In this document: one piece after another, positions 1 through 64,000 of the stretch | How positions within the stretch are numbered: position 1 is the first letter of the stretch | How the letters are laid out: each line of letters begins with the position of its first letter | Assembly: GCA_977020255.1 (NCBI GenBank) | Contig: CDROCS010002968.1 | Coordinates: 248,001 to 312,000 of the forward strand | Direction: 5' to 3' | Length of the DNA: 64,000 bases | Origin: Obrimoposthia wandeli | Lineage: Eukaryota | Program-made: the position numbers and the translations under genes | The notes under the pieces: generated by a model | Databases searched by the model: none | Seen by the model: only the letters and a program-made list of their open reading frames with translations | What the model was told of the DNA's origin: nothing

Positions 1-2135
1 TTAGTAAGGGGTACATAGAATAAAACCATACTGTACCAACATATTTATACAATCATATATTAAACTAATACAAACTCTGTAAATACACACATTGCTTGTA
101 GAATTGCTAATTATCGAAGACATTTTCTAAAAATTTAATTTTTATTAATTTATTATAATTGTTTTAATTTTTCCTTTTATTTTTAACAATATTTTAATTA
201 ACATCTAATTTAAAAGAGGACGTAGTCCATGACCTGATGCTTTATTGATTTGAAATTCACAGCTGACTGATTGAGTCTCATATGACATTTCAAGTTCTTC
301 AAATAGATGTATAGTGAAATTTCCACAATGATAAGAAACTAGATCTGGTCAACTACTCATCAACATTGCGATGAATTTCAATACAGGTTAGCAACTTTTC
401 AGTTACACAATGTTACTATAAAATTCTTTTTTCAAAGATACTTTTTGGTGGTACAAAATATCACTTCATCGGGAGCATAATTGGCATAATAAAACGAATT
501 TTCTTGGATTTTTGAATTAGACATCGCAGAATCGCACCCCTTTAGAATGACATAAATAAGAATGTTTTATATTATTAATTTGGGGATTAAAAAATTGGCT
601 TAAATATATTGCAACTTAGTAGTTTGATTGTTCAGAGTGTCGCCCTAAATTGCTCAACTAAATCCCTCTTCTTCTGACAATATTTCCATCTATGAAATAT
701 TGAACTTGTTGAGTAAAAAATATCAATGGTCAACAACCATTTAAGAATTACAGCTGATTCTGACCAATTCTGATGTGTTAGATTGTTCATGATTGGGTTT
801 GTTAGTGTTTCAATCTAATTAAGAGGTATTATTAAATATGATTAATTTAGAATTTACAACAAAAAATTATTAAATAAATATAAGTAAAAATAAACCATTT
901 TTTGTTAAAAGAAACTCACAATTTCAAAATATTTCCATTTAGTCCTAACACTAGAAATGGTAAAATAAGAATATAGAACCGTTTAATTAGTAAACAATCG
1001 TGCTAAATAATCATGAAGATTGCGCAATACCTTAAATTGACAATTACACTATTAAATATTAAAATGAATCACTTAAACTCTTTACACAAAGAGAAAATAT
1101 AAATTAAACAAACTAAAATTCAAATTAATAATTTGCTATTTGCCAATTAAAACCAAGAAATTTTTGCTGACTTTCTTTTCATCTCAATGAGAAAAATCTC
1201 AAATGAATATTTAACTTGACATAAAAGAATTATTATTGCCGTAAATTTATTTGTATAATCTACACGATAATTCGTCCTAATCTTTGGGATTGACAGTTTC
1301 AGTTTTAAACAATTCGTTAGTTCGGATTTGAACTGTGTTTTAATTTATATTTTATGCTCTGTTAAGAAGAAGTTGTCGAAAAAACCTGATTATTTTTGTG
1401 ATATGAGGTTCAATAAAATTGTAATCGCCAAAAGAAATCCATTTACAAATTTAATTAGATATGCATGGAGGCCAAGAGAAACAATGGCTGTGACATTAGG
1501 GTGGAGCGAAATAAAAATTTCTTTACAAACTCTTCGTAATAGTGCAGAAGAGGTGCCCTTACATATAAAAAATAACCTGTGAAAATTGTAAGTCGCTGGG
1601 TCAATATTATCAGCTGCCCCTAAGGTTTTGAAAATTTAAAAAAATGTGAAATAACGATTTTTTTTACTATTTTTAAAAATATATTTCTGAACTTAGTTAT
1701 CTTTATAATAGCGTGTAATTTATTCTACTATACTTGAGGAACAAGATACTTTTTCAGGGAACAATAAAAATAATAAATTAAAGTGCCCCTACGACTTTAA
1801 AAAAGGTAAAATTGATCAAAATTTACTTCTTTTATTTGTTTGTTTTTGGGAATAATTGTCATTCATAATAGTGTGTAGTATGATGCTTATTACACATTTC
1901 ACTACGTGTAAAAGTTTCAGACTAAAGTATTGGTATTTTCAGGTGCCCCTGTGAATTTATAAAATATATAATACTCATTAAATTGGTTTTATTAACAAGC
2001 AGCTCTTAGTTTATTTTGATTTGCTAACTGACCAAAATAAACCAGAACTCACCACGAGGAGGTGGCTGCATATAGAGTTCCACCCGTGCCCAACCCAGCC
2101 ACCTTTTCTTATGTAAAGCACTTAAAATTTATGAT

Positions 2136-2512
2136 TCAACCACAAAATTGTGATTTTGTTTCAAAATTCGGCATTTTCTGTCTTGCCTGAACTCTTGCTC
2201 GGATGAAACCATCCCTTGTTTTCGACCCACATACGGCAGCTGAAGCCTCTGTCACCAGCTTTATGTATCTCTCTACAGCTTGGGTATGACAAGGGAATTG
2301 GAGGATTTCAATTTTGTCTTTAGTCTGTATGAATTCATCACACGATCATCAGAAAGGCCACTCGTTATTGGAGGCGTGAGTAAACTTTGTACAGAACATC
2401 TTTGGCAATGGATACAAGATAAACGACCAAACCTGACGTTTTTGGATACTGAGAGAATAAAGGGAATAAAAATCGGTGAACAATAAATTGAATTTAAAAA
2501 CTTTGGAAACAT
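2136..2512 (-). mobile_element. hAT-superfamily (hATm-like) transposase C-terminal relic
   Basis: Minus frame FPCHTQAVERYIKLVTEASAAVCGSKTRDGFIRARVQARQKMPNFETKSQF*, preceded by LTPPITSGLSDD. Confidence 0.75.
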
Positions 2513-3376
2513 ATTGTACTTTACTCAAATTTGACAATGGTTAAAAGCACTCAATTATGAACGGAAGAATAATTTTAAATAAGAAGTTTAAAAAAACAGG
2601 TAACAATATAATTACACAAAGTATTTTATTATTTATACAAGATTTTTAAATTCACTTCTATATAGTACTTCAGAATGTTTCTTAAGTTGTTAATGATATA
2701 TAATTTAACTGCATATCTTTAAAATAAAAGAAGAACGTATAAATAATCAACTAAAAAAAGATTGTTCAAAGAATGAATTACAGTATAATAGAAATTATAA
2801 ATAAGTGTTTAAGTTTAAGCGTATCTAAGTGATCTAAAAACAAAATTCAAGATTTAAATGGCAATACAATTTAAATATTTAAGAAGAAAAAATAAATTCA
2901 AAATTAAATTTTGAAGAAAAAATTTTTTCAGCATCAGTTTTAAAAGAATTTTGTAAAAATTTCAATGTAGGCAAAAACTTTAAAAAGCCTGTTAAATCAA
3001 TTTATTAAACATTTACCAAAGGCTGGAAAAATAAGAATCATAAGATACATAATTATGATATGAAGATAGCATGTTCGGGTAACAGATGTGTGCAGCTGTT
3101 GGATTTATGCACTTAAAATACACGTATATTTTTCTAACTATCTATCTATCTATATGCGGCATTCACCAAAATTTTAGAATATTAACTTTAAATTTCTATA
3201 TTGAATAATATTTCACCTTAATTAGGTAAATGTTTCAATTTGATGTTATTTCTTCTAAAAGTTTGACTATGTATTATAAAATCAAACTAAATTGTAGGGG
3301 TATGTTTAATTGTAAGCACAAATGACATTAATAGTATAACAGGGACATTTAAACGAGAATCAAAACATTAGATATC

Positions 3377-4305
3377 TCAATATTTGGTATTATAATTTTT
3401 AGCAGCTTTGACAGCTTTTTTGTCTTTGAGATATTGGACATAAAGCATTTTAATGATATCGACTAAAATTTTGTTTCATTTTTCTTTAGTAATGCAGTAC
3501 AATTCACAATTTGTTGATGCGAGTCTTTTTGAAAGATTACTTTTAAGAATGGCTCATACATATTTAAATATATTTAGATCAGATGACTGTGTAGGTCAAT
3601 CTGACAACAAAATTACTTCTTTATGATCAAGATAACCGTTGTTCTTCGAGATCTATGGCAAGAAACTCTATATTGCACAAATATATTATTATATTTGTAA
3701 ATAATAACACCTCTCCTCTAAATTTTATATAACCCTCCATAATTTAATCGAGTAGAACAGTTTAACATGATGATTCTTACTTCAATTCTTATTGCACCTC
3801 AGTTCATTTTTGTTTGAGCAATGATGTGTAGTATTTTGGTAACATATCTTGCTAAATTTCTAGTTCCATTTAGTCGAAGAACAAAACGTCTGACATATGA
3901 ATATCATCTTTTTATGAGATTCTTAAGAAAATAAAACTGAGTCCCAGTCTTGTCGTTGAAAACATGATTAGTTTTCACCAAACAATAAAAAGCTTAAGTT
4001 TGTTGGCGATACCTTTGATTTCCAAGCAAGTATTCTACTAAAAAGCCATTATTGAACAATACCCGTATATTTGATCTCGATGAAACGTTTCTTTTGTAAG
4101 AAATTAACTGATATTCATATATCGTTTGATCTGAGAAAAGGATATATTTTAGACTGACGCACTACAAAAGGTTTTCTAAGACTTTCTTTTGCTAGCCTTC
4201 TATTTCTAGGTCAATTTGTATGATCTCCTGTATCCAAATATCGTTATTAATTCTAAAAAATAGATTATAAATACGTTACAATTTTTGTATATTTAATGGA
4301 CATGA
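3377..4305 (-). mobile_element. Tc1-like transposase relic
   Basis: DWDSVLFS*ES; D*PTQSSDLNIFKYV*AILK...AVKAAKNYNTKY* corresponds to WPxQSPDLNPIENxW...GGxTKY. Confidence 0.85.
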
Positions 4306-6570
4306 GAAATTTCTTAATATTTTCTATGAATATTAAACGTAAAATGTATTAGACTACATAATAAAAAGTTATATTGTAGATAACAGAAATGTAAGTAAAA
4401 TTAGAAACAATTTAAATAAAATGTCTTGAAAATATTTTGTGTAAATTTTACTAATTCTTAGAAATTAAAATAATTATAATTATTGTTGAAAATACAAAGA
4501 TATTATTGATTATCTTATATATTTAAAAGAAACGTTAAAGGTATTTAAAAAAATATTATTTTAAAATTATTCCGTAATGAATTTTAAATTTTCAGTATCA
4601 AAATAACATTAAAATGTAGCTAATGACATCACATAATTTATTTTCATTTATCTGATTAAGTTGTAAACGTAAATATTACAAATATTTCATAAAATGAACT
4701 TTAAAAATAGCTAGTGAACATTATGTAAATTTCATGAAAATACACTATTAAAACGTAATATCTGTCTCATATATGTGGGTGAGTGTGTTTGATCTTGAGT
4801 CGTTATTTTGTTTCAATCTTATTGGTACTTCTAAAGTTATATATGATTGTTCCTCTATTCCTCTAAAGTAGAATTTAAAATGGCTTCTTTGAAAAAAGCT
4901 TTTAAAACGTTGATATATTTCAAGTAAATAACACTCAAATTCAGAAAAACTAAATTATAAAGATTTTAGTAGTTTAGAAAATCAGTTTTAATTAATTGTG
5001 TATCCACAGAAAACAACATTAATAGAGTGGATGGGTGTGAAATTAAAGAAATGATCTCAAGAACCTTTCTCAATAAATCACTAGTAAGTCATAGTAAATC
5101 TTTCTGTATCAAAGTTTCAGTGACCGTTCTTTGTTATCTGTAACGTTTCCAAAAACTTTATAACACCTGATTTGGACAAGAGAATATAATTAATCAGTTA
5201 ACTTTGGCTTTCTCCAGTTTTATAAAATAATATTTTCTTCTGTTTTTTATTACTTTATTTGAAAATGATCTCTATCAACATTTTCTAAATAAAACTAAAT
5301 TCATTTATCAACTTATAAAAATCTTTCAGAAATAGTTTAACGTATAAAAAATGTCAAATATAAAATTTCAATTTACTGACTAAAATAGAACAAAATTAAA
5401 TTATAGTCGAAAAATCAAATTAATGTGGATATTTATGAAATTCTAAACGACTTAACAATAGAGCATTCAAATGTTCCAAACATTAACCCAAAATGTGTGA
5501 ATTAAAATAAGTTGACGAGTATTAATTTAAATTTAAAACATATCAACAATTTTTGTAATTTTTTATTATGATAATTTTATTTCATTTTTAGTGTTTTATT
5601 TTGTTGAAACATTATCGAAAGTTTTAAAATGTCGGAAGGAAAGAGAAACTTTCTACAACTATAACATCAATTTCTACGTTTTAAAATTATGTATTCAAAT
5701 TAAACCAACAAAACCCGATAAATATGAAATCAAGTTCTTGGATTATGGTCAATAATCAAACTAAATATGGCAATAATTATAGACTCAGATTAAACAACAA
5801 AAAGCAACAAATTGAATATTGATTTCAATTTTGATTTGCATGTATTACCGATAACATTTAATTCGGATTCAATGCAATCCGCTGACATTTCCCGGTTCCT
5901 AAAAGGATTTAACATGGAATTACAGAAAACCATTACTATATTGTACTGTTGGGCTTCAAATATTAAAATATATAAATTTATCTTTCTAAATTACTCAATT
6001 TAAAATATTATAAAGTAGTACGCGAAATCTAATAAAGAAACAAAGGTCAGCAATTAAGATAGGTCAAAGACAATTAAAATACTGGTAAAAACTTAACAAC
6101 GATAATGATGATGTCCATTACTAAGACTAAATTTAGCTTTAAATAATTTAGGGATCTCATAGGATACCCGAGTAAAGATGGGAGGCCTTTGAAGAAGATT
6201 AGCTAATTAAATATTCATTAGCAATCATGATTAAGAGACTATGAGAAAGCACATGTGTGTATGTTAGTATTACAAAGTTTCATGTACTTCTTATACTATA
6301 TGACGTTTTGAACCAAGGGTTCGATTTTGATAAGCTATACCTCGATTTGAAATAACTTGTGCTTTAAAATGTGTTCAATTCATCAATGTACGACTTGTCA
6401 TTGTTTAGAAATTCAACTATAAAGTTTAATTATGCAGTTTTAATTAACGAAAATGACATTTTTGGGAGTTATTTCAAATAAACAATTTGAAGAACTTGCA
6501 ATCAAAGGTGACATGAGGGAATACTTAATTATGCATTTTGATATAGTTATGATTCTCAAGTAAATGCATG

Positions 6571-8210
6571 TGTTGGGGTTTCTAATAGAAACCTTTAGAT
6601 CCTCACATGGAGACCTCCAACGTGAGTTTTGTAGCGATAGGGCTTACATATATTTGTGGCCTACCTATTCTTATCTTACTTAATTCTGGTCTCAAATCTG
6701 AAGGTTTCATGTATTATTGTTTTGTGATGTGTTCAAGGAGTTGTGTTCAAAGCTAACTATGAGGGACCCTAAAACTAGTGTGATGTGAGCTTACACGGTT
6801 TACCGGTTGTTTTTTGAGTTTAGTTCGAACTGGGGTCTGGTAAAACGAATACCTAAAATAAATTAAGAGAGCCGAAGCCAAACGACGCCAACGATGTTCC
6901 TCTGAATTCACAGCATTTGGAACAACGCTACATGATTTAACTTACGTCTAGTCTATAAGTTAATGGAATGCCTCTCGAGTAGGACACTTTCTTTCAATAA
7001 CGAAATACGTATATTTATTTAACTTCTACTTTATTTATACTATCTTATAAGATATATCAATAAAACTGTGGTATACTAAGAAAATTTAAATAAGTCGAGT
7101 GACACTTTTACTTACTTAATTCTGTTAAGTAACTTCTTTAACAACTGTTTATCAATTTATCAATGTAAGAATTATTTTACAATTTAAAATTTAATAATAT
7201 TAAGTACAAGGATAACTTAATGTTACTGCTTTAACTTTGACAGCTCAAAGTTTTACAATATTTTACTCTAACAATTTTCTTTGACAAGCTTCCTATTTTA
7301 CGAATACGACTTTGATAAACTTCTCTTTTACGAATACAATTTTAGTAAACTTTTACTTTACGAATACACTTATGTATTACGAATGCAACTTGATAAATTT
7401 CTGTTTTGCAACAATCCATCGATTTTTGTGGTTGACTGCTGATCCTTTCCGTTAGTTTTTCCTCAGTCAGACTAATCTCCTTCCGTATGCATTTGGATTC
7501 CACTGGCTTGGTCCTATTTACAAGATCAACTCGCTCCTCGACCAGTCCTTTATTAACTGGTTGGATCGCTAACTCTCTGTCTTGAGACTTTCGCTAGTGA
7601 GCTTTTCTCGTATCAATTAGTAACTTTTCTGCGCTGGATAGAAGTTTTCTTCGTCGACGTAGATTCTAACTGACTGTGGTTCACTGGATATATCTGCGCT
7701 ATAAACGATTTCAATGGTAAATACTAAATTCTAGCTGTTACCTGTACGACAGAGACTTTCCTTGTCGTTGGATGTGTCTAACTGGGGTTCGCTGGATCGA
7801 TCAATCAGTGACGTTTCTGAGCTGTAATCAATTAAATCGTATTATGTTAAACTTCAGCTGTCACCTGCACGATATAGATTTTATTCGTCGTTGCTTCTTG
7901 TCAATACGGTCACTGTGGCCGATTCACCGATCGGAGTATAGATACAATTATTGTACTTCTATTTAGATTTTTCAAATTCATCTCAATTCTTGTTTCTATC
8001 TATTCTATTTTTTCGGCCCCTTTTTTACACTTTTTCCTTATTTATCCACATATTTTATGACCTTGTCAATGTCTTTTTTGAAACTTCAATTTATTTCAAA
8101 ACTTTGTAAAATTCTATATAATTAATTTTCTTAGCCTATTTTATTTTAAGGTTAATTCCTACTATAAATAACTTATTTATTTATTCATTTTTTAATTTTC
8201 TAGCCTCAAA
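6571..8210. mobile_element. Solo-LTR-like element related to 18157-19541
   Basis: Starts TGTTGGGGTTTCTA...GATCCTC..ATGGAG..CCAACGTGAG like the 18157 copy. Internal ~30-bp tandem repeats (~7280-7400). Right end degenerate, no clean TSD. Confidence 0.6.
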
Positions 8211-9625
8211 GCAGATGGTACACATATTTTTTGTTGATCATTTTATAACTTTTAATGCTGATTTATTTATAACGATTGATAGATATATTATTATATTACT
8301 CATTTTCTCTTTAGTAAATAATTTTACTTTTTAACTATTTTCTGCATATTTATATCTGGCTCTAATAGTACATATCATGCAAATATATAGCAAACTCATT
8401 TTAATTTTTATATCTTTGTTTTTTATTTGGAAATAAATAAATATATCATGATCATCACTGATCATCAATTGGTCATAAGTTTTGATAGATATATTTAAAA
8501 TACTGTCTGAGTAAATGATTAATTATTACAAACAGTTTTGATTTGATTATAAAATTTAAAACTCTATAGGCATCTTTTATATGCATACAGTCTGTATTTA
8601 GTAAATTACTAGAAATGAAAAGTTGTAACAGTTATTTTGAACCACCTTACATGGAGCTTATTATATTAGGTTTTTCTTATGTATCAAAAATCTTAATGAG
8701 TTTATTTTTTTTATACTTAAACTAACAATATATTCTGAATTTTAGGACATTCCCTATTCTAAAACAATATTTCACTAATGTACTCAAGTTACTTTTGAGA
8801 AAAACTTTTAAATTTGGAGCACTAATCTTATATTTTATATTTAAAATAAATTTAATTAATAAAGTCAAATTAATTTTAGAAGAATTTATTTATAATATTT
8901 AAAGTTCGTTTTCAATGAAATTTAATGGAATTACGAAAAAAAATATATATATGAGTTATTATTTATACAAAAACATTAAAAAAAAATCGAAGAAAAACAA
9001 CGAAGAATAGAACAGTTTTATCGAATTTCTTTACTCAATTTACGAGAATAACTACTTATTGTATATTTCAGTTCAAATATTTTTGTAATTCGAAATAAAA
9101 GTGCTAGTAATAATATTATTCATGATTTAATTAATTTATATTGATATGTCTTTTATTTTCTGTGTTTTTCAGTTTCCATAGTTATCAGGCACTGAAAAAT
9201 CAATACGATGTAAAATACAAGTACAATAACATTAGTATTATAAATAAAATTAATGTACTTTTTAAAAGTAAACAAAGAAAATGCAAGAAACAAAAGAATG
9301 CTTCATTATTTATAACGAAATATAAGATTTATGTTCATTTTATTATATTATCATTACAAAAGCAGATAAAATATAATTACTATAAACAAGAATTGTAGCA
9401 CATAACAACAGCTAAATGGATACAAAGTAGTTATGTTGAATTTGCTATAATAAATAACAAATCGTACTAAGAGTAACAGTTGTTTATTGTAGATTTTAAT
9501 TTTAATTGTTCAGTAATTCTTGCTTAATAATAAGATGAACGTTTCTTAACATATTGTATGTATCAACATTATGTGTTAATTTTATTTAGTTTTTAGTAAT
9601 TTATGCATCTTTATCTTTAATAGCA

Positions 9626-10500
9626 ATGCAATCTTTGTCAGAGAAACAAAAAAATGAAATATCTTTGTTGAGTATCAAATAATTCCTTAGCAAACTGAAG
9701 TCATCAGTATTCAAGTATTTTTCAAAGCAAATTGTCGAATGGTATGAGCAAAATGATACAACAGAACCTGCGTCAGAATCTGTAAGACCTGCTAAGAAAG
9801 TTTATGAAAATTGAAAGACTTTAATAGATCGGGGAACATAAAAGTTTCGAATTATCCAACAATAAACATAATTTTCAAAAGCAGCCTACAGCATACAAAA
9901 AAGTCCCACTTGTGTTTGAAACTCTAAAAGATTTGGAAAACAATATAAGGAAATCTTTATCGTTTCATGCTCAATAAAGACAATACTGACATTGTTATGG
10001 ACGATGATAAATATTTTACATTTATGCAGGACAAATTCCTCTTACTAGGCATCATGCCCTGGTGAACCCCATACACAAAATCAAACTGCAATCACACGAA
10101 AATTTAAATTGAAGTTGATGATGTGGATTTCGATCTCACCACGTGGAATATTCTGTATTCTTCAAATCTGGTGAAGTAGTTATCAATAAAATTACTCCAA
10201 AATTAATTGATTCTATTTTTGATTCTATCCAAAGGAAGATTATTTGTTTTCGCTAAACTTAGACTCAATCCTCATTACTAAGGTCGCAGTCGAACTCTTT
10301 GAAAGAAATGCTTCGAATTTTATGACCAAATACTGCAATTAACTAAATGCACTTCATATATCAATTCAACCGGGAAGCCGACACTCATGAACCACTGAAA
10401 AGAAGAGTTAAGTATTGCCTAAAAAATAAAACTGACCAAGAAAAAGTATCTGCCATGAGGAAAAATGTATTTTTCAAAAAGGGAAAACAGCAAAGAATAA
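9626..10500 (+). mobile_element. Tc1/mariner DD37E (ITmD37E-type) transposase relic
   Basis: IVMDDDKYFTF; KFKLKLMMWISISPRG; YLFSLNLDS..TKVAVELFERN..FMTKYCN*LNA, a decayed FWPDLAS..NPPN. Confidence 0.7.
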
Positions 10501-11399
10501 ATGACTCGAGTCTCTTCATCGTTAACATTTTTTCACTTGTACTCTTTATTGTTATATTTACCGTTAAAAAATATAAATCTAGTATCTATGCAGACACACT
10601 TGAAACACTTTCGAATATTAAAAGTAATATTTTTATTTTAAATGCTCACTTGTTAAACTCATACATGTCTTTTAAATTAAAGTTAATTGTAGTCTATGGA
10701 AGTATGTGGTGTGAAAATTGTCCCTAGATTTTGTATTGAATGTTTTGAAAATTTATGAAATTTTGTTCGAAATTAAAGCTATTTGTATGTTCAAAGCTCT
10801 TTGAACTGTTAATATAGGTATGCATGCAAATACAGTTTTACTGTACATATTTCACACTTTCAATCATAAAACTACAAAAAAGGTATTGAAGCTGCTGAAA
10901 TTTATTTAAATCTAATGAAAAATACCTCAGTACTCTATCTAAACAGGGTTGTGGAAACTTTGGTCCACGGGACAAATTGTAGTCCACAACCATTCGTCAA
11001 ATAATTCTTTTCGTCTACTAGTTACACTGTGATCTTTATGAGGTGGCGCAGTTAGTACACGTCAAAGACGTTTGATTACAGAAACTGACAGAATCGAATG
11101 GTTCGATGAATGTTAACCAAATATATTATTATATGTTTTAAAAATTATTAATGTATTATAAAGTATTATATATATTATTTCTTTTTGATACCATTATATT
11201 TATTATTTAACCCTGTAGAGTAAACCTAACCATGAGTGAAGCTGTAAACTATTTAATATCTTAAATTTAATAATGAATATAATTATAAGTATTTATTTAC
11301 TTACGTAATTGAAACAAAACATGGGACTACAATTTGAAGCATCACTATGAGACGAAACATGATTCATTATTGGCAGAGGTAAAAAATAAATTATAATGA

Positions 11400-12900
11400 A
11401 ACTCTTTCTGCTAGACCGTTGCTAGACCGTTCAGTTGATGTCGATAAGGTGCTGTAAGCTTCTGTTCGATACCAACATTTTGTAGCAAATTCTGAAAATA
11501 ATTTCCAGTAAATATTCATCCTCTATCTGTTAAAATGCTCTTAGGTTTCCAAAATATATATATACAATTTGGCACAGGTGCTTTAGTAAATGTTATTTCA
11601 TCTTCTTTTGTAGTTGCTGATAGTGATACCAGTTTACTAAATCGATTGTCATTCTAGTCTCTTGTGAAATAGATACGAGAATATTCATCTTTGCTTGATT
11701 TCTCGTCGCTACATTTCTTTTGGCGTGGTAGCCAGTTATGTTTTCTATCATAGACATAATTTAAAAGAGTCACATTCCACAAACACAATATATATTTATA
11801 CCTGTATATAGGTGATTTTATGATTAAGTATTGGCAGTAGGATATTTCCAGTTCCTGATTACATAACTAATGCAGTTAAAGAGATGCTTGAAAACGCTGA
11901 CCGAATAGCGTGGCCATTAGTTTCTAGTGGTTTGGTTTGAAACTATTTCTGGTGCTGATGATTTTTTTGCAATAGGATATGACTCAAAAAGGTTGGGTTA
12001 TGCCACAAAAGTGGAAAGGAAAATAGATATACCGAAAACTTCTTCCTCGGATGTATAGTAACATAGACAGAGGTTTGAGCACAATGTGTGGTTTCCGGCT
12101 GATCTTTGTATAATATGAGTGAAACTACTCTCTCTCTAGAACTGGCTCAAAGGAAACAGGATTCAATTGCGACTTAAACAACAGCAACAGTGGAATATTT
12201 ACTGAAATATGTCGCGGAATATCTAACAAAATTGAACATAGACATAATCAAACTAGTGAGAGTGATTATTGATGGATGCCAGAGTCTGTGTGGAGGAAAT
12301 AAAGGATTTATACGAAAGATGCTAGGTTAAGTAGATAAAAATACAGGCAAATGCGTCTGGTTAAAAAGCAACTTTCCAATTAAAACAATACATTTTAATT
12401 AAATAATTATCCCAAATTTTTAAATATATCCTGCGGGTATGCAAAAAAAAAGGTTTAAAAAAATATTGGTGTGTACTATATGTGGATATATATATATAAA
12501 TAAGTTAAAAAACATTCAATTTATTCATCGAGGTCTACAGTTTTAGACTCTGCTAAAATTACCTAACAATTTTCAAAAATGACTCCGGCAATAACTCACA
12601 TCATCATTCAGCAGAACTTTCATACATAATTATATCATCAACATCACAAAGTCTTATATATGCATATTTTAATCCAATGATAGCACAGACGCTAGATATT
12701 GAGTTAATATAATTTAAAATTAAGTCAAATTATTCCATACAATACAATATTGTTTGTTGAATATAATGAATGATGACAAATTATCATAGACTTCTGCCAT
12801 CAATGCTTAATTTTTTTATTTAAAACTCTTGTTAATCAAAATATCTAGTGGGTGATGAAATTTGGCACCTTGTCTTTCACAGACTCTGCTATATGAGCAG
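11400..12900 (-). mobile_element. Gypsy-type pol relic (RT, RNase H and integrase fragments)
   Basis: RT-like LCDVDDIIMY...LKL (12700-12520); integrase core DNRFSKLV...KPKSILTDRG*IFTG...GIEQKLTAPYRHQLNGLA (11700-11410). Confidence 0.75.
12140..12470 (+). mobile_element. hAT (Buster/SPIN-type) transposase fragment with degenerate 3' end
   Basis: TTATVEYLLKYVAEYLTKLNIDIIKLVRVIIDGCQSLCGGNKGF corresponds to TTxGxD...KLVxxTTDGAPSMxG. A TIR-like GGGTATGC-An-GGTTTAAAA occurs near 12435-12460. Confidence 0.65.
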
Positions 12901-15900
12901 TGTAATTATTTAAAGTTAAAATAAATGTTGGTTCAAAAAACAAGGAAATCCACTTGTTTCAAACTTCATATATTCATTTTTGAAAACATTTTAATTTACA
13001 CATCTTTTTATTAGTATAAACAACTATTCTATGGATAGTATATAAAACGTAGGAAATCATATTATTACAGTATCATTTATCCCAATTGTTATAATATCAT
13101 AATTTGTAGGCATCTCTAAGCACATAGACACCTCATTAATATATTTTATGGATCAAAGTCTTTAGGTTTTTCATTTTCAAAAATATTTAAATTTTCTTTC
13201 AAATTATACTTCAGATTTTGGACAGCTGACATCAACTCTTTAAGAAAATCTATTTTAGTGCATAAAATTAAAATTCCACCACTTTCCATTGGCTTAAAAG
13301 CTATAAATAAATACTTCTTTTGCAATTTTGTGCGATTTAACCTTATAAAAATCGGGTTCTTTTCGGCATATGAAATTATTTTGTTCATCGTAATAAAAAT
13401 TGTTTAAAAATTGATTTGAAATATAATATATAAGACTATATATATACTAATTTGATTTAATATAGTACATATAATTTTATTGGTGCCGGCTACATAAAAT
13501 AATTTATAATTTTTTTCAGGATTTTGTCTGCGAATCACACACATGATTTCAAGATAATATATGCAAAATAATTCATTAGTATTGTCCCTAAAAAAGAATA
13601 ATGGATTATCAAAATTAAAATAATGCAAGAAATTATTTTTTCAAAAATTACAGTTAAACGTTTGAATATAAAATGAACTCATGCTTTGAATAGTGTTTGT
13701 TTGTAATTCCCAGCTTAACAACTTCTACTTTTAACAATGTCTATATTTTTTCCCATTTTTATATTTTCCTTGGAATCCAAACGAAATATAGACAGCCCTA
13801 TAACAATATTCGGTCAGAATTCAACAGGACATTTACGTCTGTTTATCGTTTGATACTGAGGATATTTAGGAGTGAGCATAAATTCTAATTAAAGAAATTT
13901 TATGAGATTTGCCATGGCCTCAGCTAACTGAGGCCCGTGACAGTTCTCCTAAGAGAAATTGTCTGTGCAAGAAACCAGCAGCTTCAGCAATAACTGCAAC
14001 AGTCGACTCGTTTGCTTCATTCGAGCTCATTCAGACTTTTGACAAATGGAAATTGGATTTATGTCCTATCGTACTGATTCATCTTAGACCGAGTAACGTT
14101 TTGTAGATTTCGATTTTAATGGCAAGACGATGTAGTAATTGGAGACGTTTCATAATTCATCCCTTAAGGATATTTTGATTTACCTAAACAAAATGGGTAA
14201 TTACAACATTTTTACCAATGCATCGCGCGGGAAATTATGATGAAGTGATCAAACATGTCTTGTAGAACAGTTCAATTAGCAATTACATAAATGTCAATAA
14301 AATTATATAAATATGTCTGAATAATCAAGACAAACCATCATAATTCATTATTGGATAATAAAGGCAGTATTCAAGAACCTTCTTTAACTCTATCCTAAAG
14401 TATGCTCTGTAAAAAATTGAATTTTTAGGTAAGGACATATTATATTTTATTAACAGAATATTCAAGTTTTGTTGTTGTATAATTATTACACAAAATATAT
14501 ATGATATAGTGTGCTCCATAAATTTTGTTGTAACTTTTCTAAAATAAAAATCTTAAAGATAAACTTTGCAAAATGAAGTTTTAAAATTTATATTTTATTT
14601 AATTTATTTTATTTTACTATAAAATTATTAATTTTTTATTATATTTGCGACCCAATTTTGGAACAAAATTTAATTATTCATATAAAGGTAAACCAATTGA
14701 AAATAAATACATTATTACATTTAGTTGAATAATATTGGCCAGTTTTCATAAGTACATCAGATATTTCCTACCAAGATCGTCTAATAATTGACATATTTTG
14801 CAATTATGATTATAGCATAAATTTATAATAACTTATTATATTTTAGTTCAAAACAAATCGGAAGTTTCATACACAAAATTCTTCATAATTAAAAAAAATA
14901 TTTTCGATTAATGACAAATAAGAACTATACAGTGGTCATTTTACGTATTTTAACTACTATTCTTCAATATTCAGGTACATGTTTTTCACGTGTACGGTCA
15001 AGCTGTAAGATAAAACTATGATTATTTTTAATGAATACAGCTCTAAATTTAAAATAAAACATTCGTAAAGAATAAAAAATTAACATAAATGTTTAAGCTT
15101 TTGGTCAAAACTACAATTTTTCAAAATACAATGTTCAAATGAAGTTTAATTTAAAAACACTTTTATAAGTATATTATTTCTATTCGTTTTTTATATCATA
15201 AAAGAAAAAAAACATTATTTATCTATATTTTCAACTTTTAAAACACTGCAACACAAAATTCATAATTAAAATAATAATATTACTGATATAATAATTTATG
15301 ATAATTGACAGGATGTAGATTATTGAGTTTTCTTCAATGTTGTGTTAGGAATAAATGCAATTCTTATCTATTCCTTAATTTTTAGTAAGAAATATAAAAT
15401 CAATTTGTTGATTTTTTCAATACTTCATATTGGTAAATATATTAAACTGAATTTTTAATGATTATTTTTATAAATTACATCAACTATATTGTACATTTAA
15501 TATAATATTGTTAATTAAGTAATTTCTTTTTTAGCTTTGCAATAAAATGTTTTAGTTTAAAAGCATATCTTGATTTCAATATGTTTTTCATAAACTCAGT
15601 TTTACTATTTTTATTAATTTTCCCCAAGTATTAATAGTTTTGTATATATTTTCAATAATACTGCTTTACAATTGTCACCATTTTAAAGTTTTTACTGTCT
15701 TCAAAAGATGACTCAAGTTTTCACCGTCAACTTTTTAAATGTGAAATCGGTCTCATTAAAATTAATACAAAAAATTCATTCATTATATGAATATTATTTT
15801 ATTTAAGTTTTATAAAGTTGACATATTTAAAAAAAAATTAATTTACAAATATACTATTGTAAATCTAAAATATTTGTATGTTTTAAATAATATTTTAATC

Positions 15901-16137
15901 CAAAATTGAAATACATATAAGCAAATAAACAAAATTTTATAAAACATAAAAAACTTTTTGTTAAATTAATGCAATTGTTTTTGTTAAATTAATGAAATTC
16001 TTTTGCCTATATTAGCCCACATTTTTAATTTAATATTAAACTTCGAATAATGTCCTATTTAATATAAAATCCATAATCTAACCTATCAAAATATAAGAAA
16101 AGGATATTAATTTGAACTGAATAGTTTACTTTTTCAG

Positions 16138-16230
16138 ATATATATACAATAATACAGTGTATTGCTCATAACAACCAAACACCTACAAAAGTCATTTCTA
16201 AATTTTTGGAAGATGATATTTTGATTCAAG
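16138..16230 (+). CDS. Candidate host exon (93 nt, phase 1-1) encoding the end of an Ig-like domain
   Basis: TTTTCAG acceptor and AG|GTAAGA donor; open frame (D)IYTIIQCIAHNNQTPTKVISKFLEDDILIQ with a CxAxN motif. Confidence 0.5.
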
Positions 16231-18156
16231 GTAAGATTAGATTTATAGATAATGTCTGATGGCTGATATAGCATGATGTTTAACTAAAAATTCTTTTGAC
16301 ATTTACCTGAGTTGTTATTATAACTTAAATGAATCTCTTTACTAAATAAAAATAATTGTTTTCGAAAGTCGCTCTATTTTATATGTGAAAGTCTCTGAAT
16401 ATTTCTTTTTAGAGCTATCAGACTTAATATAAACATTCGGTTTGTTAGTTGTATAATCCTAACTGAATTGATGCACTCTGTTGATATATTTTAGTGTGTG
16501 AAACCTGCTCAATTGCATAAATCTAAATCGTGGAGGAAACCGAAAAACTTCGTATATATTTTTGTTTATGCCTTCGAGTCCACGACGCCTGTTCATTTGT
16601 CAGTAGAACTGAATATATATGTTGGTCTTTAGATGGTAGTCAGTCATGCTGAACTATCAGTCGCCACTGATAAATTGGTTTCTATCTTGTAAATGTACTT
16701 AACTTTTCCTCGTAACTTGTTGAATAAGTCATTCCCTTCATATTAATTTTTACGAGTGTTAACTTGACAACTTGTCGGTTGTATTTCTATTTATGCTTCC
16801 AAAAATTATGATTTGACTCCGTATTAAATTTATTTTAAATTAGCTACTTGTATTCAATCAACTAAATTTGTAAAATTATTATTCTTACTTACGAATTCCT
16901 TACCAATAATTTTCTTTTAAGGTGTAATTTTTTAAAAAATGATATTTATTTAATTTGTTTTGTTATTGCTTTTATATGATTTGGTAGATGAAGATCCCTT
17001 AAAACGCTTTAGAATATACATAAGTTATATTAGATTGTCAATTCCACTTATGAGTGGGAAAGAGGCATGAGAGAAAGAAATTTAAGAAATCATAAGAAAT
17101 TAGACATTATTTTTATTTCAAAAGCCCAAAATGTTTATTCAGTTTTGGAAGTTCAAGTATATCTTTGTCTGCCGAACGTTTCCAACGTGTATTTGTTAAC
17201 ACATTTTGGTAAATCTGATTTTGGTACTTTTTTGCAGTCATAGCGTATGTAATGAAAAGTAAACCCTCAGGATCTAAAGGGTCTTGTTGGATTTCTTTTG
17301 CAGGCCACTATACATATCGTTTCAAAGCTGTAGTGCTTAAGTTTGTAAAAACCATAAATTCTGAAATCATTTCGGGTATTTGTTCAAAATAAGTATGTTC
17401 TTCTGAAATAGTAATACTTCAATTAGATTTTTTTTATTCGAAGACGATAATGTCCAAAACTTTACATGCGGATACCAAACTTGGCCAATAAGCTCCAGAA
17501 ACAACAACTATATAGGCTATCAGAATATATCTCACTGGGGCAATCTACCAAACAAAGCTGCAAGATCAGGCTCACCACTTGACCACTTTTCATCGTGAAG
17601 GCGCTTATTATAAATCCACAAGACTTCCATTGGTCTTAAGACAGTCCCTGCCATTCTACAATGGACTCTAATGCAAATACTTAACGTAGACAAATATTGC
17701 TGGAACACTTAATTCATCCATGTGCATATAGATTATATTTTAATCATTGCTGAACCAGAAAATTCCAACTCAAACTATTAAATTGTATCGAGTATGTAGG
17801 TACCATCATCATCCAGCTTCAAACCGTAGGATCATCTATTTTACAAGTAATATTTCGTCAAATTAAAGAAGATTATAATAAAAGTTTTTTAATTAAAATT
17901 GTACGCATAATTTATTCAATCTTATCTTTTTACAATAAATATCTCTTTAAATAGTCCAAATATAATGTCTCGTCTTTAATTCATTCCAATTATCAGAATA
18001 TTTAATTTGGACCGATTGCATGCACTGCTTGGAAAATTCAAGGACAGAAATAAGTATATAAATGAATATTTTCAATTGACTAAAAGCTAAAAATCATAAT
18101 GTTTCAAGCAATTTAAAAGTACATCAGTTATATATAATTAAGTAGGATAATGATAT

Positions 18157-19541
18157 TGTTGGGGTTTCTATTTGAAATGCTTTGAATTCAGATAGATCCT
18201 CGGATGGAGGGCCCCAACGTGAGCTCTATAGCAATAGGGTTTGCAGTTGTTTAAGGTCTATTTAGATTTTACTTGCCTGTCTCAATTTCTAATCTGAAGG
18301 TTTGTTTTCTCTTGGTGTTGTGGAGATGTGTGAAGAGCTGTGTATATGGGTACTGGAAAAATTCGCTTTGTGAGGTGTAATGTATGGAGTAGTTGATACT
18401 TACTTGATTTCAAGTATTTGTTCAAAATAACGCTGAGTAAATTGTAGGAAAGCTTTATTGTCATAAACACACTAATTAGGTTTCTAAAAAATGACAACAT
18501 CACTCAAACTTTATCGAAAAACTTCTTTTAAAATTTACTCAAGTTTATCGTAAACTTCTTTTAAAATTCACTCAACTTTATTTAAAACGTCTTTTAAAAT
18601 TCACTCAACTTTATCGAAAATTTCTTTTAAAATTCCCGCTTCTTATCTCTCACCTCTGTCCGATACCGTTGAAATTCCACAAGATCTTGCCACTAATTTT
18701 CCGTCAAGATGCTGGAGTCCTAGTATCCGGCAATTCGTCTTGTCCGTCCGGTTCTTGTTTCGTTTCCTTGTGTCCTTTCTAGTTCTATTTGTCCCACTAG
18801 CTCGATATGCGGGTCCTCAAATTAACGAGGCTTCCTTGACTATACTCTGGTAGGTTTAAGACTGTCGTGCGTCTAATCGTCTAATCTTCTTTTGTGGCGC
18901 TCGGATTTTATCAACGAGACTTCTTTATCACTCACGTTTTTCGAATTCTGGATATCAAAATAAATAACTTCTATATTAGAGGTTAATTACCTTCTTCTTT
19001 ACTCTCTGATCAGTATTGATATTGATCAAGTGGTGACTCAACTTCTCTCTTCTTCGCGGATAATGCGTATAATTCGATCTATACTGGCAATTCGCTCCAC
19101 TTCTGGAAACCAACTCTTCTCGCTAATAATAATAATAATTGGTGTTTTATAGTAAATTTACCTTTGCAGCTAATGGAGTTGCTGTCTACCTGCTGCTTGT
19201 TCTCAGAGTCTTCCTTTTTATTTGACAATATTCCTGTCAATAGATAATGGATTCTGTCTGGAACTAATGGATCAGCCTTGTTTCCCAGTCAATTAATTTC
19301 TTGCTCTATATTCTACTTCAGAATTTATTGGTTATTTTTTATTTATTTAATTTTCCGGGCCCTTAACTTTTATACTCATCTCACACTACACATGACCTTT
19401 CAAGGTCCTAAAATATTTCTTAATTTTATTACATATAATTTTATTTCTAATTTTATTTTATTTTTAACCTTGTTTCCCAGGTTTTATTTCTTGTATAAAT
19501 AAATTATTATTTTCCCAAATATTAGAATCCTAATCCTAACA
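18157..19541 (+). mobile_element. Solo LTR (Gypsy-like), TG...CA, 4-bp TSD ATAT
   Basis: Starts TGTTGGGG and ends CCTAACA; ATAT on both sides; AATAAA near the 3' end; four ~33-bp tandem repeats at ~18500-18635. Confidence 0.85.
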
Positions 19542-20973
19542 ATATTGATTTAGTTTTACAACATTTACGACTTGCACCAATATAATAATCATTACATGAC
19601 TCACTGTGTTTATTATATAGTATACCTTATCGTGTTATATTATGTTCAACTAAACCGTTGTCGAATTTTATTTTGTGTTTTATTGTATGTTAAGAAATAA
19701 TATTCTCTGATTTCTTTTGTTGTCAAAAAAAAATTATGTCTAAGATTAAGTAAAATGTGTTATTTTTGAGCACACTATCTAGACTTTTAGTGTACTCTCT
19801 ATGTACTACCTATCATATGTACCTAGTTATTTTGCATTGTTGCAATTTCGTCGGAATTCTTTCTTTAAGCAGGGGCAGAAATCTGATCACGAAAATTTGT
19901 TTTATTGAAATATTTCGTTCAGTATATTTGAAAATACGTAGAAAATATAGAGAAATAATGTGAGGAAAAGACGATTTTAGATATGGCCATCATTGATAAA
20001 GTGAATGAAAATTCGTTACAGAAAATTAAAAACTGTTTCAGTTTTCTAATGTCAAAAAAGTTTGAAAAGAAAACCCAATGTGTCATTTCAGGTGACCTTG
20101 ATGGTCAATTGATTGTATCACCTCGATCTGAATTATTAAGCCACTATCTAACATTCAATGAAGTGGTGTATCATCTTGCATAAACCAAAGTTTACCATCT
20201 TGAAAAACTAATAAGTACTGCAATTGTAAAAGTAACCAATTTTGTTAAATATCATAATATTTCGTCAAACACCATTATGCTTGTTAACCTTTACATTCAA
20301 ATACAAATAGGCCTCTTCACTTAATAATATGTATCTTGTAAAACTTTAATTTTTATTAATAATCAACTCTGATAATTTTTCATCAAATGGTAAACTTATA
20401 AATGTTTTTTTATTTTATTTTACAATTTTCTATTATATGATGTGTTTAAAAAGTTTTTTCCCCTTTCAGTTACTAGTTATGTAAATAGCCCCATGTAAGT
20501 ATAACAATATCATTAAATATATTCAAAAAAATACAAAATTTACGTAATTTTTTTTACATTTATATAATTAAGACAGTTCATTGTAGCACATGCAGTAATG
20601 TATCGAATTGTGGACAGTCACTTTGATGGAGCGGTTGATATTAGAGGTCAATTAGTTGCTTTGTTTGACTCTTTCGAGAAAACATCCTCGGCACCACTGA
20701 AACAAAGTCGCTAATTGACTACACCGAAATTTAGCCGTTTCGAATTTTGATATCAATTTAGCATTTATAATCAACAGACAAATGAACATTTGGGATAAAT
20801 TAAAATTAAGCAGAACACAGAAAATCATAAAATGAACCCTGAATGAACAATGATTGTATGATTGATGAAATTATATCGTTATTTTAAAATTCATTTTTAC
20901 TGATAACTTATGGAAAAAGAAACGGATAATAGAACAACTATTGCTACTGAACTGATATAATAATGAAAATCTG

Positions 20974-21985
20974 CAGTAGAATCTCCATTATCCTTTAAAA
21001 TCTTAAATAGTTAGATACATAAATTCCGTAATTTCATTGGAAATTGGAAATATACTTGGAATTCAAAACTATTTTATTCAATTGTCTTAATTAATAACTT
21101 TGGTTTCATGTTTTTGTTTAATTAAACGTACTTGAAAGAATCAAGGAAAACGTAAAGAATTATCTTCCAAAGAACAACTATAAATAATTTAAATATTAAA
21201 ATTTTATTTCTGCTATTAAGAAAATTTCTGAAATTTTTCAGAAATAAAACAACAAAATATTGATGGAAATGTTTAATAAAGAAAAAAAAAGATCTTAAAA
21301 ATATAAAAGATAAATCTATATTATTAATGATAAATTAAATGGCGATCCATCATTTAAAGTTATTGGCTTTTTCACTTTAAATCATGTTATTCGAAACCCT
21401 CAAATTCATAGGCTTTCAGCTAATCCTAAATCAGTTGATGATTTTATAGAAAAATTAGACAAACATCAGATGGGAGTTCATTATCACAAAGATTTGATTT
21501 ATAGTGTTGATGAGACAGGTTAAGATGAAAATAACTATCTTTTGAAACATTAGCACAAAACCATGGACGTAATATGGCAGGTTATAAAACCAGTAAAGAT
21601 TACATGTGCAGTGTCAACAGTTAAAGTATGTCCGTAGGTAGATGTGTGCCAGAAGTCACTGCCAATGTCCTAATTCAACATGAACACATAAACTTTCACT
21701 ATTCTGTATTGTAAATCAAAATGTTTAGTGTTTACTGGTTACGTATATAAATCGGGCCAAAACATGGATGACTGATGAAATATTTAAACAAATATTTAAA
21801 ACTATAAACATAATAAATTTATTTAAATATACCACAGTAGATAAATTTTAGTCGAATTAATATATTTATTATTTGAGAGTAAATCTTTGTTTAAATTTTG
21901 TGTTGTAATTATATTCGATTATCCGGATATTTAGATTATCCCAACCACCTACTTCACCGTTTGATGCAGATAATAGAGTAGTGTA
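20974..21985 (+). mobile_element. Tigger/Jerky-like pogo transposon relic, internally deleted
   Basis: HRLSANPKSVDDFIEKL...DLIYSVDETG...TLAQ..MAGYKTSKD; CAGTAGA..ATTATCC-type left end and a degenerate inverted right end. Confidence 0.75.
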
Positions 21986-23938
21986 AAATATGTGAATTAA
22001 AAGAATACTGGGAAAATAAAATATTACTAAAATATGTCTTTTTCCGACTGTTCATTTACATTTGTGAACTTTATAATAATAATAATAGTAAATGAATAAA
22101 TCTTGGGAAGTATTTTTCATTCTGTAATTGACTTTTCTTAAAAGCACTAAACAACGTCTGATAAAGGAATAAAAAGAAAAATCTTACAATTTCTGTTAGT
22201 TTTACTTCGGTTTTCGAACTGAAATACGTAATAATTTCAATGTAATTTACATAACATGGTCAAAAATAATCATGAGTGTTAAGAGACTAAACCTTTTTAC
22301 AAAGTTTAAAGCACTATAAATATAAAGTGTCTAGAGACCTCATATAACACCATTGAAATTTTGGTTTGGGAGTTATGTAATAGGGGCTAAGCTAAGAATT
22401 TCCAATGCAATCAGCAACATGCATCATCAAATGATTCAAGTTACATTGCGTCATAACATGAAACATTTTAAAGTGTAATTATTTTGTTGTTGAATTTAAT
22501 TGTATTTGTTATAAACAGTAACTTTTATATTATCCTAGACAAAGCCTAAAAAATCGAGAGCAATTGACTAAAAATTAAAACATAATCTCTCAAGCAATTT
22601 AAAACTACACCTGCTATATAAAATTAATTAGAGTAATAGTATTCATTTAGATTTACGATATTTCGGACTTTCAAAAGTATTTTTATAACAATATAAATAA
22701 TATTCCTTAAAATCACAGAGAAAACGAACGAATCGTTGGAATGGTTACGAATAACCTGTTTAGGCCACAATAAAACATCAAGAACACCAAAGACCTCTGT
22801 GGGCCACAACAAAGAAAGAGAGCGGATGTAGTCACTGATAGAAAATAAAAGTAGCAGCATTGAACTCCAAAACTGTCAGTTCACCAGCATTCTCCAGATC
22901 GCAGGTGCAGGGGATGTCCAAACCCATGAAAAGATCGTAGCGTAGACAACAGGAAAATGGGTGTCCAATTGCACACTACAATATCAGACTGGGTAAAGAC
23001 CGAGATGTCCGTTTCCAAGACTATGATCTTTTAAACTTAAAATGTTTGACAACAATGTAAAATAATCCAGCTTCAGCAAAACCTTCGTCTCAATCGGTTT
23101 CTATTTCCTTCAATAAATCAATAGAATTCGTCCCAACTCTCGGTACGTCAATTGTAAAACTTCCCGTACTATGTCTTATATTTGTGAAAAGTTCCAGAGA
23201 TACTGATTGCGCGACCGGGAATTGAGCTTCGGGGTTCATATTGCAAGACTACCGCCGAACTATCATAGGTCCTAATCTCCCAATTTCTAACCCAAACAAG
23301 ATTTTGTAAATGGAAAATATGTACTTATAATTATCATTAACTGATTTTTTATTAAACATTTAACTTAATATTTGCTAAACAATTTTCCATTTGTGATGCC
23401 TTCTACCATCCAATTTTTCCTCTACATTTTGACTTAAAGAATACGAAAAATAAACAAAAGAAAGAAAATAGAATAAAATTCAAACTGCAAAATATAAACA
23501 ACCATGACTTTAAATTCACCCCATTTAATTCAAACTCATCCTATGACTGAACTGTTTAGAGTTGCCACCTTATTTCAAATGTTTACCAAAATTAACCCAT
23601 AATCTTTTAAATGTTTATTTGTATTAAACAATGCAGAAAATACGAAAAAAAGTAAAATGATTGATTATATTTTTTTTCATCTTATATGGTATTTATCTCT
23701 TTAAAAGTGTTCAAAATCAGAATTGAACCAATATTGGATAACATGGTATTAATTTTTTCTTTTCAAAACAATAATTATCTGTTTGAGATTTCATGGGTAT
23801 ATATTTTTAAAATATATATAGAGTAATCTATTTACGAATATTATTCATTATGAATTTAAGATATGTACAAGTGCTAATAAAACCACCAAATGAATAATTT
23901 AAAACAAATATGGAATACTTCGGCATCGCATATTTTAA

Positions 23939-24290
23939 GTGAGAAAAATGTATTCTATATTTTTGGAACAAAATTATATAAATACCTACCCCCATCATTA
24001 CTTGCTTCAAGATAATGCTAGACCACATGTATCTAGGCAAGCATTACAATTTTTAGTAAACAACAATATACAAACTGTTGCTAATTACCCTCCTTGTTCT
24101 CCTGATCTCAATGTGATTTAAAATATTTGGGCCATTTTCAAGGATAAAGTTCGTGAACGATTCCCAAAAACAATTTCAGATCTCAAAACAGATGCAAATG
24201 AAGTTTTTCACGAGATCTTTGATGATTTAATTAGAAAGCTGTACACAGCATGCCTGGAAGAATATTATAAGTATTAAGAAATAAAGGCCA
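23939..24290 (+). mobile_element. Tc1 (DD34E) transposase C-terminal relic
   Basis: LLQDNARPHVSR...YPPCSPDLNVI*NIWAIFK; the catalytic E position is a TAA stop. Confidence 0.9.
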
Positions 24291-24639
24291 ATAAAGATAT
24301 TGTTAATATAATATTTATATAAAATTACTGGCCTTTTGCTTATTAATTAATAATTTTTACCTTTTTGTTCATTAAATCATTTTAACGCACGTTGAAGTGC
24401 TATTGACGTATGACATAATAGCTAAATAAAATATTTACTTGTTATTATTGTATAATAAGCGTTAATCCCTATAATAATTAATAAATTAATCGATTGAATA
24501 TTAGATAATAAGTAATTAAAAAGCTTTTTTCAATTAGTTTTATACTAAATTTTTTATAATTTAAATCCTAATAAATATCAAAAATAAAATATTGTAATAT
24601 TTTACCAATGTTGAATTTTAACTGTCCGGTATAGTTGAT

Positions 24640-25162
24640 AGAAAACGTGAAGGGAGTAATTTGTTAAAAAATGAAAAACAGAAGGATTTTTATCCAGAAA
24701 TGAAGTATCAGATGAAAAATGGATCAAATTTGAGATTTCTTAAAGAAAAGGTAATTTATGTAAAGAAAGTAATTATATGCGTATGATAGGATATGAAACG
24801 AATTATATATATTACGAAGTATAGGAGAATAATCAAACGATCAACTTTAATATATAATGTTCCTTGTTAAATAAAATGAAAAAAACTTTCATGCATCAAA
24901 AACATAAAAATCTTCAAACATTTGAATGAGAATTAAGAAAGCATTCGCCATATTCTTCTGATTACCTAGCGATTACTACTTATTTTGGTCTATTCAAAGT
25001 TATCTGGACAGTAAAATGTTTAAGATGAGTTTTACAGCGGAAATCTTTGTAAGGGAGTTCTTTACAACATCTGATATGAATTTTTTGAAAAGAAATATAG
25101 AAAAATTAGTTTATCGTTGGGAAAATCTAATTGAACTAAACAAAAATGGTTTTGCTTATTAA
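24640..25162 (+). mobile_element. mariner (DD34D) transposase relic
   Basis: SDEKWI, KKVIICV..DMKRIIYYE, HSPYSSD, YLFWSIQSYL, NIEKLVYRWENLIE. Confidence 0.8.
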
Positions 25163-26099
25163 ATTTTAAAAATATATACACTTATTTTTATGATATTTTA
25201 CCTATTTGAATTTTTTCCTACCAATCCACTATATATAGGTAAATACTAATGGTAAAACTGTGAAATATTAAAAAAAAACGTCAATTTCTGTTTTTTCTGA
25301 TAAAAATATCGATTATCAACATTCTCTAAACTGTGAAGTTTCAGCTTTGTAGTAGTAACAATGCACCCCCTTTCTTGCACACAAAACTACTGCCATGTTC
25401 TCATGCTTTGCATGATCAACATGAACACCGGAAATGCGTGATCTATATACTACCGAGCCGAGTGCCCCCTGCCCTTGCTGGCCAGGATATCGAATATATC
25501 TTAGAAGACAAACCCAAGATTCGATACACAGTCCCAGTGGCTTCCTGATTAGGGGCTACACAGCTCAATCGTGCGCCTTTCTAATGGAAATTGCAGGAGA
25601 TTGAAAAACAGAAAATTATTTAATATGCATTCAGATATATAATTATTAAAATGGTTTATAAATTGTTTATTTCGCTGAAAGTGAAAGTACCACATTTTTT
25701 AATTCCAAGCATTTTTATTTAGGAATTATTTCGAATTTATGACTTGATGATAAATTGTGAAAATATATCATAAACTAAAATAAAGTGAAAAAAGGTTTGT
25801 CTCAAAACTACAAACAAATAACTCTTAGGCGTAATAATTAATAACTTTTATTTTTTTCTTGTTTAAATTAGTTAGCTCATTATGAAAATACCATTAAACA
25901 TTCAATATCATCTGGATTTGAGAAAAATAACGATTTGACATGTATGACATATCATATTTAGTTAAAATAAATAATTATTTTATACGATCTGTTACAGAAA
26001 TATGAAGTATTCGAATTGGTTTCGAGAGATTTTGTTGAAACCTGTCGAAACTTATCGAAACTTATATATTAGAGTAATTAGAGAGTGAGTGTTGCATCA

Positions 26100-26450
26100 T
26101 ATTTTGATTGAATTATACGAGAATTGAGAAGCTAGCATTTTAACCGCATTTTGTTGATGAATGGTTCTGGAAGATTTATAAAAAAAGCTTATTGAATTAT
26201 CAGAGGCTAGTACCATGAAATCTCAGGTCTTGCTGAAATTTGGGAAAAAATAAAGAATATTCTAAACTCTAAGTATATGTTTGCTGCATGATATCATTTG
26301 TTCTACAACTTAAAGTTGTGAAGACTCATTATTATATGTGACACATATTAGGAATTCGTTGAGAACGACTTAGCATCTGACTTATAGAAAAAATACTAGA
26401 ACCTGCTATTACCTTTTTGTCTTAATTGAAGCAATCTCAAAGTCATTGAT
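26100..26450 (+). mobile_element. hAT Buster/Charlie C-terminal relic
   Basis: KKLIELSEASTMK..LAEIWEKI, VENDL, ILEPAI..L.LKQSQSH* corresponds to QLIELSxD..FW..VExDLR..IxPxI..QAQxSH. Confidence 0.7.
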
Positions 26451-27379
26451 TATTTTAAATCGGACTTCAAACCTCTTATAATTTGATCTATACTATATTA
26501 ATTAAAATATAAAAATGTTAAAGTACTGTAAACATAATCATATTTATTAAGTGCGGTCTGATTGACATAATTATGGTTATTCCTGTACAGTATCTTTAAA
26601 TTAAAAGAAGAAATGATATAAAAAGTTTGAAATAATCAATTAATCTTAATTAAGAATAAAAATGTAATGATTTACCATATAATTATTCAATCAATACTGT
26701 CAATATAAACATTATTTTAAAAAAAACATGGTTTCAATTACGATTAAGTGCTATCACAAATAAAATACGTACTAATCGACAGATATGTGACAGACACGAA
26801 ATTCGTTAAGTATGTAGATTTCTTTTGCTGACTTATTAATTATATGGAACTAAAGAACTTATTTCTATTGATATTAATGAAAATAATATTTTTTACAAAA
26901 ATATCTAATGTAAGTTATATTAATGAAAACAGTGAATTATGATTGTTTCAATAGGTTTTAAAATGTTCTAAATTTACCAAATGAAACGAATCAAATTTTA
27001 AAATATATTAATTTTAGAACAACTTTACTACACTCAAATTAAAGTATAGTAGTTATAAATGAAATAATCAAATTTTAGATAGATTCGAACTATATTGAAA
27101 TTTTTATTACAATATAGATAAATAAGTTTAATACAATTTTAAATAAACTAATATTTAAAGAAAACAGTTAATTTAATTAAAATCATTTATCTATTTTGTA
27201 ATAAAATACTTCAAAATAGTTAAATTTGTAAAAACTTAACATAAACAACTATATGATTTTAGTATATTTATTTAATTTTAAATGGGTTAAACATGTCATT
27301 GAAAAATTTCCAATGTTAATTGATCTTATCGTATGGTAATGCTGATTTTACTTTGTGAAATAGTAGAAATATATAATTA

Positions 27380-27720
27380 ATGTATTTGGAAGGAAGTCAG
27401 AGTATCTAAATGCGTCGTAAGTCATCTGGCTACATTAATGATTTTCCCTGGTTCTTCTAGAAAAGGTCACATGTGTGAAGCATAACTGGATTCTGAACCC
27501 TCCATAAGTGCCCTGATTGAAACTGAACACCTGATATTATTACACGAGCCACTTTTTGTCAATTTAACCGTTGGAGCTGTTTCTTAATAAAATAACACAA
27601 AGGAAACTGTGTGAATTTCTCCACATGATTGCTTCACATAATCATTTCTGTGAAACATTCGATTATGGTTAAATGTGTATAGATCGGAATAAATTAAGCG
27701 TAGATAATGCTGTGACAAAG
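27380..27720 (-). mobile_element. Possible BEL/Pao gag-protease junction relic
   Basis: SCGEIHT (zinc-knuckle-like) followed by IRALMEGSESSY, resembling RALLDSGSQxS. Confidence 0.35.
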
Positions 27721-30581
27721 TCATTTGTTTTGACAGAATATACATAATATTGATTATAATAATGATAATGATTTTGTAATTTGTGAAATCTTTTTGTTTC
27801 TAAAACAGCATGATAACGCTTGACAAACAAGAAATAAACATAATTTTTTTGTTTTCGTTTGGTGAAAATGGAGTTATTAGAATATACGTAATTTACAAAT
27901 TATTCTACTCACTACTTAAAAGAGACAAAAAGAAACATGAAAAGTAATTAATTAATGAGAAATCTGAACTTGCTTAGCTCTTGAAAAAAATCACTCCCAG
28001 AATATAACTTAGTTAAAAAACAGTACCGTAGATAGTAAAAGGGAAGGTCATTAAATTGTGATCAGTATATCACAATGAAGTAAAATAATAAACATTCCAA
28101 AATAATGAATCATGAACTATAACTTTATATTTGCAGAATAAATTATTTGTTATACTTTAATGTAAATTAAAAATATCTTATATTCAAATCTGGAAACTAA
28201 AACTCTTTTATCAACATTAAATAAAGCTTTATATGTTGGCAAATGGTATGTATTTTATCAAGCTGTACCAAATAATTAACATTGCAGTCACAAATTAAAT
28301 TGAAACTTGATAGTAAAATGATATCGATTAATTTTATCTCGCTATATTCCAATTAAAAATATTTTAATAGTAACAAATGTAATTTAGGGTTTTTCATGCA
28401 TCGTTAAATTCTGTTTATTTTAAAATTATTTTTGTTTCATAAATCCTGCCAAATACAGAAGTTACTTCATTTTAACATAAGTTACAACCTATAATTGCCA
28501 ATTTATGATCATTTTCAATTATATTATTGAAATTTATCGAATCTAAACGTCATAACTTTCAGGTTTTCGTTAATAAAGACATCATTTTAATTCCATAGCT
28601 TTACAGCATATATTAAAAATAGATACAAAACTCTCAAATCGATACAGTAAATATTTGTCAACATAGAATATGGTGGTTGGTTAATTTATTCATGGTTTTG
28701 AAAAGAACTAAACATAGGTAATAAATTCATCCAAATGGTGAAATCGAATTTATATATCCAATAAAAATTGGTTAATAACGAATTTATGAAGATAACAATT
28801 TTGATTAAATCAATGTAATTTAGTGGAAATAATATTTCATTAAGTTTTTACATATTATGTTGAATCTTTGCATTTTTATAATTGTATTGTTTTAGTTTTT
28901 GACGACACAAACAGAAACACTAAATGGCATTACTTTATCATTTTGTAAATTACGTTCAAATATTAAAATTACATTAAATTAAGTTCTGCTCAAAACCAAC
29001 ATGGGGTAATATTAATATTTTGTCTGGTGAGTAAGAGGATGCGTCTTTCAAAACCAAGTGTGGCTCTTATATTGCTCTCATGTTTGCATGATGTATGTTA
29101 AATTGTTCCTGAGTAAGTCCATGTCATAGGAAACTAGGTCAAATTTCTCCCGAATACGCCTTTTTTGACGAAATTCGGTCAATTTTCGGTGAATGTAGTA
29201 CTTATTTTTCCTAAACAGATCATGGAAAAGTAGGTCAAAGGAATTAAAAGCCTTAGTTCTCAAATATGTATGTATGTGATGAAATTTTTTCTTGATTCTC
29301 GAAATATATAGGTGTGTATGATATTTTTAAGTATTCAATTAATTTAAAACGAAAGTATTTATTAATTTAATTAAATTTTATTTAGATTTAATTATATATT
29401 AATTTTTTAAAAAATAATTTTAATTACCTAGATTTCTATAGATAGCTTATGTTGTATATGTAATATGATTTAATATGTAATATAATATTTTAATTATATT
29501 CAATTAGGTAAATAGTTAAAATTAAAAAAAGTTTCTTTTTAAATTTTATATTCTGACAAGTAGAAAGAGTTTCATTAAATCAAATCTAAGGAATTCAAAA
29601 CAAATACATTTATTGAATTTAATTAACAAATAGTAGCAATATGATTATTTTTCATCATTGTAGTAAGAATCAAGTGGGATATGTATTAAAAGTTTTCCCC
29701 ACTAATTAAATATTTGTAATCGAAATAATACATATATTCCGATGTGAATATTGTATATATAAATTAGTCTATTATTAAATAGATGATTTAAGGTAACATA
29801 TTGATAGTAATGAATATTTAATGTTTTTATATCCTATTCTTGATTTTTAAAAAATAATCTGCTAACATATATACTAAATTATCAATACCTACTGATAAAC
29901 CTCTTCTTCACATCTCATATTCTTAACCATTCCAGCTATCTTCAATTGTGGGGACATATCCACTTTTTAGAAGGTATAGGCTGGTTTACTTAATATGACT
30001 AATTAATACGAGGTATATAAGGACTGCTTATAGTAGTAGCTCAGTGCAACGGGAGCTATAAGTAAACAACAACACTAAACTTATCGTAAAATGGTTCAAT
30101 GAGAGCACCAGAACGAGAAGTCGGAGTAGTTTGAGCATCAGCAGCACCAGTAGCATCAGATCTTGACAGTAATAATAGATCTTGAAGCTACAGAGGTTGG
30201 ACTAGGAGATATTGAATCAATAGCAACACCAGTGAAGTAGGATTGTTATAATATATTTCTTCCTAATTTGGTGATTAATATAAAATTATGAATATTTAAA
30301 CTATAGTTAATGTTTTATTAACATGTGTGCATAATGCTTTCAATGTTTTTTTAGAAGATTGTGAAGCTGTGTAGATAAGCAATACTAGTCATACAAGGTA
30401 ATACTTACAAATAATAATACAAAAAATATTACCAATATTTAACCCTTTGTTTTAAAAAAGTACAACTTCGATCGTTATAAAATTTATTGACTTTGTTCAT
30501 AAAGATTATTTCCTATATAAAACCTAAATTTCGACAATGTATAACCTTGCGTCAACATGCTAGGTGAATTTAGTGTGTTAA

Positions 30582-32138
30582 CTGTGACATGGGTACTCTC
30601 AGACCCCCATCAAAGTCATGACAAATTTTGTCCGAAAATATAATTTATTTATCTGAATCTGTGGTTTAGAATGTTAATTTATAAAAATAATTTTATATCA
30701 GTGACTATTTTGAGGTACTCTATGATTTAGTTACATAATATTAACGTAAAGCAGTAGTTTAGATAATTACATTCATTCATTGTTAGAAATGAATAAACAA
30801 CGGCGCCAAGCGTTTCTAGAAGCTAATACAACAATATTTGAACTCCCGAATGATAACCCTGCAACTATTGAAGAAATATTTCCCGAAAATGATGATGAAG
30901 AAGATAATATACGTGAAGTACAGCGTATGAATGATGATTCTGAGAGTAATACTAGCATTGATAGTGACGAAGAATTGCGAGAAAATCAGTTAGTGTTCAT
31001 AGCGAGGACGATTTGAGTAGTAGTGACGATGATGATGAAGTAGAATGTGTCATATGGAATCTCATTTCTTCTTCTGGATTTGAGTGGTCAGAACAAACCG
31101 GAATACAGCAAGGTCAAGGACGGCAGGCACTTATGAACGTGCTACATGCTACTCCATGAATTAACCGCGGAGTTAACCCAGCGTCTCCTTTGGAGTGTTT
31201 CCTAATGTTTACTGAAGAGGCCCTCGAAGAAACACTGCGGTTTACCAATGTTCAAGGTAGACGTATAATAACTGAATTAAATCAGAACGTCCCAATCAAC
31301 AATCGTAAAGCTTGTCACAAAGTAAATTACGATGAGTTATGTGCCTTTATAGGTCTAAACATAATTTCTGGAGCATATAAAGCCCAGTTCTGTTCTATCG
31401 ATAGCCTGTGGTCCAGTAGAGACAGCCAGCCAGTTTTAGAGCTACAATGAACATCCAGGGATTTTACCAACTACGAACTGCCATTCTAGAAGAAGAAACC
31501 GATATGAACCCTTTGCACATTCTGCAGTGTGTTTGAATTGATCCGTTCAAAGCTTCAGCGATTTAAGACACCTAATCAAAATCTAACAATTGATGAGCAT
31601 CTTGTAGAATTTCACGACCGCGTTCAGTTTCAACAATGTATTACCAGTAAACCGGGTAAGTACGGAATAAAGTGTTTCTGGTTGTGCGAAGCCTAATCTG
31701 GACTCTGTCTCAATGGTTAAGTTTACATTGGCCAACATTCTGTAAGATAAGCAATTCTCCAACAATGTGCTTCAGTACCTGAAGCTGTGGTCACACAGTT
31801 GATTGTCCCTTATTTAGATAAAGGCTACAATTTGGTGGGGGATAATTGGTTTTCTTCTTTAGCTTTGCGACATTTGTTTACGATGATTGTCAATAAATTG
31901 AACTGTGAACTGCACAATTTGTAAGTCTTTTGAAGTATTTGATCATGTATATAAAATATTGTTGTGTTCGTTAACATTTTTGAGAAATACTTACACATTA
32001 GTTAAGTACTTGAATTAATTGTTTTCCAATACATACACTGTGTATAATAAATTATTTTCAATTTAACTTAAAATTAAACAGGTTATAGTTAATTTTATTA
32101 TGTCATAATCCATGAGGCTGAGAGTACCCATAACACAG
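30582..32138 (+). mobile_element. piggyBac element, internally deleted
   Basis: TTAA TSDs at 30578-30581 and 32139-32142; 21-bp TIR CTGTGACATGGGTACTCTCAG / CTGAGAGTACCCATAACACAG; transposase motifs ELCAFIGLNI, LTIDEHL..F..Q..SKPGKYGIK, LVGDNWFSS. Confidence 0.95.
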
Positions 32139-32379
32139 TTAACGCTTAGATATTTATGTCATAGGATAACAGTTAAAAATCTTTGGCTAGGTTGGCTAAC
32201 AATGTATTTGATCCGAAAGACACACATCCCCTTGAGAATGACATAATATAGCGTTGATGAACAGGAAAATAACGTACTCAGGAGAAACGTTTTCCAGACG
32301 ATACGTGCAAAAATTAACAAAATGTTTTTAATCTAGAGAGAGTTTCTTAATTTGGAATTAAAAAAAAATAATTATTTCA

Positions 32380-33041
32380 GTACAGTTTAACTTTTGAAAA
32401 AGTCTTTGAAATAAGTGTGTCAGGTTGTATTCTATACATGGTGTTTACTTTTTTGAAATTCGAGCTGCGATTCCAACCTGATGTGTTAGCTTTGAAATTC
32501 AACTAACCGTCTCGGGAAATACAACTTCAGATTTTCAAAAATCAGCCTCTTTCTCGTTTTCATCCTCATCGTCATCGAAATATTGTGTTTAAGTAAGAAA
32601 ATGTGAATCACAAATAACATTCACAAGCCACTTTTCTATTCAATCATCATTCAATATTTCACTGCACATCCATTCATAATTGTAGCAGCATCAAATTCAA
32701 CGTTATTTGCCACATGTGGGAATCGATTTTCTTTTTCATCTGTATATCTAAAATCAAACTATGAAAGAATTTTAAGTGTTTGATGTGGTTTCTCATTCCA
32801 GGGTGTAAATATTACAATAATAGCACCAAGCACATGTACTTTGTTCGATAGCAATATTGATTCATTGTATTCGTAAATTGAAAGAAGTACACGATGCACT
32901 AGACGCCTTGCGATAGTAAAAGTGTATCTAATACAGAAAAATGTAACATAAGTCATTCCATCTTGCACATTTCATGGGAAACCGCTCCATTCTCGTTTGT
33001 ATTCTAAACGCCATATGGTGAATATGTTTCTAAGGTATTGG
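32380..33041 (-). mobile_element. pogo/Tigger-like transposase relic, 3' part (interrupted by the Maverick)
   Basis: Minus strand reads ...PNTLETYSPYGV*NTNENG, RRLVHRVLLSI, VHVLGAII..PWNE..TL, acidic C-terminal region; resembles Tigger/CENP-B DDE_1 proteins. Confidence 0.65.
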
Positions 33042-33138
33042 AGTAGGTGGATGTGTCTGGTCTAATTCACCCCCACCCCCTCCCCCGGGGGGCTACCACT
33101 GTCCTTTAAAATCGTGCATGTGTGTGAAGTGAAATTTT
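33042..33138 (+). repeat. Left terminal inverted repeat of the Maverick
   Basis: About 97 nt matching the reverse complement of 46973-47069, with roughly 10 differences by manual alignment. C-rich core. Confidence 0.95.
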
Positions 33139-33384
33139 CTACCCCTCCCCAACACTCAAAAAAACTAATTAACCCCATATAACACCCTTTAAAATTGAAA
33201 ATCTCATAGTGCTCCCTCAGAGTGAGGAAGTGCCGGAGAAGCCATCTAGGGCCAATGCGTGCCAGTGGATAACGGGCCAATTCTATACTAGAGGATCCCA
33301 GTCTCGCCGATCGAGATTAGTCCGCCACCAAGTCAATGACGCCTACAGGAGACATCACCGGCTTCATTAGATACCAGTCAAAAT

Positions 33385-33849
33385 TTGGCTAGGGCTTGGG
33401 AGACTGCTTCTCCTCGTCCAACAATCATCCAGAACTTGAAGAGGGCCTGGGATGAAGCTGGTATCGACGAATTCCTGGCGGAACTGGATACACCGACAAT
33501 GCTTCCAGATTCGCGAGGGCAACAGGATGCCGTCTCACGTCAGCTTCAGCGTGAAAAGGAGGAGAAACAGAAGAAAGCTCCACGGAAGAGGAAGGCTACT
33601 ACTTCTATGTCGGGACCATCAACATTGGCTGTACCTCCTCCCAAAAAGTTGCGGCAACTATTGCCAAAACTTCAGGTAACGGAAATTGCTGTACAACAAC
33701 CGGTGAAGCCGAAAAAGAAACCTGGTCGGCCAAAGAAGAAGGAGCCAGTTCCGCTTTCTCCAATAAAACTCAGTCGGAGGGATTTCGATGAGGATGATCC
33801 CAATGATGACTTTGAAAAGATTTTTAAAAATATAATTTATAAAAAATAA
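33385..33849 (+). CDS. Maverick ORF1: basic/proline-rich protein with AT-hook-like motif; no in-frame ATG start
   Basis: 154-codon open frame (open from ~33339) with KKPGRPKKK, a PRKRK NLS-like motif, an acidic tail and an internal repeat QNLARAW/QNLKRAW. Confidence 0.55.
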   Translation: MARAWETASPRPTIIQNLKRAWDEAGIDEFLAELDTPTMLPDSRGQQDAVSRQLQREKEEKQKKAPRKRKATTSMSGPSTLAVPPPKKLRQLLPKLQVTEIAVQQPVKPKKKPGRPKKKEPVPLSPIKLSRRDFDEDDPNDDFEKIFKNIIYKK

Positions 33850-34191
33850 TTTCATGTGTTTCTATTTCTTCTTTATACTTATTTAAAAAAACTTTAAAAT
33901 TTTAAAATTTCTTTTACAAATTTAGTAATATTAAAATACTATCTTTAAGTTTACTAAAATATCAAGATGAAAAAAATAGTTAACTTATTCGAATGTGATT
34001 GGAATTATAAGGAATAATTCTACATGAAATTTTTTGGTTTAAATAGAAATGCAATGATTAGTTATAGATTTATTAAACTTTCATTTGATAAATAAAAATA
34101 TATCATTTAATTGAATGTGATTGGATTAAAAATATCTTAAATTTATATAGATATATAGGTTCAAATTTATTAACCTCTTCATAATTAAAAA

Positions 34192-34515
34192 ATGGAAGTC
34201 ATTAAAATGAAAAGTCTGGTGACGAAGATTGAAGAAAACATCAGGAGAAATGAGAAGAAAGGAGATTTAAGAAAGAGGGTCCTCAATTAGAATCTCTACG
34301 CTGCTGTCGCGACCTAGTGGAATCGTCGGGTGGAGATTCAGGAGAGGCGGCTAGCAAAACAAAAACGGATCGTGGAGTGGAACAAAAAAATCGAATTGGA
34401 AAAAAAAAATTGGATGAAAAAAGAAGAGGAGATGGAGGACAATCGACAAGCTGCAAGAAAGAGAATCCTCCAGATTAAACCGGAAGAATATATATATATA
34501 TATATATATTTTTGA
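34192..34515 (+). pseudogene. Maverick ORF2: coiled-coil protein with SERTA-like N-terminal motif (2 in-frame stops)
   Basis: MEVIKMKSLVTKIEENIRRNEKKGDLRKRVLN*NLYAAVAT*WNRRVEIQERRLAKQKRIVEW... reads in a single frame from ATG 34192. Confidence 0.45.
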
Positions 34516-34917
34516 ATATTATTTTTTCTTTCGTATTTATTGTTTATTTTTATGTTACATAATTGTCTAAATATAAACAATTTTATATATAATATTTTTT
34601 ATAATGAATAATAAAAATTGGAATAAATTATACATTAAATTATATCCTGATTTAATGTAAGATTATAAAAAAAATTACTTATCAGAAAATGATACTACGG
34701 AAATTGTTGGAGATAAAATATGTAATTTAATTTCGAAATATTTAGGTATGTTTACATTTAATATAATTTATTTTAATATTCATAGGAGAATTGACAATAT
34801 ATACCAATCTTAACATGAAAGACTGAATCCTGAGTACTTTTTTATTTTAATAAATTTTTGATTAATGGTTTTTTTATTCGTTATAAACAATGGGATTTGC
34901 TACAAATTTGGTTAATT

Positions 34918-35264
34918 ATGCAAGAATATATCATAGATTTTGAGGCTTTCATTAACAGAAATGGAGATTATATTATAAAATAATTATGTATTATGGATAT
35001 ATGCGACGTTTTCCATCCTTTGCATTTCATATTTCATGTAGATATCCCGTTAGAAGTTTAGATTATAAGAAAAAATTTACTAATTTATATCTAACTAATT
35101 ACTTTTATTTATTAAAATGGAAAGATGGACATAAGGCTTTTTGTGAAATATGTATTTTCGATACAATAAAATCTAATTTTGATATTGAAAATGGAATATT
35201 TTATGTTTTAGATGAAATGGATGGCAAAAAGTATAAGACTTTAAAAAAATATTTTCCAAATTGA
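34918..35264 (+). pseudogene. Maverick ORF3: conserved Polinton-type small ORF with N-terminal DxE (DEDD-like) motif, frameshifted
   Basis: MQEYIIDFEAFINRNGDYIIK*LCIMDI...HFIF, then a frameshift into YPVRSLDYKKKFTNLYLTNYFYLLKWKDG...FYVLDEMDGKKYKTLKKYF. Pattern matches the D-x-[EQ]-x-F..IxKEL..H.IF..WxDG ORF common in animal Mavericks. Confidence 0.6.
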
Positions 35265-35409
35265 GGTTGATTACTGTAAATATTTCACGTGATCATCTAA
35301 TAAAAATTCCACGAAATATTTGCTGTCCATATCGTGATCATGGTGACCATTGAGCATATAAAAAATGTTTAAGTCTATCTTATTATTACTTGACATGTAG
35401 ATAAACAAT

Positions 35410-35612
35410 TATTCTAATTGGAGAAATTCATTATTTACAAAATAAAATTTTCATCCAATTACAAATAATCCTTTTAATTGGAGGAATAAAATATATTAAA
35501 AATAATATTAACAACCAATAACAGATAAACAATCCTTCTCAGTGGAGGAATAAATTCAATTTTTTCATCCAATAAGAAAAGACCATATGTGCACAAATTT
35601 TAGTATATAAGC
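35410..35612 (+). promoter_or_regulatory. Putative polB promoter: five CCAAT/ATTGG boxes plus TATA
   Basis: ATTGG 35417 and 35477; CCAAT 35455, 35515, 35569; TATATAA at ~35604; ATG at 35652. Confidence 0.55.
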
Positions 35613-35651
35613 AAACAATTTCTTCATTTAAATTCCCGACTATTTGAAATA

Positions 35652-38600
35652 ATGACTATGGTAAGAAACTTCTTTTTATTTCTTTATTAATATTTAATTT
35701 TAGATTACATGTAACCTGTTTCCAGCATATTGTGATGCTTCGGCTCCGCATGGAGGAGAGTCCTGCATGGAGATAATGTCCGCCTACTATCGGACAAAGT
35801 CTCATGGGCTTCAATTCTTCGCCTGTCCCTTCTGCAGAACAATGGAGGAAAAGGAGTTTTGAGACTTCTTCTGTGAACATCGAGCTCATCTATCATGTTT
35901 CACGGCCAAAAACAAGAAGAGGGCTATCGTGCAATTGGTGTGCGATTCGCAGGCCTCTCCAGCTCCTGCTCCAATTCCAGTGGCAGTCAGTCTACCAGTT
36001 TATGGTCCTGCCATTGGTCCTTCTCTCCCGGCTCCTGATTCTGCAGCTGCCTCATCCACTCAAATAACTAACAATGAGTGGATGAACATCCTCTCCCAAG
36101 AAGATTTTGAGTAGTTGGCACCAGCAACCCAATTCTCAAACAATGACTGGATGGAAAATATCACCCAATCAGATTTCGAGATGGAGCAGCCCCAGTGGAG
36201 TGACAACAGCTGGTTGGAGACTATTGAGGAATCTGATTTTGTCGAGTTAACAGACGACAGTAGGATGGATTCTGTCAATGAAGAGGACTTTCAACCAACT
36301 ACAGTTGGATTGCCTTCATTAGGTATATTTTATTATTATTTTTCTGATTATTTTTTAAAATTGTAATTATATATATTTTATTTTTATTTTTTATTCAAGA
36401 AATACAGTGATACAGCCATCATCCGCTACGACAGCCATGCCTCCTCCATCGCGAGTGCCTACATCGATGTTTGCAACGCCTTAGATGAAATCATTTAAAA
36501 AAATATATTTATTTTTTAATATATTTATTTCACCAGCATCAACCTCTACAACAGCTGCTTCTTCGTCGGCAATGTCAGTTACTCCAACCTCAAATGCAGC
36601 ATATACAACTACCATTGTCTCATCGGCAGCACCTACTACAGCAGCACCGTCTACATTAGCTGCGATTGCCTCAACTGTTAATATAAATAGTTGTCTTCCC
36701 ATTCAATTAGGGGGAGGTTTGTCAGCAACTGAAGGAGAAAGAGGCAAGGCCAATTTCTTAATAAGGTCCCACCAAAAAACGTAGAGAAAACGGTGCTACT
36801 ATAGAGTATCACCGAAATAATAAATATGTTATAGTTAAGATGCCATTAGGAAATAAAATTTTATTAAACGTAGGTGTAAATACAAATATTGAAAGTCTTT
36901 TAAAATCAGAAGTGACTAAATTAGGACAGGCTAAGGTTCAATTTTGCGCAACAGTGCAATTTAAAAATGTCAATGAAGAGACTAAAACTTGGGTAAATTC
37001 ACATAAAGTAACTGTTTTTTATGATAATTTTGTAACTGAAATTGGAAGAAACCTAGATGAAAAAATGTTAATTATAGCGAGTTAGGTAATGGATGGACTC
37101 TAGTTAGAATTCACGATGTTAGCTTTGTTCTAACAAAGTTCACTGACATGATATATCTTTCGAGGAGTTCATACATTCTTTCACCTAGATCTCTTCAACT
37201 TTCACGTTCAATTGTTAACATACAAAACAGTGATAACCGTTGCTTTCTGTATAACGTGTTGGCCATCCTCAAAAGGGATCTAATTACTGAGCATAGCGAG
37301 CGTGTCAGTAAATATACCCCTTTTTTAAATTAATTGCAGTATCATGGAATAGATTTTCCTGTTAAATTAACTGCGATATCAAGATTTGAACACATCAATA
37401 ATTTGAGTATTAATGTATTTAAATATAATACTGATATCCCAGTTAATATAACAGATAAAGAAATATTTAAAAATTCTTATGTAGATGTAATTTATAGGAA
37501 CAAAAATGAGGGGACTCAGGTCAAATAAATTTGCGAAAACTTTTGCAGATTTAGAAACTACTACAGAAATCCCACCATAACATGCATTTCTTTAGTTTAC
37601 CTGGGCAACAGCAAAAAAAACTCTTAAAATTAATATCGAGTTACTGCAAGATCCCGCGATGTATCAAATGTATGATAATGGTATACGCGGTGGAATGACT
37701 TTTGTCAACAAACATCATGTTGTCAAAAATCAATCCACGGAGATTCTGTACATCGACATTAATAATTTGTATGGGTGGGCGCTTACTCAACCTCTACCTC
37801 ATGCCAACTTTAAGTGGGTTTATGATGAGGAAGAGTTGAATAAGTTGATGACAGATTTGGCTACTGTTGATATAGTTTCATCAAACGTCGGCTATTTGGT
37901 TGAGGTTGACTTAACAATCCCTTCCAATGTGCATGATAAATTAGATGATCTCCCAGTAGCACCTGTTCATCAATGCCCACCTAATTCAAAGGTTAAGAAA
38001 TTATTGTTAACACATGAAGACAAGTTGAATTATGTTGTGCATTGGCGGCTTCTTCAATTCTACTTAAAGTTGGGAGCGAAAGTTACTCGAATTCATCGTG
38101 CTATAAGCTTTAGTCAAAACTTTGTGTTTAAAGACTATATTGAGAAGAATTCTAGAAAACGTAATTTGGCCACTAGCAAATTCGATCGGGATTTTTACAA
38201 GTTAAAAAGTAATAGTCTCTTTTGAAAAACTGTTGAGGATTTGCGGAAACGTATTTGTCTACGGTTTTGCAATGATGAGCGTAAACTAATAACATATACT
38301 AGCAAGTACAACTTCAAGCGTAGTTTTACAATGGTAGATGACTTGGTAGCAGTGTTATTAGGACAACTGAGTATTTGTCTCGATCGACCGAGTTATATAG
38401 GTCAAACGGTTTTAGAACTTTCTAAACTCAGAATGTACGAGCTTCAATACATAGAATTAGAGAAATATCGACAGGTTTTCAATTGTGAGATCAATATCGC
38501 AGCTGGGGACACTGACTCTTTCTTTTTAGAATGTAAAAATGTTAGTTTAGATAATCAATTATTACCGACAATGTTTAGGGACAACTTACTTGATACCCAT

Positions 38601-38975
38601 AAATATCCCGCTAACTATCCTCTACACTCTATGAATTTAAAGGATATTATCGGGAAATTTAAGGATGAAAGCAAGGGACAGGTTTCGTATGATGATTGTA
38701 TTTTCCTACGCCAAAAATGCTACAGTTTACATGCATCTAATAATACATGTTCAATGAGAGCAAAGGGTGTGGGAAGAAACAATCTTACACATGAGGCCTA
38801 CCAGAAAGTTTATGATACTGGGTGTATTGAAAGCGTTGAGCAAACTAGATTTATTTCAAGAGCCCATCAACTGTATTCCCATAAATCAACCAAAATCGCT
38901 TTGAGTAGTAATGACGACAAGCGCTTTTGGGTAGAAAAGAACGCTAGCCTAGCTTATGGACACTTCCAAATTTAA
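35652..38975 (+). pseudogene. polB: Protein-primed family B DNA polymerase with spliced N-terminal leader; stops, frameshifts and an internal deletion
   Basis: Motifs GNGWTL, NIQNSDNRCF, GIDFPV, SINVF, GIRGG, YIDINNLYGWAL (motif A), KLKSNSLF*KT (motif B), AGDTDSFF (motif C), IGKFKDE, DDKRF. Leader exons 35652-35660 and 35704-36322 have GT-AG introns. Confidence 0.93.
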
Positions 38976-39224
38976 ACGGTTTTCATTTTTTGATTGTTTT
39001 GTTTAGTTTATTAAAATTTTAGATCCCTATGGCACCTTGACTCTAACTTTTTGTTATTTATATACATTTTTTAGGTTGGGCCTTATCTTTGCTGACAGAT
39101 CTCATTGTGTATTGTTTTTAATGTATTAAAAAATTATGTCTTTTATTATTTTACCCCTATATTTTTTTAAGGATTTAAAGAAAATTCAAAATAAAACATT
39201 AAAAATAGTTATTATTATAGCACA

Positions 39225-39602
39225 TTAATCGTTTTGCAACGATAACCATAAAATACATAAATGTCCACAGTTTCTCGTCGCAGGATCCTGATATTGTATC
39301 ATGTTGTAAAATACTCTTCTTCGTTTTTTTTGAATAGTCGAAACAACTTTGTGATAATACATTGCAAGTGGATCAAATACATCTATTGTCCACTCTCTAA
39401 CATAAATAGCTATCCAATGTTCTCCTATTAAATTCGAAGTATGAGTATTGATAATGTAACCTCCAGATTGAAAAAATGGAATCATATCAATAGGATAAAC
39501 TCCATTGAATTTATCACCCAGGACCTTTTCTGCTGATTCTTGTACTTGTACTGAACTAAATAAAAATTAATAAATATAAATTTTAAAAATGTTTTACTTC
39601 AT
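39225..39602 (-). CDS. Adenain/Ulp1-like cysteine protease (maturation protease), two exons, 111 aa
   Basis: Exon 1 ATGAA (39602-39598), 42-nt GT-AG intron (39597-39556), exon 2 39555-39225. Gives MNSVQVQES...FNGVYPIDMIP...IINT...GEHW...FDPL...QYQDPATRNCGHLC with the His/Asp/Cys triad present. Confidence 0.88.
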
Positions 39603-39603
39603 T

Positions 39604-40832
39604 CTATAATATGACAGTTCTGTTTTTATTGATTTGTATTTCCGAATCAAATACTCCGTAAATAAGCACCGTAGTAGGATGTGTTAAAGCTGCATTGAAC
39701 TTAATTTCTAGTCATAAATTTCCATCCTTTGGTAGTTGGCATTGGTTTATATCAAAGTCTGGTGCCAAAACAAATGTTAAGAACGGGCAGCTAATTTTAA
39801 AATCAGTGAAAAAAATACCATTGTTTATATTTTTATCTAGTTGACCCAAATTACGAATAATAGATTGCGTATAAGCCAAAGCATAAGCGTTACCTTCGAA
39901 ATCTGTTTTATATGTTTCACGATAATCAGTATTTCTTGAAAGTGTCACTGAACCTACATTAAGATTGTCAAATTGAGTTGAATCTGTCGTATAATTTCCT
40001 AGATACTTTGCAGTTTTTTGAAAAGAAATTAAATCGAATTTCGGTAATCTTACATCACCAAATATTTGATCCTTATTAAAAGCTTGTGTACCCGTACCTA
40101 AAGAGTAAGATATAAGTGTAGTTTCTCTAATAGAATAGCAAGCATTGTTTTTCCCTTCCTATATTATGTGCCATCAAAACTGATTGCTCGGTTTTAACTC
40201 TTCGAACATACAATTTTGCAACCAAAATATCAAGTCTAGGTTTCAGAACGTCTGTGCTTATCAAAAGAAAATTCCATTTATTACGTTTCAAGTGAAGATG
40301 TACATTAACACCGGGAATTAAATATTTCGGTTGTTCAAAGAAATTCAATCTCAAAGACCCACACATTTCGTAAGCTTTAGAACCTGCAATCTATTCTTTG
40401 CGAGTTGCAACCGTTTTATCAAAAACCAATGGTTGCCAAATTAGTATTTTAAGTATCAGTACTATAATTCAAAATACTTTCAATCCAAGCTTTATGAGCA
40501 TAGAAAGAATTTCCACTTTCAATTTTGACATTATTAAGAGTAACAATGGCATCACTAAATAATGAATTAAAGAGATAATTTACAGGTGTTACATCGGAAT
40601 TTTCCTCTAAATTAGTACCATCCCGATTTAATACTTTTATTTGAACATAAAGCAAAGTATCATTTAAATCTAAATATTCGCTATTGGAACCATTAATATT
40701 AAATTCTAAATCGGTTAAAGTGTTTCCTGAAACTGAGTTAACTAGAACTATTTCTTCAAAGGAATCATTATCTACAACTAACTGTGGAAGTGGTTTATCA
40801 AAAATACAAAATTCGGTTTTGACGCAACTCAT
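39604..40832 (-). pseudogene. Major capsid protein (double jelly-roll, hexon-like), disrupted
   Basis: ORFs 40449-40832, 40127-40366 and 39712-39948 join across stops and frameshifts: LEFNINGSNSEYLDLNDTLLYVQIK, YAHKAWIESILNY, FFEQPKYLIPGVNVHLHLKR, FVLAPD..GNL, typical of Polinton MCP. Confidence 0.9.
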
Positions 40833-41206
40833 TTTGCAAATATTGTTCCTTCAACTTTCCTATGTTTGTTTATATTAATTTTTTGCTTCTTTTTACGTTT
40901 AAATCCACTACCTTCTTTGCTTTTATTTGATTTACCTTTTCTAATCAAATTAGCAACTTCAGGTAAAACATTATCAAGTTCATTAAGTGTATGCTTCTTA
41001 AAAGTTGGTATTAGTTTATTGTCATTAGATGAAAGGTAATCCTTTCCTAATTTTGATACAAATCACCTGAGTCTTTTTAAAAGAGGAAAGGCAAATCTAC
41101 CTAATGTTCTAAGCCAGCCAGATCCATATTGTTTACCAACAAAATATGGTAATTATCCACCTTGTTGGCTTTGATTATAAGCCTCAATTATTGCTGGATT
41201 CGTCAT
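40829..41206 (-). pseudogene. Small basic/amphipathic virion core-type precursor (QxGxG protein) between penton and MCP
   Basis: MTNPAIIEAYNQSQQGG*LPYFVGKQYGSGWLRTLGRFAFPLLKRL...KQEGSGFKRKRSKK. The QxGxG plus amphipathic helix pattern and gene position are typical of Polintons. Confidence 0.75.
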
Positions 41207-42242
41207 TTTGTTTTCTTAAATGTATTGTTAAACTTGTCTTGGCCCCGTACGTGAAATCTATTAGTTGTTCGGAATCATCTCTAATATTTACTTCAATATT
41301 GTTTATAGAAAAGAGAGCAACTGGAAGATACATTGGTTGATCTATACGCATACTGACACCGTCCCCATCTTTAGTTTTATTTTGAGATATCCATATTGTT
41401 CTCAAAAGAGGAACTCGTTGTCGTCCTACAAGCGTTGGTTCTATTAAATTAGTATAAATATATAAATGATTAACAACATTTAAAGGTTTTGCCTTATTTT
41501 TAGCTTTTATGGTTTTTATTGTATGGGTTTCAAAGGTATTTCTGTTTAAACCGAGGTATTTAGTGAGTTTATCATCAAATGAAACCGGTTTTATGTTGCT
41601 CTTTACTGTATACGTTAATTTACCATTTAATGTTACACATTTATCCAAATATTCATTACATTCCTTCTGTATTAATTTACATAAATCCACTTCACTATCT
41701 ATTTTATAATCCTTTGAAAACCTTTTCGGTTCCACTACAGTCTTTGGTCTCGTTTAAATTAACAACACTTTTGCTACTCTACCAGGAACATTTCTAACCG
41801 ATTTAGATGAGACTATATCCCGTCTATTACGAGATACTGCTTGTTCACTATCAAAACTGAATTGAAGAGCTTCTTTTTCAGATTCAAATGTAATTTTAAT
41901 AGCTTGAAGATATTTTATTCGATTTTTAAATCTGACTTTGTTATTTTCATATATAACTTTTACTTCTTTATCTATTCAATTGTAAAAGAAGTTTCCTTTA
42001 CTATCAAATCCGATCACAACTTCAGTTGTTTTTTCATGATCAAATTCTTTTGTAAACGACATATGTGAGTTTTTTCTGATAGTAACTGGAGAATAATAAA
42101 ATGAAAATTATGTTAAAGCCGCTTCCCATTCTCCTTGGAGATTTATAGAATTTTCCCAATCGATAATAAAGCTACTAGCGTCATTATCTGGTTGAGTCTT
42201 CGGGCATCCGTTACTAGGTAAAACCATATACATAGACTTCAT
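41184..42242 (-). pseudogene. Minor capsid protein (penton, single jelly-roll), disrupted
   Basis: N-terminus MYMVLPSNGCPKTQPDNDASSFIIDWENSINLQGEWEAALT; C-terminus LYIYTNLIEPTLVGRQRVPLLRTI...PMYLPV..INNIEVNIRDDSEQLIDF...IHLR. Confidence 0.88.
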
Positions 42243-43268
42243 ATTATATTAGATGCTGATATCCAAGTTGGGTCTGAATAACCATGCCATTTAACAAAGT
42301 ATTGTTTATGTTTACAGGCACCCTTAGATTTTAATATTTTTTGAATACGGAAAACGCTAGGTTTATTTGATATTACTTGTAGTTCTTGCATGTAAAATTT
42401 ACCGTGAACGATATTATTGTCAGCATCTTTAATAGTATACATTATTGGATTACTCTTTTGATCAATTTTACTTATACAAAATATTTTATCGCTCCAATTC
42501 TGATCAAAGTTTTTAATAAATGGAGTAGAGCTAATTTTCGAAATTCGGACATATTCCTTTTTCTTATATTTAGCTTTTCTAATATTTTTCTTTTTTATTC
42601 CTGTACATCCAAATATCTTTAGAATTTTTATTAGTAACATCAACAGGTCTCATTCCCTTGAGACCTCTATGTTCAGAGTGATTATATGCATGTATTATTT
42701 TAAGTAAAACTTGGATCCATTTTTTATTTCCTTCTTTTGTGAAATACTTTTTTATTCGATCTCTTACAGTACAATTAAATCTTTCTACTACTGCTGCTTT
42801 GTACTGTGATAACACAGGGTAGTGATTTATATTATTTTGTTTAAATAATTATTGAACTTTCTTATTATAAAATTCTTTTCCTAAATCAGTTTGCACATTT
42901 TGTGGAATGCCCTCTTTTAATATTTCTTTAATGGCTTCAAGCATAGCTATTGAAGACTTTGCTTTAACTGGAATTGCACGAGCAAACCTGCTAAATACAT
43001 CAATACATGTTAAAATATATCGATATCCCTTATTAATGGAAGAATATGGGATCATCTCCATCAAATCCATTTGCCATAAATTATTAGGACCGCTGGTTTT
43101 GTAAGCTCTAGTTGGAAACCTTCTTCTCATCGGCTTGTTCAGACTGTAGGCTAACTGGTCGCTCAGCCATTTCTGCGTTTTCTTGTAATTTTGTTTTGTT
43201 CTTTTTGCTAATTTTGAAACTCCTGTGTAGCCAATTGGATCTTTTGGATTGAACCATATCTTCTCCAT
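42239..43268 (-). pseudogene. int: Retroviral-like (rve) DDE integrase with C-terminal chromodomain-like region
   Basis: WQMDL, YILTCIDVFSRFA, QTDLGKEF, VVERFN (DDE), YNHSEHR, and QYFVKWHGYSDPTWI at the C-terminus. One stop and a frameshift. Confidence 0.95.
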
Positions 43269-43354
43269 TACAACAATTTGAATAGAAAGAAAATTTAAGT
43301 TTAGGTAAAGAAGGGCTAGCACCCATATCTTTAGCTGATTTTAGAAATAATTGT

Positions 43355-43683
43355 TTATGAACGTGTCGCAGCTATAATACTACTGATAATTGAAGCAACA
43401 ACTGGAATAACAGCCCCTATGAAACCACCATTCTGTTAAGAATAATATTTCGTTTCCTTTTTTTACTTTTTACATTAGCAATATCTAGAGAAGTTTTTCT
43501 TTATTTCTTTAATATATTTTTCCGATTTTCAACTTTTACTCGACTCAAAACTATATTATACAAAACTTCCAATAAATCATCTACAACAAAGGATGGAAAT
43601 GCTTTAAGAATAATCATTCTCTTATTAAAAGAAGCTTTGACTAAAGCTTTAAAATAGGGTATGCTTCTTTGTATTTTCTTCAT
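43355..43683 (-). pseudogene. Conserved Polinton small ORF ending in a QNGGF + hydrophobic tail
   Basis: MKKIQRSIPYFKALVKASFNKRMIILKA...LLEVLYNIVLSRV..., then after a frameshift QNGGFIGAVIPVVASIISSIIAATRS*. Confidence 0.7.
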
Positions 43684-43882
43684 TTTAATAAAAAAGGTTC
43701 AATTTAAATATTGTTTATATTCGAAGCCATATAAGTTTTTTTTTATTTTTAACTACAGATTTGATTAATTCTTTCACTTCTTTTTTCTTAATAATTCTTT
43801 TTTTTGATTTCTTAGATTTTACTTTACGTTTTACTATCAACTTTGTAAAAGGCATTGCGAATTTATTTTTTATAATTGTTCT

Positions 43883-44491
43883 CTATTTGTTTGAATTAAA
43901 TATGTCTGTTAAAACACATAAATCATCTGGGCAAGCTTGTGTAAAGTCAATAAATATATACCCATGTGCTTGTTTAGCAGCATCGTGGAATGAATCAACT
44001 AGAAAGTTCTTATTTTGAGGAAATGCCTGTCTGGCCACAAAATCAACAACTGTTTGATCTCTAGGATTTTTAAATAAAACTAAGTAATGTACATTAAGAT
44101 TTCTTGTTCTATGGTGACCTCCTTGGTGAAACAGATTTTGAGTGATAAATATAACTGTAACTTCACGATGTCTTGCAATCTTTGTAAATAAATTATTAAA
44201 GTCCGATTCCTTGTTAGCCTCCTCATACAAATCATCAATTATTATTACATCTTTTTTTTTCAATCTTTCACACCAATTTGCATCAAATCCTTCAATAAAT
44301 TTTATACCCTTCAACTTGCAAACTTTTGTTTTGGTTAACCCGCTTTCCCCTCCTCCACCATGATGCCAATAAATATTTTTGAAACTAGATTTGCAAAGAG
44401 ATTTATTTTGCAACAATTTACATACGAAATGTGTCTTTCCACTTCCACTGAAACCAACTATTTGAAATAAAGCATTATTATTTAGCTCCAT
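43883..44491 (-). CDS. A32/FtsK-HerA-like genome packaging ATPase
   Basis: 202-aa ORF with Walker A GFSGSGKT, Walker B IIIDD, RH..TVIFITQNLF, NVHYLVLFKNPRD and HGYIFIDF. Confidence 0.95.
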   Translation of the reverse strand: MELNNNALFQIVGFSGSGKTHFVCKLLQNKSLCKSSFKNIYWHHGGGGESGLTKTKVCKLKGIKFIEGFDANWCERLKKKDVIIIDDLYEEANKESDFNNLFTKIARHREVTVIFITQNLFHQGGHHRTRNLNVHYLVLFKNPRDQTVVDFVARQAFPQNKNFLVDSFHDAAKQAHGYIFIDFTQACPDDLCVLTDIFNSNK

Positions 44492-44791
44492 TCTTTCATT
44501 TAATATTGTTTATATTATCATAGAAGTTTTCTTATTGAAATGTACAATGTTAGAGCTATTGTAGATGAAATACAAAATTTAATTAATGAATATTTGGCTA
44601 TAATTTTATTTATTTGTGTACGATTTCTAAATTCTCGAATAACGTGTGATCTAACCAAATATTTCAATGTTATCTTTTGTTATATCATTATTTTTTAATT
44701 CTGATAAAATTTGTTTACCCCTAATTTTCCCAGAAAATATTTCGCCGACAAGACGATCCACTTCATAGTCTGTATTTATAGTATTATTCAT
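44490..44791 (-). pseudogene. Unknown Maverick ORF between TBP-like gene and ATPase
   Basis: MNNTINTDYEVDRLVGEIFSGKIRGKQILSELKNNDITKDNIEIF... then frameshift or stop. Fills the gap in the minus-strand gene run. Confidence 0.35.
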
Positions 44792-44819
44792 TTGAAACAA
44801 TAAGTTTAAACGGGTTTGT

Positions 44820-45319
44820 TTATAGAAAAGATAACAAGATGTAATAAGATATATTTTCTAAAGTCAAATCAACAATGTCTGGATAATCAGAATTTTTCAA
44901 TCCCAATATCATAACTTTACCACTGGAAAATATATTTACACATAGCGGTTTAAACTTCAAATAACTGAGAGCAGGAAAATTTTCTGGTTCAAACATGCGT
45001 TCTTCTTTCATTTTCTCTGCAGTTTAAAAAAGATTTATCTGTTTCCCAATATTAGCTGAAATTGTGATTGATTGTATTGCAGTGATTCGAATTCCAAATG
45101 GTAAATTGAACCCAAGCATTGGTATTTTGCATCCCATAACACGACAATTTCCTAAAATAATTCAATATGAAATTAAAATAAAAACTAACCTGTAGGAAAA
45201 ATAACAACTGTGAAATTGTCAAACTTTTTCACATATTGTCTCGGCTTCCATTCATTGAATGGTAAGTACGAAACATCATCTTCTATTCTACCTTTATAAT
45301 TTATATTTACGAGTTTCAT
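44820..45319 (-). pseudogene. TATA-binding-protein (TBP)-like gene, two exons, 153 codons, one premature stop
   Basis: Exon 45319-45190, 38-nt GT-AG intron, exon 45151-44820. Protein MKLVNINYKGRIEDD...TVVIFPT|GNCRVMGCK...IRITAIQSITISANIGKQINLF*TAEKMKEERMFEPENFPALSYLKFKPLCVNIFSSGKVMILGLK has two TBP-like repeats. Confidence 0.8.
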
Positions 45320-45409
45320 TAAACTAAAATTGTATTCTGTAAAATCTTCTTTATATATGTCTGAACCTGCTTTTTTATTGCATGTTTCTTGTAGTTATCT
45401 TGCAAACCT

Positions 45410-45555
45410 ATTATAATTGGATGATATATTTCTTCCAATCAAATTTGATTTTTAATATTGATTTAGTCCAATCAAATTCAATGCTTTAGTTATATTAACC
45501 AATGAGATTCATGTCTTTGTTATAAATTAGTATTAAAGAATGCGCCATTGGAGGA
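45410..45555. promoter_or_regulatory. Putative divergent promoter (TBP-like / ORF A) with CCAAT-box cluster
   Basis: CCAAT at 45435, 45468 and 45499 (33- and 31-bp spacing); ATTGG at 45416 and 45547. Lies between divergently oriented ORFs. Confidence 0.55.
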
Positions 45556-45568
45556 AAAATCACAATAA

Positions 45569-46051
45569 ATGCATTCATATCAAAGACAATTATCAACGAT
45601 AGACGATAGCCAACGGATATTAAGCGGTGACGAAGATTTAGAAATGTTTGAAGAATCGGATAAGGATATGTATGAAGAAGTGAAACAATATTTCAAATAC
45701 AAAGTCAGATTTTTGAAGAAGGCTCAACTGATTGCTTTAGTAAATCCTGTGACAATTGAAAGAAGAAAGTTCAGCTATTATCTATCAAATATTCAAAAAC
45801 CAGATTTTCAATATCTTAAACAGAAAGTTTAAAAGGCAGTTCCAAATTTTACTTTCAATAAGAACGAATTTTATATCTGACGAGCCGATGCAGCATTTCT
45901 AGATGACTATGGAAGAGAAATAAATGTTGATGCGTTTCCGAAAAAGAAGCAATGGACTGTAACAATTCGACTTTATGGTTACAAGAAAGATGAAATTGGA
46001 ACAAAGTTGTCTATGTGGAAAATTGATCGTGCTCATATCCCTATGTTTTAA
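45569..46051 (+). pseudogene. Maverick ORF A, putative OB-fold ssDNA-binding-like protein (2 in-frame stops)
   Basis: Single frame through stops at 45830 and ~45878, ending ...FLDDYGREI...WTVTIRLYGYKKDEIGTKLSMWKIDRAHIPMF*. Paralogous to the next ORF. Confidence 0.55.
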
Positions 46052-46328
46052 ATATTTTCCTTTTTTACTTTCATTTTCCATGTAATAAATTGTAATTGGT
46101 TTTATTCATTTTTAATATGTTTCTTTCATTTGGCAATTAATAATTAGTTTTATTTTTCATAATATTTGTATCTTATATGTATTTTTTTATAAACATTGAT
46201 TTTTTTAATCAGTTTCCTTATTTTAGAATGAGCCTCTTCTGAGATAGGTAGGAAATTTTTATTATCCAGAAAGAATTTAAAAAGGAAAACTATGTAATAT
46301 ATTAAAGAGGCTTCAAATTATACGAGTT

Positions 46329-46638
46329 ATGAATCCTGTGAAAATATCTAAAGTTGAGAATAAATATCTGATCGAAATTTTAACAACATCTGATATTGAT
46401 CAATTGAAAGATATTTTGGGATTTTACATTCCTGATTATGTATATGAAGGAAATTGTTTCCATCTTGAAACTGATCCCAGTCTGGATTTTAAAGATGATC
46501 TAGGATATTTGATTGCTCCAATTCTAGATGAAGAACTATGGAATATTTCAATACGTCTCAATGGATAATTTTGCTGATGACGGTAAAATGCAGCCTCTTT
46601 GGACATTGAGTGAAGCCAATATGTTGTTTTATGTTTAA
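46329..46638 (+). pseudogene. Maverick ORF B, tandem paralog of ORF A (frameshift near 46565)
   Basis: MNPVKISKVENKYLIEIL...FKDDLGYLI...WNISIRLNG/YFADDGKMQPLWTLSEANMLFYV* aligns collinearly with ORF A. Confidence 0.55.
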
Positions 46639-46972
46639 TAAATGTTTTGAAAAATAATTTTGATTCGTATTTTGCTTTTTCTCCTCTAAACTATATAGAT
46701 CTGACCTAATTTTCTCTTATAAATCTGACTTAAATTTTTAACAAAAACATGTAGTAATCTAAAATCTTTCTTAAAAATAGTAGTAATATATTCACATTTT
46801 ATTTGAAATCTCGTATGTGATAAGCCGCCGGGGTCAATATGGATTCTCGTGATCTTCTCTAATCACTTTTGAGATTCGCTGTAAATTTCAAAGTAAAATA
46901 AAAAAATGTGTTGCTTTTCAAAATAAAATTCCCTACGCACATACACCAAATTTCACTCCACACACATGCACG

Positions 46973-47069
46973 AAATTTCACTCCACACACATGCACGGTT
47001 TTAAAGGACAATGGTAGCCCCCCGGGGAGAGGCGGAGGGAGTGGATTATACCGGACACATCCACCTACT
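46973..47069 (-). repeat. Right terminal inverted repeat of the Maverick
   Basis: Reverse complement of the left TIR. Its inner end is tandemly duplicated (AAATTTCACTCCACACACATGCACG twice, ~46949-46997). Confidence 0.95.
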
Positions 47070-47330
47070 TATTGGGCATGTTTACGAGCCATTCATTAAC
47101 AACATCTTCTTTCCCATTGCCAGCTACACCAACAACATTGAATCTTATTTAAACTTTGAAAACATGGTTTTTATGCCGGGAAAAATCAATGAAAAGCTTG
47201 TCATGTTCAGATGGTGTTGATCTTTGACCATTAACACAAAACCGCCAAACTAGATGTGACCTTGTGATCAACGAACAACCACCCGTTACGAAGATTATTT
47301 CTGTTAACAAATTAAGAATAATGATTGGAA
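47070..47330 (-). mobile_element. pogo/Tigger-like transposase relic, 5' part
   Basis: Removing the Maverick and one TSD copy restores the frame IRFNVVGVAGNGKEDVVNEWLVNMPN|TLETYSPY. Confidence 0.65.
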
Positions 47331-47779
47331 AAATTAAATCGAATGTCTCATAGCTAATTGTCTAAAGCATTTATATCATTATTAGTTCTAGTTACTCACA
47401 CTTTATCAAAGAAAAATTAGTTTGATGCAGTATTAAGTTATTCGACAAAATATGTTAAATTATCGTTAATGAACGTTTGTCTGTACATAACATAGTAAAG
47501 GTAGTGTCTCCTGTATTTAAAAATAAATTAAAAACCTTTTATTTTATTTATCTGCGCTACAGTCATCCCTACTGTCTGGATAAATCCAAAATAATCAAAT
47601 AAAGTAAAATAAAAAGTGTTTCGTAAAAATGTTACTCACAGCTTCTGAAATTTGAGTTAGAAAATTCTGCCAGGGAAAAAATCGATTGACTCGAATAACT
47701 CTAGGACAATCCTCAAAATGTGCACAAATCAAATATGTATTTATTGTATATAAGATTATATATAAGATTATATATATGT

Positions 47780-49520
47780 TGCTTTTAATAAAATGGCTTC
47801 AATGAGCTTTGATAGCTGAGTTGGTATCTGGTATCATACAGAGCTCAGTTAAAGTGAATGGTGCCATGAGTTCCAATGACCTAGGGATTCATTTTGTTGG
47901 TGGATCTAACTTGGCTCTTGATTCTGTTGGTACTGAAACTTTCCTGTTACAAATCAGCATCTGAGTATTTGATGAAGCAGACACTATCTTGTAACACAAC
48001 ATCCCACGGAACAAGCCTTTTTATCATATCAATCAGTCTGTTAATCTAACATCGCTTTACAAACAAATGTAGAGCACTTTAAAATCACATTTTATAATAC
48101 AACACTTTATATCGAAAAACACCAGCTGATAGTAAAAAGACAATAGCCAATAAACTAACAGAGATCGAATTTGAAATTACCGATATACAATAATTAGTCA
48201 TCTCACATCAAAAATTATTGATTATAATCATTAAATATAATAATAAATTAATAATATCCATTTAAAACTAGTTTACAAAGACACTGAAACTCGACATATA
48301 AACGATAGAATTCACCTGGGACACATTTGTATAATCTACATAATTTTGAATGCATATTATTTTATGGAAATTTGAGTGAATTAGTGCAATAAATTGATGA
48401 GATAAGTTATGAGAGTTATTGCACCAGTTAGACTTATCACAAAATATCTGTAAAGTATTGTTTCAACATTCAAAGCAACAACTTAAATCTGAAGTGAAAA
48501 GCTGAAATGAAAAACTGGACAATTCGTTAGATGACACATTAAATAAAATAACCAGAAACATCGCCTGTCTGTGATTGAGGAGGTGGTGCTGGAGAAGCCC
48601 AGTAGCGAAACAGTTAAGCTAAAATAGACGGTAAATATGACAATGATGGTGGTGATGATGTGAGAAATGCGAATGTGGTGTATTTGTTAATGCTGCTGTT
48701 GTTGTTGCTGTTGCTTCTACCTCTTGTTGCTACATGGGTTGCATAGGCCACAGTATTTTTGATATCTTCTTCGTCCTCTAACAATACAGAACTATCTCAA
48801 ATGCAGCTACAGAAGAAGAATATTCTCTCTCTTCTTCCCTGCTCTCTTAATCTCCTCGTCATATAGACACAGTAAAGTTCTCGGGTGTACGTGTACACCC
48901 AGAATAGAAAGAGGGGAATTAAAGTCTTCAACAGACTGTGGGTTTGAAGTAAAAGAAGGCATTGAAGTGCAACGATTGCATGTTTATCAAAAAATCTGCA
49001 GCTTCATCAATTATATCGATTGGAGTATCATTCGTAGCTGGACTGTCTTCAGTTGTCGATCTGATTCTGAACTGAAGTTAGAGAGCGGCGCATTGTCAAT
49101 TGTTGTATCGTACAATAGATCCCCTTTGCTGCAGGATTCTTGCGAGAATTGACTATTTTCTTTAACTTCAATTTTAGACGACTTTGGGTTCTGTTAAGTG
49201 GATGTCGGACAGAAGATGATTTCAGATTAGCACGTGTTGAAATCCACATAGTGAAATATAGTTTGTAAACAAAAAAATATTTTTAACTTATCTTGTTAGA
49301 CAATTATTTAGTTACTGATAATTAGAACAATATATATTGCGGTTTTATTGGATACAACTTCGTAATATTTCCTTCTTCCTCCTCAAAAGAACAATACACA
49401 TTCCTGTCAATTTACAACAAAAAGCATCAATATCTAATTTATTTCCCAAGCAGTAGTGTATCCATTTCTTTAATCGACTGTGGTTGTCTGCCTCCTAGCC
49501 ACGTTCAACATGCATCTGCT
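47780..49520 (-). mobile_element. Possible ISL2EU/Harbinger-type relic (THAP-like start, DDE_Tnp_4-like end)
   Basis: LVPWDVVLQDS resembles LxPGDxVLADRG; GKFQ, VIG and QIPTQLSKLIEAI follow. Weak THAP-like RLKKWIHYC..YCSF near 49480-49370. Confidence 0.3.
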
Positions 49521-50124
49521 TAAGGCATTCGAAATTCTTCGACTGGCTTAGTGTGTGGAATACTAGGAGAATTAAAAACATTACTTGTAGAGTATTAAGT
49601 GAAAATTTATACTGAAAACATTCTCCAAAAAAGACAAATTACTTTGACCAACATTTAACTACCTTTCAATCAGCACAACACGCTGCAAACAAAGAGATAA
49701 GCGTAAATTAAACGACATGAGTAAAGATTTTGTGCATTTCATTGCGCTAGTGATAGTAAAATTGGTTTGTTTCTCTTTGATCTCATTGCATTACATTCAT
49801 CCAGGACGAAAGTGAGTTAGCACATTTGCTTAATCAACATTTAATTATCAACAGAAATATCTACAGTTATCAAAAAATACGTTTTATGTTCAAGGCTGTA
49901 AGACTGTGCATTTGTGGAACGCTGATTAAATATAATACCTTTTTGAAACATTATAATTATCTTATTAACTACTTTATTAAAGAATGTTTTTCAGAATGTC
50001 CATGGCTATAACACTATAACATAACACTGTATCTTCTTCTTTTACTCAAGTTTTAAAATGTGGAAAATGTTAATTTGTTTATTTTAAGTTTCATTATTTT
50101 AAATCTATTTATTTCATTTTAGCT

Positions 50125-51140
50125 ATGATTCCTATTGAAATAAAGAAATTCGTGAAACACCATAAACACCTGGGCAAAACTTATGATGAAATTAACGAAA
50201 TATTGCTATTGCCTGTCCGAAGCATTAAGTACATATGTTTATATAAACCGAGATCCCATAAACGCAAAACGGGAACTAAACGTTTAATTACTGAAAATGT
50301 ATCAAGTCGAATAATGGGACACATCGTGAAAGAAAATCATTTGGAAAGAAGAGCGAATTGTAGAACAATTTTTAATGATTTAATATTTAGTGTTAGCAGA
50401 AGAACATTAAATAATTTATTATTAAGAAAGCAGCTGAAGTACAAAAACTATTCATGTTCTATTCTTTTGACTAAGTATCAAAAATTGAGAAGGATTAATT
50501 TAATACGCAAATGGATCAATAATATTATAAATTTTAATCATGCGGTTTTCACAAACGAGAAAAAAATTTAAGCTAGACGGTCCTGATAATTGGTAAGATT
50601 GGATAATAAAATATATAATTTATTGATTAAGATGACATATGCTCCAAATAAGTTTAAAATTCAAAGAAAGCGACGTCCATGCGGATGAATAGGGAAAATA
50701 GTATGGGTATGGTAATGCCCAACAGTTTAGTAGCAGTATATTTTATAGAAGACAAGAACGATAAATACCAATATTTAGATATCATAAAAAAATATAGAAC
50801 TAAGATTGTGAACCTAAATTTAATAGAATATTACTTAAAATCAACACAATGGTAGTGCCCACACCTCAAAAATAGTGCTACAATGGTTTTCAGAAAATAA
50901 TGTAAATTTAATATAATGGTAAGCTCATTTCCCAGATATTAACCTTATGGAAAATATATGGAAGCTAATATCAGATCACGTCTATGCATAAAGTAAAATT
51001 GATCATTTATTAACTTTGAGGCAAAGAATCAATGATGCTGTGCTAGACATAAATGCGATAAAAAGAGACGTACTATTGAAAATGTACAGTATTTTAATTC
51101 CAAGGCTTACAACTGTTTCAATATCTTGAGGAAATATATA
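50125..51140 (+). mobile_element. Tc1 (DD34E) transposase relic, near full length
   Basis: HTH region, VFTNEKK/FKLDGPD, QHNGSAHTSKIVLQWF, FPDINLMENIWKLI. Confidence 0.9.
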
Positions 51141-51639
51141 TAAATGTGGCTGAATCTTGTTACGCTAAATATAAAAACATATATAAAAATTTCGTTAGAT
51201 TAGATAAAAAAAACTTTACCACAAATTATATATATATATTTAAATCCTTTGTTTAAAGTATTAAATATATGTTATGTGTTGTTTTTAATATATTAAATAT
51301 AATAGATTTTATAATGTTGTTAGATTTTATAATACAATAAAAATACCCATTAAGGTTAAACAAAGTTATGTTTTTTATATTTATTTAGACAAAAAAACTT
51401 TTCCATCACGATACATGAGCATTTTCCTAGAATTTTAAAAATCATTCCATAAATAGTTTATTGCTACATAATTTTAATATATTTCATTTTATTCCAATTG
51501 TATATTCAATTACTTCTAAAGATATCTATGATAATATGGAAAATCTGTAAAACAATATAAATCATTACGATTACGACCGGATGATTTGTTCTGATTTAAA
51601 ATTTGTTTCAATTTTACTTGGGTTACAGACTAATATTTG

Positions 51640-52350
51640 ATTTTTATACGTGGAAGACAGTAGAGCCAATTCTAGTAAATACTTTAAGAAAGATTGAGTA
51701 AATAGAATTGATTATTTTATTGACAAAGAAATTGTAAAATATATCTTTAGTTGAAAAAAAAGTGATTTTCCATCGTTTACATGTAAAGCTAAACTTGATG
51801 GAGGTTTGTTTATGAATTTATTTTAAAAATATTTTCAAAAGTAAATCTTGCAAGAGTCACAGTAGGAATATTTAATAGACTTAAAAAATTGAATAGCAAA
51901 TAATTCATTTCAATTCGACTAAATATTTTAAATATCAGGAATTTTGTACATAGAAGGCATTCTGTTTTTTTCTCATAACTTCTTGATTAATACTAAGTCA
52001 ACAAACTCCATTTTGATATCTCATATCTCATTTTTTCCAGAAAACGTAATTCCTTTAAGTGATGAGAATGTAGAAATGTTTCATCAGAAATTGACATTTA
52101 TAGAAAAGTCATATTCAAGAAGATCGGATCCGGCAATGGTAGGGGAATTTTGTTGGTTTTTGACAAACACCCTTCAAAAGAAAAAATCGCAAATCGATAA
52201 CTAATTATCATTATAAAAAATAAAATATCTAAATTCGCCTGCTTCTCTTCTTTTTACATATTTATAAGTAACTTCATAATAATTTGAAAATCAATATTTT
52301 ATCTTTTACAAAAATCTAGACGTACTGGAATATTTTGCTTAGCACAATTT
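51640..52350 (+). mobile_element. CMC/Chapaev3-like transposase C-terminal relic
   Basis: SHISFFPENVIPLSDENVEMFHQ..IEKSY..PAMVGEFCWFL corresponds to SHLDFFPENLGAVSDEHGERFHQ..MLADYCW. Confidence 0.65.
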
Positions 52351-53299
52351 AAGTTTAAAATTTAACTGAACATTTTTTTCGTTCTATTTAATTAATAAAC
52401 ACTGTTTTACAATGTAATTTATCAAAAAATTATTCAGAAATTATAATTGAATTTCTGCACGAAATATCAAGGAAAACGTTTGAAAAGTACGTATAAAAAC
52501 CTTCAATAATAAACAGCATTAATATGTAATAAAAATTCGGCAGGTCGGTTTTCGGGTACGATTTCTCCTCCTGTCCATGTCGAGATTTCGAACTCTGACC
52601 ACCACTATTCAAATCTCCCAACAAATCTGTTCGATTGTTGATAAAAGATCTCTTTTCGGCATACGAATCTGCTGCTTCCTCTAGACTAATGTTGTTCTTT
52701 GCTATTACAAATTTGTCGATAATACCAGACAGTATCTTTGCGCACTCCTCGTTGACATCATAGTTTCGCAGTAACCCAAAAATATCGTCTTGGGCCCCCT
52801 GCAGGAGGTTATAATTACTCCCGTTGTTTACCTGCGCTTCATTATTTCTCTTCCTGACCATGTCGAAGTTTTCAGATGTTGAAAGTTTAACAATCATGTG
52901 ATTAAAAAGTGAGTTTCATTTACTATCGACAGGAAATTCAACCATCGTTCTTGCATTATTCAAACAACTTTCAAGCATTATCAGATGCACCTTCTTAAAC
53001 GGCCTGTTAAATCATCAGACATCAATTTGCCGGAAATGTAGGGGAATTATTGTCCGACCCAGTGCATGCAGGAACAAAAATAAGTTAGGTAAGAAAATCG
53101 ATGAAACATTATTTAAATTACAAAAATAAAATGCATTTGACTGGAAATTTATTTGTTACTATGGGATTTATGATATGTAAATAGTTACTCTGGATTGAAC
53201 TTGTTAATAATTCACGTCTTTTTATAAAATATTTTATAAGTTATTGAAATGTGAATTTCGTCATTTTTATTTTACTCAATATTTAACATAATCTATAAG

Positions 53300-53670
53300 C
53301 TTTAAACAACTACTTCTTGGACAAGCCATCTTTTTTACGTTTCTTCTTAATCGATCGCTTTGAAAATGTTCAATATTCTGGTGAATGCATTAATTCAATA
53401 AATGCATTTCCACTTAATTCTTGAAAGTTTACATTCTTGAACTTTTGCGTACTTCTTGTTAAACATTTGCTGTACAAATTGAATACATTCCTTCTTCTCG
53501 ATTACTTTTAGAAAGTTATTATAAATATAATCTTTCCCTAACAGCTAGCCAACCAGGCTTCTTTAAATGTACAGTTGTACTTTCACATTTTTATGTATAA
53601 GATTAAACGCGCACATATTTTTTGAATCATTTGCAATTTCTTCAAATAACATTCCGTTATATGGTAAAAT
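53300..53670 (-). mobile_element. Non-LTR retrotransposon (L2/CR1-like) 3' fragment
   Basis: LKKLQMIQKICARLI...VHLKKPGWLAVRERL corresponds to LQxIQNxAARxI..LxWLxVxxR. Confidence 0.55.
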
Positions 53671-53697
53671 GAAAAGTTTGGAAACTATAGTTTAGAG

Positions 53698-54337
53698 CAG
53701 TGTTTCTTAACCTGGGCGCTACCGCCCCCTAGTGGGCGGTGCTGGCTTTTAGGGGGGCGGTAGCGGAAATACTCAGGGGCGCTATGGGGGGGGTGCTATG
53801 TTCAGAAGGTGTAACTATATTTTTATACCATAAAACGTCCAAATCTGGATCTTACCCATAACATGGAACCATTTTGAACTTTGTTTTGTTCCCGCCAGAA
53901 CTCATTAACCATTCATAATACGACTAGAGTTGCCAAATACTTTTTTAAGGTCGAAACAAAAGCCTTGTGGCGACAGTCATTAATTAGCGCTTGGAGGTTA
54001 AACATGTGATGTAGAGTTGATTAAGTGACATGCCGGTTGAGTGCTAAAAAAATAGCCTAAATTGAAAGTCTTGAAAATAAAACTTAATCAAAGATCCGAT
54101 CTATTATTTTGTACTTATGTAGTACCTCCAGGAATAATCCACTAAGGAATAAATAGAAAATAGTTCACTGTAAATATATTTGATATTGTATATCAATTTA
54201 CGCATATAAACTTTGTACTAATTTTTGTATGATTTTTATGAAATAAATAATTTGAATTGAATTGAATTTATGGTGGGCGCCAGCCTATGGAAATCTCTGA
54301 AAAGGGGCGCTGGGAAGAAAAAGGTTAAGAACCACTG
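53698..54337. mobile_element. Non-autonomous hAT (Buster-type) MITE
   Basis: TIR CAGTGTTTCTTAACCT / AGGTTAAGAACCACTG; perfect 8-bp TSD GTTTAGAG (NNNTANNN) at 53690-53697 and 54338-54345; GC-rich subterminal GGGGCG repeats. Confidence 0.96.
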
Positions 54338-55664
54338 GTTTAGAGGAAACCATGGCTTATGTAATTAATTTTGTTGTTGCTTTTGATAGGTACTTTTTTT
54401 AAAAAAATATTATTATATGTTCTAACTGATGTGTTTATTTATGAGATCATAGTTAAACTTGAATCAAATGTGCAACATTTTATTTTTACTATGCTTTTAA
54501 ATTCAATAAAACCTGTTTGGACTGCCATCAATTTATTGATATTTTTGCAAAACCAAATAAAATAGTTTTGGACTCCAGTTTTGAAAGGAAACATTTTAGT
54601 CTAAATGATAAATAAGTGATTAAATAAATAAATTCAAAAAACATATACAATTATTTCTGTAAAAAACAAGTACTAAAATTCAAAAGTTGCAAAAACACCT
54701 AGAATCCATATAAGGGACTAAAAAATTATTTGTTCTTAATAACACAGTAAACCTAAAGATCTAACCTTCTAACGAGGGAACTAGCATAATTTAACGTATA
54801 ATAAATTTCATTTTCATTTGTTTTAAAATAAAGGTTGTTCTCTCGCTGGAAGTGAAAATATGTTTAGATCTGCTGTGTTATAAAGTCCAATACATTTTCT
54901 CGAAATATTATGTTCAGTTCTTAAATGTTTCTACGCATTCTATGTTTTACTATCTGTTATTTTAAGAGATATTTGTAGATATATATTAAATTTACTTATT
55001 TAATCGATAGTTTATCATTTAAATTATCAATGTTACAATTGAAAACTCGAGTACTCCGTCAGTTTTATTGGAATTTAATTTTAAACTTTCTATTCGCAAT
55101 CTAAAACACTATTTTGTTCAAATAAGTGTAATAATTTTTAAAAATTTATTAATTTTACTATTTTATTTTTTTTGATATATATTTTTATTATTCGTTAAAA
55201 AATTAAAAAAAACATTTGGCTTTAAAATTTCGCCAGTAGATTTTTTTTGATTATTTAATTAAAATTCATTGTAAATATATTTTTGACACTGAATTAATAA
55301 TTGTTTTCTTTAATGTTTTTCGGTTATTTAGAAATAATGAAATATCTAAGAGTTTATTTAAGAAAAAACAAAATTATTTGTTAAGTTTGAGTTGGATTAT
55401 TTAGCTCAGTCTAGACATTTTTGCAGTGCCACTGACTGTTGACTTCTTTCTAGTAAATACAGCTTGGTTTCTTTAGTTACTTGAAGTAACACGACGAAGA
55501 TAATAGATTTTGAAAATCAATTTACCAAACGTTTTGTCATATTTTGGTATAGTTGATTCCGATAATGTATCCATGAAGTTAAAATATGATAAATATGTCA
55601 TTCATCTTATTGCTAAAACAACATAAATTTAGAGGTCATGGTAAACTATTTATCCCCTACAGTT

Positions 55665-57700
55665 TGTCACGATTCCCATTAATGGGAATTATTCTAATCT
55701 GAGTTTGTAGGTCAGTGACTGAACTGGGGCAGTAGTGGAATTAATTCGGCGGTTTAATGGTCGTCTGGGGGCACCTGGATATAGAGACCGATTTAATGAC
55801 TTAGGAGACGTGACCTCTTCGGTTGGGTAGGGTCTGGCAGAGACGATAATTAGATTGGTGAAGATCATTCAGACTCTGTGGTTACGGAGGAGGCCATATT
55901 CAGAGGAACTTTGCGGACATTTAGAGTAATGCGACAGAGGGATTTTTGACCACCAGTATTTCAAAATTGATAATAAATTGAAAAAAAGTATTCAATATAC
56001 AGGATAAAGATGAGCACAAATCTTTTGATTCAATATACCATTAAGGATACGGTTAATTAACATAACTATAGATTCACAAAAAATTCAAAATACAAAGTTA
56101 ATGGTCATGAAAAATGAATTAACTTTCCTTAACTTGAGCTACTTCTGATAGTAATCCTAAAGACAAACTTAATTGAAATATCAAAATAAGTAAATGTATA
56201 TATATATATATATAGCGTTATTTACATACATAGCAGAGAAAAGACTCTTAAATTAATACATCAATTATCAAAATTGGCTATTAAATCTTTAGTGAATTAA
56301 TTAATTTAAATATTTTATTTCTGAAGACTGTATCGAAAGTTGTTATCAACAAGCCACACAATTTCTAAAATGAATAAAACAGACTCATACATAAATCAGT
56401 TTGTTTCTGAAAAAGAATATAAAATTACGCAATAACTAACTAGATATCCTTGATAATTTCATACACGCACGTTTCAATCTCATATCTAAGCTGCTCCAAT
56501 TTATTAATTTTGTTATCATAAACTTTGTATTTTAAGAAGCCCCAGTAAATGAAATACATTAAATTCAAATCTGGACATTGAGCAGGCCATGTGAAGGAGA
56601 AATTTTAGACGGTGATATGTTCTGGTGAAAAGAAGAGTTTTTGAGATAGTTTTTGACATCATTATTTACATACACATCTAAGAGAGGAAACCACATGATC
56701 TTTTCATATCTTAATAAATGGTTGATCGTTTGACGTTCCTTTACAGAAAACCAAAATCTTGGGAGAATATAGTGATGTTTTAGCCAAAACAATGACCGGT
56801 TTATTGCCGGAGCTTTATTTGCAGTTTTCGACATACAATCTAAATCCACTTGGATTTCTTTTTGGGATTTGACAATTTATTTGATCAAGTGACCATTGTC
56901 CTCAAAGGTTGCTGCTGGTCTTCAGCTACCCTCTCTCTCTCCTTTAAATCGTCAACAAACCATCATTCCACTCTCTGATTACTTGTAGTGAAGACTGATT
57001 GTTTGCGAGATACAGTTGATGGATAATGCAGTTGAGATTTCTGCTAGTGAACATTGAAAATTTGTTCTTACAATTCATATTCAAATTGGTTCATTTTGTT
57101 AACCGGGTGCCAGAAGTGCTACATCCACTTACTTACTGTATATTCCACAGAAAGTCGATCTGCGATTTTCTTAAAAGAAACAAATACAAGCTTACTATTG
57201 ATATTAACAAATCGGCTGTTTATTGCAAATATAAATTAAACCGTCTAGTTGGTAGGTTATTTACAGCTTCCTAAATGCTATACATGAATCAAAAAATTCA
57301 GAAAATGTTTAAAAAATGTTTCTGTTGTTGATAGTATTACGGGGAGAAAAGATTAAGTTCACGCAGAACAATGGAAAACAAAGTACGAAATTACTGGGAA
57401 ATATACCAATGATGGGAAAGTTGATATATAATACTGACATAAATTAGGTCCACGATTCAATTGTAGCTCCATACAATGCATATCGCAACTGGAAACTCAA
57501 ACTATCAATATGCAGGGAAGTATTGATTAATATCCATATAAATCTCTACCACAAATCTCTATCCTTAAGTACCATGGAATTCTAAAATTGGTTTTCCATT
57601 TATTTTCTTTAGTAGAATATCTAATTAAGCCACCGATGAAAATGTACAAAATGTGAATTTGAAAGCTGAGCCTAAAGTCTTATATAATAGGTTGCTTCAA
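55665..57700 (-). mobile_element. Gypsy relic: RT fragments, integrase Zn-domain and 3' LTR end
   Basis: KENKWKTNFRIP, IYMDI, QIDFL (RT); MWFPLL..DVKNYLKN..HGLL (integrase HHCC region); minus strand ends ...GTGACA at 55665. Confidence 0.6.
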
Positions 57701-57849
57701 CAACAAAAACCATTTTTATTTGAATCTATATCGTTAATTTTTTTGTATAGAAAATAAAAATTATCATGATTGTGTGTTTTAATATAAACGTACAAACATT
57801 TTTTTAAAAGATTTATAATCAAAAAGGTAAGTAAATATATTATCCATAA

Positions 57850-58610
57850 TTGATTTTGAGGTTTTTAAAAAGTTATAAAGTTTAAGTCAATTTTATGGCA
57901 TTTGAAATAAGTAGCAAGTAGTAAAAAAATATGATATTTGTTTGAAAATGATGAAAGGTTGACCACTGATTGAACACTATCCTTTGACTTAGATCATCTG
58001 AAGGATATCATTGAGAGAAATCCAAATAAAATGTATCGAAAATGAGCCAAATGAGCCGAATCGTTAGTATCAACGACTTAGATAATATTGGAAAGTTAAC
58101 AGAAAGCTGTTATACATTTATCAGGTTTTGACCGACAAATAAGCAAGAAATAGACTATTGGTGCGTAAAAACTACTCATAAACCCTCTTTGACAGCAAAA
58201 GTGAAGGTGAGGATAAAAAATCATTCTCAAAGTTTTTTATATAGAATTTCTAAGGCCTTCTGCCACTTCAAAGTTTTATTGCTACCTTCTTCAAACAATG
58301 ATTGAAAACATGAAGATTAAATACCCTTATTTAGACAAAACATAAAAGAGTAAGCAGAAACATGACTGCACACTCCATTTCACGAGCATCATTCAGAAGA
58401 ATTAAATTTTATCGTAAATATTGGTCCTCTACCATACAGCCCAGACGATTTAAATCAATGGTTTTTTGACAGCCATGAATTCAAAGAACAGCTCAAAGGA
58501 GTTCAAAATTTTCTGATTCAAAGTCCAAGAAATGGTACTGACGAGGAATTGAGAAATTAGCAAGAATTTGGGCTGAATGTTTACAAGAAATTGTTTTTAC
58601 TTTTATTGAT
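57850..58610 (+). mobile_element. mariner transposase relic, internally deleted
   Basis: FENDER..FDLDHLKDIIERNP, PYSPD, GIEKLARIWAEC. Confidence 0.72.
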
Positions 58611-59739
58611 TTCTTGTCATTTTTCAAAAACCGATTTGCAAATGTGTGTCTTAAATCATTCATTGTTTTCGAAACAACATAATGACATAAATACTAAAAA
58701 AATAAGAGAATAATAATATTGTCAGTTAAAAAAGTTGTAAACAAAATTATATAAATATAATTAAAGGAAAATAAAAAAACTTAGGGATTTAACTATCGTT
58801 GTTTCCTTTTTACCTTCAAATATTGCAACATATTTTTGCTATGATTTAATTATGAAAGTAATTTAACATCAGCTATTTTGATATTTCAAAATAGTTGATG
58901 AACGACAAATTATTTCATTTTATTTGTAATTGAATTGGTATTTGACTCTTTGCTCCAATGGTTTTATTGCTTTTTAAAACTAACCTGAATAATATTTTTA
59001 TATTTGTAATTTACAAAATTGCTATTTTGTAATAAATAATTCAATTTATTTCTCTAAAGTGATATGGTTTTTCAAATTTTTCATCAAATAAATATTTTCA
59101 AATTCGAATATTAGTTATTATTCTGATTTTTAAAATATTTCATTAAAATGCACAATTGTGGATAATTATTTTTATCACAGTCAACATAAAAAGGTAAAGT
59201 TTTTTAGAAATACACAGAAAGATTTAAAAGAATTTTACATTTTTTACATTAAATATAAAATTTATAGAGTTGAAATACTGATAAACTTAAAAAATAGCAT
59301 TTAATTTAAACAATTCATTTCTACGGGATATGTTTTCTAAGTTCCAAGAACTTGTTTATTTTGTTTCACATTACTAACAAATATAAGTAGCATAAAAACA
59401 ATGAAACTAATTTAAAATATTGTTCCAATTAAAATTTTCTTTTAGCAAAACTTCATCTTTTCTTTATATTTAAAGCGTAAAAACTTTTATTCAGAGATCT
59501 GAACAGTATTTTTTTTATAAATAATTTTTTTTTTTAATAATAACAATAATATATTTTATATAGCTCTAATATCTAATAAAGCTGTAATTTTTTACTCAAA
59601 AGTACTTCATGTTTTCCAATGCAAATATTAATATTCAGCTGCTTTTTGAATTTTCCAAGATTGAATTATTTTCTAATATTCTTCGGTAAATTGTTGAAAA
59701 GATTTGGAGCTTAAATTTCAAAAAATCCTGGAGCAAAAT

Positions 59740-60650
59740 TTCGACTGAAAAAATATGAACATTAATTATTGTTTTTAAAAATGAATATTGTAGACTGAAC
59801 TTTGACTGAAAAATAAAATCGATAGGGTGCGTCGAACGAATTAAAAAATAATTAACATAAGTTCAACCGAACGCAAACGGAACTTCAACTGAAATTCATG
59901 TCATTAAATGAAAATTAGACAAAAAATCATAACTTTAATAGAAATAGAACAAAACAAATTTGGGTCAAATTTATTTTGAAAAAGTCAATTTGGACATAAA
60001 TTTATTTTAGAATTTTAGCATAGGTCGAAAATAAGTTTTGAATTACGATTACATTTTAGTGAGAAGATACTGCTACTAAAAAAAATAAAGAAAACATCGA
60101 AAAGAGTTTATCAAGGGTATTTTCCCAAACAACAGTTAATTTAAAAAATAGGAATTACCATTAATACATCAGAATGTCAAAAGGGACATGTTAAATTGCA
60201 AGTGGTTGAAATTTATGGGAGGCTAACAGAACATGGCTGGTTACAAAAACCAAATGTCTACAAGATATATATACATGATTTGCATCTGCATCTTAACAGA
60301 CATATCAGCGATTTGTTGCTATTATTTATATTTTATCACAGTAGTCAAATTATGTAAACAAAAATAAGTGACATTTCAAGGTTTAAAAATCTGTACTTTC
60401 TTTTATTAATTTTTCTTTTCTTCACATATTTATTTTATGGAGTATTCATATTTCAGTGCAAGGTCCACTTAAAAAACATTCGAAGATCTGAAAAAGTAAA
60501 TAAGTATTCAGTCGAAATCCCGTTGAAGTTCCTTCAAAAATGTACAAAGGTCAAAGTTCCGTCAGTCAAAGTTTTATTAGGCCATAGTTTATTAATTTCT
60601 GGTCGAAATAAATTCGTTGAAAGTTCCATTCGGTTGAAGTTACATTACTC
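59740..60650. repeat. Imperfect inverted-repeat (foldback/MITE-like) element
   Basis: Short motifs TTCGACTG, ACTTTGACTG, TTCAACCGAA and GAACTTCAAC at 59740-59900 recur inverted at 60500-60645. Confidence 0.5.
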
Positions 60651-61023
60651 TATTTGTTTTTTGTTTGTATTTGAGAATGTCTTAAACAATCTTCAGTCAT
60701 AATCGTTGCTCCTTGATGCATTTAAATAAATATTTATAGTTTTCTTAGAGAATAAGAATGATTTTGAATTTGATTATGGTACTGATCATTAACCAATGAA
60801 GGTTCATCAAATATTCACTTGTATTGTTTTTCTTTAATTTGATTATAATTTGGATGATTGTTTAAATGTTTTTACAAGAGATTCAATAGATAAGCAGGAA
60901 TATTAAAAACGTAAATAATTTTAAAGATCAAGTCCTGATGTAATAATTAGAGCAAACCTTTGTAGCCTACAGTTTAAAAATATGACTTTTTATAACAACA
61001 AACATAAAATTAAGTATAAAGAA

Positions 61024-61500
61024 TTATACTATGTATTTTTCTAAATTAGAATAAATAACAATATAATTCGAAATATATATGTCACTTGTATTCAGTTTAT
61101 TTAGCATAGAAAAAGATCTTTCCACTGCTGCAGATGTAGCCTGACATTTTTGAAGCTTTGCGTATGGGGTTGGTGAGATTGTTGATATAATCATATTAAC
61201 TCTATCCCAAACGTCATTTGAATTGAATCGATTTGTTAAATATCTTCTAATATCACATATAATATAGTAACGAATTTTTTTAAACCAAAATTTACACACT
61301 AGAAATTTTTTTAAATATTCAGACAATTTAAATTTTAAAACAATTTTAAAAAGAATAATTTTATTTTATAATTAAAAATAAAATTGTTACATGTTTTAAA
61401 CAAAAAACTATTTAAATTTTAAAAAAACTACTTAAGAGGAACAAATGTCTCGCGGTCGACCCAAAACTGTTTCGCGATCGACGGGTTTAACACCCATATA
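61024..61500 (-). mobile_element. Deleted hAT element: 5' end plus dimerization-domain fragment
   Basis: CQATSAAVERSFSMLNKL; minus-strand end GGGTGTTAAACCCGTCGATCGCG..GGTCGACCGCG is typical of hAT termini. Confidence 0.75.
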
Positions 61501-62719
61501 TCCTCACCCAAATTTAAATTTAACAAATTAACGGCTTCTTGAATTTTAATTATGGGGTTTTCGAATTTTCTTACTGATTGTGACAATTTCATATAATCTT
61601 TTTGAATAACACATAAGTCTTTATCTACGTGAAACTTATTGACACATGATTTTGCTCTTGAAATTAGTTAGCCTTCGCCTTCACAACTATTAATCCTATT
61701 TTTAGTCGGTAAATGGTTACTGTAGTACTTTACACTCTTTGGCCAAGTTCCATTCTATTTTCATGAACTAAATCTTTACTAGTTACCAATAATATAGTAA
61801 CATGAAATTTGATATGAATTAAAACACTTAAATTTATTTCAGTCATTTAAATTATGTTTACTTTAAAATATTATTAATAACAAATATAAAGACAAATTAA
61901 AAAATATATATATATATTTTAATAGAAAAATTAAAATGTAACTTTTTTTATTCTTGATTAAAAATATGAATTTTATGATAATATATTACAAAGTCATTAA
62001 AAGTCCGCCCTATCAATAATCAATAAGTAAATAATATGTTTTGATTTTTTTGTAGATTTTAAAACTTATAAAACTTATCTATTGAAAAGGAAAAGAATAG
62101 AATGGAAATTAATTTAAAAAATAATTTATTATTAATTTACTTATATATTGCTTTTATATGCTAGTAACGTGAAATAAACTAAATAAGTTTATTGAAATTG
62201 AAAAATGAATCTATTAATTGTACAATGAAAATTCTTTAGACTATATACAATATTTTCTTTAGCAATGTACATTTTCGAAATTTATTAAACAAACAAAATA
62301 ATTTAAAAAAATTAGAATTATGTTTGAGATATTTTCCTGAAAAATATATTAATTTATAGATTGTTACAAGTTAAAAAATTAATTAGGTTTACAAATATTT
62401 TTATTTTGATGTTTAATTGTAAATGTTTAATATCTTATTTGAATCACATACTCAGCACACAAACCTTTGGTCCTATTGACGGCGGGCTTCAGATGGCATA
62501 CCCGTTTAACCATAATTCCATAGGTCCATTTAATTACTTAATACCTTGGATAATTATAGTTAAGTGTGTATGAAAGTCTACTTTTTATCTGAAAATCCCA
62601 TTGAAAACGTGAGGGGAAAATCAAGTAATTTCATATTACTAAAATTTTAATATTTTTAACATTTTGTTTCATTAATAAATTAAACTTTCAATATTCAATT
62701 TGAAATGATTAAAATAAAA

Positions 62720-63210
62720 AAAATCATGATAACAAAACATCGATGTAATTGAATCCGCCGAAGATAATGGTATCAAAGCTTTGACTCGGCGCTAAAGTGT
62801 TAAATGAAAATGAAAAACAAAGTTCTTCAACAGATGAATTCGGAGAAACGCACCCGAAGATATCGAAATAGTATTGGCCAGAATTGGAAAAAAAGGAATT
62901 GAAACCAGTCAAATCTCAAATAAAACGATTAAAAAGAAACCAAAAGTTTAGCCAAAGTTCTGTTTCAAATCTCCGAATTCGAGGGAATTAATGAATGGTT
63001 AGCTCGATTCATGAGAAGTAATCAATTGTCTTCTTGCCCAATAATACGTGTTTGTCAAAAACTTTCATACTGGGAAGTAAAATGACTTTTAAACATTTTG
63101 TGGATAATCAGAAAGCAGGAATCGATTTACAAAAATGGGAACTACAGATGAAATTCATGTTAGTTTTGATATAGTCGGAAGACGTTCGATCGTTAGAAAA
63201 GTTAGAACAT
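62720..63210 (+). mobile_element. pogo (POGK-like) transposase relic
   Basis: VIESAEDNGIKALTR (HTH), EWLARFMRSNQLS..VCQKL, TDEIHVSFDI..RSI. Confidence 0.72.
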
Positions 63211-63849
63211 CAATTTAATTTTTTTAAATTTTAATCAGTCTAATATACGAACAATAATATCGATATAATCTTAATATATCGTAAAATTGTGGTACAGTAA
63301 ATGGCGTAATCACATTGCGACTAATTTCAATTTGTCTAATTTACAAAAATTTCTTATTCTTCAAAATATTTTAACCTGATATTAAACATGTTTTAAATTT
63401 TGCAACATAATTTTAAATAAATTTTCGGCTCCTCTAATACATTGTAGTTATAATTTATTACAAAATTTAAAGAAATATTTTAAGTTTGTATTTTAAGCCT
63501 GAAGTTAATGAATAATTCCCATTATTTTAAGTCAGTTGTTGAATATAAATGAAAATGGGAAAAACATTATATCGATATGTAGTTTTTAGAATATTATAAT
63601 AACAATCCAATGTATATAAATTCATTATGAAAAATGGTTTATTGAAAATATTTATTTGCTTTCATTTTAAAAGGTACAATAACTATATTAAATTACTGAA
63701 TTTGTTGTTTGATAATTATTGTAAATTAACATTGCTAATGTATTTTTTGTCAATATTCATGATGATTATCGTATGTGTATTAAAAATCATATTGAATAAC
63801 ATTGACATTAAATTATGAATTGTCCCAACTGAGCAAAAGTCTGTAAACT

Positions 63850-64000
63850 ATGATGAGTCAATGACGATAGGATCTTCTGCTTTAATTTCTTCGAAGTAAG
63901 TAATCAAACTATCATAATTTCTGACAATAGCCTCCAATGCGAAATGCCGGGATAGCCATCTGACTTCATTAAGTGGCTTAAAGGATATAGCCTCATTTTG
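63850..64000 (-). mobile_element. hAT transposase fragment running off the window end
   Basis: FKPLNEVRWLSRHFALEAIVRNYDSLITYFEE. Confidence 0.75.

Follow-up and report, generated by a model that had tools for sequence, protein, structure and literature searches.

Related viruses and transposons

Among described systems, adintoviruses whose PolB belongs to the Alpha class and whose virion module belongs to the Beta class (Starrett et al. 2021, PMC8502044; for example, the Parasteatoda contig) resemble the locus analyzed here, according to the accessible part of that paper, in having a PF03175-class pPolB, an integrase, an ATPase and, as a candidate in the locus, an adenain-like protease. Adintoviruses are characterized by animal hosts and by virion proteins that group with the Mayetiola or Terrapene types. 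Its Alpha-adintovirus maps carry the labels SSDBP, MAEL and Oncoid, with hosts assigned by text order. The readable text on animal adintoviruses contains no TBP-like gene, SERTA-like ORF, AT-hook-like ORF or introns; the present element has a TBP-like gene and candidates for the others. Vertebrate Mavericks (Barreat and Katzourakis 2021, PMC8097293, accessible text) share with the element TIRs, a 6-bp TSD, two converging modules and accessory regions at both ends. They range from 12.7 to 24.6 kb, 96% of their loci are degraded, and intact ones are intronless, whereas the element has candidate introns. Besides, their ATPase belongs to the polymerase module, but in the element it heads the capsid run. 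A TBP-like gene together with an adintovirus-like PolB, as in the element, is found in MELD viruses, which are not from animals; this likeness is taken from the Fig. 5 legend of PMC8502044 alone. TBPs of large dsDNA viruses (PMC7221094, accessible text) and herpesvirus mimics such as KSHV ORF24 are similar to the element's protein in combining a TBP fold and DNA-contact Phe with a divergent N-lobe. However, KSHV ORF24 is a mimic inside a multi-protein viral complex, whereas the element would encode a small stand-alone TBP.

The element and its structural genes

The window, i.e., the whole stretch of DNA that was analyzed (64,000 nucleotides from Obrimoposthia wandeli), contains a Maverick/Polinton at 33042–47069 (14,028 bp), which falls within the size range of vertebrate Mavericks. 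The preliminary description had recognized this element but placed it at 33385..46638, short of the extent given by its TIRs and TSD. The TIRs are 96 bp long with AG...CT ends (left, 33042..33137, plus strand, starting with AGTAG; right, 46973..47069, minus strand, ending with CTACT), and 87 of 96 aligned bases are identical between them. They are flanked by identical 6-bp TSD copies at 33036..33041 and 47070..47075. Of the other Polinton hallmarks, pPolB, rve integrase and A32 ATPase were also present. This copy is dead and heavily decayed, with 21 internal stops in 3,652 codons in addition to frameshifts, a state that the preliminary description leaves out. No host genes were identified among the flank ORFs scanned, none of 10 window ORFs was present in the sequence collection by exact look-up, and an Rfam scan gave 0 matches. 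With one decayed copy known by its sequence alone, the data support an endogenized Polinton of adintovirus type whose ends carry regulatory and replication genes, as had been proposed.

The ORF order bore out a single minus-strand run from ATPase to protease. Just before it lies a 46-aa ORF (44651..44791, minus strand). The A32-type packaging ATPase (43883..44491) has an open frame and matched PF04665 above the cut-off (E 3e-6). It is followed by a lysine-rich 44-aa ORF (43724..43858), a possible core protein without a Pfam match, and by a broken ORF (43340..43683) which we take to be gasderminX/pX-like. The integrase (42239..43268; one stop, one frameshift) combines an rve domain (PF00665, E 9.4e-14) with a C-terminal chromodomain whose score was below the cut-off (PF00385, E 7.6e-5). 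Next are a putative minor capsid protein (41184..42242; three stops), a putative virion accessory ORF (40829..41206; two stops) labeled PZ/cupiennin-like on our assumption, and a putative major capsid protein (39604..40832; frameshifts and stops). Both capsid ORFs are long and lie in the expected run, yet had no relevant match in Pfam or NCBIfam; their names come from position and from motifs that we presume to be diagnostic. The adenain-like cysteine protease (39225..39602; candidate 42-nt intron at 39556–39597) scored below the cut-off against Peptidase_C48 (E 0.012) and had no relative among PDB sequences, its motifs being assigned by eye. Thus, of the core genes, integrase, ATPase and pPolB were confirmed, the protease was weak and the two capsid proteins lacked a relevant profile match. 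The available description of Alpha-PolB adintoviruses likewise has accessory ORFs before pPolB and a capsid run, putative in the element, with ORFs taken to be cupiennin- and gasderminX-like.

The polymerase gene

The pPolB gene (35652..38975, plus strand), broken by stops and frameshifts, encodes an N-terminal zinc finger, acidic Trp repeats, an S/T/A/P linker, a QxGG motif and replication domains. Approximately 380 aa (endonuclease VII and the 3'-5' exonuclease, i.e., proofreading) are absent between 37525 and 37596. The pPolB piece of the window by itself gave no Pfam match. A homology search found 532 relatives, many with PF03175; the top ones were 50–58% identical and bore PF03175 and/or PF02945, and the closest scored PF03175 at E 1e-28 to 1e-32. 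In a tree that kept 117 of 120 relatives, the element lay nested, at 97% support, next to three relatives, of which two have the zinc finger and one is N-terminally short.

The zinc finger was present in 18 relatives out of 120, of which 10 did not belong to the 8-sequence seed; among the 25 closest relatives longer than 1200 aa, 17 had it. When modeled in one relative, it formed a compact domain (residues 1–50, pLDDT 77–90) followed by a disordered linker. A fold search with this model covered residues 439–784 and was dominated by the exonuclease, which matched phi29 polymerase (Z 14.3, rmsd 2.9, 178 aligned). The zinc finger and acidic repeats had been described as a leader exon beyond the core genes; a separate gene was rejected because the zinc finger is a conserved N-terminal domain of pPolB common to relatives. 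The acidic Trp repeats occurred in 0 of 120 relatives. The OTU-like domain at the N-terminus of Alpha-adintovirus PolB was not matched by Pfam in the window pieces or in three relatives, and the pPolB alignment gave 121 pattern matches in prokaryotic genome contigs, none of which was confirmed.

A pPolB clade from ENA/JGI contigs (P0006–P0057), with polymerases mostly 45–58% identical to that of the element, also has the zinc finger at the N-terminus, in many cases together with a QxGG-like motif, and one of its clusters holds many 11–16 kb contigs. In this clade, zinc finger and polymerase form one unbroken ORF, whereas the element has candidate introns between them (35661–35703, 36323–36407 and 36485–36536, the last without a canonical donor). 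Short introns of this kind, predicted also in the protease and TBP genes, would be an unusual feature. In the working scheme given below, pPolB would have been produced as a polyprotein whose zinc-finger head precedes a flexible linker and a protease-site-like motif.

Accessory ORFs at the left end

The AT-hook-like ORF (33340..33849, plus strand; 169 codons open, first in-frame Met at 33499) consists of an acidic helix, a lysine-rich region with one motif at 33712 and an acidic tail. Its motif (GRP core with Lys/Arg flanks) was reached in 5 of 200,000 ORF shuffles with a pattern set post hoc, and the ORF had no Pfam match. The SERTA-like short ORF (34192..34515, plus strand; two internal stops) has a charged coiled-coil-like tail and owes its label to a motif pattern that we assume to be typical. 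This pattern occurred once in six frames of the 64 kb and in 0 of 200,000 ORF shuffles, counts that are not independent because the pattern was written after viewing the sequence. Even with the E limit raised to 10, and with HMMER filters on, Pfam gave no SERTA match for a 41-aa piece that contains a stop, and no polinton paper among the matches listed mentions the term. A SERTA mimic is a possible unusual feature of the element.

The DxE ORF (34918..35401, plus strand), broken over three frames, has an N-terminal DxE and a C-terminal Cys/His motif and may resemble the MAEL gene of adintoviruses. Its three fragments, searched separately, had no match in Pfam, PHROGs, NCBIfam or PDB sequences that would support MAEL or a DEDD-type nuclease; one fragment searched against the Atlas scored at best 0.88, to unnamed clusters. 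It was rejected as the lost pPolB exonuclease, as tblastn with 120 relatives gave no match. None of the non-TBP accessories had a useful match in PHROGs or NCBIfam, and the SERTA, AT-hook and DxE-nuclease identities given earlier, which are motifs seen by eye, were not confirmed by a supporting match in Pfam, PHROGs or NCBIfam. A canonical Oncoid was also rejected: LxCxE-like matches fall outside the inferred reading frames, whereas the accessible maps of Alpha-PolB adintoviruses carry an Oncoid label.

Promoters, TBP-like gene and paralog pair

Two CCAAT clusters were observed. The candidate pPolB promoter (35403..35651, plus strand) has five boxes at 35417–35573, a TATA-like box ~49 bp before the ATG and a CHR-like TTTGAA at 35643. 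The candidate bidirectional promoter between the TBP-like gene and paralog 1 (45320..45568) has five boxes at 45416–45551, three of them on one strand and 33 and 31 bp apart, and a TATA-like box for each gene, one lying 38 bp ahead of the TBP ATG and the other 48 bp ahead of an upstream ATG of paralog 1. The p value was ~0.0025 for each cluster among nine intergenic regions tested. The flanks had at most three CCAAT per 165 bp; 58 of 200 whole-window shuffles gave at least five in some 250-bp window, and part of the first cluster arises from a 64-bp duplication. CCAAT clusters had been reported in front of early-type genes, and this held for pPolB and for TBP/paralog 1, but not for the AT-hook, SERTA and DxE ORFs (two boxes each, p 0.07–0.29). 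The other seven minus-strand ORFs tested had 0–1 box upstream and no TATA, a contrast that partly reflects coding versus non-coding DNA because the genes upstream of the structural ORFs adjoin them or overlap with them. TTTGAA is frequent here, the DNA being AT-rich, with 11 matches spread over 5 of 9 regions. CCAAT boxes are general promoter elements, and their spacing here is one that we take to resemble G2/M promoters. The proposed tuning to cycling cells draws on these boxes and on the putative SERTA motif.

The TBP-like gene (44820..45319, minus strand) has a candidate 38-nt intron at 45152–45189, from which we infer splicing, and one stop in exon 2. Homology of the C-lobe is clear (PF00352, E 8e-11, above the Pfam cut-off; 35 matches among PDB sequences, all TBP-containing), and the EPE loop is kept, as is the Phe that precedes the SGK turn. 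The N-lobe encoded by exon 1 was not statistically detected (-1.1 bits, equaled by 445 of 2000 shuffles; no TBP match in Pfam or PDB sequences), although lobe-start and Phe-turn motifs are still visible by eye. The inter-lobe linker is 25 aa long, versus 39 in three haloarchaeal TBPs. Because the N-lobe is undetected and the linker shorter, DNA binding by the protein may be abnormal or even absent. By our residue mapping, the C-lobe retains two glutamates that contact TFIIB in cellular TBPs and are tied to TFIIB binding in the accessible text of PMC7221094, which points to the use of host factors. In that text, nearly all TBP-carrying viruses, and most large dsDNA viruses with a TBP, encode their own TFIIB; in contrast, a scan of 26 ORF pieces from this 14-kb element with its host-type glutamates gave no match to TFIIB or to RNA polymerase. 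A self-contained toolkit, as in the preliminary description, is thus not supported. A TBP is an unusual feature in an animal-type Polinton.

Paralogs 1 (45569..46051, plus strand; two stops) and 2 (46228..46638, plus strand; frameshifts near both ends) had been labeled SSB-like. Their paralogy was confirmed (27% identity over 93 aa, E 1e-10, a score reached by 0 of 2000 shuffles). Identity by codon position was 0.43/0.62/0.43 against 0.26/0.31/0.34 by chance and was lost in shifted frames, i.e., the pair shows the codon-position pattern of purifying selection. No clear sequence or fold match indicated SSB function. A single-sequence model of a 95-aa piece of paralog 2 matched alpha/beta folds of a generic kind (Z 7.0, rmsd 4.7 and 82 aligned for the best) with no OB-fold SSB among the 50 matches listed, which speaks neither for nor against SSB because pLDDT was 52 and the chain incomplete. 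Paralog 2 had no clear match in PDB sequences, phages or the Atlas; its one weak match among 1.84 billion representatives (P0005, E 5e-4) was probably due to chance, with five short stretches and a sub-threshold PrsW match. TBP exon 2 and paralog 1 had no relative in the word-indexed collection. With relatives absent or limited to that weak match, these searches gave no sign of conservation of TBP exon 2 and the paralogs across Polintons.

Interpretation

On balance, the locus is probably a fossil capsid-encoding Polinton (adintovirus type, PF03175-class polymerase), inserted by its integrase and later decayed, for which we suggest the following working scheme. In the active ancestor, the end regions would have carried real, selected genes. 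Host NF-Y, which binds CCAAT, and host TBP would start transcription of pPolB, and the same factors, acting on one bidirectional promoter, would also start that of the paralog pair together with the TBP-like gene. The TBP-like protein would bind TATA-like DNA, bring host TFIIB and RNA polymerase II, and boost the element's own genes, plausibly the downstream capsid run on the same strand, by analogy with herpesvirus TBP mimics and late genes. Such an element would plug into host machinery rather than be autonomous.

It is possible, though doubtful, that this is an ordinary Polinton with the usual variable cargo: known accessories (MAEL, SSDBP, Oncoid-type) and a lineage-specific TBP fragment, with no coordinated module and with CCAAT boxes that are generic and partly due to the 64-bp duplication. 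Consistent with this, the MAEL, SSDBP and Oncoid labels stand on the Alpha-PolB maps and TBP in the MELD-virus legend (both PMC8502044), one group of insect polintons out of two is distinguished by mael in the part of the source available, most vertebrate Mavericks have a core flanked by accessory regions (PMC8097293, accessible text), and the SERTA and AT-hook ORFs lack Pfam matches. However, the head-to-head arrangement of TBP with a selected paralog pair, around CCAAT boxes 31–33 bp apart and with TATA on both strands, looks organized, and the accessible text of the maps for animal adintoviruses has no TBP label.

Rather unlikely is an extended form of the working scheme, an animal Polinton lineage with an early/late cascade in which NF-Y-type promoters would drive a spliced stand-alone TBP, having kept host-type TFIIB contacts and shed the helix for host regulators, which would in turn activate the capsid run; at the same time, E2F would be pushed by a SERTA mimic. 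If true, a virus of 14 kb would carry a TBP of its own, with no TFIIB seen, and mimicry of SERTA would offer a way into S phase besides LxCxE oncoproteins.

Alternatively, the TBP-like protein could be a decoy that titrates host TFIIB or evades host TBP regulators and so dampens host transcription rather than switching on genes of the element. The kept C-lobe, the undetectable N-lobe, the linker ~14 aa short and the N-lobes of viral TBPs without a host-regulator signature (PMC7221094, accessible text) agree with this idea, but exon 1 retains its motifs by eye and the shortening may reflect decay of one copy, so that we regard it as improbable.

The strongest version, a self-contained transcription/replication toolkit limited to proliferating cells, in which the SERTA-like protein would target E2F/CDK4 in the manner of an E1A-type oncoprotein, is very improbable: the rarity of the post hoc SERTA pattern, the TTTGAA directly before the pPolB ATG and the presumed G2/M-like spacing are set against the lack of TFIIB or polymerase-subunit matches in the pieces scanned, of a SERTA profile match and of in-frame LxCxE, the frequency of TTTGAA, and one planarian study in which, in the accessible text, Polintons were desilenced during differentiation (PMC8532177).

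Implications

The full accessory combination was not found in the literature searched, with Repbase outside the comparison. Several of its parts are catalogued (terminal accessory regions, SSDBP, MAEL and Oncoid in adintoviruses, TBP in non-animal relatives), and the novelty was overstated. The value of the locus is limited because the copy is dead and the remaining accessory ORFs either bear tentative labels or are of kinds already catalogued. Polinton gene control has been little studied, and completion of the viral cycle in animals is an open question. A TBP gene with a matching promoter layout offers a testable handle, namely a defined factor together with promoter candidates and predicted splice junctions. 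Close relatives lack such short candidate introns in their pPolB ORFs, which is relevant to how viruses gain or lose introns. Viral TBPs are mostly known from large viruses with their own TFIIB, and a 14-kb element whose TBP depends on host TFIIB would, if true, be a new arrangement. The presence of the TBP-like gene hints that such elements once steered the gene-reading machinery of their hosts.

A degraded Maverick/Polinton element

The Maverick/Polinton element occupies 33042-47069 (14,028 bp) and is closed by terminal inverted repeats (TIRs) of about 96 bp, which are identical at 87 of 96 aligned bases and are bordered by the same 6 bases outside both ends. Its termini, polymerase, integrase (PF00665, E 9e-14; chromodomain, E 8e-5) and A32 ATPase (Pfam, E 3e-6) identify it as a member of this group. 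The protease matched C48 weakly (E 0.012). No relevant Pfam or NCBIfam profile matched the capsid ORFs, which we presume to be such from their position and motifs. The single minus-strand run from ATPase to protease in the preliminary description was borne out, and the TBP-like gene lies upstream on the same strand. Besides, a 25-bp unit is present in two tandem copies beside the right TIR (46947-46997) and in one copy at the left end.

The C-terminal part of the polymerase (pPolB) had 532 relatives over 804 aa, with a best identity of 58%, annotated as PF03175 and/or endonuclease VII. In Starrett et al. (PMC8502044), the PF03175 polymerase class of adintoviruses is termed Alpha, and the pairing of Alpha polymerases with cupiennin/gasderminX virion modules is already described. 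In the cluster of one pPolB relative (P0016), 12 of the 15 members listed sit on contigs of 10.9-16.3 kb, near the size of this element, as expected if near-complete genomes of free or integrated relatives were present in public data.

This copy cannot be active. By our own segmentation, its 3,652 codons include 21 internal stops, where shuffled DNA has 0.076 stops per codon, and the frame changes about ten times. Measured against 42 of its 52 best-matching relatives, pPolB is missing 380 aa in the median (range 369-456); in a folded relative, the missing span corresponds to the phi29-type proofreading domain (Z 14.3, rmsd 2.9, 178 aligned) together with the endonuclease VII insert. Degradation is the usual state of vertebrate Maverick loci (96%, PMC8097293).

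The setting is AT-rich (GC 0.31 in the element versus 0.28 in the flanks). No host gene was identified among the flank ORFs scanned, and the label "animal-type" rests on gene content. A piggyBac-type element, decayed and with short inverted ends (30579-32142; DDE_Tnp_1_7, E 2e-5 and 1e-9), lies close to the Maverick on its left, and Tc1/mariner-like (50074-51100) and hAT-like (61024-61365) transposase remnants gave weak Pfam matches below cut-off. A single minus-strand reading frame with no Pfam match seems to span the insertion site (32930-33041 and 47070-47260), as if the Maverick had perhaps inserted into older coding-like sequence. Other features of the window were GC-rich ends resembling those of a small non-autonomous transposon with inverted termini (53700-54345) and a unit with a 33-bp period in three overlapping copies (18518-18644).

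N-terminal extension and candidate introns of the polymerase

The zinc-finger/acidic-repeat leader exon, initially listed among the accessory features of the ends, belongs to pPolB (35652-38975, plus strand), as the N-termini of 8 of 120 relatives matched it by tblastn. With a profile built from these 8 seeds, the CxxC...H..H domain was found in 18 of 120 relatives (17 of the closest 52 and one of the other 68), several of which carry two copies. The profile had a single match in the window (E 4e-14, a value partly circular because the seeds were picked by likeness to the window). In a relative's predicted model, the finger forms a compact fold followed by a disordered linker. A quick midpoint-rooted tree retaining 117 of the 120 relatives grouped the window polymerase with three of them (P0009, P0007 and P0006; 97% SH-aLRT). 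The N-terminal extension also contains four acidic repeats, three with Trp (36070-36300), resembling an acidic activation domain; acidic Trp repeats occurred in none of the 120 relatives.

In relatives, finger and polymerase form one ORF, whereas here three candidate introns interrupt them: two GT-AG introns of 43 and 85 nt and one of 52 nt without a canonical donor. Candidate introns were also present in the TBP-like gene (38 nt) and protease (42 nt), and all five, presumably spliced, are 86-93% AT. In contrast, intact vertebrate Mavericks are described as intronless (PMC8097293). Dinoflagellate polinton-like elements carry introners (PMC11957031).

Accessory ORFs

Motifs of the SERTA-, AT-hook- and DxE-like ORFs proposed earlier were present, and no Pfam, PHROGs or NCBIfam profile supported them. 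Across the six frames of the window, the SERTA-like and AT-hook patterns, which were written once the sequence was known, had a single occurrence each; 0 and 5 of 200,000 ORF shuffles, respectively, contained them. A 39-bp direct repeat, 122 bp apart and with a reverse CCAAT box in each copy, lies upstream of the SERTA-like ORF (33972-34132). The DxE ORF has a C-terminal Cys/His motif and may resemble the adintovirus MAEL gene. MAEL is labeled on Alpha maps (PMC8502044), and mael marks one insect polinton group.

The two right-end ORFs designated SSB-like (45569-46051 and 46228-46638, both plus strand) are indeed paralogs (27% identity over 93 aa, E 1e-10). Their alignment score was reached by none of 2000 shuffles and dropped to background in shifted frames, and identity by codon position was 0.43/0.62/0.43 versus 0.26/0.31/0.34 by chance, which is the pattern of apparent protein-level selection. 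The SSB designation found no such backing: searches of profiles and sequences for the pair, and of PDB, phages and fold for the second paralog, gave no family, relative or fold. Two Alpha maps, which text order assigns to Hydra and Stylophora, carry SSDBP labels (PMC8502044 Suppl. Fig. S2); therefore, a genuine SSB here would have precedent in the group.

TBP-like gene

The TBP-like assignment was upheld for the C-terminal lobe. Exon 2 fits PF00352 above cut-off (E 8e-11) and matched 35 PDB sequences, all TBP-containing, as well as 10 NCBIfam TBP models, each under its cut-off. Its identity to TBPs of haloarchaeal plasmids and viruses was 31-42%, and no close relative was found in a word-indexed sequence collection. 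It retains the EPE loop and the Phe preceding the SGK turn, which we take to be the TFIIB-contact glutamates and DNA-contact Phe. Such residues are described in PMC7221094. Lobe 2 is preceded by a 25-aa linker; in three haloarchaeal TBPs (those measurable among six), the linker has 39 aa. On inspection, motifs like those of a lobe are visible in exon 1, but its profile score did not stand out from chance (445 of 2000 shuffles scored as high).

Promoter regions

CCAAT sites numbered 50 inside the element (3.6 per kb) versus 98 outside (2.0 per kb). Clusters had been placed before the early-type genes in general; this was true of pPolB and of TBP/paralog 1, and the AT-hook, SERTA and DxE ORFs showed no enrichment. 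Two of nine intergenic regions were enriched, with 5 sites each versus 1.05 and 0.84 expected (p ~0.0025 each). Window-wide, at least 5 CCAAT in some 250 bp arose in 58 of 200 shuffles; the real flanks had at most 3 per 165 bp. The cluster before pPolB is in part the product of a 64-bp duplication. The other separates the TBP gene from the paralog 1 gene, which diverge from it, and includes three boxes on one strand at spacings of 33 and 31 bp. TATA-like boxes precede the ATGs of TBP, paralog 1 and pPolB by 38, 48 and ~49 bp, respectively. CCAAT plus TATA is the layout of host NF-Y plus TATA promoters; the arrangement here, as read from sequence, is compatible with these and does not show cell-cycle control. 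Directly before the pPolB ATG (35632-35648), an E2F-like TTCCCG, 4 bp and TTTGAA recall the CDE/CHR layout, an arrangement that may be chance in AT-rich DNA.

Possible use of the host transcription machinery

Accessory regions at the ends are already catalogued, as are SSDBP, MAEL and Oncoid genes, including Oncoid genes upstream of PolB (PMC8502044). A figure legend of the same paper names TBP for non-animal MELD viruses. The literature searched, with few subscription papers and without Repbase, yielded no mention of an animal Polinton with TBP, of SERTA in any Polinton, or of a zinc finger of this type on pPolB.

We lean toward a reading in which host factors start the early promoters and the TBP-like protein brings the host machinery to the element. 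That the accessory genes are instead unorganised cargo is less likely. Almost every virus with TBP also encodes a TFIIB-like gene (PMC7221094); none was matched by Pfam among 26 ORF pieces scanned, and a divergent one could be hidden among the ORFs of no recognised family. That the TBP-like protein acts as a decoy is unlikely. The self-contained, proliferation-sensing toolkit of the preliminary description is very improbable, and no in-frame LxCxE was found in the element's inferred reading frames.

If the TBP-like protein does act with the host machinery, early promoters of the element would be fired by host factors, and the protein would then recruit host TFIIB and Pol II onto the element's own genes, perhaps including the capsid run. 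The analogue we propose is KSHV ORF24, which is reported to do so for late genes.

Follow-up and report, generated by a model that had tools for sequence, protein, structure and literature searches.

A spliced leader with a conserved Cys/His module very probably forms the N-terminal part of a Maverick/Polinton DNA polymerase in Obrimoposthia wandeli

Within a 64,000-nucleotide stretch of the Obrimoposthia wandeli genome (GenBank assembly GCA_977020255.1, contig CDROCS010002968.1, positions 248,001 to 312,000 of the forward strand; hereafter the window, whose coordinates are used throughout), a short multi-exon leader with a Cys/His cluster and acidic repeats precedes a gene for DNA polymerase B (PolB). 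The question that this locus raises is whether the leader is a separate regulator that alternative splicing detaches from the polymerase, as a sequence-only reading had proposed, or the first part of the polymerase precursor itself.

The leader belongs to a decayed element of ~14 kb (33042-47069), which is bounded by left and right terminal inverted repeats (TIRs; 33042..33137 and 46973..47069) and flanked by a target-site duplication of 6 bp (left 33036..33041, right 47070-47075). Together with an integrase (rve, 42.8 bits against a Pfam cut-off of 32.6), an A32/FtsK ATPase (Pox_A32, 27.9 bits, cut-off 22.8) and a protein-primed PolB (pPolB), the TIRs and the 6-bp duplication identify it as a Maverick/Polinton. 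The window's own polymerase piece has no Pfam match; it is 92% identical to an open reading frame (ORF) of a sister copy, L033, that matches PF03175 at 107.7 bits (cut-off 25.8) and is a protein-primed PolB. In addition, a protease-like ORF (39225-39566, minus strand) scored 15.9 bits for Peptidase_C48, below the cut-off of 20.7, and the candidate capsid ORFs (39712-41753, minus strand) gave no relevant Pfam match.

Several neighboring features were recorded. The gene directly upstream of the leader (window 34900-35400, plus strand; L033:7225-7764, minus strand) has an IDFE motif and, at its C-terminus, a cluster of Cys and His; it has no Pfam match and is putatively DEDD-exonuclease-like. More acidic-aromatic ORFs are positioned near the left terminal repeat (L031:308-931 and window 33340-33849, both plus strand), of which the former contains 35 tiles meeting the activation-domain rule used below, and other copies carry a different ORF at the same place. 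A TBP-like gene (window 44820-45394, minus strand) is apparently interrupted by an intron, and in a second Maverick family of the same genome (family 2) a TBP-like gene (L067:4371-4832, minus strand; PF00352 at 42.7 bits, cut-off 22.9) is arranged head-to-head with polB. PF00352 yielded 19768 first-look candidates in the host genome, and one report (10.1101/697771), in its accessible part, mentions homologues of TBP in non-animal relatives. Family 2 also has a near-perfect palindrome after polB (L070:9218-9402, with 55-nt arms and a 3-nt loop; L067:9235-9410), which follows arrays of 26-31-nt and 68-78-nt repeats and is possibly a hairpin end. Outside the element, a 33-nt tandem repeat of three to four copies lies at 18518-18644 of the window.

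The structure of the leader gene was established by comparing copies of the family. A DNA search of the host genome, which is 1.35 Gb in size and AT-rich, returned 8413 first-look candidates. Scores were computed for 40 of them, and the 30 best loci, comprising the window copy and 29 sisters, were aligned; exon 2 of the window is 88.5-91.8% identical to those of the sisters. In one sister (L004) exon 1 and its surroundings are missing, and this copy was scored as a miss in the site counts. The family gene has four exons, of 9, 619 and 87 nt followed by the long PolB exon, separated by introns that measure ~46, ~76 and ~47 nt and have phases 0, 1 and 1, and GC content is 0.07-0.14 in the introns versus 0.43-0.51 in the exons. 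All features given from here on lie on the plus strand. A TATA-like box (35604..35611) is found ~45 nt before the ATG; TATAWA occurs at 35595-35620 in 29/30 copies, a weak signal in that it also occurs in intron 2 of 30/30 copies and is common in AT-rich DNA. The coding part of exon 1 comprises three codons (35652..35660; ATG in 26/29 sisters, donor in 27/29) and is followed by intron 1 (35661..35703; phase 0, 43 nt here, GC 0.14), whose acceptor is present in 26/29 sisters. Exon 2 (35704..36322), which encodes the predicted Zn module, a Pro/Ala linker and the acidic repeats, has an intact frame in 24/29 sisters. Both the donor and the acceptor of intron 2 (36323..36398; phase 1) were observed in 28/29 sisters, the acceptor having been lost in the window copy. 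Exon 3 (36399..36486) is symmetric (phase 1-1) and 87 nt long in the family, and its frame is broken in the window. The donor of intron 3 (36487..36533; phase 1) is kept in 25/29 sisters and lost in the window, and this intron ends in tandem acceptors 3 nt apart (36533 and 36536), each present in 27/29 sisters, after which exon 4 starts with an S/T/A-rich linker of variable length (36534..36703). All seven sites are intact in 18/29 sisters, and the sites together with all four frames in 10/29. Judged from these copies, the leader exons are frame-compatible and are very probably spliced constitutively into one fusion with pPolB; the alternatives that remain, exon-3 skipping and the choice of tandem acceptor, would preserve that fusion. 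Four sequencing runs aligned to the window, which look like DNA reads and so do not bear on splicing, showed no GT-AG joint among the 15 of 256 joints listed.

Much of what had been described from the window alone was borne out by this comparison, including the ATG-ACT-ATG exon with its 43-nt intron (sites in 26-27 of the 29 sisters), the 619-nt exon read through two in-frame stops (35860 and 36112), its Cys/His cluster and four acidic repeats, the phase-1 donor at 36323, and the acceptor at 36536 with the S/T/A linker, QLGGG and PolB downstream. The part of the proposal that a leader with a predicted Zn module and an acidic-aromatic region is spliced onto PolB thus stands, whereas the proposed switch between two acceptors does not. 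According to that proposal, the donor at 36323 would be joined either to an acceptor at 36407, giving a stand-alone transactivator of ~235 aa, or to the acceptor at 36536, giving the PolB fusion, and both readings can indeed be spelled out in the window. Among the sisters, however, only the acceptor at 36536 is conserved; that at 36407 was found in 0/29, and the true acceptor is located 9 nt upstream, at 36398. The middle exon, which had been read as ending in a stop, has a donor in the sisters that is mutated in the window, a situation that the sequence-only reading had itself named as contradicting it. This exon measures 87 nt in 26/29 sisters and 88 nt in the window copy, which gives the latter a private stop at 36482-36484, and a stop at the exon end is present in none of the 29 sisters. 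An alternatively spliced early unit with two conserved acceptors was therefore ruled out as a family feature, the choice between stand-alone protein and fusion at these acceptors has next to no probability left, and the switch is, on comparison of the copies, an artefact of decay in one of them. Two smaller claims were revised as well: the Cys of "CEHRAHLSC" occurs in 0/29 sisters, and the single indel postulated before the PolB N-terminus is a pair of breaks, with one near 36775 as proposed and a second near 36731.

The pattern of substitutions among the copies indicates that exon 2 is under coding selection. Changes common to at least three copies include 32 synonymous and 27 non-synonymous ones, versus 72 and 205 among private changes (Fisher p 4e-5), and the synonymous excess is seen separately in the Zn module (p 0.002) and in the acidic repeats (11:9 vs 16:77, p 0.0009), although these p values are optimistic, as changes common to several copies do not represent independent events, and recurrent mutation may be among them. 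The length of the S/T/A linker ranges between 161 and 272 nt, and the frame is preserved in 18 of its 20 distinct lengths (p 2e-7). Divergent subfamilies were also observed: exon 3 seems to be missing from L055 and an additional linker exon seems to be present in L058, and the number of acidic repeats differs in these copies as well.

The Cys/His cluster of the leader is an unnamed module of ~65 residues (35710..35901), which consists of C-x6-C-x5-H-x4-C and then C-x2-C-x14-H-x2-H (C-C-H-C plus C-C-H-H), with conserved ligands C3, C10, a His at 15-16, C21, C41, C44, H59 and H62. From this arrangement it is highly likely that the module binds zinc, at two predicted sites. A RING finger, which has eight conserved ligands including C-x-H-x2-H/C-x2-C and a closing C-x2-C, was considered and rejected, as the required Cys is present in 0/29 sisters, Cys65 in 3/28 aligned rows, and there is no closing C-x2-C. 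A profile built from 15 sister copies and searched against 1.84 billion protein representatives matched 43 proteins, 40 of which have the shared pattern, the other three (P0014, P0026 and P0038) being dropped as repetitive sequences without the motif; word-based protein searches returned only 1, 3 and 6 proteins. The relatives contain one to three module copies in tandem, and three of them (P0006, P0007 and P0011), whose ORFs do not include PolB, have 2-3 modules together with C2H2-like fingers and an extended low-complexity region. No Pfam family, and no C2H2 profile, matched the module above its cut-off, and a PDB sequence search gave only two chance matches (E about 1). An 85-residue model of the module (pLDDT 76) had no fold match at E<=0.001 in PDB or BFVD, and its best VIA fold match, with Z 2.7, is at noise level and does not establish a new fold. 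Among viral contigs searched with the family alignment, no relative of the module was detected. Literature searches, in a scope with few subscription papers and without Repbase, retrieved nothing describing the module or a spliced PolB leader; four short motifs are absent from the ~4 million characters covered of the PMC8502044 supplement, and the module is not described in the accessible parts of 10.64898/2026.10.13.758929, 10.1101/2024.03.25.586562 and 10.1101/697771.

Relatives in which the module and pPolB share a single frame show the fusion without splicing. In family 2, the module starts an uninterrupted pPolB with no intron between them: 21/150 scored matches fall within open frames 1240-1254 aa long, and in L067 one frame runs from the module through the whole pPolB. 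Similarly, P0044 and P0045, of 1286 aa each, have two modules ahead of a whole pPolB in a single ORF. P0048 has two half modules. Altogether, 5/40 module relatives reach the terminal-protein region within their ORF, and in 35/40 the ORF does not reach PolB; about nine of these 35 end in a hydrophobic tail that, by eye, looks like intron read-through, and P0006, P0007, P0011, P0030 and P0035 may be stand-alone proteins. Among the six full-length relatives from the word-based search, only one has even half of the module and five are without it, so the module is lineage-restricted. Taken over these sequences, a conserved Cys/His domain that precedes the terminal protein is real.

Downstream of the leader, the window retains a terminal-protein (priming) domain (36790..37140), which is broken here; a vOTU protease domain (37165..37532), which is truncated by a ~1.1-kb deletion at 37532/37581 in which the vOTU His and the adjoining part of PolB were lost; and the polymerase part (37596..38975), with one internal stop. 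The vOTU Cys and His motifs are both present in L031 and L067, and the terminal-protein region of family 2 is 41.5% identical to that of the window's family. The first 400 residues of L067 were used for a structure model, in which the module (pLDDT 90-96 over residues 21-70) is followed by a disordered linker of ~30 residues, a terminal-protein domain similar to the Y-family little finger/PAD (4ir1, Z 8.5, rmsd 2.5, 91 aligned) and an OTU-like domain (matches with Z 6-7.3; best 8c83, Z 7.3, rmsd 3.7, 102 aligned), Z scores of 7-8.5 being near the background level of the fold-comparison tool. With a pTM of 0.51, the model does not imply fixed packing between the domains. A Ser/Gly loop precedes the last strand of the terminal-protein domain. 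As modeled, the terminal protein and vOTU are laid out as in Krupovic et al., plus the extra N-terminal domain. The polymerase, putatively Beta-like, contains an endonuclease VII-like insert; according to the accessible text of earlier studies, an HNH insert is known in nematode and oomycete pPolB2 (10.1101/2023.08.22.554363), and a helicase-PolB fusion has been described (PMC12721341).

Between the module and the terminal protein, three further elements were examined. The four acidic W-x-x-x-I-x-x-x-D-F repeats (36070..36294) are diverged from one another and still preserve the W..I...DF pattern, and their composition is activation-domain-like. By the composition rule for activation domains that was used for tile scoring, 48-49 tiles pass in each of two intact sister exons, and across three loci 142/7187 tiles pass, 101 of them in exon 2, although another acidic ORF passes as well. 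An activating role of the repeats, predicted from composition, is conceivable but somewhat doubtful. QLGGG (36704..36718), a candidate site for the element's adenain-like protease, is intact in 19/30 copies, and three similar QxGG or QxGxG motifs are encoded by a basic ORF within the virion module. It fits (M/I/L)XGG-X, the consensus of the adenovirus protease, which, as stated in the accessible text of PMC4246237, trims an N-terminal part off the precursor terminal protein (pTP). The predicted cleavage at QLGGG has about an even chance of being right, and the fit to the consensus makes it more likely that a free leader would arise from cleavage than from splicing. Both the acidic repeats and QLGGG are missing from family 2 and from P0045, so that they are optional and neither is essential. 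Finally, a basic stretch (36737..36786), around which the window frame breaks near 36731 and 36775, directly precedes the terminal protein in the relatives checked and is likely a nuclear localisation signal.

A leader without PolB might also be produced beside the fusion, if intron 2 or 3 were retained or the transcript were polyadenylated early. A kept intron 2 meets a stop in 28/30 copies and a kept intron 3 in 23/30, AATAAA is found early in the terminal-protein region of 26/30 copies, and in some distant relatives the ORF contains no PolB. Such stops are, however, expected anyway in AT-rich introns, AATAAA occurs in none of the three introns (0/30 copies), the two parts would stay together if exon 3 were skipped or the tandem acceptor used, and family 2 has no intron at which they could be separated; on balance, we regard a stand-alone leader as quite improbable. 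Constitutive splicing into the fusion remains the preferred reading of the gene structure, and the rivals that accept it differ in what the leader would do.

The module could, for example, be a zinc finger for ubiquitin, either cooperating with the neighboring vOTU or serving to dock the polymerase on host proteins that carry ubiquitin. Weak zf_UBZ scores (P0007, 17.9 bits; P0018, 17.7 bits; cut-off 25.6), a tie of TAX1BP1 UBZ1+2 for the best fold match (Z 2.7, rmsd 3.7, 57 aligned) and the 1-3 tandem module copies, which would suit chain binding, point in this direction, but all of these scores are at noise level. UBZ zinc fingers have H-x3-H spacing, as opposed to H-x2-H in the module, and after the His ligands there is no conserved acidic residue, so that ubiquitin binding is very unlikely. 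Alternatively, only the module may be functional, with the acidic repeats and the S/T/A linker forming a tolerated spacer that expanded through slippage and the gain of exons. The range of linker lengths, the varying numbers of repeats and exons in L055 and L058, and the sufficiency of a ~30-residue linker in family 2 would be consistent with such a spacer; the separate synonymous excess of the repeats and the W..I...DF pattern kept over all four of them argue against it, and we consider it unlikely, although it deserves some weight. As a whole, the data are best explained, with reasonable though limited confidence, by a constitutively spliced long precursor in which the Zn module and the repeats stand before the terminal protein, the vOTU and the polymerase.

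Under this explanation of a long precursor, the four exons would be joined to encode, in order, the Zn module, the acidic repeats, the terminal protein, the vOTU and the polymerase. After priming, the vOTU would cut between the terminal protein and itself, as in the model of Krupovic et al., and because this cut falls behind the terminal protein, the leader would stay attached, within a precursor terminal protein, to the 5' ends of newly made genomes. On the genome ends, the likely binding partner of the Zn module would be DNA, chromatin or a host factor; the acidic repeats would likely help to recruit the host transcription machinery, until the adenain-like protease trimmed the leader off at QLGGG, as the adenovirus protease does on pTP.

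Comparison with known systems places the leader beside several partly similar arrangements. The Polinton pPolB of Krupovic et al. (10.1101/2024.03.18.585575) has, in the accessible text, the same little-finger-like terminal protein with a Ser/Gly loop, vOTU Cys/His and then the polymerase; here an extra Cys/His module precedes the terminal protein, the window's family has ~230 more residues at that place, and neither "zinc" nor "splic" occurs in the main text of that paper. As far as the accessible text of PMC4246237 goes, adenovirus pTP likewise has an N-terminal extension on the priming protein with an (M/I/L)XGG-X site, cleavage of the leader being a prediction, but pTP is separate from the polymerase and the leader's terminal protein is fused to it. 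The "Oncoid" genes of adintoviruses (Starrett et al., PMC8502044) are also Cys-rich, acidic sequences just upstream of PolB; in the part of that study available, they are defined by LxCxE or CR1 motifs and form a separate ORF, whereas the sequence here is fused to PolB by splice frame or directly. With LxCxE and CR1 motifs absent from two intact sister exons and the leader fused to PolB, an Oncoid or E1A-like identity was rejected. Vertebrate and nematode Mavericks share the TIRs, 6-bp duplication, integrase, ATPase, protease-like gene and pPolB (PMC8097293; 10.1101/2022.07.12.499685), and the available passages state that intact vertebrate Mavericks contain no introns (PMC8097293) and that in nematodes the core genes are intronless, introns being found in cargo (10.1101/2022.07.12.499685); in contrast, three short introns interrupt the 5' part of the polymerase gene here. 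The "Ziftr" regulators of some adintoviruses (10.1101/2024.03.25.586562) similarly place zinc-finger sequence in the early region, and three relatives of the module have classical C2H2-like fingers upstream of it. In the accessible text Ziftr is CTCF-like, while the module is part of PolB and matches no C2H2 profile above its cut-off.

The published domain map of Polinton polymerases begins at the terminal protein, and in the families described here an unnamed conserved Cys/His domain precedes it. Because of the three short 5' introns, ORF-based annotation would miss the leader or name it as a separate gene. A more far-reaching reading, which we consider distinctly unlikely as a whole, is that of a genome-tethered transactivator, in which the two-zinc module and the acidic repeats on the priming protein would work with the element's TBP-like protein and be freed at QLGGG by the virion protease. 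If this were true, each new genome end would bring its own activator, and an E1A-like job would be carried out within a precursor terminal protein and be switched by proteolysis instead of splicing. The leader in any case suggests a parallel to the maturation of adenovirus pTP, and the module offers a small foldable domain for asking what the Polinton precursor terminal protein does besides priming.
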